Shown piece by piece: positions 1-64,000 of a stretch of DNA of 64,000 nt. Position 1 is the first letter of the stretch; the number at the start of each line of letters is the position of its first letter. Position numbers and translations under genes: made by a program. Below the pieces are notes generated by a model, which saw only the letters and a program-made list of their open reading frames with translations, had not been told where the DNA came from and searched no databases. This stretch comes from Gnetum montanum (taxonomy: Eukaryota; Plantae; Gnetophyta): NCBI GenBank assembly GCA_015680685.1, contig MNCI01001065.1:74857-138856 (forward strand). Reading direction: 5' to 3'.

Positions 1-10069: not shown

Positions 10070-12850
10070 AGGTTTTAGATAAGAATGATTGACCGAATTG
10101 ACCAACTCATTTCTATCCATGTTTGCAATCCTTAATGATCCATTATTGTATGCTCTAGTGATAAGGAATGATCATTCCCAATTGATCGAGAATTTATCCA
10201 TGTGTTTGTGGATAGCTTTGAGAACTAGGTCACCTTCTTTGATCTTACGCTTGGTCAAGTTATGGTGGTGCTACTATTTTTACCTCTTTTGATATTGCTT
10301 GATGTAAGTACTTCATATGTTACTTCTCCATCGAGTCTAGGTTCGTTGTTTACAACTCCTTACTTTGCTCATCATTGATGGAGTTAATCAAGGCCACTCG
10401 AAGTGATGGTATATGCAATTCAAGAGGTAAAATAGCTTTAGAACCATAAACCAAGCTATAAGGTATTATGCCAATTGTTGTACTATAGGCCCAAAGTGCA
10501 TGGACAAGTCGCTCATACCATTTATGCTTACTGTTATTGAGCATCTTCTTGGGCAAGTTTATGATGGCTTTGTTGCTTACTTCTGCTTGTCCATTGGCTT
10601 GAGGATAATAAGATGATGAGAAAGAATGCTTAATGCCTAAGTCATGATAGAAATCTTTTGTGTCTTGGCTACCAAATTATGGTTCATTATTTGTAACTAT
10701 GGTCATGGGTATGCCAAAATTGGCTATAATGTTATCCATGATAAATTTATAGACTTGTTTAGATGTAGTCTTCCTTAGGGGAATAGCTTCAACCCACTTA
10801 ATAAAGTCTTCAGTTGTGGTGGTGATCAAGCTATGCCCTGCAGAAGACTTAGGCATTATAAGCCTAATGATATCCAACCCCTATCATTTAAATGGGTAAG
10901 TTATCTGATTAGTATGCAACTCAGTCGATAGTACATGTATAAGCTTGTTATGCCATTGGCACATGTCACAATGCTAAAATTTTTGTAGGTAGTTTTTTTC
11001 CATATAGGACCAATAGTAGCCTAATTTTTTAATGTTAGTGATCATACTTCTAGGTCATATATGTCCTCTAAAAAAACCCTCATGAACCTGCTCTTGTTCT
11101 GACTTCAATTTTACCTAAGCACTTTAGCAATACGCCATCATAGGATCATCAACATAATGTGTTATCTCCTACAATGATGTACTACTTTGATCATTTATGT
11201 GCAACATCCTTTTGAGCAGTAGTTAGGGCTTGTGAAGGTTCACCATGCATAAGGTAAAATTTGATACCATCATACCTTTCCCTAGTGGGGGAAATATGAA
11301 CTATGACCACAAAGGTATCCTCAGCATTCTATGTTATGGGGATAGCACAATTCGTAGTTAAGATGGGCAACTTACTAAACACATCTGGCATAACAAGAAG
11401 GGCTAATGTTGCAATGGCATCAACTATGGCATTCTCATTTTGGGGTATTTTTTGGATATCAACATCCATAAATTGTTGTAACAATTACTTCCCTAGATCA
11501 CAGTAAGGTTGTAAGTATATGTCTTTACATGCATAAACCTTAGTTACTTGGTTAACCATAAGCTATGAATTGCCTTTAGTTGATAAGCATTTAATTGCTA
11601 GGTCATGAGCTATCATCATCTCCCTGAGAAAACCCTCATATTCTGCTATGTTGTTGGTACATGAAAATTCAAAATCATAGATGAAGAATTGGATTTCACC
11701 AGATGGGAATGTTATGATGGTAGTGGCACTAGCCCATGGGTAGTTGAAGCTTCATCAAAGTGCATGACCATATCACAACCCTCAAGTCATAAACCTACAA
11801 ATAAATTGTAATCTACCTTGTAATACTTAAAGTTCCTTAAGGTTGGTAGCCATTGATAATTTGGATATGGCCTTAACCTTATTAGGATCGACATGTATCC
11901 TTTCTTTAGATACTACAAAGTTGAGAATCTTATCGATCTTGATATTGAAGACACACTTCTTAGGGGTGAGCCTAAGCTCATACTTAAGGCATCATTTAAG
12001 CACAAGATCTAGATCATTAGCATGATCATTAGCCACTTTGCACTTATCGGCTATATTGTCCATGTAATCATTGAGCATACCTAACATGTAATTGTTGAGG
12101 ATATAGGTCATGGCTTATTGATACGTTGCCCCTACATTATTAAGGACAAAGGGCATCATAGTATAACTAAAGGTACCCTAAGGAGTCATGAAGGTCATGC
12201 TAAGTTGATGTTCTAGGTTAATCCTAATTTGATTGTATCTTAAGAATCCATTCATAAAGGACAATAAGGCATGTTTGGCCATAGTATTGATAAGTTGATC
12301 AATACTAGAAAAAGGGAAGTCATGCTTGATGGTTGCTTTAAAGGTCTTCGAAATTGATGCAAATATGGATACTCCCATTCTTCTTGGGGGCTACCACTAT
12401 GTTGGATACTCATTTTTCATAGTCAACAGCCTAGATGAAACCTACTTGGTAGAATTTTAAGATCTCATCATGAACTGCTAAGGCCAAATCAAGTCTAATC
12501 CTGTGCACATTTTGCTTAACTGGTCTAATGCTAGGATCTAGACTTAGCATATCCTCATATGACCAAGTAAATACCTTAATGTTACCTTGTAGGACCTTGG
12601 TGATGTCTTTAGCCTATTGAAATTCTAGTGAGAAACTTAGTTTTAGTGTTTTCTCCTCATGATTGTGTGTTGTGATAGGAATCTCAACTAGAGGATCTTT
12701 GGTTATGTCTCTCACCTCTAATTTAAGGGTTCTAAATAGGTTTTTAGGCCATTCTAGAGGTTTCTCTATTGAGGCTACGCAGTCAACAAGATCCTTAGGC
12801 TCAAGATCCAAGAAATCAGGGTTCATATACTATTCAACATCACCATGAGG
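10070..12850 (-). pseudogene. Element A: Ty3/gypsy Tat-type pol relic, RT - (RH missing) - archaeal-like RNase H - integrase
   Basis: RT: HDFPFSSIDQLINTMAKHALLSFMNGFLRYNQI and HVDPNKVKAI. aRH ~11770-11390: FEFSCTNNIAEYEG and NAIVDAIATLA. INT: FIKWVEAIPL, FGIPMTIV, YYPQANGQAEVSNK, WYERLVHALWAY, PYSLVYGSKAILPLE and IKEGDLVL. Confidence 0.9.
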
Positions 12851-13549
12851 TCCACTTAAGCTCAAAGGTAGATTGATCTACTCTTAGGTACTCGTAATTT
12901 AGTCTTTCATGTCAACCATAAGCACATTAAGTGGCACATGTGTAAATATGAATAAATACTGCTAAAAGGCTATGAAATTATACAAAAATATGCTACTATA
13001 ATGCCAAACAAATGCAAATGGGATCATATAAGATCATAAACAAAAAGGTGGAGATAAGTAAATGTAATGGAATAAAGGCTAAAGCAAGGGTAAAACAAGG
13101 GTACAAGCTTTCTAAATTTAGGCTCAAGTGGGCCATGATGCCAATTTAGAGTCTTCACGGACTATGATGCCAGTTTAAGGCCTTAGTGGGCCATGGTCAC
13201 ATGGTGCCAAATGGTGGTCAAGGAAGGTCAAGCCCCACTATTTGATACCAATAAAAGGCTAAACACAAGCAAATAAATAAAATATAAGGCTATGTAAAGT
13301 CCATACTAGGTCAAGAAGGTCAAAAATGCCACACAATGCCAAAAACAAGTCGAAACATCATGTAATAAGGCTAAATCAATCAAAAAAGGTGACATTTGGT
13401 GAAACTTGGCTAATATACATCAACAAGATTAGTTTTTTCCAATTTTAGTTCTTAATGGTCCATGGTTTGAGGCTACAAGACTATTAGGTAAGTTTGGGCA
13501 TCAATCAAAGCTATTTCTAGGCTATTTGGGCCTAAAAATCAAGGGTTTT

Positions 13550-16500
13550 AATGCTTCCATGCTAGACTCCCCTTGTTTCCACACTGGCCTACATGGAAGA
13601 GGTGGCTCTTAGCATGGAGGAAACATCTAGTGGATTTTCAAGGTTTATTGTTACTAATTTTTAACTCTTGGTGGCTTGTATGTCAATGTAGTTAACTAGG
13701 GAAGGTCATAGGATAATTTTGACACTTATTTCAACCTCTAGAACCTTCCTTTTCAACCTAAAAGCATCTTCCATGCTAGCTAACATGGAACCCACATGGA
13801 GACTGAGGAAAACATGTTCCATTACATCCAAAGCGTTAAAATTAGGATTCTAGGATCTTCCTAAGGTAGAGTAGGGCTAGATTTGTTAAAATTGGTCACT
13901 TCAAGGGTCACAAAAGGCCAAAAGGTAGGTCTTAAAGTCATAACCCCTATCTCCATGCTAGCCAATGTGGATTAGCGGGGGAGGGGGAGGGGGAGGGGGA
14001 GCACTCAATGTAGAGGATTCAAATATGGGCTAAAACAAGTGAAATAGGGTTACATGAATAACCAAAACCAAGATATGGCATTTGTGCATATCCTAATTAC
14101 ATTTTTAGGCCATTTGGACAAGGTTTTGAGGGTTAAAGCAAGTTTGAAGAAGTCTCCATGTTGGATACATGATGGTCAACATGGAGCCAACATGAAGTAG
14201 AAGTGGAACTCTTTCTTTTTTTTCTTAGGATGATTTGGAAAGAAAATTAATAGGTTTCCAAGCCCCTAGGGTTGCAAACTATGATTTCCTAAGTTTTTGG
14301 CTAGTTTTGATTACGTTGGAAGGTTGTTTAAGTCTATGAAAGGTCATACCCACGTTGATCCATGTTGGGGGGGTTGCTTTGACATGGAAGAATGGACTGG
14401 GTGGGATTTGAGGATTAAAATAAGGTCAAACAAGCACAATATTAAGGCTATGAGGTCTTAGGCTTTCTTGATGTAGGTTCTTGATCTCCTAGAGTGTTGA
14501 TTTGTTTTCTAAGGGAAAAAGGTAGCTCTTCCATATTGGCTCTACACTAGCTAGCATGGAAGAAGAGGTTCCTAGCTTGGAAGAATCATAGATCATAGAT
14601 CTAGGTCAATTTCAACAATAATCAACCATGCATGTGTGCTCCTAGGGTTTTCGATGTTCAGGGTTAGGGTTTAGGATTAAAATTAATTATTTTAAATGAC
14701 TTTTGAGTGGTTTTATGGCTTACCTTCTTAGTTTGACACTAGACAACATGGAACCAACTAGAAAGATCAAAAGGGATCAACTTTTGGCTATGTTTGGTCT
14801 ATTTATTAACGTTTTAAGGATGTAAAGGATGTTGGCAGGATTCTAAGGTGCATGCAAGATCATATGATGTAATTTTGAGGTGTTTATGAGCCCCAAATAA
14901 GCCCTCCTCTCAGTCTCCATGCTATCTCAACACTACCTAGCATGGAACTAGCTAGAAAGAATAGAGGGGATCAATTTTTGCTATTTTAGGTCAATTATAG
15001 CTATGCATGTATAGTTCCAATGTTATGGGTATTGATAATCAAGGCCTAAGGTTAAATTTTGTCAATTTCAAGGTTTTTCAATAGTTTTTTGGCTTACCCC
15101 CTTAGTTCTGGGAAGACCTTAGGGGGTTTATTTTTGGTCATATTTGATCATATTAAGTAAGTATGGTGAATTTTAGAAGTGCTAGGTATAAGTAATTTTA
15201 CAATATTTTGATGCATTTATGATCTCCCATGGACATTCCTATATGCATCCATGCTAGCTCCATACGGGGTAACATGGAAAAGATGAGTGCTTAGTGTGGA
15301 GGCCAAAAAACTCATGAAAAATGATCATTTCTGATAANNNNNNNNNNNNNNNNNNNNNNNNNNNNNNNNNNNNNNNNNNNNNNNNNNNNNNNNNNNNNNN
15401 NNNNNNNNNNNNNNNNNNNNNNNNNNNNNNNNNNNNNNNNNNNNNNNNNNNNNNNNNNNNNTGCCCTTTTCCCCCCCCCCCCCCCCCCTTCTCCATCCAT
15501 GAAAGCTCTATTCTAGCATGTATGTATAGGATCTCCCACCAACATCGATGAACTTGGAGTCAAGTTTTACACCACTTTTGATAAGTTTTGATAGTGTTTT
15601 GAAGCTTCTAAGGTTGTAGAGGATTAAGGGTCATGATTCAGTGTCGAAATTAATTATTTTGGAGGCTCCTAGGTGGCCATGAAGTTATCCTCCCTTTTCC
15701 CCATGTTGGGTAGGGTGTCCTCAATGTGGAAGGGAGGGGGTGATGAATTCTTATCATTTATTGACTAGTTGTGTAATTTTTGAAGGCTTTGAAAGACTCC
15801 AAAAGGGTATGGAGGTTACTAGGGTAGGTCATTGGCCTATTTTTGGCTATGAAGAAGGTTGTATTGCATACCCCCAGGGAATCCATGTTGGCAAGCATGG
15901 AGAGGGGGTTAACCAATGAGGAAGAGCTTCAAGGATGGAAACTAACTCAAACTTTAGCTACTATAGACTATCGGAGGTCATGGAGAAGCATTTGAGTTTT
16001 TAAGGTGAAGACTAGGTTATACCCCTTGAGCCTCCATGCTCGGAAATATGGAGGGAGGATTTACCAACATAGGAAGCTAGGTACAAATGTTTCATATACT
16101 TTCAACTAAGTTTGATGAGGTTTTAGGGCTACTGGGAGTGTCTAGAGGGGTTTGAGGCCATGTGAGCCTACTCCGACAGTTAGCTCTAGGCTTGATGGGC
16201 TTTGGGAAGCGTGGATGTTACCCCTGGCTCTACACAAGGCTCCATACTGGGTAGTGTTTCCCTAGCATGGAATCCTAACATGGCTATATTTATCAATACC
16301 TAGCCCCCTTTAAGAGCCCAAGGTTGGATGAGGTGAATCACGACTAGCCAAAATGGTAAGGGAGTTAATGTGGGAGCATTGTAAGGCTATAGAGGTTGGT
16401 TTTCCACACTGGCTCCATCCTACCTAGCATGGATACAAGGATGGATGAGTTGTGGTAGGGTTGTGGATGGTCTAAGAAGTCAAATCCCCAATGTTCATGG

Positions 16501-16900
16501 AGTTTTTAATCATGCATGAGGGCATATGGTGGGGCTGACTATTCAAAATTCAAAAATTTAAACTTAAGCTTTTGTTTTCCACCATCCCCAGTAAAGGAAA
16601 GACTTTCCTCCCCTTACATTTTAGTGCACTTTGAGTTCTAGTGCACAAAAATGGCAACAGGAGTGTGTGTGGAAATGTTTAGGTTTATGTTTGGTTTTTA
16701 TTATTGGTTTTGCAAAGTTTTGGTCACAACCTATCATTCTCCATCACAACACACTTTCTAGAGCTCTAGTAGAGATTATAGCTATCAACCCTCATTAATC
16801 GTCAACATGGAAGCCCTATATCTTCCTTCCAAGTTGCATAGAGGTTTCAATTTCCTTAGTTTCCAACCTTCTTCAATGCTAGTGCAACAATGATGAAACA
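13550..16900. repeat. Retroelement non-coding region with dispersed, often palindromic CTCCATGCTAG / CTAGCATGGAG motifs
   Basis: Many degenerate copies, e.g. at 13556, 13770, 13951, 14550, 14916, 16033, 16260 and 16420. Confidence 0.55.
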
Positions 16901-18399
16901 TGGAGATAGTAGCAAAAACCCAAAGATTTGTGCCACTGATGAAGCATCTAAGAACATCTCCTACCTACCTAGGCCAATCACTATCCAAGCATCCTCCTTG
17001 CTAACTCCCAAGTATGTCATCCATTACTATTTTCTCTAAATTTTGAGCCATTTTGATGCTTTTTTAGTTATGAAAAGGCCATTTTCATCAAACATACTTG
17101 AAATGGCTTGATGTAATTGAATTCTAAAGAAATCCTATGTCATATCTTGTCTCTTTTTACATGCATCTAAGGTTTTTTGTTCATTCAAGCCTTGGTAGAT
17201 TTGATTTTTGAAATAGGCTTGCTTTTTGTATGCTTTTTTGTAAAAAACTTGGAACTGGAGCCATTTTTCTTAGATCTAGGTTGCAGGACTTGTCAAAATT
17301 AAATTTCAATAAAATCCTATCCACTATTTTTGTGTGTTTTATGGTGGGTTTAAGTTGGTTTGATCATTTTAGCTGTAATCCATGGCTAAATTTAATTAGG
17401 TTTTACTAGTTTTGTGTTTTCTAAGTGCTTTTTTGATGCAAAGAGTAGGGAAAGTTATGAATTTTTTTCTAAGAAAAAAATTTGATGTTGGCAAAATCTA
17501 AAGTTATGGGGTTTTAGGATTATGTTTAGGCTTTCCAATGGCTATGGTCTCATTTGATTTGGATTTATAACGATGAAGTTTATGAATTTTTTTGAATAAA
17601 TTTCATGGGTTTTGAATTTTTATAAGTTTGGGTATGTAGAGCTCGATTTGAGCTTTGAAACCGTGGTGGAATAACTTTGTTTGGTGCACAATCAAATTTT
17701 TGGAAAATTTTTTACCAACCCTACATGAAGGGGGATTTATGTTGATGGCTATAGTTGTGAAAATTTGGATATCGTTCATGTAAGATTGGTTATTTATTTT
17801 TGATTGTATTGGCTATGGCTAAAACACTTATGATTTCAAGATTCCTTCAATGGAAAAATCACCAAAATTAGAGCTTTGAGAAATTGTTTATGAATTTTTG
17901 ACTATGGTTGTGTTAATTAGGCTTAATTCTGGTTGTATCACTTTAACCCTTGGAGATGAATGTTATTGACATGCTTAGAGATTCCTCTTGCTAACTCCTA
18001 TCACCTTGGTGGTGCCTAAAGATGTAAACTATGTTTTAAACTTGGTTTCATGAGAAATAGAAATTTTTACTATTTTTAGTAGGCTTTCTCCTATGGCCAT
18101 TTTTCTAGGTTTTAGTGTGTTTTTTAAATTAATGTATGGTTTGGATTAAGGCATACCTTTGGCTATGATGTTTGGGCTATAATATTTTGGCTATGATGTC
18201 TTGGTTATAAAGGTTTAATGGCTATGAAGGTTGTAAACTGGTTGTTGTCAAATCTCTAAATAAATTTTGATAAACACTTTAACGTTTTTTATAGGGGCTG
18301 ATTTCGTCCTTGACTAAGGTGTTTTATGAAATTCATAAGGAAATTCTAAGCATTGACACATGATCCTAACAATGCTTATATCTTCCCCCTGCAGGGTCA

Positions 18400-20600
18400 T
18401 GCTAAATCTCATTTTCATCATGGTTGAGTTGGTTGGCATCTTATGTTGTATCGACTAGCCCAAAGCCAACACACCTCTCCTTGACATGGACCTAGAGAAG
18501 GGGTTACTATGGTTCCATTTAGGGGCAAGGGAATTCCTTGCCTACTTTCTATAGAAATTTAGTGTGATGATGTGACCACACTTATTTGTAGAGGTGGCCA
18601 GGGTCATAGTGGAGACCCTGTTGCCTGGGTCTATGTGGTTGGTTGCTTGGTTCATAATCGATGATTAAGAGACTTGAGCAGTAGGAGAGATAGTGGAGAT
18701 GAAGGACACCATCATTACTCATTACCTTTTAGACATCTAGAAGATGCTAGAGTATTCTCAATACAACATCAATAATACTCTAATGGTGGTGCAAAGAGTC
18801 CACTCCCGATTCCAAAATCCTCCAAGCACCATTTACTGATTACAGGGGTAACCATGGCTATTATAGGTTTTAATGTTTTAGCTTTATTTAATTTGGTCAT
18901 CTTTCCTAACTTGTCAATTTTACACACATCTTTCAAGCATAGGGTTAATGAGTAAGGCTTGATCAAGAATGATCAAATCTTGATGATAACCCACACCACA
19001 TTGAGTGAATTTACCAAAGGCCCCAACATCAAACATGTCATTTTATTATAGCTAAGGATTGACTTTGATGAATACCCTACCAGATTTGACCTCGTTTACA
19101 AGAAGTATGTGGCTGCCAAAATAGTGCACAACTAGTGGGCAATCCCTAAGGTCATTAGAGATATGGGCATCACTACTAGAAGCCTCGCACGAGTTTAGCC
19201 AAGTAAGAAGAAGAAAGGTGAGAAAAAGAATGGTTTTCTATGTTATGTCTAAGGTTTTATAGCTATTTGGGTCTTAAGCATTCTATGGTCTAAATGTAGA
19301 TGAACTGATGATAAGCATTTAGTTTTGGCTTCTAGGACCCTCCACTTCTTCTGATCTCACTATACCCCTTACCAAATGTTCCACAATACTCTCTTCCTAA
19401 AGTTCAGGGAGGTGGGGCTAGCATAGGAGTGGTTGAGGGGGTAGGCATTTGAGAAGATCTAGATAAACATCATGCTTATAGGTTTGCTCAAGGTCCTTAT
19501 GGTGCCTAGCCCTATTGTCCCTTCTGTAGAGATGTTGAACATCATCAACTCCTTCGACATAGGAGCTGATGTGTTCTGTACCATAATGTGAGGCATATCA
19601 ATTACCATTGCCATCAATGAGGCTACCTTTCATGACTTATTTGGTGTTTCCACTGATGGGATAGTAGTTTCCATGAAACCAATGAAGGAGGCTAGCCATC
19701 ATAAGAAATTTGAGAAGTGGTTTGGTGCCATCAAGGGTTACTTAAGACCTGCTTTTGAGGGCTTCACCCTAATGCAAGGGAGTCCTATCCCTTAGTCTCA
19801 GGCCTTTCCTAAATTGTTGTTCCAAAAGCAGGTAATTGATATAGCATAGAAATGAACCTTTAAGAAGGTCTTGATGGAGGGAACTTATTTTAACTAGGTT
19901 GCTTCCTTAGCTATTTGCCTGAAAGAGGAAATCCTCAAACTCCATAAGGACCCATCTACGACAGTCCACATGCACTATGCATTTTTTGTAGGTTATCTGA
20001 AGAGGTTTGTAGAATTTTTTGTGGTGAGGAGAAATGAATCATGGGTGTGCTAGGACACAAAATTACTCTCCAAGGCTTGGATAAAACATCTTTATCCAAC
20101 TATTTAGGCTTAAAACCCACCAAAGTACATGGGAGACTCATTGTCTATGACCATCAAGAACCTTGCTATCAGTCGATGTGAATCCCCTAATAGCATCAGG
20201 GAAGAGCCTCTTACATTCTTGATGAACATTCAAAGAGCTCAATAGTTGTTTGTCGATGCTAATGGGGTAGCCAAGGTCAATTTGAAATGACTAGCTAAGG
20301 AGGCACCACCAACATCAAAGCCATCCTCTAAGCAAAGGATCATCTTTAAGATTCCTCACTTAGATTAGGTAGTCACAAGTATGCTTTAACTATTTTCTTC
20401 ATGTTTTTGGCTATGTTATGTCCTATGGCTACATGAGCTAACTTTCCTAATAGGTTATGGCTATACGTCAGCGGAAAAACTTAGCAACTCAAGCTATCAC
20501 TATGAAAGAAGAGCAAAGGCAAGCAAAGGAGGCACACAAATGTGTACAAGAGGAGCAGCAGAGGTGTATAGCTATTGTGGTAGAGGAGGCATAAGGGTTA
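18400..20600 (+). pseudogene. Degenerate retroelement accessory ORF region (plant transposon protein / env-like type)
   Basis: Coding-like frames with stops: LLDMDLEKGLLWFHLGAREFLAYFL.., ISITIAINEATFHDLFGVSTDG.., LMEGTYFN*VASLAICLKEEILKLH, and a C-terminal E/K/Q-rich stretch. Confidence 0.45.
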
Positions 20601-20816
20601 CCAAGGTTACAACATGTAAATTTGGTGGTGTTTCAACTAAGCTCTTAGATGAAGAAAATTGGAAAGTACAACTAGCAACATAGGTGGATATAACTGCTTT
20701 ATTTTGCTAATATTGAGGATTTTAATATGATTCTTACACTAATTTATTTAGATTTTTCGAATCCAATTTATAAAAAATCTTGTTAATTTACCAATCCAAT
20801 CCGATTTTTCAATCTA

Positions 20817-22705
20817 TGATAAAAATCACATTTGCATTAGCATGCACCTTATTAGATGTTCTAGTTATTTGTATGCATATATATATATATATTTGATTTT
20901 AGAAGATTAGAAAACCTTAGAACCTACATGCAATAGTAAACACTAGGAGCAATAACATTTTGAAATAGGCTTCCATCATAGAAATAAAAGAAACAAGGAA
21001 TATTATGAATGCATTATAGTTCTAGTAATTATGGGTGATGGCAAGTTATTGTTTTGATGAATATTTTTCCTTCTTGCTTCTTGAGATTACATAATAGATG
21101 TAGGTGTTTCTCCATTTCTACAGCTCTACTTTCATTTGTTTTACCAACAATGATTTTCCTTTTGTTTTATTTATTTTATTTTACTTGATTATCCATTTGT
21201 ATTAAAAAAAAGTAATGTTCCTACCCTAGCTAGGTGAAGCTTATGGGATTGTAGATTGGTAAACACACAACAACTATTGCTACAATAACAAATGAAAGTA
21301 TGTCAAGAAATATTTTTACTATGATTAGCCATGAGAGACAAAAGGGAAAGGCTACATTTATTGAGCAATGTTAGCCCTGGTTTCTATGATCCTTAGTTTA
21401 AACAAAATAACTTTGTTGTAAATAATGTTATAATTACATTAGGAAAACGTTGCAATGTCTTTAACTTTGTCTCTTTTAGAGGATGCATCAAGAATTTCTT
21501 TACCAATTACTAACATTTTAGTTATTGTATGAGTAGTTATGTAATAATGAAGCATCTAGTATTCTCTCCTTTTCTTATGAATAGTGATCTTGCTTTTAGT
21601 AATGTTGGTTTTACACACAAGTTTAGAAATTGATGAAATGGAGGGAGTTAAAAGGTTTTGGGATACTAATAGTTTAGAGGAACAAAACTGTAAAAAGCAA
21701 AAGGTACTAGTAAGGAAGTAGGAAGCGAAGGAGGAAGACTAGGATCTTTTAGAGATGTGAAGCTCTCATCTACCAAAATGAGATAATTTTTTTCTACCTT
21801 ATGTTAATCCATATCTAAGAGGAGAAGATAGAAGGAACATCTTGATTAATCTTCCTCCAAAGTTAGATTCCATTATCACACCTAGAACATCCCCAATTGT
21901 TGTATCCCTTTTAGAATAATTTTGATTTTTAGAAACTCAAGAAGAGAAGATCAAGGTTGATCTTTACCTTAATCAGGAGTTTTACAAGCAACTTTTAGTG
22001 GATTAGAAGATTCATAGCACAAACTTATTAAAGGAGATGCGCCTCTTGTAGGCACAAGCAGACAAGTTGGTAGAAGAAGTTGTTTAATTTTAAGGACTAG
22101 TGGAACAAATTAGAATATCTTTAAAGGGATAAGTTATATATATATATATGGTTTACCCAATTATTTTTTATTTTATTTTATTATCCTGTGAAATTTTGAG
22201 ATCTATAATTTATGAATTTCTTAACTGTGAGAAACTATGCAAATTTGATTTTAGTCTTGACTATGATCATGATCTAAGCTTTGTTTATTTAGTGCTTTGT
22301 TATTTTCAGAATTTATTTAAGTTTAGTTTATTTCCTTTTATTAAAAAACTTTATTATCCATTTACATTTAAATGTTTTTCTCCTATATTAGTTATTTTAA
22401 TTTTCTGTATATTGATATTTTGATGTTAAATTAAATCTGTGATTCTCATTTAGAAAATTTTATGTTGGTTATGCCATCTTTAATATTTTAGCATACACTT
22501 TATATTTTAATCATAATAATGAACTCAAAAAAGTTTTCTTTTAAGAATTAATTTTTGGTTTAAGATTTTAAACACTATATTACTCCTAACCATATGAGAC
22601 TATTCTTGAGTTTCTGTAGCCATATGGGAGACACCCTAGGCAATATTATGTCTAAACAAGTTTTTAGAAGGATGTTGTTGTGTGACCAAAATTTATACCT
22701 CAACA
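20817..22705 (+). repeat. Element D 5' terminal repeat (LTR or 3' region+LTR)
   Basis: Colinear with 54458-56480 from TGATAAAAATCACATTT to CCAAAATTTATACCTCAACA. Confidence 0.85.
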
Positions 22706-22716
22706 TCCCTTATTTC

Positions 22717-22734
22717 TGATGCTACAAGAAGGGC
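22717..22734 (+). promoter_or_regulatory. Degenerate primer-binding site (tRNA-Asn type) of element D
   Basis: TGATGCTACAAGAAGGGC versus the intact TGGCGCTAGAAGGAGGGC at 61852. Confidence 0.7.
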
Positions 22735-23039
22735 TTGTTTCAGTTTTATTGGTTTTCTATTTTTTAGTTTAATTTGGTTGTCCTTACCTTAGTTCTAACT
22801 TTGGTAAGATGATTTGTTTTAATCAACGTCATTTTATTTTAAGTTTACTTTTATAAAATTATACACTTAATATTTTATCTATTAGTTTTAAGAATATAAA
22901 CTACTTTTCTATTTAATTTAATTTTCCAATTTAGCAACATTTACATTTCCTAGTCTATTCATTTCATGAGCAAAGAAAGTTCTCGTGGAACATTTCATAT
23001 AAGACCTCTTATCCCTAATCCTAACTGACCTTTTATTCA

Positions 23040-26000
23040 TCATTTCACTCTAAGAAAACAATGATCTTCATATTTTCTAAACTATATCCCAAGAAGGATT
23101 CAAATGAAGTTGACAGCCAATCCATCCCCAACTTTCCTAGTCAAAAAATACTTTCAATTTTACGAACTATCATAAGATTTCTAAACTCCTACAAAGCGTT
23201 AATTTGTTCTTTAATCCTACATATTATACTAGTGATACAAGCCAACATGTAAAATGCTTTGAAACCCTGCTAGGCATCTATAATATCACTAAAAATGATA
23301 TAGCATGTAGAGTCTTTAGGATTACTTTTAAAAGTAAAGTCACACAATGGTTTTTAATATTTTCTAATGCTTCTATTAATTCATAGCTAGACTTTAAATA
23401 TAAGTTTCTACTTCCATTTGATAAGTTTACTAATATTACCTTCACCTCAAGCAAGTTCATGAGAATAAGAAAATTACTCAGGAAAATGTTAATGATTATA
23501 ATTTAAAATTTCTCCATCAACTAGCCTATGTGTCAAATAAAATATGTCCTCAACTTGATGGTATTCTCAACTTTTACCTCTCTACCATTGATCCATTCTT
23601 TTCCTATGTCATCAAATATGATCATAGCATAATAGAATTGCAAGGCACAATGACTAAAGCATTGGAACTAGAACATATTACCCTAATGAAAAGCCTTCAA
23701 AGTCAATTTGGGATGACTAGTATTAGCAATCCTATGTAGTCTAGTTCCTGTCCATCACAAACTTTTCCAATGAAAAATATTATGTTTCAAACTACTACTC
23801 CCCTCTAAGCATCCCAACCTACAAATGATTATTTTTAACATCTAATATCTTCTTCATTTTTACCATCAAATACTAGTTTAAATGACACTTAATCAAAAGA
23901 ATTAATCTAATAAATCATAAACCCAAATGGAGCATCTAATCCTTATAGATCTACTAATTAAATAGAGAATTAGTAGAACCAAATCATCCAAATATTAACT
24001 TCCAAAACTTTCAAATGAGGTAGTTAAACTAAAGCGAAATAATAAGAAGGTTCCTATATAATTTCAAAAACTAAGCATATCAATCAAGGATTCTTATTGT
24101 TACCTTAATAATGTTAGGCAACATTTTGAGAAAACTTGTTCTTACCTTTTAGCATTATATGATGACAATACTCAAAATCAACAAAATGGAAAAGCCTCAA
24201 TTATGTTTCTTAATATTCCTCATTAAAAAAGAAATGAAGAAGTTACCTCATATGAACAAGTCATTATGAGTGATCCTAACCCACATAACACTTGGTACTA
24301 TAGACTTAGTAACATTTTGAATACTAATCAATAACAAACTAGGAACAATACTTATACTACTCCAAACAAAAGGTTTCCTAGTCAAAATATCACAAATTAC
24401 CAAATGGGACCATATTAAGTAAATGTTCAACAAAAATTAAATCCATCTTCTATACTTAGAAGAAACCGACCTCAACATGAAATTTGACATGAACACAAAT
24501 TTTATGCTTTAGTTAAGGATTTGAAAAGAGTCAAAGACAATATTTTAATGTATGATCTTCTACATTTTGATGAAACAAAAGATGTTATCTAAAAAATAGT
24601 TTATGCATTTGAAACCAACAAAGAAAAATCTTCAACAATTGAAAAACAAGTTCATTTTATAGAAAGTCCTAATGCTTTATCAATACAAAACTCAAGCAAT
24701 TTTATGTTAAACAAGAAAGATCAACCTCCTTTAATAAAAATCTTGATTATTTTAGATAAGAATGTTTATAACTACTTAATGGATTCTAGTGAAGTGTTTA
24801 GATAAGAAGTGTGATACAACTTGATGGATCCAACATACCTATGGTAGGGTAATTAATAGAAGTCAAAGTGCAACTAAAATAATACCCCACTTTCACATGT
24901 TATATGGATATTTCAGTAGTTGACATGTCACTCACTTATGGTGTGCTTTTATCAAGGACTTTCAAAGCCAAGTTTGTGGGCTTCTTTAGATTAGATTTTT
25001 TAGAACTATTAATTCCTATCAAAGAAAGATATGAATATATTTTTATACCTAGATAACCCTTTTATAAACATGTGGTAATAAATTTTAATCAACAAAATTA
25101 ACTCTTTGAAAACCAAAATAATAATCTTTTTATTAGAGTTACTAAAGCTGAACTTGGCAAGTATGTTATAAATGATAAGTGACATTCCAAAAATAAATCC
25201 TTTTACTCATACATATTCCATCTAATATTATTAAGCTTTTAGAGAATTTGAAGAAATTTATGATGATATCTTACCTTATTATCAATAGGATGGAAAATTT
25301 CCTTTTTGGTGACCCTCCACTATTAGGAAAATAAAAAATATAAATGAGATTCTAACTATTGAAATATTAAAAGATGAGCTAAATTTTAATGATGATCATT
25401 GTGATATCAATCAAAGGATCAATTTTTCAGATTTTGCTAACTTAAACAATTGGATATTAAGACTAGATGATGCCTCTTCTAAGAAAGGATGTGGAGCTAG
25501 AATAATGCTTATACCTTCTAGTGAAGCTCATATTCTTAAAGCATTTAATTTTACACAACCAATGACCAAAAAAATTGTCGAGTATGAAGTACTTATATAT
25601 GGGATCTAGCTCAATATTATGGCTTATCCAAACTAAAAATTTATAGTGATTCTCAACTCATAGTAAATTAAATTAATGGAGCTTTTTATGATAAAGATTC
25701 TATCATGAAAGCATTAAAGCTTACATCCTTGAAAATTTTACGGAATTTGGTCAAATATTTGTTAAATATATTCGTACAAAAGAAAATTATGTTCCTTATA
25801 CATTAGCTAAAATGGTCACTAATTTAGATGTTCCATTTCAATACAATGCTTAGGATTTTAAAATAATCATTCAAAAAGTTAAGTCTTACTCTATTCCAAA
25901 TAATATCATTTCTTTCCAAGTTTTTAATGATGACCATCATATTTATTAATTTTTATTTTTTGGATATGAGTGTAGTGGTAAATCATTTAAATTTTTTCAA

Positions 26001-27917
26001 ATTAATGAAGATGATATATTAAAGGATTTCATATTTTTAAATGAAATATCTCTTGAAATAGCAACTAGAAAGGCATTATTCAATGATCCAAATACCAAAA
26101 CTAAAGAAATATAAAAAAAATATTACTTGGCAAATACTAGTTGAAACAGAAATTATCTAAATTCAAAAGAAAGGATAATACTATCCTATTAAAGTAGGAG
26201 CTCACTTACATGCAGATGAAAAATAAAACTTGATTGATTTGTTATACAAATTTAATGATGTGTTAGCTTGGACTTATGAGAATCTTAAAACTTTTAATCC
26301 TCTCATGATTATGCATACTATACCTCTTAAACCCAAAACAAAACTATTTAGACAAAAACTTAGATTAGTAAACCTCAAAATTGAAACTTTGATGAAGGAA
26401 AAAATGGATAAACTTTTAGAATCTAAAATTATTTATGCTATGATACACTCAACTTGGATATCAAACTTAGTGCTAGTTAGAAAATGAACATGTGAATTAC
26501 AATTATGTATTAATTTTTGTAACCTTAATACCACTTGTATTGAGGATAATTATCCACTTCCTTTTATGGAAAAGCTTTTACAAATCATGAATGGTGCATA
26601 AACATATTCATTTTTAGATGGATATTTATGAGATACTGAAATGTTAGTAAGTAAGAAAGACTAATATAAGACTACCTTTACAATAAAATAGAAAGCTTTT
26701 CAATTCACTAAGATGTCCTTCAATCTTATCAAGGCTAACTCTACCTTTCAAAGGGCTATGAAGAAAACCTTTGAAGGATTGATTCAAAAATGTATTAATA
26801 TTTATCTAGATGATTTAACCATTTTCTCTAAAGATCAAGGTACATACCTTAGAGAACTTAGAAATATTTTCATAAGATGTAGACAATTTTGTATCACTTT
26901 GTATGCTAAGCAATCCATTTTTGGTGTTCAAAGTGGAAAATTTCTTGGTCACATAGTTGCTAAAGAAGAAAATATGATTGATCTCAAGTGAGTAAATTCT
27001 ATTCTAGAGGTACCTTATCCTTTATCTAAAATCAATTTAAGGGATTTCTTTTGGAAAATTAATTTTGTTAGACGATTTATCCCTATGTATGTTGAATTAG
27101 TTAAATCATTAAATGAGATGCTTAAAAAAATAGTAATATGCATTGGATAGAAGATAGAAAAATGTTTTTATTACCATTAAAGAATCCATTACAGATACTC
27201 CTATTCTAGCTTCACCTTAGTACAAAAATAATTTCATTTATATGCTTTTTCTAGTAATGTTACTTCTACTACTATCTTAACCCACGATATCATTAATTAG
27301 GGTGAAAAGCCAATAGATTTCATATTTGCATCTTTAAAAGATGCAAAATCAAAATATTCACCATTAGAAAAACAATTTTATGCCATAATTAAGGCTCTAA
27401 AGAAAATTCACTACTATTTACTAAATGCTAAGGTTTTAGTTATTGTTCCCGATTTACCCACCATTAGCCAAATTACAAGATCCTAGTGAAAAACATGCTA
27501 AATAGGTTATAAGATTACAAGAGTTTGATATTCAATGAAAAGTAGCCAAGTTATTAGAGAAACTGGTCTTGCTAAGCTAATAGCCAAAGCCTCAACTTTA
27601 AAAAAATTGTGATACACCTAAAGACAAGAATTAATATCATTTCACATACTATCTATTAATGAGAAGAATGATATCTCATTTGCTCTTAATTGATTACATG
27701 ATCTATGGTATGAAGATATTAAGTTTTATTCAATCTTTCATCATTATCCTTCAAACTTACATAAATATAAAAGAAAGCTTTTATTATCTAAATGTTCTAT
27801 GTTTACTTTAATTAGTGGTTAGTTGTTTAGGAAAAATTTCCAAGGAATATATCTTAAATTTTTAGACTAAGAACAAGATAACAATACTTTAAGATAATAG
27901 CATGGAAAAGGACATAT
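23040..27917 (+). pseudogene. Element D gag-PROT-aRH-RT-RH-INT(5') relic
   Basis: gag: DIACRVFRITFKSKVTQWF. PROT ~24720-25020. aRH ~25450-25820: WILRLDDASSKKGCGARI..VEYEVL..YSDSQLIV. RT: VLAWTYENLK, STFQRAM, IYLDDLTIFSK, KFLGHIV. RH: YSPLEKQFYAII. INT N-terminus up to HGKGHI. Confidence 0.9.
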
Positions 27918-30900
27918 TGGTTATCGTTGTATGTCGAAATCTTAAGGAAAATAGAGAACATAGAATATTTTTTGTGGATAATGTGTTTGCAGGACATGAA
28001 CAAGAATTCCACAATTAGATACAAGAACTCAATGAGATGAGATCTACAATGAGATGAAAAAGTAAAGACCACATAGGCAAGTTGAAAGTATGACAAGCAT
28101 GGACTAGAAATGAAGGCTACAAACCAATTGAATATGCTCTCAAGGCTAGGAAGAAGATGAATTGATAGGAGAAAGCCTTAGAAATCAAAGCCCAAGAATT
28201 AAGGAGATGTCTCCTAGAAATAGTATATGTCTCTACTCCAAGGAAGATGTCTCCCAAGAGACATCCCATAAGATATGTTCCATTTTCCAACAAGACATCT
28301 CTCTTGAATAGAGGTCATTCTTAAGTAAACATCCCAACTTTGAAGGAGAAGTTTACATTAGCCATTAGATAGCTATTGCACCAATTTTGAGGATTTTCAA
28401 AAACTCCAAGGCTATAAGAAGATACCAAATTCTTGGAAATTGTGCAAGTACTATTCACATCAAAGTAATCATTGTCATATCTAAGCTATTGTATTCTTGT
28501 TGTTCATTATATCATTTACTTGGTTGTATGTTGTATTAAGCTTCAATAACAATGACTTGTAAATTTAGTTACATTCTTTCCTTGTATCTTTTTATTTTTT
28601 CTTGGTGCCTTGTAGGGTTGATGTGCTTCTTGCAAGAAGGGATCCACATTGAGCTTGTTGGGACCTTATGGGGTTTAATGGTTTTGCAGTGTCAAAACAC
28701 TATGGAGTCAAGCTCAATTTTGTAAAGGCTGTTGTATTCTTGAAATCACATTCTAAGTTTGTTGGGACCTTGCAAGTTTAAGTGGTTTCATAGCAACAGA
28801 ACAATCTGGTGTGTAGCTAAAATCTTGCATAGGGTGTGATGCCCTTCAAATCATATTTGATTGAGAAATAAAGTTCGAAGGTGTGCACAAATTCTACCCT
28901 TTGAATGTGGAAGTACCCAATTTGGAGAACCATGTAAAATTTTATGTTTTTGTATGGTAGGTACAATTTAAATTGAAAAATTCTTCACCCCCCTCTTCTA
29001 ATTTCTCATGTGGTATTGGAGCCTAGTACTCTTACATTCGGCTTCAACTTTCAAGAGTGAACTATGGAGGGGACATCCTATACAAAGTCACCAATGTTTG
29101 ATGGGCTCAGTTTTTCTTATTGGAAGGCAATGATGCAAGGCTTCTTCGTGTCAATGAAGCTTGAGGTATGGAAGTCCATTCTTGAAGGCTACATACCACC
29201 TATCAACAATGAAATTAAGGTCATTAATCCATGAAGCAAGTGGACATCAAAAGAAAGAGATAAGTTCATGTATGATTCTAAAGCAAAAAATTGTTTATAT
29301 TATGCATTAAATAAGTTAGAATTTAATAGAGTAGATGGATGTAGAACCAAAGAAATTTGGAAAACCTTAGAATCTACCTATGAGGGCATGTCCATAGTTA
29401 AACAATCAAAGCTCTTGGTTTTGCAAAGTGAGTAGGACAAACATAAAATGAGGGAAGGAGAAAAGATAAAGGATTATTTTTCTAGGGAAAACGATCTAGT
29501 CCTAGCTATTAGGAGTCTAGAAAAATACTTGCATGAAAGTGATGTCATTATTAAAATGATTAGAACACTACAACCTAAATTTAGAACTAAGTTTACAACT
29601 ATGAAAGAAATTAGGGATTTTTCAATCTTAAAATTTGAAGAACTTCAAAGTACTCTCATTGCCTATGAGATGAACCTCATAAGTGAAGAAGCAATAAAAG
29701 AAAATTCCATTGCCCTAAAATCAACATCTAATGAAAAGGAACCAGCTAAGCAAGAGGTGAACAATGAAGAGGAAATAGGTCTTCTATCAAGAAGAGTTCA
29801 AGGCTATTAGCAAGAAAGGAAAGAAGCCTCAATCAATCAAAATCCAACCAATCCAACTCCAAAGAAAAGGATAGAGGTAAAAATTATTCAAATTCTAATT
29901 TTGATGCTTTTTCAACAGAATGTTTGGTATGTGGTGGAAGAGGTCATGTGGCCTTTGAATGTCCTAGAAATGGTAGATTATCACAAAAGAATAAGATTGG
30001 AGTGGACATAAAGAAGACCAATTTCTACACAAGTTGGGATGATGAAGAGCAAAGTGAAGAAGAGGTTAATCACACCATGAAAGATTCTTAGCTTATATGT
30101 ATGGCACTTACAAATGAAAATTCATCACATATTTCTAATGAACCAAGAGGTAAGTATTATGAGAGGTATTGTGAACTATGTGAAGAAATTCTTATCCTAC
30201 ATTATTTACTCAAAAATGTAAAGAAAAATATGAGTAGAAAGTTTTTGAAATTCATATCTTATCTTCAAAATTAAAAGATGAAATCTTATATATAAAAGTT
30301 GAGACTCAACTACTAACCCTGTTAGATGAAGAGAAATGCAGGGACAATCAAGAAGAAGGGGTAAGTAAAAATAATGAAATTCATCCTAGAAGTGAAAGCT
30401 TGGAAGAAACCCCACAAAATTATATGGGTACTAACTCAAGTATAATCAAGTTTGATGACTCTATTCTTGGAAAAAACACTTTAGTTGTTTGTAAAAATTT
30501 GGATTTAAATAAAATTATGATTGTCCTCATATTAGACAAAATAACATTGATTCTTGGTCTTGTCAAAAGAAACCTAATAAGTGTATCTTGTAGGATGAAG
30601 CAACCTAGAATGAGAATGAGCTAAAAGTTGAAAAAATATTTAGGAGAATGGATGATATAGTAGATGATCATAGATTCTCTTATCTTGAATAACATGAACA
30701 ACAAGGGCTACCATACAAAAGAACTAATGAAACAAAATCAAAGGGTAAGGAGGTACTCCATGATAGAGGACTTCATCTCAAACTTCATTAGTATTTTTCA
30801 TCTCAATATGCAAGTAAGGTAAGTCATGGTAAGTTTCTATTTCCATACTTGTTAGTTAAAATATGGGTTTGTTTTAAAATATTTTATGAATTTTTTTATG

Positions 30901-30981
30901 GAAACATATATCTTTATTCATAGGAAAGGAAATAAAAATGGTATGGCTATCTTTGATGCTTGAACTATTTATGTTGCTTAT
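27918..30981 (+). mobile_element. Copia (Sirevirus/SIRE-like) gag-only element, copy C1: LTR 27918-29008, PBS 29011-29023, gag from 29064; interrupted by element E
   Basis: LTR ends TTCACCCCCCTCTTCTAATTTCTCA; PBS TGGTATTGGAGCC (tRNA-iMet type). gag: MEGTSYTKSPMFDGLSFSYWKAMM, EIWKTLESTYEG, MREGEKIKDYF, and zinc knuckle CLVCGGRGHVAFEC. Confidence 0.9.
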
Positions 30982-31704
30982 TGTTGATACATTTAAGCCA
31001 TTTTATGGAGGAAAATTTATGAATTAATTTTTGGGTTTTATTAAAATCCAAATGTTATTGATGAATGCAAGATAGAATACAAGAATAAAAAGGAAAATTT
31101 TCATGGGAGTTTAGTTACTCTGTTTGTAAAAGGAAAATAAATTAACATGTTAATGAGAATGTAATGTGTCTACTTTCATAATCAATGGAACATGGTTTCT
31201 ATCTTAACTTCCCATTGACCTAAGTGAAAGTCTTTATAAAGAGACAGACAATAATACTATAGTTGCTAATTTTAATCAAATGGCTAAGTGGTAGATAGCA
31301 AAGGTACTTATGATCATTTAGGTTTAGTTGAAGTTTTGAAAGATGAATATATCTTCTACAAGCTAAAATATTGTGAATTTAGAAGACACTAGAATTTGCC
31401 AGTTACAGAGAGTGAATAATCATATGAACAATAAAAGAAAATTTCACAAGGTTATGGAAAAACATGGAATGCTGCTAAATTTTTCACAACTTACCATTAT
31501 TTGCACATAATGGTTTTTGAAGTATACACTATCCACTATGTAAGCTATGGAGATTTGGCTACAAGGGAGTGCAGAGTTTAACAAAAAAGCCTTTCCAAAT
31601 TCACAAATTTTTTATGAGAAACCATTAGAGCATCATCTAGAATTTAGAAATAAATAATAAAAACTCAAGCAATCACAAATGTAAATCACATCCTTGAGAA
31701 AAAG

Positions 31705-34396
31705 TGTTGGTGACCGTTTAGGACGCGACCGCCAACGAGTGGACTCGAACAGGATTTAGGTGCCTGCTGGTCTCTGGCAACACCAAGGCCTAGATACCTC
31801 CAAAGAAACTTAGTAGTTAATGTGAGTATGTGTGTGTGCTGTTGCGGCGTGTGGTTGTGTAAAATGTAACAATTGCGTTGTGTNNNNNNNNNNNNNNNNN
31901 NNNNNNNNNNNNNNNNNNNNNNNNNNNNNNNNNNNNNNNNNNNNNNNNNNNNNNNNNNNNNNNNNNNNNNNNNNNNNNNNNNNNNNNNNNNNNNNNNNNN
32001 NNNNNNNNNNNNNNNNNNNNNNNNNNNNNNNNNNNNNNNNNNNNNNNNNNNNNNNNNNNNNNNNNNNNNNNNNNNNNNNNNNNNNNNNNNNNNNNNNNNN
32101 NNNNNNNNNNNNNNNNNNNNNNNNNNNNNNNNNNNNNNNNNNNNNNNNNNNNNNNNNNNNNNNNNNNNNNNNNNNNNNNNNNNNNNNNNNNNNNNNNNNN
32201 NNNNNNNNNNNNNNNNNNNNNNNNNNNNNNNNNNNNNNNNNNNNNNNNNNNNNNNNNNNNNNNNNNNNNNNNNNNNNNNNNNNNNNNNNNNNNNNNNNNN
32301 NNNNNNNNNNNNNNNNNNNNNNNNNNNNNNNNNNNNNNNNNNNNNNNNNNNNNNNNNNNNNNNNNNNNNNNAAAAATGAAATGCATAACTCACAGGACCA
32401 TGACAAAGAGGCTGAAATCTTTATTCTAGCAAGCCATCTTGCAAGCAATCGTCACAACTTTCTTCTTTACAAAATGCTCTTCTCCCAAGACTCAAAGTAT
32501 CTCCAAGTAAGAGCCCAAGTGATAACTAGTAGCCTTCAAAATATGATGTATGAGACCCCAAGTGTGATGTGAGAAGTGATGTAAAGCCTTTTTATAGGGT
32601 TCCAAGGTAGGTAGGTAAGTTATATGTTTAAAAATATCTCACCTAACTTCTGTCCCAAGTAACTTGGCCAACCAATTAGGAGATTACTTGGCCAACAAGT
32701 TAGGAGGTTACTTGCCCAACAAGTTAGGTAAGTTACAACAACTTTGGGTGGTTTTAACCACCAAAGAAATAAAAATGCTATAGTTGACAAGTGTCCCATG
32801 TGGTTGCCAAGTGTCTTCATTCAGTTGCCAAGTGTCTTCATGTAGTTGCCAAGTGTCTTCATGCAGTTGCCAAGTGGCCCTTGTAGTTACAATATAAAAT
32901 TAAAATACAATCTTTAAGATATATAGGAATACTAGTTGTAAAGTTACAATTTCAAAATATCCCCTTTTATTTTACTTCTCCAAAATGAGATGTCAAGTCT
33001 TATAAGTGATGTATAGGGGAGTTACAATTTCAAAATATCCCAAAAATATCTCAAAAATATGTCTCCTAACTTATTTCTCAAGGAATTTGATGAACCAATC
33101 AGAAGATTACTTGTCCAACAAGCTAGGGGTAGGTTATGTGGTTAGGGAGTTAAGAAGTTATGCATAAAATGAGGAGCATTTTATGCTAACCTTAATGAAA
33201 TGTGACATAAAATAGGACAACCAATATTGCAAAATTTTTAATAGGAGTAACTTATATGTTTTAAAATAATATATTTCATAACATAAGATAATTGATGGCA
33301 GGTCTCTAAGTACTTCATGTTATGAATACTTCATATTGTGAATATATATGTATCTACATGGATATTATACTGGTTAATTTATACTCTATTTGACCATATG
33401 CTTGAGCGGTAGAAATAATTGAATAATTTTTTGGAAAAGAAACGGTGAAACGATTTTCCTTCTCTTCCCTATAAATCGCATGGAGGTTTCCTCACAGTTC
33501 CAAGGCAACAGTCTTTCTCTTATTTCTGCCCAAAACTTGCAAGAACCGACACATGTTTGCATAGAATTTGAAATGCAGCATCAGCAAAACCGCGGATTCA
33601 AACTGCCTCCGCACAAGAAGGCTCTGCAACCGTAATCCATTTTTGCCGTCGCGCGCTGGAGAGAGAGGGGTTTTTCTGAAGAACAACGTGCCCCAAACAG
33701 AGGGTTTTAATTTCTATTTTGCCCTCAAAATTAATTTAGGGCTTCCTGCATTTTTCTGTTTGCCTTTTCCTACGTTTTTTTTTTGTTGCCTCCCTACATT
33801 TTTTTTTGTTGCCGAATTTCAGGCTAATATTTTGAAGATCTTCGTCCGGCGGATCCACAGCCTGCATCATAAAAAAGAAAGAAGAAAAACACCACGGCCT
33901 GCAGGGCATAACCCCTTTCCTCACGTGTTGTGTAAATGAGGGTTTCAAAATTTGTTTCTGAGTCTGCGCTAGGGTAAACATCGCGGTGAATGGTGTTGTG
34001 CATTTTCTTGCAACACGGTCTTCTTTTCCTTCACTGTTTTTCTCTTCCGCAGGTGTAGTTTACGGTGGAGATTGATTTGCCTTCTCTTTCTCTTTTTCTT
34101 TAACCTTAAAACAATGAAGGTGTTACTGGTTTTGTTACATTTTGATTTTGTCTTGCAAGGATATATCCGGGTTTTGGACAACCGGGATCTGCAACTTTAA
34201 TAATTTCTCATGAATCACATACTCCCTTCCTTGGCCATAGTACTAATTTCTGATTTTAATAAAGAGATAATTTGGCACCTTTACCTCAACACCCAACCTT
34301 CAACATTAAAACTGAAATTTACTTGTGCCAACACAACCATAGATTCTTCCAATAAAATATTTCAACTGATCCATGGAATGGCCAAATGTGCCAAGA
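31705..34396 (-). mobile_element. Solo LTR (~2.7 kb including gap) of the TGTTGGCACATTT family inserted in the 5' LTR of E
   Basis: 5-bp TSD AAAAG (31700-31704 / 34397-34401) and termini TGTTGG...CCAA(G)A. The empty site is seen in E's 3' LTR (CCTTGAGAAAAAGAAAGATGG, ~44219-44240). rc of 31705-31805 matches E's LTR end 36420-36560. Confidence 0.9.
32790..32880. repeat. 21-bp tandem repeat (GTTGCCAAGTGTCTTCATnnn, ~4 units) in the solo LTR
   Basis: Directly visible. Confidence 0.85.
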
Positions 34397-36916
34397 AAAA
34401 GAAAGATGGATTTTTGCAAAATAATGAAAACAAACATCACCTGATTATTGCAAATGAGTAACATTGAGATTTAGAAAATAAAAATACAAACCTAAGAAAT
34501 ATTTCTCATTCAGCAAAATTAGTAGAACCCATCAGAAGAGGAGGATATTTTGAGTAAAACAAAGAATATTTAAATAATAAACAAAATTTAAAATCCCAAG
34601 CTCAGGTTCAGGGCTTCACAAATTCATGAATGGGCAACAACACCACAACAGTATTTTGTTTTAAGGTCTAACACGATGTTAGGATCAGTAAAGGAAACAT
34701 TGAAACCCCTACAATGGAGGTGTAACTAAAAAATATTTGTCGACCTTAACTACAACAATAAAGAAAAACAAGGCCTTCCTCGATTGGATCAAGCTAGAAC
34801 CCAATGCTAACACTTGTGGCTTAGGCAAAGCCATTATCAATGATAATAGCACAACAACAAGCATGTTAGCAACATGGCAATGAAGGCAATGATGATGCAA
34901 CTGGAAGACATCACCAACAAAGGGCTAGGGAGCATCTGTGGCTACTTGGTAGAAACATCAAAGTTAAAGTAGGGCAAAACAAATGATAGGGTTACCTCCA
35001 AACACAAGAAGAGGATGAACGGTGCATAGTACTAAGACCATGGGATATGAACATACCTTCAAATGATTACACATCTTACATAGATGTGTTAATGAATATC
35101 ATGTTAAGGCTATGATGCCTTAATAACATATATATATATATTGGATTAAGAAAGAAGGATTTATGAATGTGTGATAAATATAAATTTATTTTTTGAAAAA
35201 TTTTCATAGGAAGTTAGACTTAATTCTCCTTGCTATTTGTAATCTCTTATGAGACAATTGTCAACTATGGCTTAAATTTCTAATAGAAGTTACAACTTCT
35301 AAGGTGGTTATGAATTAATCCTCTAGATATTTGCAAATACCCTTAATTTTTCATAATGTTTGTAACTGCCTAGAAGCAACTATAAATAGAGCTCCAAGGG
35401 TAGAAAGAAGGGAGATTTGGAGGTGGAGCAACTTTAAAGAATATTGAAGATTTCTTATAAAGCATGGCTTGTTAAAGACATCAATTCAACTACTTTGTTT
35501 TAATCTTGTGAGTTCATTTCTTCTAATTTTTTTTTAGTTACTTAGCTAATAGTTTAGATAGTAGTGCGCTTAGCATTTAATTTTGGGATTTTTCTAGGTT
35601 ATCTTTATAGCTCTATTTTTGTGCAATATTATACTTCTATTAAGGATTTCCATATAAGAGCTTATGTTGTAGAAATGCATCTTGAGCATTTTAATAGTAA
35701 TGTATTAATGAAATTACCTCTTTGAGCATAGAGAATCTAGAAAAAACTTTGGTATTTTGAGATGACCAAAATAACTTCATTATTTTAAAGTGTATTTCTT
35801 TGGTATTTTAATCCTGAAATTGTCAAAATTTTAAGGCTCTATTGAATGCAACTCTTGACAACTATTAACTAGCCAAAATAGAAGCTCATACTTTTTTAGT
35901 TACGAAGCATTTTTGGTAGTGTAATAAGATTTTTCTTTACGAAATTACTTGTTGAGCTTAGAGGATTTGGACAATTCGTAGTTGGATTGAATAACTTTAT
36001 TATGAAGTGTTTCCTTGTGTCAATTTATCTTGCTTAAATATTTGATATTTCACACAAATCTACTTGCTTTTCTTTCTCTTTTTAAGTCCATTGAACCTTG
36101 CCCTATTTCTAGTTTTCTTGTGGAATTTTCTCTCTGGGGGAAATTAGAAGTAGATTGATACAATTGTGCTCAAATGTTTTTGTAAAATTTTATTTGTTAC
36201 AAGTAATGCACTATAAGGACTATATACACTAAGTGATTTGACAAAATAGAAACCTTCAACAACTCATAGTATTTGATAAAGTTAGTTAAATTTCTTTTAT
36301 GATAGTCAATTATAGTCAATTATAGTTACTTTGATAGTATTTGATAAACCCCACCATTTTAACATTCACAATAGCAAATACATACTTACTTTTAGTTCAT
36401 TTCATAACCACTTAGTCTATTTGGAGGTATATTGGCCTTGGTGTTTCCAAAGACCAACAAGCACCTAAACCCTATTTGAAAAACACCTTCATTTCCCATG
36501 ATCCCAACTTCGTGAGACCCAGAGGCTCACAACATTGGTGATTCCAAATGGTCAGCAATAGTTCTTTTTGTGCAGAAGGAGGGCAGAAACGTTTGTCAAC
36601 TAAGTTTATCAGCCTAATAGTCCTAGCACACCAAAAATTCTTTTGTAGCTAGGAGGGCTTAAAAATTAGATACTATTTTGGGTTCATGACCAAATAGACT
36701 TATAGTTTAGAAGAGTTAAAAGGTTCCAAAAAATTCTTGATTATAAGACTAATTACTCATTAGAGGAAGAATAGAAGAAGGTTCTTCAGTTTAGGACAAG
36801 TAGTGAAGTAAAGACTAGAAGGATAAGAAGTTCACATTTTCTATCTGGTTTATTAGTCTACAAGAGAAAGTCAAAGAAATATAAAAGTTCAACAATAAAA
36901 AAGAATTCTAATAGGA

Positions 36917-39900
36917 TGACAAATCCTTGACAAAGAGTTAAACCATTAGGATTTCAAAACTATAACATATTCCTAAGGCAGTTTACAAATATTTATCTGA
37001 GCCTTTTATTCCTAGAAAAGCATACTTAGCTAAAGAATACCTTATTTGAGTTAGCTTTAGCTCATGCAAATGTTCAACATCAAGATCAATCTTGTAGATT
37101 ATTTATAGCAAATTTAAAAGATATGGCTCAATTTTGGTATTCAAACTTGCTAAGCAACAATATCATGAGTTAGGATGATATGAAAAATCTTTTCTTGGCT
37201 TAGTTTGGCAATCAATTGATCAATAGCAACTATACTATGGGCTAGTATGAGCTAAGAAAGGAGTTAAAGAGTCTATTAGAGATTTCAACATTAAGTTTTA
37301 AAGAATTATGGACTCTTTCAAAGACAGTATAGACCATCAAACAAAATGCTTAAAGATACTTATCTTAAGGCTGTAAATCCCAATATTTTAATTTGGTTAA
37401 GAAGAAATCCCAACTTGATAACATTGAATGACTATTTTAGTGAAGCTATACAATTAGAAAAATAGTTGAACTTGAACAATGAAGGAATTATCACAACTCA
37501 AAAAAGAAAAGAAAAAATGATAATTCATGTGCAAGATTTTGCTCAACTTAAAGCAAGACTAGGACCATCTCATATTAAGATAGAGCAAGAGTCTGAAAGT
37601 AGAGAATCTAAAAAAGAATAATTAATAAGAGACTTGTCTAACAAAATAGTGAAACTAGAAAAATCTTTGGCAAAGGTTAAAATCAAGGAAGAAAAGAAAA
37701 AAAAAACATAAACATCAAGTTACTAAGTTAGTAGAAGATGAGGATGAAAATGACCTTATTATGTCTAATTTCCTTGATATTGAATCAGATAATGAGCTAT
37801 CTAATGAAGAGTTTTGAAGAGGATATATCATCAAATGAAGAGTGTAATAATAATGAAGAAAATGGGTATAGTTTATGATCAAAAGAAAGATTAACTAATT
37901 CCAAGCCTCCAAATGCCATTTCTTATTCATCTACTAAGAGGAAGGTTTTTGAACTAAGTAGAAGAGAAAAACATAAAAGTAAAGAAGATTAAGTAGAGAA
38001 AAGTACTCAAAATCAATCTTTTAATAAATGGATGAAGAAACCAGGCTTTTATGAAGATGGAGTATATGATTTGATTGAAGATTTCAAACATGTTAGGATC
38101 AATATTAGTATATATCAATTATCACAAATAGAAGATCAACAAAGAAAATATTTAGAGCTTATTAAAGGTAAAAAGAGAGTTGCAGAGTTAGAGTTAAGCT
38201 ATGTGTCTAACATTGATAAGACAACGAAAACTAGCTATGATTGTACTCCTAATAAAGGAGCTCCTCCTTTTCTTTTGGTAATGAAGTTAAAAGAAAAATA
38301 TCTTCACAATTTTCTGGTTGATTCTGGAGCTACATCTACTATCATGCCATTGTTTATGTGCAAAAAACTTGATTTGACTTCCAAAAAATCCAATTAAAAG
38401 ATTGTTCAAGTGGACAACAGTAGAGTGAATATTTAAGATCAGTTGTTAAATATTTTATTTGAAATTGCTTCTAAACCTCATACAACATTTAAAGTAACTA
38501 TTCAAGTAGCAAATATACCAGATTCACATAGTCTTTTACTGATTAGAAGTTGGAGTAAGAATGTCTCAAGTTACATATCAACAAATTATTCTCATATGTG
38601 GCTACCTTGGAAAGGTGAACCAAATCAACATTACTTCAAATGGGAAAAACAAAGTTGTTAAAAAAACTCTTTTGAATCCAAAATTTGCACACCCCAAGAA
38701 GTTTATAACATGGAAAAAGATAAAGTTCAAGTTGAGAGCAAGTGGGAACCATACTTTAATGGTTCTTGTCACTCCAAAGGTGCAGGAGCTAGAGTAGTTA
38801 TAGTAAAGGATGATTCTCCACAAATATTCAAGGCAATTCATCTATCTTTCCCTTGTATGAATAACAAGGCTAAATATGAAGCTTTAAGCATTAGTATTAA
38901 AGTAGCATTGAAAATGGGGATCAAGGTTATCACCATAAAAGAAGATTCAAGATTAGTCTGTGAATAGGTTAAAGGAAATTGTGTAGTAAAAAGCTCATTC
39001 TTGTGACCTTATAAACAACTTGTTTGCAAAATATAGGATCAATTTTGTTACTACCAAATAGAAAATATAGTTAGGAAGGATGATTATATACCAGATGACT
39101 TAGCAAAGGCAACTTCAACGTTAGATATGATAAAAATAGAAGGATACAAAGGGATAACAATTGAGAAAGAACATTAGTCATTGGTACCAAATAATATAAA
39201 GAATTTACAAGTATTCGAAGATGATGATCAATTGCTAAGATTCTTAAGGTATAAACAATAATTCAAAGGTCAAATCATACCTAAAATAGCATCAAAGTTT
39301 AAGGAAAATTCTATTCTTAAAGAGGTGATTGATTATGAACATGAGTTTAGCAAAAATTAGCTTATCAGAAAAGATATACCAAATCTAGATGATCAAGCTT
39401 ATGAAGCAATAAATTCTAGATCTACTGAGATACCAAAGATATTAAATGTTACAAAGGAAAAGAATTTAGCTTTTAGGCAAAATTCATTATTAGTCCTAAA
39501 AAATAATTTGGAAAATTTTGTTTGGTCTTATGATGATCTTAAAGCCTTTAGACCAAATGTAATGACACATAAAATTCCTTTGTTAAACAGTTGTAAGATG
39601 GTTAAACAAAAATATAGGAAATTTAATCCATCATTTGAGCCAACTATGGAAGTTGAGATCAAAAAGTTATTGCAAGTCCAAATTATATATCCAATCCAAT
39701 ATTCAACATGGCTTGCTAACCTTGTTTTAGTAAGAAAGAAGAATGGCAATATTAGGCTTTATGTAGATTTCAAAATTTTGAATGAAGCCTTTAAAAAAGA
39801 TAAATACCCACTTTCTAAAATTGATGAAATTTTTATCAAATTAACAAGTTGTCAAGTATATTATTTTCTAGATGGTTTTTCAGGCTATAACCAAATCATG

Positions 39901-42160
39901 GTAGATAAGGGTGATAGATATAAAACATCATTTATCACTAAATGGGAAACTTTCACATACCAAAGAATGCCATTTGGATTGTCAAATGTTAGAGCTACTT
40001 TTCAAAGAGCAATGGATTTATCCTTTAAAGGTTTAATAGGCGAGTTTGTGGTCATTTATTTGAATGGTATCACTATCTTTTCAAAAAGAAGAAAGATCAT
40101 ATTGATCATCTTCAACAAATTTTTGATAGATGTTATGATTATGGTATTTCATTAATTCCTAAGAAATTCATCATTAGGGTTAAATCTAGAAGTTTACTAG
40201 GCCATATAATCTGTCAAGAATAAATTGCTATAGATAACTCCCAAATTTAAGTAGTGCAAAATATCGAACATCCTACAAGTAAAAAGTCTCTTAGATTTTT
40301 CTTTGGAAAGATAAATTTTGTTAAGAAATTTATCCCTAGATTCACTAAAATTACTAAACCTTTCATGCATATGCTTAAGAAAGATATCCTAGTAGAGAAA
40401 ATGCCAAAATCTAAGAGAGCCTTAGCAAAAATTAAAAGGGCTATTCAAGAAGCTCCTTTCTTGGTAAAACCAAAATTGAAGAAAGATTTTTGTTTATATG
40501 CTTTTACTTCACATAATTCAATTATTGCCATTTTAACTCAAAAATATGAAGGTCAAGATGAACCAATTGGATTTTTTGGATATCAATTAAAAGGTTTAAA
40601 ATGAAATTATTCAAACTTAAACAAAGAAGCATTTGTAGTCATTAAAGCACTTTAGCATTTCAAATATTACTTGAAAAGATCATTAGTTCATATTATGCTA
40701 ATAGAGCCTACGATTAAACAATTCTTAGTCCAAAATGAAATTAGATTAAAAAGAGGGAAGTGGCTCATAAAACTTTAAGGTTTTAGGTTTTCATTGGAAA
40801 TATGCAAAACCATTAAAGGAATGAGATTAGCCAAGTTAATGGCTAGAGAAGATGATGTGTGCTTAAGACTCATGAAGGAAACTAGTATGATGAAATTCTC
40901 AAATTCCTTAACACAAGAAAGGTTCTAAATAACCTAACTACAAGTCAAAAGAGAGCTTTCTTCAAAATAGAAAATAAATTTATGGTTAAAGATGGAATTT
41001 TATACAAACAGGATTTTAGAGGGGTTTTGTTGAAATGTGTTCACAATGATCAAATCAGTCCTATTCTAGAATAATTCCATGATAATTCTAACTCATTTTA
41101 TGAGTCTTCTAAATCCACTATGCAACATATACTCCGCTATGGTTTTTATTGGCCTAGTATGTACTAAGATATTAGTTTAAAGATTCAAAGATGTTACAAA
41201 TGTCAAATACATGAACCAAAAGTCAAAAAGGCTAGAACTCCCTTAAAACTAGTAATTGCGAATAGACTATTTTAGCAATGGGGCTTAGATTTTATCAGCA
41301 TAATTACTTCTTTAAGAGTTAGACATAAGTTTATTCTCACAACTACTGATTACTTTACCAAATGGTTTGAAGTAAAGGCTTTAAGGAAAAGTCCAGCATC
41401 AGATATGATTAAGTTCTTGGAAGATCAAATTCTAAGGCGTTTTAGTCTACCTAAAGTGTTGGTATTAGATAATGGACTTACTTTTCGATCTAAAGAATTT
41501 ATAACATGGGCATCAAAAAAATTCATCTTTCTATTTCCTCCTTCAAATTATTATCCTCAAAGGAATGAATTAGTTGAATATACAAATAAAAAGATTTCTT
41601 TTTTCTACATTAAAAATTTGATGGATGGGAATCTATGAAATTGGATTGATTACTTATAATCTACATTATGAACTGATCATATTAGATTTAAGAATGCTAT
41701 TGGGACATCAACTTATAACTTATTATATGGTTTGCCTACAAGAGTTATGAATAAGATTATAAGTTTAGCCTCAAATTTTGTGCAAAAGTATAGTGAAAAA
41801 ATCAATAAAGATAGAAGCTTCATGATCCTTCTCATTGAAAGAGAAGTTGAAATGGATAGAGTTAAAGATAATTTATTAAAGAATGCTTCTGAAGTCAAAA
41901 GGTGGTTTGATAGAAAGGCTTTGAAAAGGACTTTTAAAGTTGGTGATCTAGTATTATTATAGAATATGAAGAAGCCAAATAATTTTNCGGTGATCTAGTA
42001 TTATTATAGAATATGAAGAAGCCAAATAATTTTTTAGCAATATGGACTAGTCCATCTTAGATCAAGAAGCAAAGATTGGAATATACATACAAGTTATTGA
42101 TGTTAAGCAGGATGGAATTGCAATTTCCATATAATGTTTTACATATAAAACATTACTTTG
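36917..42160 (+). pseudogene. Element E gag-PROT-aRH-RT-RH-INT relic
   Basis: PROT: HNFLVDSGATSTIMP. aRH 38740-39120: WEPYFNGSCHSKGAGA..CMNNKAKYEAL..EDSRLV. RT: FLDGFSGYNQI, MPFGLSNVRATFQRAM. RH: FFGKINFVKKFIP. INT: LRYGFYWPSM, DYFTKW, DNGLTF, YYPQRN, FKVGDLVL. Confidence 0.95.
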
Positions 42161-42624
42161 GGAAACTGCCCATAACTTAAATACATATGTAAATCAATAA
42201 TAGATACATGTATATAATAATAAAAAGATAATTACATTAGTAATACTATGTATACAAGGTAGTTAGAGATTATATATATATATANNNNNNNNNNNNNNNN
42301 NNNNNNNNNNNNNNNNNNNNNNNNNNNNNNNNNNNNNNNNNNNNNNNNNNNNNNNNNNNNNNNNTTCTATGACATCTAATCATAATATATGTACATATAT
42401 CTCATACATATGTTTAGGCACGATATATAATATTATAAAATATGTATACGTTAGAGTATTAGTTTAAACATTAAATTTAAAGTGTTAGTTTAAATATCAA
42501 GTTTATATTATCTTAAAGTAATCATTACTTGTGATGTGTGCAAGTGGGAGTAGTGGTTTAGATAAATACATAATGGTGAATTAATTTTAACAACCAAATA
42601 GTGGAATTTGAATTAGCTAACCAT

Positions 42625-43300
42625 ATGATGATGGAAATTAAACAAGTTTGGCTAAGTAGGAAAGTTGGTTATTGGAATTGGCGAGAATTTCAAACTTACG
42701 TCGCACTATATAAAGAGATGTGAATTGCTTGGAAATACATCATTTCTAAATTCAACACTTGAGTGAGAGAAGCAAGTGAAGAGGTAGAAATATGGTTCTT
42801 GGATAGATGGCAATAAGAAGGCTTTTTATCCCATATGTTACAAGATTTTTCCCAAAGCATGTCTTGAGAGCCTATTATAAAACAACCACTCATGGAGCAT
42901 CTAGTGAAAGCCCTTTCTTACTTCGGATTTCAAATGATTTTAGAGTTCTTACTGGTGGACTCTTAATACATTCCAATGTTTGAAGCAACTTTCATCAATG
43001 CACAACAAAAGCTAAATGATAAGAAGATTTCAATCAAGATGATTCTTTGGGAAAGGCTTTTGTATCTTAAGACATAGATGTAACTAGTTGGGAAGAACCA
43101 AAAAAATTAGTGGCCAAAGAGTTGAATCAAAAAGAGACAAAGAAAGTTGTTAAAGACAAGGGTGAAGAAGTTGAAGCTTCAACTAGGCAAGAAGAAGAAA
43201 GAATGACATTCATCATTACTAAGATTACATATGAAAGGATTCATAATATTAGAATCCTAAAAAGGATTACCTTAACTATTGTCTTTCCACCTACAAATTA
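42625..43300 (+). pseudogene. Degenerate extra ORF between integrase and 3' LTR of element E, function unknown
   Basis: MMMEIKQVWLSRKVGYWNWREFQTYVALYKEM*IAWKYIISKFNT*VREASEEVEIWFLDRWQ*EGFL... The stops are TGA/TAA, consistent with CGA/CAA deamination. Confidence 0.5.
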
Positions 43301-45861
43301 GTTTGTATAAACTTGTTTGTACAGTTTCCTAATTTTTTTCTTAAGGGTGAGGTTTTTGTTTCATCATAAGTTTGGAGAAAGTTTTCCTCAAAAAGGATTT
43401 TTGTTTTTATTACATCTAATAAATTCCTATTTTGATGATAGTTTAGCTAGTGTGCATTGAAGAATTTTCTTGAATATCTTAAGTTCTTAAGGAATTTTAG
43501 AATGCAGAATGAAATGTTGACACATTTACACCATCTTGTGAAGTAGAATTTATGAATTAATGTTTGGGTTTTATTAAAATCCATTTGTTATTGGTGAATG
43601 CAAGATAGCATCCAAGTAGAAAATGGAAAAATTTCATGGGAGTTTAGTTACTTTCTCTATAAAATGAAAGTACATTAACATGTTAATAAGTAGTGTGTCT
43701 ACTTGCATCATCAGTGGTGCCTGGTTTCTATGTTGACTTCTCATTGACCTAAGTGAAAGTCTTTATAAAGAGAAGGACAATAATACTATAGTTGTTGATT
43801 TTAATCAAATGGCTAAGTGGTAGATAGCAGAGGTACCCATGATCATTTACCTTTAGTTAAAGTTTTAAAAGATGAATATATCTTTTGGAAATTGAAATAT
43901 CATGAATTTAGAAGATACTTTGGAATCTACCAGTTGCAAAGAGCAAATAATCATATGAGCAATAAAAGAAAATTTCACAAGGTTATGGAAAAACATGGAA
44001 TGCTATTGAATTTTTCACAAATTGCCATTATTTGCACATAATAGTCTTTGAAGTATACAGTGTCTACTATGTAAGCTATGAAGATTTGGCTACGAGTGTA
44101 GAGTTTAACAAACAAGCCTTTCCAAACTCACAATTTTTTTGTGAGAAACCATGAGAACATCATCTGGAATTTAAAAATAAACAACAAAAATTCAAGCTAT
44201 CACAAACGTAAATTGCATCCTTGAGAAAAAGAAAGATGGATATTTGTAGAATAATGAAAACCTACATCACCTGATTGTTTCAAATAAGCAACTTTGAGAT
44301 TTAGAAAATAGAAAAAATAAAAAAAATATTTCTCATTCAACAAAATCAACAGCATCCATCAGAAGCAAAGGAAATTCTAAGTAAAACAAAGAATATTTAA
44401 AAACAAACAAAATTTAAAAGTCTAGGCTTAGACACAAGCTGCCATGAATTCATGAACAGGCCACAACGCCAACACAGTATTTTGTTTTCAGGTCTAACAT
44501 GGTATTAGGGTTGGCAAAGGTGGCATTAAAACCCTTACAATGGAGGCGTAGCTAGAAAAATTTGTTGGCCCCAACTGCAACGATAAAGAAACACATAACC
44601 TTCCCCAACAATATCAAGCTAGAACCTGATGTTGATGCTTACGGCTTAGGTGGAGCCATTATCAACAATAACAACTTGACAATAATTACAGCAACAAAGC
44701 TATCATAAAGGCAATGACGACATTACTACAAAACTTTGCCAGCAAAGGGCTAGGGAGCATCTATGGCTACTTGGTAGAAACGGCATCAAAGTTGAAGTAG
44801 GACACAGCAAATGTTAGGGTTACCTCCAAACGCAGGAAGAGGGCAACGCAGTGCGTGGTACCAAGGCCACGGGAAATGAACATATCTTCAAATGATTACA
44901 CATCTTGCATAGACAAGTTGATGAATGGGATGTTAAGGCTACGAGGCCTTAATCATATATATATAGCAAAAATTTAAAATTGGGTAGGGCTTATGGATTA
45001 GGAAAGAAGGATTTATGAATGTATGATAACTATAACTTTATTTTTGAAAACTTTTCATAGGAAGTTAGAATTAATTCTCAATATTTGTAATTTTTTATGA
45101 GACACTTGCCAACTATGGCTTAAATTTCTAATAGAAGTTACAACTTCTAAGGTGGTTATGTATGAATCCTTTAGATATTTGCAAACACCCTTAATTTTTC
45201 ATGATGTTTCTAACTACCTAGAAGTAACTATAAATAAAGCTTCAAGGGTAGAAAGAAGGGGGATTTGAGGGTGGAGCAACTTTGAAGAATATTGAAGATT
45301 TTTTGTAAAGCATGACTTGTTAAAGAAATTAGTTTAGCTACTCTGTTTTAATCCTGTGAATTCATTTCTTCCCAGTTTGTTTTTAGTTACTTAACTCATA
45401 GTTTAGATAGTATTATGGTTGGTATTTAATTTTTGGATTTTTCAAGGTTGCCTTTATAGCTCTATTTTTGCATAATATTCTACTTCTATTAAGGATTTCC
45501 ATATAAGAGCTTATGTTGTAGAAAAGCATCTTGAGCATTTTAATAGTAATGTCTTAACAAAATTGCCTATTTGAGCATAGAAAATCTAGGAAAATCTTTG
45601 GTATTTTGAGATGACTAAAATAGCTTCATTAATTTAAAGTGTATTATTTCAATCCTAAAATTATCAAATTTTTGAAGGCTTTATTGAATTTAATTCTTGA
45701 CAACTATTAACTAGCCAAAATAGAAGCTCATACTTTATTCTTTATGAAGCATTTTTGATAGTGTGATAAGATTATTCTTTATGAAATTGTTTGTTGAGCT
45801 TAGAGGGTTTGAACAATTCATAGTTGGATTGAATTGAAATAGCTTTATTATGAAGTGTTTT

Positions 45862-47120
45862 TGTTGGCACATTTTTACCATTTCATGGAACAGGTGGACT
45901 TATTTGCAAATGGTGAGGTACATAATCCTAATGAACTGAAACTGTTCAAGGAGGATTATGTTCTTTTTTGTAAAGAATTCTGCAACAGTTAATTAACCAT
46001 GAAGTTGGAATAGAAATGAAAATGTTGCTGAATTGAATGTTTTGAAAATCAAGGGATAATGACATTGCAATTGGGAATGTTGGCATGAGGGTTTATCTAG
46101 AGTCAAAAGAAAATGGTGTATCAATTGTAGATATCTCTCTAGCTTATGATAGAGTAGCTCTAGTTACTTTTTNNNNNNNNNNNNNNNNNNNNNNNNNNNN
46201 NNNNNNNNNNNNNNNNNNNNNNNNNNNNNNNNNNNNNNNNNNNNNNNNNNNNNNNNNNNNNNNNNNNNNNNNNNNNNNNNNNNNNNNNNNNNNNNNNNNN
46301 NNNNNNNNNNNNNNNNNNNNNNNNNNNNNNNNNNNNNNNNNNNNNNNNNNNNNNNNNNNNNNNNNNNNNNNNNNNNNNNNNNNNNNNNNNNNNNNNNNNN
46401 NNNNNNNNNNNNNNNNNNNNNNNNNNNNNNNNNNNNNNNNNNNNNNNNNNNNNNNNNNNNNNNNNNNNNNNNNNNNNNNNNNNNNNNNNNNNNNNNNNNN
46501 NNNNNNNNNNNNNNNNNNNNNNNNNNNNNNNNNNNNNNNNNNNNNNNNNNNNNNNNNNNNNNNNNNNNNNNNNNNNNNNNNNNNNNNNNNNNNNNNNNNN
46601 NNNNNNNNNNNNNNNNNNNNNNNNNNNNNNNNNNNNNNNNNNNNNNNNNNNNNNNNNNNNNNNNNNNNNNNNNNNNNNNNNNNNNNNNNNNNNNNNNNNN
46701 NNNNNNNNNNNNNNNNNNNNNNNNNNNNNNNNNNNNNNNNNNNNNNNNNNNNNNNNNNNNNNNNNNNNNNNNNNNNNNNNNNNNNNNNNNNNNNNNNNNN
46801 NNNNNNNNNNNNNNNNNNNNNNNNNNNNNNNNNNNNNNNNNNNNNNNNNNNNNNNNNNNNNNNNNNNNNNNNNNNNNNNNNNNNNNNNNNNNNNNNNNNN
46901 NNNNNNNNNNNNNNNNNNNNNNNNNNNNNNNNNNNNNNNNNNNNNNNNNNNNNNNNNNNNNNNNNNNNNNNNNNNNNNNNNNNNNNNNNNNNNNNNNNNN
47001 NNNNNNNNNNNNNNNNNNNNNNNNNNNNNNNNNNNNNNNNNNNNNNNNNNNNNNNNNNNNNNNCTTGTAAGATGATTTGCTAAAGAAAAGATTTCAACCT
47101 CTTTGTCATGGTCCTGTGAG
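45862..47120 (+). mobile_element. Another TGTTGGCACATTT-family LTR inserted in the 3' LTR of E, mostly lost in N gaps
   Basis: E LTR homology stops at TATGAAGTGTTT and TGTTGGCACATTTTTACCATTTCATGG begins. The island 47063-47120 matches 8313-8370. Confidence 0.75.
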
Positions 47121-48089
47121 NNNNNNNNNNNNNNNNNNNNNNNNNNNNNNNNNNNNNNNNNNNNNNNNNNNNNNNNNNNNNNNNNNNNNNNNNNNNNNNN
47201 NNNNNNNNNNNNNNNNNNNNNNNNNNNNNNNNNNNNNNNNNNNNNNNNNNNNNNNNNNNNNNNNNNNNNNNNNNNNNNNNNNNNNNNNNNNNNNNNNNNN
47301 NNNNNNNNNNNNNNNNNNNNNNNNNNNNNNNNNNNNNNNNNNNNNNNNNNNNNNNNNNNNNNNNNNNNNNNNNNNNNNNNNNNNNNNNNNNNNNNNNNNN
47401 NNNNNNNNNNNNNNNNNNNNNNNNNNNNNNNNNNNNNNNNNNNNNNNNNNNNNNNNNNNNNNNNNNNNNNNNNNNNNNNNNNNNNNNNNNNNNNNNNNNN
47501 NNNNNNNNNNNNNNNNNNNNNNNNNNNNNNNNNNNNNNNNNNNNNNNNNNNNNNNNNNNNNNNNNNNNNNNNNNNNNNNNNNNNNNNNNNNNNNNNNNNN
47601 NNNNNNNNNNNNNNNNNNNNNNNNNNNNNNNNNNNNNNNNNNNNNNNNNNNNNNNNNNNNNNNNNNNNNNNNNNNNNNNNNNNNNNNNNNNNNNNNNNNN
47701 NNNNNNNNNNNNNNNNNNNNNNNNNNNNNNNNNNNNNNNNNNNNNNNNNNNNNNNNNNNNNNNNNNNNNNNNNNNNNNNNNNNNNNNNNNNNNNNNNNNN
47801 NNNNNNNNNNNNNNNNNNNNNNNNNNNNNNNNNNNNNNNNNNNNNNNNNNNNNNNNNNNNNNNNNNNNNNNNNNNNNNNNNNNNNNNNNNNNNNNNNNNN
47901 NNNNNNNNNNNNNNNNNNNNNNNNNNNNNNNNNNNNNNNNNNNNNNNNNNNNNNNNNNNNNNNNNNNNNNNNNNNNNNNNNNNNNNNNNNNNNNNNNNNN
48001 NNNNNNNNNNNNNNNNNNNNNNNNNNNNNNNNNNNNNNNNNNNNNNNNNNNNNNNNNNNNNNNNNNNNNNNNNNNNNNNNNNNNNNNNN

Positions 48090-51000
48090 CATTTCCCAAC
48101 AAGACACCTCTCCTTAATAGAGATCATTCTCATGTAGACATTCCAACTTCAAAGGAGACATCTACATTAGTAGTTGGGTAACCATTGCATAAATTTTGAG
48201 GAATTTTTGGAAACTCCGAGACTATAAGAATATACCAAATTCTTGGGAATTGTGCAAGCACTATTCACATCAGAGAAATCATTGTCATATCTAAGCTATT
48301 GTATTCTTGTTTTTCATTATAACATCATTTGCTTGGTTGTATGTTGTGTTGAGCTTCAACAGTAAGGACTTATAAATTTAGTTACATTCTTTCCTTGTAT
48401 CTTTTTTTTTCTTGTGCCCTATAGGGTTCATGTGCTTCTTGTGAGAAGGCATCCACATTAAGCATGTTGGGACCTTATGAGGTTCAATGATTTTGCAACA
48501 TCAAAACACTTCAAAGTGGAGCTCAATTTTGTAAAGGTTGTGGGATCTTTGAGACCACATTCTGAGCTTGTTGGGACCTTGCAAGGTTGAGTGTTTTTGT
48601 AGCAATGAAAACACTCTAGTGTAAAGCTTAGAGCTTGTATAGGGTGTGGTGCCCTTTAAACCATATTTGAATGAGAAACAAAGTCTAGAGGTGTGCATGG
48701 ATTCTACCCTCTAAGTGTGGAAGTACCGAAGTTGGGAAACCACAAAAAATTGTGTTTTTTTGTGTTAGGTACAATTTAAATTAGAAACTTATTCATCCCC
48801 CTCTTCTAAGTTCTCGATTCTCAAGTGATATTGAAGCCTAGTACTCTTACATTCAACTTCAAATTTCAAGAGTGAACTATGAAGGGAACCTCCTATACAA
48901 ATCCACCAATTCTTGACGGGTTCAATTTTACTTACTAGAAGGCAAGGATGTAAGGAATCTTTGAGTCAATGGAGTTTGAGGTATGAGAGTCCATCCTTGA
49001 AGCTACACACCACCTAGTGACAATGCAACTAAGGCCATCAAGCCACAAAGAAAGTGGACATTAGAAGAAAGAGATAAGTTCATGTACAATTCTAAAGAAA
49101 AAAATTATTTATAGTGTCCATTAAATAAGTTTGAATTTAATAGAGTAGATGAATGTAGAATAGCCAAAGAAATTTGGAAAACCTTAGAAGCAACCTATGA
49201 GGGTACATCCATAGTTAAATAATCAAAACTCTTGGTTTTGCAACATGAGTACGATAAAATTAAAATGAGGGAAGGAGAAAAGATAAAAGATTATTTTTCT
49301 AGGGCAAACAATCTAGTCATAGCTATTAAAGATACAGGAAAAAACATGCCTGAAAGTGATGTAATTATTAAAATGATTAGAACACTAGAACTTGAATTTA
49401 GACCTAAGGTTACATCTATGGAGGAAATTAGGGATTTTTCAATCTTAAAATTTGAAGCACTCCAAAGTGCTCTCATTTCCTACTAGATGAATCTCATATG
49501 CGAAGGAGCAATAAAAGGAAAGCCCATTGCCCTAAAATCAGCATCCAAAGAAAAGGAACCAGTTGAATAAGAGGTGAACAACAAAGAAGAAATAGCTCTT
49601 CTATCAAGAAGAGTTCAAAAACTTCTAGTAAGAAAGGAAAGAAGCCTCAATCAATTAAGACCCAACCAATCCAACTCCAAAGGAAAGGATAGAGGTAAAA
49701 AATTTTCAAATTCTAATTTTGATGCTTTTTCAATAGAATGTTGGGTATGTGTTAAAAGAGGCCATGTTGGCTTTGAATGTCCTAGCAATGGCAAGTTATC
49801 ACAAAAGGATAAGACTAAGATGGACATATAGAAGACCAAGTTTTACACAAGCTGGGATGATGGAGAGCAAAGTAAAGAAAAGGTTGATAACACCATGAAA
49901 GATTCTTAGCTTATATGTATGGCACTTAAAAATGAAAATTCATCACAAATTTTTGACGAACCAAGAGGTAAGCATGATGATAGGTACAATGAATTATGTG
50001 AAGAAAATATTATCCTTCATTATTTACTCAAAAAGGTAAAGAAAAATATAAGTAGAAAATTTTCTGAAATTCATATCTTATCTTCCAAATTAAAAGGAAA
50101 AATATTAGACATAAAAGCTAAGATTCAACTATTAACCTTTCTAGTTGAAGATAAATGTAGGGACAATCAAGAACAAGGGGTGAGTGAAAATAATGAAATT
50201 TAGCCCAGAAGTAGAAGCTTGGAAGAAATTCCACAAAAGGATACAGGCACTAGGTCAAGTGTAATAAGGTTTGATAACTCTATTCCTAAAGAAAACACTT
50301 TATTTTTTTGTAAAAATTGTGGATTTAAACAAGATTATGATTATCCTCATATTGGAAAAAATAACATTGATGCTTGACCTTGTCAAAAGGAACCTAGTAA
50401 GTGTATCTTGCAAGATGAAGCAACCTAGAATGAGAATGAGCTGAAAGTTGGAAAAATCTTTAGGAGAATGAGCTGAAAGTTGGAAAAATCTTCAGAAGAA
50501 TGGATGATACAGTAGATGACCATAGATTCTCTTAGCTTGAAGAACATGAACAAGAAGGGTTGCCATAAAAAAAATAATGAAAGAAAATCAAAGAATAAGG
50601 AGGTTCTCTATGATAGAGGACCTTATCTCAAACTTCATTAGTCTTTTTCATCTTGATTTGCAAGGCAAGTTATGGTAAGTTTTTTTTTCTTACTTGCAAG
50701 TTAAAATATGGGTTAGTTTTTGAGTATTTTATGAATTTTCTTTTGGAAACATATATCTTTATCCATAGAAAAGGAAATCAAAATAGTATGGCTATCTCTT
50801 ATGCTTGAACTATTTAAGTTGCTTACATATCTTTAAAAAGTTTATTCTTGAAGAAAAGCTAAATTTGAGAATCAAGAATGGCATAGCATCCATGTTTATC
50901 ATAAGATGCCACTAATTTAATAATTTGGAATACGTTCTATAGAAAATTAGTTAGTTGGCTAATCAATAAAGACAAATTTGTTATGATATGTTCCTACTAA

Positions 51001-53487
51001 TTTTTGTCTCATATTTTTGTCTTTCTACAAGTCTTGTTGGATTACTCAATATTTTTTTTGAATAAACAAGATTATGAAAAATTTAGCTTTAGATTTTAAA
51101 AATGTTAAAGAAAAGATAATCACATATGTAGAAGGAGCTTGGACCTCATGAATTACTATGAAGCATCAATACTTGGGAAGCTTATGAAGAATTTCTTCAA
51201 GACAAAATTCTTGGTAAGACATCAAGAGGTATATTCATCTGATAGAAATTGTAGGTAAAAGAGCAAAATGTTTTTGATTCAATCTTTAAAATTTCTATTA
51301 CCTAAGAGTGATCGTTGATTGTGCAAGTATTAGGAATTCATTTGAATATATTTCTATGATAGTTTTGCATCATAAACATATTATGAATAGGTTTTTTTTT
51401 TTAAGTACTTAAGCCTTATATTGTTAATATGAACTAAAGTAAAGTAAGATGAAGTACTTACACTTCTATTCTAAAATTATGAAAGCCTCTAGGAAATTCT
51501 AAAAATGAATGGATAATATATCTTAAATTTTCCTAAGATATATGTGATCAATGTGAACATCTTAGAAATTGCTATATCTCTTGATCTAGTTTTGAAATTT
51601 GATCTATCTCTTATAAGATGGATATGTATGTACTTATCTTTATAATGAGAAGTACTATGTCCATTTCATGTTTATGAATTGAGAAATTTCTTATGAGATT
51701 TTACTTAGATGAAGAATACATAATTAAGTTGTAACATTCTCACCTTAGAAATATTAAGCACCACTCAAAGGCATATTAGAACTAGAAAAAGTTTGTATGC
51801 TCCCTTTTGATTAGGTCTTTGAAGAAAATTTTCTGACATGATTATTCTTACTAATATATTTTCATGATCCAAGTAAATAATATTATGCTTTATTGATTAA
51901 TTTTCTCATTATATGTATTCTGTTCATCAAAAAGTGGTTATGTATATATATTCTTCTTAGCTTGAAATGAATAATGTAATTAAAAAGGTTTAATGAGCTT
52001 TTGAATATTGCATAGCATGGATTGCTATATTAGGATATTTTTCTTATGATCTATATTACTTAAATGCTCTTTTTGATGATGTCCAAAAATGGGAAAGAAT
52101 TTTATGATTTTATGATTGATCATATGACTTTTTGAGATGATCTATTCTCTATGAGTGAGATATAATGTGGAGACCTATAACATGATTCTATTTAAGTTAC
52201 ATGGGCAAATGATACTTATGATCTTATGGATATATTTGATTAGATCTAATATAAAGACAAGTTATTTAATGGCCATATTCAAATTCATAAGTGTCTCTTT
52301 ATTCAAATCCTATGTTCCAATCAGGATGTATTTTTGCATAATCATTCATCTCTCATCATCCTTACCTCAATTTTTTTGTGGAATATGTTAACCCATTTTC
52401 TTAAGTTTTGGACATCCCCAAAAAGGAGGAGATTTTTGATCTTTTGGTATGTAAAAACCTTAAGGAAAATGAAGAACATAGAATGTTTGTTGTGGATTCT
52501 ATGTTTTTAGGACATGAACAAGAACTCCACAATGAGATGAGATCTATAGTGAAATGACAAAGTAAAGACAACATGAGCAAGTTGAGAGCATGACCAAGCA
52601 TGGATCAAAAACAAAGGCTACAAACCAATTGAAGATGCTCCAAGGGCTAGGAAGAAGACAAATTGATGGGAGAAAGCCTCAAAAATCAGAGCCTAAGAAT
52701 TGAGGAGACATCTCCTAGAAATAGTAGATAAGTTTACTCTAGAGAAGATGTCTCCCCAAAGATGTTCCATTTTCTAATAAGACATCTCTCCTGAATAGAG
52801 ACCACTCTCAAGTAGATGTCCCAACTTCGAAGGAGACATCTACATTAGCCATTGGGTAGCCGTTGCACAAATTTCGAGTTTTTGGAAACTCCAAAGCTAT
52901 CAAAAGATACCAAATTCTTGAGAATTGTGCAAGCACTGTTCAAATTAGAGAAATCATTTTCATATCTAAGTTATTATATTCTTGTTCTTCATTATAACAT
53001 CATTTTCTTGGTTGTATGTTGTATTGAGCTTCAATGACAAGGACTTGTAAATTTAGTTACATTCTTTTCTTGTATCTTTTTCTTTTTTCTTGGTACCCTA
53101 TGAGGTTGATGTGCTTCTTGCAAGAAGGCATCCACATTAATCTTGTTAGGACCTTGCAGGATTTAGTGACTTTGTAACGTCAAAACACTCTAAAGTGAAG
53201 CTTAATTTTGTAAAGGTTGTGGGATTTTTGAAACCACATTCTAAGCTTTTTAGGACCTTACAAGGTTAAGTGGTTTCACAATGATGAAACACTCTACTGT
53301 AGAGCTTAGAGCTTATATAGGGTGTGGTGCCCTTCAAATCACATTTGATTGAGAAACAAATTCTAGAGGTGTGCACAGATTCTACCCTCCGAGTGTGGAA
53401 GTACCCAAGTTGGGGAACTATGTAAAATTTTTTGTTTTTGTGTGGCAGGTACAATTTAAATTGGGACATCTAAGTTCTTGATCCTCA
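48090..53487 (+). mobile_element. Copia (Sirevirus-like) gag-only element, copy C2: LTR (gap)-48823, PBS 48826-48838, gag from 48879, PPT 52420-52432, 3' LTR ~52434-53487
   Basis: Colinear with C1. Zinc knuckle CWVCVKRGHVGFEC, PPT AAAAAGGAGGAGA. No recognisable PROT/INT/RT in the ~3.6 kb interior. Confidence 0.9.
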
Positions 53488-54400
53488 AAGAGTAGGTTAC
53501 TATTGGCCTTCTATGATTAATGATTCTTACAAACTAGGTAAAACTTATGTACAATGTCAAATGTTTAAAGATAAAGATGCAAAAATTTCAACTCCTTTAT
53601 GACCTATAATAGAAACTAGACCCTTCACACAATGGGCTCCAAATTCTATAGGAGAGATTAATTCATTATTAATTGCTTGACATAAGTTTATCTTAATGGT
53701 TACTAATTGTTACACACATTGGTTAAAATTGAAACTAACTAAAACTACATCTCATGAAGTTATTTGACTTTTATAGGATAATATAATTTCTAGATATTAA
53801 TATTCTTATGCTTTAATAGTTGATAATGGACCTACATTTATATCCATAGAGTTTACAAATTGGGCTAGGGAACATAATATTATTATCAAAGCTATAACTA
53901 AATATTATCCTCAAGGAAATGGTTTAGCAAAGTAACAAGTATGGGTTGATATAATCCATTATAAAGAGTTGGTTAAAAATACACCATACAAGTTAGTATA
54001 TGGAAAAGAACAAATTTTACTAATAAATTTGCAAATTTTTACATATCAATTTTAATTAGATTATTTGTCAACCAATGAACATTTAATTTCTACACATGAT
54101 ATTTTGGATTTAGAACTTAAAAGGATCAAAGTGGTTGAAATTCTATTTAGCCATCAACAAACTATTAAATGGTAGTTTGATAAGAAATATGCAACTAAAT
54201 TTTTTAAGATGGGTCATCTAGTCCTTAAGAGGGATATAGTATCTAGTCAAATAGGTTCCCAAAATAAGTTTTCTCCTATGTGGACAAGCCCATATCAAGT
54301 CATAGATGTCATTGGCCCTAATGTTTACAAAGTTGTTGATTTGCAAGAAAACAAACTATATAGGAATTTTAATGCATTTGATTTAAAGAATTTCTACTTG
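53488..54400 (+). pseudogene. Element D integrase, 3' part
   Basis: RVGYYWPSMINDSYKL..VQCQ, RPFTQW, VDNGPTF, YYPQGNGLAK, TPYKLVYG, GHLVL..KFSPMWTSPYQV (GPY/F module). Confidence 0.9.
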
Positions 54401-54457
54401 TGTGCCCCTCATGGATACTTAGTAGATCCTTAGTTAGCACGTTAAATATTTCAGGAG

Positions 54458-54522
54458 TGATAAAAATCACATTTACCTTAGCATGTAGCTTTTTAGATGT
54501 TTCGATTATATATATATATAGA

Positions 54523-54558
<36 letters not shown>

Positions 54559-56480
54559 TGTATGTATGTATGTATATTAGAATGTATTTGATTTTATAAG
54601 ATTAGAAAACCTTAAAACTTGCTTGCAAAAGTAAACACCAAAAGTAATAACATTTTCAAATACATTTCCTTCGTAGAAATTTAAAAAAAAAAAAGCAAGG
54701 AATATAATGAATCCATTACAATTTCTGGTAATTATGGGTGGTGGCAAGTTATTATTTTGATGAATATTTTGCCTTCTTGCTTCTTGAGATTACATAATTG
54801 ATGCAATTGTTTCTTTGTTTCCACACCCCTAACTTCATTTGTTTTACCAACCATGATTTTCCTTTGTTTTATTTATTTTATTTTACTTATTTGTCTATTA
54901 GTATTAAATAAAAAAAATGTTTCTACCCTAGCTAGGTGGAGCTTATGGGATTATAGATTGGCAAACATGCAACAATTGCTACCATAATAACATATGAAAT
55001 TATGTCAAGCAATAATTTTATTATGGTTAGTCACAAAAGAGGAAGGCTACATTTAGTGAGAAATGTTACTCTTGATTCTATGATGCTTAGTTTAAACAAA
55101 ATAACTTTATTGTAAATAACACTATGAGCACATTAAGAAAACATTACAATATCCCTTTAGCTTTTTCTCTTTTAGAGGATGCACGAAAAGTTTATTTTAT
55201 TGGCTACCAATGTTTTAGTTCTCTCATGGATAGTTACGTAATAATGAAGCATTTAGTATTCTCTCCTTTTCTTAAGGACAGTGATCTTGCCATTAGTGGT
55301 ATTGGTTCTGCACACAGGTTTCGAAATTGATGAGATGGAGGGAGCTAAAAGGTCCTAAGATACCAATAGTTTGGAGGAGTTAAACTCTAAAAAGAAAAAT
55401 GTATGAGCAAAGAAGTAAGGAGCAAAGGAAGAAGATTGGGATTTTCTAGAGTTGAGAAGCTCTCATCAGCCAAAATGAGCTAATTTGTTTCTACCTTATG
55501 TTAATCTATATGTAAAAGGAGAAGATAGGAGGGACATCTTCATTGATCTCCCTCAAAAGTCAGATTCCATTTTCATGCCCAAAACTTCCCTTGATGTTGT
55601 GCCCCTTTTAGACCGATTTTGGTCTTTAAAAACTCAAGAAGAGGAGATCAAGGTTGATCTTTACCTCAATCAAGAGTTCACAGACAACTTCTAACAAATC
55701 AGAAGGTTCATTGCATAGACTTGTTGAAGGAGGTGTGCCTCTTGCAAGCACAAGCAAGTTGGTGCAAGAAGCTCTTTAGTTGGTGGAAGAAATTAGAAGC
55801 TCTCTACAAAACGAAGTTCTTTTTATATATAATTTTAAAACAATGTGAATTTTATGGTTTACGGAATTTTATTTTATTTTTAGTTTATTTTGTTATCCTA
55901 TGAAATTTTGAGATCTATAGTTTGTAAGTTGTTGGATTATGTGCAACTACCCAAATCTGATTTCAGCCTTGACTGTGAGTATGATCTAAGCTCTATTTAG
56001 TTAATGCTCTATTATTTTCAAAATCTATTTTAAGTTCAATTCATTTTTTTATTAAAAAAATTTATTATCCATTTAAGTTTAAATATTTTTCTCTCATACT
56101 AGTTATTTTAATTTTCTGTTCACTAATATTTTGATGTTCCATGATTTCCGGTTTGCAAAATTTTGCATTGGTTACATCCTCTTTAATATTGTAGCAGCAC
56201 ACTTTATATTTTCTCATAAGAATGAACTCAAGGAATGTTTTCATTTAAGAATTAATCTTTGGTTTAAGATTTTAAACACCATATTACTCCTAAAGAGGTG
56301 ACACTATTTTTGATTTCTGTACTTATATGGAAGATGCTCTAGGCAATAGTCTCTGTACTTATGTGGAAGATGCTCTAGGCAATAGTCTCTGTACTTATAT
56401 GGAAGATGCTCTAGGCAGTAGTCTCTGTGAAGGAATTTTCAGAAGAATATTGTTGTATAACCAAAATTTATACCTCAACA
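54458..56480 (+). repeat. Element D 3' terminal repeat
   Basis: Homologous to 20817-22705. Contains (TA)n/(TATG)n at 54507-54576. Confidence 0.85.
56316..56428. repeat. 36-bp tandem repeat x3 in the U5 of D's 3' repeat
   Basis: TCTGTACTTATATGGAAGATGCTCTAGGCAATAGTC x3. Single copy in the 5' repeat (~22614-22650). Confidence 0.9.
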
Positions 56481-56570
56481 AATATATAAAGCATCATATA
56501 AGTAATTAAGAAAAGGTCAACCATGTGCAAAAGAAAATGTATATCTTATTAAAAAATTGATAATGAGCTA

Positions 56571-56747
56571 TTAAATTAATAGAATTTCAATTGCGGTTTG
56601 TCGTAGATTTATACATAAATATAAATATACGTGCTCTTCCTAGCATCTTAGCCTATCTTGCTTTGACCATACAGGGAAGACATTTTAAATTAATAGAATT
56701 TCTATTGCGGTTGTCGTAGGTTTATACATAAATACAAATATACGTGC
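56571..56747. repeat. ~63-bp direct repeat upstream of the laccase
   Basis: TTAAATTAATAGAATTTC.ATTGCGGTT(T)GTCGTAG.TTTATACATAAATA.AAATATACGTGC at 56571 and 56685. Confidence 0.9.
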
Positions 56748-57799
56748 AGAATAAAAATATCAGCTCGTGCCAAGTAAAATTCCGGACATAATCATAGCAA
56801 GTTATTTTCAAATCCTATCTTATGATTAGACAAAGGCAATGACCACGAATAAAATATGAACCGTTTCTAAGCTTCCCTACTTTTTCGCTGCAAAGCTGCA
56901 CTCAGTAGCAGGTCATTTGTTTGTGAAAGTGAGCAGCAAGCACGGTTTGTGAAACTCCAACGTCGTATCTGGTAGAGCAAGTACAACCGTGCAAGATTCT
57001 TTAATTTTCACAATACAAAACACAAACAAGCAACGTTGAACTGGCAACCGTTTTTGAAGAGTACAGGATCATGACTTTTTGTAAAAGATTGGATTCTGTT
57101 TCGTAGGTCTGCTGAGTACTGACCATGTCCGTGTATGTTTCAGATTAAGAAAACAGGAGGTGGCCAGGCCACCCTTGCATTAAAATTTTGCCTTTTGCCA
57201 CGCATTGCTGGACAGCCACCTTCCATGGCTATCTATGTTCATCACTATAAATGCCCTCCACTTGCTAATGTTCATTTACTTGTACCCTATCCGTCGGAGA
57301 TTTGCCATTCCAGATAAATTTTGAGAACTGTTAGCGTTGGATTTTGGGAGCACTTACAGAAACGCATTTAATTTACAATGGGTAAATATTTCATAATTTC
57401 CAATGAAATTTTGTCTGGATCTATACATATACATTGAAATGGTCACCTTCCCTCGTATTCTTGCCTTGTTCTCGATATCTGCACTGCATTGTGCATTAAA
57501 ATCTTACCTCTCTTTTCCTGTTCTCTCTTTTCCTGTTCTGAAATTTACCAGAAACTTCATTTCATTGTTAAGTGGGCAGCAGGGAATCAAGATTCATGAC
57601 AGCGGCATGACACAGATCACAGAAAACAAGGGAGTACGAATGAATAAACAAAGACACAGACACGGAAATTACGAAAGGGCTACTTTGGTAACCGAAGGCC
57701 GAAGGGCCAAGTTTGGGTCATACAGAAATCAATCTGTGCGAGGAAAACATTGCATTTGATTTGAATGGATTGGCCTTTGGGAGCATCAAAGGTTCCGCC

Positions 57800-60266
57800 A
57801 TGACTCACACAGTCACGCGTGTTTATTGGTCATTGCTGGTTTTTGCTCTTTTCCTCATCTCTGCTGAAAAAAGAAAAAGCAAAACAGGGTCATCGTCATG
57901 GGTCAGGATGACGGATGGATGGTTTGTTCAACTTTTTTATAAAAACTGTTTGCTTATGAGTTATGAGCCAACGATGCCCACCAATGGCCATATGCAATCT
58001 CATGGTCAAGCATCCTAAAGGTTTTCAATCATTGTAGGTGAGGTGCTGTGCCTAGTCTAGTTAAGTTGTGTCTTCTTATAATGTGGTCATCTTCAACATG
58101 GCCCTAGGGCACTACTCACAGGTGGTCGTTGAACAAAAGTATTAACATACGTGCTTGAGGTTTAATTTCATTCTTGGAAAGATTGGATTGAGTAACAAAA
58201 GGGTTTCATTTTATTGCTGTCATTTTGCTTGTTGCAGAAATTATATGTTTGGCTGGATTATGGTTCTTGAGTAAGAAAATGGATTCGATGCCCTCCATAC
58301 CTTTGCAAATTTTCTTGCTTCAGTTTAATGGTGATATTGCAATCTTCTGTGCAATTTTTAAGCATTAACAATATTTTGGATTTACATTGTACTTGTTATA
58401 TATTCTACAATGTTTTTTTATGATACATGAGATTTAATTTTTTGAAAAAACTAATATATTTAAATTTTCTATATCGCATCCCCGGCTACTAACCTGTCCC
58501 CACTTTTTCTTGAGGTATTCATACTCAAACATGTTCAGAATCACGAATCCTCGATTCTTCGCTTCCATGAATCGGATTCATTTGATGCATTGCTAAATAT
58601 TACTCGTTTCATGTGGGTTACAAGAATATCTCACCACTTTTTATACATCATCGTGGTTTTTATTTAATTATGTTTAGAAGATGATTATGTACTATCTTGA
58701 ATGTTTTTTTTCCAAAATTTGACGGTTACGTATGAAGCGAAATGAAAACCATGACCTTCCATAGTTTGATTCTAACTGTCTTGATTGCACATAATGGTAC
58801 AATGCAGATAACGCAAGCCAATATCAGTCGTTTGTGCAATACCAAACCCGCGATCACAGTCAATGGCAAATCTCTACGGCCAAACATTTTTGTGAGGGAC
58901 GGATATCGGGTGGTGGTTAGGGTTCATAACCATGTCAATGCTAATATCGGCATTCACTGGTAATTTATTGCTTGTATAATCACTTTTGTTTCATTTATTA
59001 TGAGAGAATTTTGTATTCGTGGATCTGTGCATGATGAGTAGGCACAGTGTGAGACAATTCAGAAGTGGATGGGCCCATATATAACCTAGTGTCCCATCCA
59101 GAAGGGTATGACATATGTTTACAACTTCACAGTTACCGGCCAAGGAGCAACTCTTTGGTGGCATGCTCACACTTCATGGATCAGAGCCACTGTAAATGGA
59201 GCCTTCATCATTTACCCCAAGTTCGGTGTTCCTTATTCTTTTCCCCAGCCTTACAAAGAAGTGCCTGTCATTATTGGTGTTCCTTATTCTTTTCCCAAGC
59301 CTTACAAAGAAGTGTCTGTCATTATTGGTAAAATATCGACCTCTAAGCAACCTTTTTTGTTTTTTTGTTTTCTATTTCTTTATAATCTAGATTAGCGGCT
59401 TCTTAGACGACTCTTGGCTAATGCCTATGGCAGTGGAATGATAGAATTCGGACACAGAGCAAGTCATAAGCCAAGGCATGCAAACAGGAGGCGGCCCAAA
59501 TGTGGCTGAAAGCTATGTCATTAATGGTCATCTCGGGCCTCTCTACAATTGCTCTAACAGAAAAGGTAAAAGTAGTTTAATTGGTTACTCGCTAAATATG
59601 ATAAAGGGGTATTTTAAGTTTAAGGACCCAATGCAATTTAGCTTATTTAAAACTTCGTCTCCTGGCATTTGCAAGTGAGAAATGGATGGGTTGACAGATA
59701 TGTTTGTACTGAGGCTGGTTCCTGGGAAGACATACATAAAGGCTGAGGATAATTAATGGTGCTTTGAACGATGAAATGTTTTTGAGCATAGCCAACCATA
59801 CTCTCACTGTGGTGGAAGTGGATGCAGTTTACACAAAACCATTCAAAACAGATGGCATACTGATTTCACCGGTTCAGACCACCAATGTGTTGTTCACTGC
59901 CAAGTCTGACGGTTAAATCCTTTCTGGGAAGTAGCAGTTTTTGTTAGCTGCAAGACCTTTAAGTAACTAGACAGGGCATCTTTGACAACTCCACTGTTGC
60001 AGGGATTGTAGTTTACCACAACAACTGAGTGAACAGACATCCCAAGCATCTCCTACAAAACACCAATAATTCGACTTCTGTCATGATGCGTAAACTTCCT
60101 ACCCTCAATGACACTTTTATTTGCCACCAAATTTATCAAGCAAATCAAAAGCCTTGCAAATTCAGAGTTCCCAAAACAGTCCACAAAAAGTTGTTCTTCA
60201 TTGTGAACCTGGGTTTAGACACCTGTCCCAAAGGCCAAAAATGCCAAGGCCCCAATGGAACATCAA
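57800..60266 (+). pseudogene. LAC: Laccase (multicopper oxidase) pseudogene; exon 1 probably split (57800-57867 + 58586-58612), exon 2 58808-58959, exon 3 59042-59327, exon 4 59434-59565, exon 5 59698-60266 truncated
   Basis: Signal peptide MTHTVTRVYWSLLVFALFLISA; SRLCNTKPAITVNG..IGIHW|H (Cu site 1); TLWWHAH (Cu site 2); GGGPNVAESYVINGHLGPLYNCS; [33 protein letters not shown]; FDNST; CQGPNGT. GT-AG introns. Lesions: ~10-bp frameshift deletion and TAG in exon 3, EWW mutated to E**, frameshifts in exon 5. Confidence 0.95.
59225..59326 (+). repeat. 51-bp in-frame tandem duplication at the end of laccase exon 3
   Basis: [17 protein letters not shown] / [17 protein letters not shown], with 2 mismatches. 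Confidence 0.95.
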
Positions 60267-60746
60267 TGTTAACTATGAGTTAATGTGTAAAATTAAATTG
60301 TTAGTTAATGTAAAGAAAACTCTTCCTGTGTTTTTATCAATTTAAGTTATGTCTTTCATAAAGCTTTGTAATATCATCTTGAGATATGATTAGCAGTTTG
60401 TAAAATTATCTAAAATTTGTAATTGAAAAAAAGACTATTGTTTTGTTCTATAAATTAACAACAGCAACAAAGTGTGAAAGGATGGGCTTAAAAATGTCAT
60501 GATAGCAATAAGCTATGAGAGTTATCAAGGACTCTCCAAATAAGGGAAGAGCTTTGCACTGGTTCCCATGGTTTTTTCTCCACTTTGGGGTTTTCCACAT
60601 AAATTTTTGTGTGTGTTTTTCTTGTTGTCTTTGTTGTTTCAATTTGTAGATTTAATTAATTTTGTAACAAGTGGTATCAAAGTAAGTTGATGGAGTGGTT
60701 ACAGACAACAAACAGGCTTGTTGGTTAAAACTGGAACATATGGAGT
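60267..60746 (+). mobile_element. Copia-type 5' LTR (60267-60669) with tRNA-iMet PBS (60672-60682), inserted in laccase exon 5 and itself interrupted by element G
   Basis: TGTTA...TAACA termini followed by AG-TGGTATCAAAG. Contains the copia-like TGGTTTTT..GGGGTTTTCCAC motif. Confidence 0.8.
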
Positions 60747-63700
60747 TGTTGAGGCCAACCTCACCCATGCTAGGCATAGGGCCTTGTTTGAACATGTTTA
60801 ATATCACAAAAAATCAGAAGTCGTACAGTATTGACATGTCAAACCCTCATGGTCTAAATTAAATGTACTTTCATGGGCTTGAATAACCCATAAATTGTAA
60901 AATGCAATGTACCCGGTCAAAGAATGCAACTATCCAACACACATCCAACTCGTGCCAACTATCCATGGGACACATGTCGCTAGATCTGCTTTCCTCTCAT
61001 CTCATAGTAGTTGATTTCATTCTTGAATTTCGTGCCCGAGCCCAGTCCAACCCTATAAATACCCTGTCAATTCACATAAACAGGGGGAGGAGCCAGAGTC
61101 TGCAGGAACCATTTTCTGTTCTGCTAGCAGGCAACACCGACAGCGGAGGCATTTTCGGCAGTCTTCTCTCTTCTACCGGCAGGCGGTAGAACACGGCAGG
61201 AGCGTGAAACACGCAGTGAACATCAACAGCAGTTGCAGGTAAATTGCATATGACAGTGTGCTTGCCCTACAATAGCAATTGTTGAACGACGATTTTCTGT
61301 TTTCTCATACAGAAACATACACGTTTTCTTTTCTTTTCTTTTTCTTTTCTGCCCACGCAGTAGAGACCAACGCCCAACAGCGGCGGTGCCAACATAGACA
61401 TCGTGAGGGATGTCAGTAGAAGTCTTTCTTTCTGCCTATAAACAGAAACCTGGCAGAGACAGGTTGTATGTACATCGTTTTGTTCTTTATTTATTTGCTT
61501 TCAAACAACAAGACAGATTTTTCTCTCTGCCATCTCCAAGCGCAGAAGCAACCGCAGTGGCAAATAACTTTTATAGTTTTCAATATTATTATTTGCATTT
61601 TATTTTAAATTATTTATTATACTCTTTCAAATTGAACAAATTATTTAACTTTTCAATATTCTTATTAAATTTAAAGCTTTTAATATTTTGTTAAAAATAT
61701 TGTTATTATTGTTTTGTCACATAGCCCTTTCCAACTGAGACTATTCTTGGGTTTCCGTACCCATACGAGAGACGCCCTAGGCGATAGTCTCCTAAAACGA
61801 GTTTTCACAAGTGTTGCTGGCGTGTGTAAAATTTATGCATCAACACCTTTTTGGCGCTAGAAGGAGGGCAGTTTCTCAACCTTTTCTTTATTTTCCTTTT
61901 ATGTTTCTTTTTTTAGAAAAAAAATTTATTATCATTTTTTTTTACTGTTTGTTTTATTTTTGCTCCCCTATTTTCAGTTTTATTGCTCTATTTTAGTTTC
62001 ATTTTCAAATCTCCAATTTATATTCTAGCAATCCTTTTTTTAATTTGTTTTTCTAAAATTTAATTTAGGTGATTTAAATCATTTTACTTTTAATTTACTG
62101 TTTGAAATTTTGCAATTTCAATTTTACTTTTAAAAATTTTAAAAAAATAAAAATATAGCATTCAAGTGTTTTTTCCATTTTCTTTAATTTTCACAGTTTA
62201 TTAGCATTTTACATTTCTTGTTATTTTTCATTTTGAGTGACTTTTCTTATGGAATATCTCAACAAAGAACTCATACTCCTACCCCTAGTCAACCAGCTAC
62301 TCGTCAATTTACTTTGAAAAAACAACAAACTTCACTTTTTCCAAATTCAATTTCTAAGAAACCTTGGACTAATATGGCAACCCATCAACCCTCAGCTCCC
62401 TTAGTAAGAAACCCTTTTAATTTTCATAACTACCATGACATACCAAAATTCCTTCAAAACATAAATCTAATCTTCGATCCTAAAACCCCTACGAATGATG
62501 CCCGCTAACACATACAATGTTTTGAAACCTTACTAAGGATCCACAACATTATACATAATTATGTGTCATGCAAGGTGTTTGTAACAACATTTAGGACCAA
62601 AGCAACCCAATGGTTCTTAATGCTTCCTAATGCCTCTATTAACACATGACAAGAATTCAAAAATAAGTTTTTGAATCAATTTGACAAATTTACAAGCCCT
62701 GCTATCGCATCAAGCAACTTTACCAACCTAAGAAAGCTACCTGGGGAAAATGTTAGGGATTATAACCTTAGATTCCTTCATCAACTNNNNNNNNNNNNNN
62801 NNNNNNNNNNNNNNNNNNNNNNNNNNNNNNNNNNNNNNNNNNNNNNNNNNNNNNNNNNNNNNNNNNNNNNNNNNNNNNNNNNNNNNNNNNNNNNNNNNNN
62901 NNNNNNNNNNTTAAGTAATTACTCACAAGGCCCAATGTCCTCTTCATTCTTACTATCCAACACTAGTTTGAATGATGACCAATCAAAAGCCTTGATTCAA
63001 TCCATTATAAACCCAAATGGGACATCAAATTCTGTTGAACCACCAACCCAAACTCAAAATCAGATGACCCAAATACTCACTTTACTATAAAAACTATCCA
63101 ATGAAGTGGCTGAGTTAAAGAGAAACAATAACAAAAGCCCTATACAACCAGAAAAACTAAGTGCATCAATCAATGATGATTATTGTCATCTTCATAATAC
63201 GAGGCAACATTCTAAAAAGACTTGTTCTCAATTCACGGCATTGTACGGTGACAATACCCAAGGGCAACAAAATGAAAAAACCCCTATCATGGTTCTTGAT
63301 GTACCTCATGAGACAGAAAATGAAGAGGTTTCCTCATTAAAACAAGTTATGGTAGGCGACCCTAACGCACACAACACTCGCTATCGCAAAATTAGTGACA
63401 TTATGAATGCTACACAACAACGAATTAGGAACAATTTCTATACACCTCCAAAGAGAAGAGTTCCTAGTCAAAACAATGCAAACAACCAATCTAGGTCATC
63501 CCAAGTAATTGCCCCACAACAACCAAACCCCTCATCTGTACTTAGAAGAGTTCCATCTCAACAAGAAGCCAAAGATGAACATAAGAATTATGATTTGGTT
63601 GAGGACTTAAAAAGAGTTAAAGCCAACATTTTGATGTATGATCTCCTACACTTTAACGAAATGAAAGAAGTGATTCGGGATATGGTTCATATACTCGTAG

Positions 63701-64000: not shown

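Follow-up and report, generated by a model that had tools for sequence, protein, structure and literature searches.

Retrotransposons with fixed LTR ends and a variable U3 have been described repeatedly. In the accessible text of the respective reports, Tnt1/Retrolyc1 (PMC1838419), Del (PMC4029996) and crapaud of Podospora (PMC10787394) all combine a fixed tip and R/U5 with U3-defined subfamilies whose variation lies upstream of the TATA box; Del elements have a conserved U3 att site of 10 bp and a plastic 5' CpG island, and the variable U3 of crapaud is shorter than 200 bp. As far as these texts go, none of the three derives its variable U3 from coding genes of the host. Capture of host genes is likewise established: LTR-mediated retrocopies, arising by template switching onto mRNA, are partial, doubly truncated, poly(A)-less pieces, with several genes per element and subsequent amplification (Tan et al. 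2016, PMC5131818), and maize Bs1 (cited in PMC13317346) carries amplified partial pieces of multiple host genes. Very many host exon fragments reside in gymnosperm transposable elements, LTR elements included (PMC13477047), and maize Sireviruses, Helitrons and Pack-MULEs also capture such fragments (10.1101/777037); position within the element is unspecified in the available parts of both sources. Finally, the LTR itself holds host-derived sequence in Cassandra, Helenus and Ajax (TRIMp3; PMC10886601), described there as short non-autonomous elements with one fixed small-RNA-derived promoter, and foreign sequence in BARE-2, acquired from another retrotransposon by abnormal template switching in what its report presents as a single event (PMC13317346).

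Here we describe a window of 64,000 nucleotides from Gnetum montanum (contig MNCI01001065.1) in which four LTRs, A (starting at 6313), B (34396, minus strand), D (45862) and E (30982 and 43515), share, as LTRs of the Tnt1, Del and crapaud systems do, a fixed tip and R/U5, here around a variable U3 of more than 1.5 kb, and in which the U3 of A holds host coding fragments. As in the retrocopies of Tan et al. and in Bs1, these are partial pieces of more than one gene and have very likely been amplified; whereas the retrocopies, in the text available, replace part of the internal ORFs, the cargo here lies between tip and TATA box, a position in which it would be present twice per element and persist in solo LTRs. 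Whereas the TRIMp3 elements carry one promoter and BARE-2 sequence from another retrotransposon, the cargo here consists of varied protein-coding scraps of host genes in LTRs of 2.7-2.9 kb, and E encodes pol; an Rfam scan for tRNA- or 5S-derived sequence gave 0 matches in 6313-8472 (A) and 32372-34400 (B). Variable U3 and gene capture are thus each already known, and coding scraps within U3 are apparently a new combination: a literature search, with most subscription journals, figures and supplements outside its scope, returned no report of protein-coding cargo in U3.

All four LTRs have a common tip of ~33 bp and a TATA/R/U5 core, with variation upstream of the TATA box, the layout of a U3-diversified LTR subfamily. 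The 28-mer from the start of A (6312-6339) was found again at 45861 (D; 3 mismatches) and at 30981 and 43514 (both E; 6 and 9); in 20 block shuffles there were 0 matches within 8 mismatches and 0.3 with 9. The B tip (34396, minus strand) is identical to A in 24 of 25 aligned columns, with a 1-nt gap. Against shuffle maxima of 37-44, the cores of A and B align at 86% over 277 columns (score 204), those of A and the E 3' LTR at 75% over 358 columns (score 161), and those of B and the E 3' LTR at 70% over 102 columns (score 52). The R block assigned to D (47064..47120, plus strand, between gaps) is, over its visible 57 bases, 89% identical to A and 88% to B, leaving E as a more remote subfamily (72-75% versus 86-89% among A, B and D). 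Tip-to-TATA distances are similar (1,714, 1,800 and 1,920 bp). Exact 21- and 23-base LTR patterns had 0 matches in metagenome contigs and 0 in viral contigs.

E is the element with both LTRs. Its 5' LTR (30982..36534, plus strand; 2,856 bp without B) has a boundary where a copia-like host element breaks off, is interrupted by B after 31704 and is followed by a PBS at 36535; its 3' LTR (43515..45861, plus strand; U3 middle about 43547-45079, TATA at 45229) is truncated by the insertion of D. The decayed internal region (36535..43514, plus strand) matches Pfam domains in the order protease, aRH (RVT_3, E 4e-8), RT (RVT_1), RNase H (RT_RNaseH) and integrase, and an aRH between protease and RT is the criterion for Tat (TatI/TatII), TatII being the gymnosperm clade in the accessible part of that work (PMC6317226). 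On sequence grounds we assign the four LTRs to one Tat-type Ty3/gypsy lineage, with A, B and D tied to E by LTR likeness alone. Between the E LTRs, K is 0.14 in the half of the middle that was compared (712 sites) and 0.12 in the core (738 sites); because the middle is present in both LTRs at core-like divergence, it was replicated as LTR. Searches with E fragments were blank in PDB and plasmids (two frames) and without a usable match in the atlas (one fragment). A point against the account favoured below is that no cargo was recognised in E, the sole element with both LTRs, and that the cargo-bearing A shows one incomplete LTR.

Nested within the E 5' LTR is the solo LTR B (31705..34396, minus strand; 2,692 bp, of which 488 are a gap of Ns). 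It has the 5-bp target duplication expected of an LTR insertion (AAAAG, 31700-31704 and 34397-34401), of which the empty site in the E 3' LTR has one copy, and one of its ends has decayed to TC. The CpG-rich part of its U3 middle (33370..34250, plus strand) carries a TATA-like box and an intron-like pyrimidine tract, both oriented opposite to the LTR; its CpG o/e is 0.80 versus 0.07 in the B core, and it had no Pfam or Rfam match. D, inserted within the E 3' LTR, is like A visible as a 5' part only: a tip (45862..45895, plus strand; 31 of 34 bases identical to A) and 277 bp of U3 middle (45896..46172, plus strand) before an 891-N gap. The best of 84 fragments tested, 46046-46171, weakly resembles the end of the xanthine-dehydrogenase FAD domain (PF03450, E 0.0039, 17.7 bits, under the cut-off of 25.5). 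A 120-sequence xanthine-dehydrogenase profile, for which the homologue search had supplied mostly bacterial fused enzymes, too distant to be decisive, aligned in register at -3.3 bits; the piece had no PDB match and no usable atlas match, and a word-based homologue search was empty (8 candidates). The piece may fit plant xanthine dehydrogenase. A splice-donor-like site lies at 45913, 17 bases into the D middle, and is canonical in related loose-end contigs; D's two coding-like pieces are ~60 bases apart. Such a site, like the promoter-plus-intron look of B, is not supplied by mature mRNA, a point against an mRNA route.

Between tip and core, similarity disappears. In 12 of 12 comparisons among the U3 middles of A, B, D and the E 3' LTR (both orientations), scores ranged from 24 to 38, with shuffle maxima between 30 and 45; even the highest z, 3.1 (B versus the E 3' LTR, opposite strand; score 38, null maximum 37), we do not count as homology. 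The preliminary description had proposed LTRs with a common short 5' end and a downstream TATA/R/U5 block around unrelated intervening segments; the tip and core alignments bear out the first point, and pairwise alignment against shuffles, named beforehand as a possible refutation of the second, gave no homology. Nor did the B and E middles align with other repeats of the window. A Pfam search of 84 stop-free U3 fragments gave 2 matches at E <=0.05, both within D (0 of 34 fragments in the B middle, 0 of 29 in the E middle), NCBIfam gave nothing notable, and nested TG...CA elements with 4-6 bp repeats (11 candidates in A, 6 in B) were at chance level. The cargo of A and B retains CpG (o/e 0.54-0.80) where the cores are depleted (0-0.07), but CpG alone is no marker of host origin because the B U5 end is also CpG-rich (0.90).

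A, which lies outside the coordinate range given in the preliminary description, is where host pieces can be identified. Its tip (6313..6345, plus strand), with a TG start, is likely the integrase attachment end, and is delimited by alignments and by contigs parting at 6345/6346. The left U3 middle (6346..6689, plus strand) had no notable Pfam, NCBIfam or PDB match. There follows, sense to the LTR, a broken fragment of a type II ribosome-inactivating protein (RIP), a ricin-type toxin (6690..7472, plus strand). A profile of 10 full-length RIPs matched with E 2.3e-31 over positions 236-481 of its 563 (<=0.4 bits for shuffled frames), PDB B chains at E 4e-16, and Pfam PF14200 was also matched. 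What had been called a RIP gene does have RIP homology, but is a 783-bp fragment comprising the end of the A chain, the linker and the first two thirds of the B chain, cut at both ends and with four in-frame stops: profile positions 1-235 and 482-563 were not found, nor was an A chain upstream of 6690. The RIP borders carry a 4-bp repeat, which is no more than expected by chance, and a word-based homologue search found none at near lengths (70 candidates).

Further downstream, a 92-bp island (7654..7745, plus strand), also sense to the LTR, is common to A and host poly(A) RNA: RNA reads match A at 7654-7745 only, with loose ends on either side (25 and 13 reads). Its sole PDB matches are to Arabidopsis SOQ1 (E 0.27-0.98), and at three of three checkable differences between RNA and LTR, read by hand, the RNA yields the SOQ1 residue; the island is therefore likely a coding piece of SOQ1, a chloroplast-protein gene, on that E value of 0.27 and those three residues. 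The A core (8049..8472, plus strand) has repeated enhancer-like motifs, a TATA box at 8233 and R/U5, and then a gap; a 3' end and target duplication of A were searched for and not found. By homology, the U3 middle of A is mosaic and includes coding fragments of host genes. Both identified fragments are truncated at both ends within coding sequence without poly(A), as retrocopies are, and both are dead as proteins; neither spans a known intron, so they offer no instance of intron loss, a point against the mRNA route. Two of two are sense to the LTR, or three of three counting the weak one in D.

Summed contig depth along A in three public genome runs, a rough proxy and not copy number, was 50,000-160,000 in the tip bin and 142,000-1,075,000 in the core (from 8100), 599-9,845 in the flanking middle (776-5,268 in its left part) and lowest, 48-707, at 6696-7475; the middle lies 10-1000 times below tip and core. 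The low-depth interval agrees with the RIP homology within one bin. In run X1, which contains just 0.44 of A's words, 27 and 13 contigs quit the tip alignment at 6345/6346, tip base 33-34; the 27 continue into mixed sequences (agreement 0.53) and the 13 into D sequence (27 of 30 bases identical to D's first 30 after the tip). Since A-type and D-type middles are found in many contigs, they are sub-lineage markers, not different cargo in every copy. Contigs 88-89% alike span the RIP 3' cut (7436-7615, 7421-7590 and 7374-7615); those bridging it in other species could be orthologues. At 7669, the RNA letter has a DNA depth of 6-18 against a total of 3,400-11,400, and the RNA-like form is therefore outnumbered by the LTR form by a factor of about 500-1,000. 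A search of public runs for A gave no RNA run among the matches listed.

It is highly likely that host fragments are carried and amplified in the U3 of this lineage. We favour an account in which the U3 middle between tip and core differs by sub-lineage and the host pieces in A arrived by template switching, then amplification; RNA template switching is, in our judgement, the probable capture route. Reverse transcriptase would slip onto co-packaged host RNA and back, leaving host coding fragments in U3 that would later multiply with the element as sub-lineages. Because U3 would be the first stretch copied once the strong-stop jump is made, a switch in it would reach both daughter LTRs and persist in solo LTRs; as integrase would need the tip and transcription the core, only the middle would tolerate replacement. 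Successive switches may add to earlier fragments or supplant them, producing nested sub-lineages (the SOQ1-like piece in many copies, the RIP piece in few), and the similar tip-to-TATA distances suggest that replacement is favoured over accumulation.

It is less probable, though still worth considering, that host DNA was pasted into the U3 of a chromosomal copy by break repair or gene conversion, with reverse transcription merely propagating it. The splice-donor-like site in D and its canonical form in related contigs, the ~60 bases between D's coding-like pieces and the antisense promoter-plus-intron look of B would all fit such a DNA route, yet unspliced RNA could also explain them. Furthermore, the RIP and SOQ1-like pieces both lie in the sense orientation of the LTR, and the breakpoints are concentrated at one base after the tip, a better fit to a replication step than to random repair. 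Inter-element switching on the BARE-2 precedent, as available in that report (PMC13317346), would make the B and E middles LTR pieces of other transposons, with host genes as occasional passengers. This we regard as improbable: the two middles indeed lack host matches, and the TATA and CpG-rich layout of B recurs in an unrelated LTR near 61000, but neither aligns with another repeat of the window, blank host searches are weak evidence with plant proteomes outside the searched sets, and A is left unexplained. Very improbable is the view that U3 simply diverged fast in the ordinary way, as it does in Tnt1, Del and crapaud, and that copy A, once integrated, received a one-off RIP insertion. In favour of this view, variable U3 between fixed ends is a familiar pattern, and a second LTR of A is not visible. 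Against it, A has a second host-like island whose depth exceeds that of the RNA-like form about 500-1,000 times, the RIP 3' cut recurs in other contigs, which already suggest several independent loci with both tip and RIP junction, and no nested TG...CA element exceeds chance in A or B.

Returning to capture by template switching, the proposal of a U3 cassette slot repeatedly acquiring host DNA holds for the variable slot, LTR replication (E) and host coding DNA (A), but not for new cargo in each copy, given the sub-lineages. Its author would have abandoned it had only the RIP matched host genes, and A also has the island common to host mRNA, likely SOQ1. The 'Pack-like' label fits the outcome and not the element type. 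In Pack-TYPE DNA transposons, terminal inverted repeats flank the cargo; here the cargo sits in direct LTRs, alongside a PBS and pol. A stronger reading, that the U3 of this very abundant lineage is a dedicated, length-limited capture cassette, a host-transcript mosaic per sub-lineage swapped 33 bases from the tip, with selection driving turnover, is tentative and rather doubtful; selection might act via new enhancers, or via small-RNA cross-talk with host genes that shields the element from silencing.

Where rapidly evolving U3 sequence comes from is left open in the available Tnt1, Del and crapaud work; here part of it can be traced to host genes. U3 cargo, which would be copied twice per insertion and outlast solo-LTR formation, could explain part of the ~400,000 captures that the accessible text of PMC13477047 gives for each gymnosperm genome. 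With silenced LTR copies hundreds of times as deep as the host exon they derive from, the epigenetic-conflict model could be tested on donor genes known by name, and ricin-like and other 'genes' annotated in such genomes may be LTR cargo. If the stronger cassette reading is true, the family would preserve a dated record of host genes across the genome and would also yield small RNAs directed at those genes.

The LTRs of one Tat-type Ty3/gypsy lineage, here called A, B, D and E, share their ends but differ in between. The roughly 33-bp start of U3 (the tip) and the TATA/R/U5 block (the core) can be aligned between all copies, at 86% for A and B, 75% for A and the 3' LTR of E, and 89% for A and D (in R), and the tip recurs in the window far above chance. 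The intervening middles, by contrast, give no alignment, with 12 comparisons scoring 24-38 against shuffle maxima of 30-45, bearing out the preliminary description of common ends and promoter block around unrelated middles. The tip lies 1,920 bp from the TATA box in A, 1,800 bp in B and 1,714 bp in the 3' LTR of E. The two LTRs of E have diverged similarly in the middle (K 0.14, over its first half) and in the core (K 0.12), showing that this middle was copied as LTR.

These copies lie in AT-rich, CpG-depleted plant DNA with nested LTR retroelements and assembly gaps. Element E starts at 30982, with a 5' LTR to 36534, the PBS next and a 3' LTR from 43515; its decayed internal domains run protease, aRH, RT, RNase H, integrase, an order that excerpts of PMC6317226 give as a hallmark of TatI (club-mosses) and TatII (gymnosperms), which makes a gymnosperm likely as the host. 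B (31705-34396, minus strand) is a solo LTR with a 5-bp target duplication, nested within E's 5' LTR; a second tip-like 10-mer in the same orientation (34326-34335), 60 bases within its 5' end, could represent a tip duplication. Most of D, whose start at 45862 falls within the 3' LTR of E, is gap. This nest sits between two copia-like copies (27929-30980 and 48090-53463) that are 84% alike. Neither D nor E has its end here, and the remainder of the first copia-like copy is likewise missing, suggesting a deletion or mis-scaffold at the gaps in 46173-48089. LTR A begins at 6313, and no 3' end was found for it; minus-strand gypsy pol remnants, identified by eye, follow its U5 immediately (9200-13200), where that end is apparently truncated. 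Elsewhere, another pair of Tat-like elements (class by eye; 22595-22734 and 61736-61869) has LTRs alike just over the last ~140 bp and the PBS region, with internal regions aligning at 67-71%, which points to LTR replacement in another family. A broken, CpG-rich laccase-like (multicopper oxidase) gene with introns also lies between retroelements (56481-60300), three of its exons matching PF07732/PF00394 (E 5e-11 to 8e-21).

The middle of A holds host-derived cargo. Positions 6873-7502 match type II ribosome-inactivating protein (RIP) B chains in a PDB search (E 4e-16) and 22 database representatives (best 36%), the top six being angiosperm lectin, RIP, ricin-like or unnamed proteins. A profile built from the 10 long sequences among the 22 extends the homology to 6690-7472 (E 2.3e-31, covering 236-481 of the profile's 563 positions; shuffled frames score no higher than 0.4 bits). 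The piece spans the A-chain end and the linker plus two thirds of the B chain, and carries four stops; what had been called a RIP gene is thus a fragment. Poly(A) RNA reads, read by hand, match short stretches of it and then continue into related lectin-like sequence, indicating that relatives of the piece are expressed in that run's host. Thin unbroken RNA coverage (3-7 reads, run X20) over the left middle and RIP piece (6540-7185) may have its source in another, related LTR copy or in a host gene.

Further along A, an island at 7654-7745 is the sole stretch here matched by RNA reads, whose loose ends are uniform on both sides (at least 25 and at least 13 reads). PDB matches for its frame are to Arabidopsis SOQ1 only (E 0.27-0.98). 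The printed alignment contains three RNA-versus-LTR differences (at 7729, at 7732 and in the codon immediately past 7745), and the RNA residue equals that of SOQ1 in 3/3; the other listed amino-acid differences precede that alignment. Judged from sequence, the island is likely a SOQ1 piece.

Sequencing depth along A, summed over contigs from three genome runs (organisms A, B and C) and not equivalent to copy number, reaches 50,000-160,000 in the tip bin and 142,000-1,075,000 in the core. It is 776-5,268 over 6384-6695, lowest (48-707) over 6696-7475, where the trough coincides with the RIP homology, and 599-9,845 over 7476-8021. Of total depths of 3,434, 11,440 and 10,932 at position 7669, the RNA-like letter accounts for 6, 12 and 18. 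Loose contig ends cluster at 6345/6346 (at least 27 contigs of mixed sequence); at least 13 further contigs leave there with a consensus equal to D's first 30 middle bases at 27/30 positions. Among the matches listed, the RIP 3' cut is spanned by contigs 88-89% alike. The RIP piece may have been inserted into an existing middle, or may instead have dropped out of a more abundant derivative. Run X1 contains 0.44 of A's words, so the window's own A copy may be missing from these runs.

The proposal that U3 is a slot taking up host DNA holds for A and is suggestive for D, while B and E returned no match. Of 84 fragments, the strongest hit comes from D, where 46046-46171 matches PF03450 (E 0.0039, with ~0.3 expected by chance); a separate, mostly bacterial profile aligns there in register, its score not significant. 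B's middle includes a stretch rich in CpG (o/e 0.80), where a TATA-like box and pyrimidine tracts are oriented against the LTR; it has no match in Pfam or Rfam, nor E's middle in the databases searched, both weak blanks given that plant proteomes lay outside the search. B also carries a duplicated enhancer-like repeat block upstream of its TATA (33053-33136 and 32630-32710, 80% alike), with short tandem repeats nearby (~32800-32870).

Conserved ends with a variable U3, as in A, B, D and E, are already described in the consulted parts of reports on Tnt1 (PMC1838419), Del (PMC4029996) and crapaud (PMC10787394). Excerpts likewise document small-RNA promoters as host sequence within LTRs (PMC10886601), BARE-2 as foreign TE sequence within an LTR (PMC13317346) and massive gene capture by LTR elements in gymnosperms (PMC13477047); captured genes are defined in part of PMC3726574 by location inside full-length elements. 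In the portion of Tan et al. consulted (PMC5131818), the captured piece lies within internal ORFs, whereas A's cargo lies in U3. Coding mosaics in U3 went unreported in the literature searched, a survey outside which fell figure 7E and the supplements of PMC13477047.

Most likely, in our analysis, the host pieces in U3 were acquired by RNA template switching, a reading drawn from standard LTR replication with a precedent in section 5 of PMC5131818, as excerpted. Both pieces (2/2) are in sense orientation, are cut within coding sequence and lack poly(A), and a single sharp break follows the tip. Counting against it are D's splice-donor-like site, B's promoter-like DNA and the lack of demonstrated intron loss; the main rival, capture at the DNA level with retrotransposition afterwards, seems to us rather unlikely. 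Under template switching, reverse transcriptase would jump, while copying U3, to a co-packaged host RNA and then back; the switched product would end up duplicated in both LTRs, and constraint would be limited to the tip and core.
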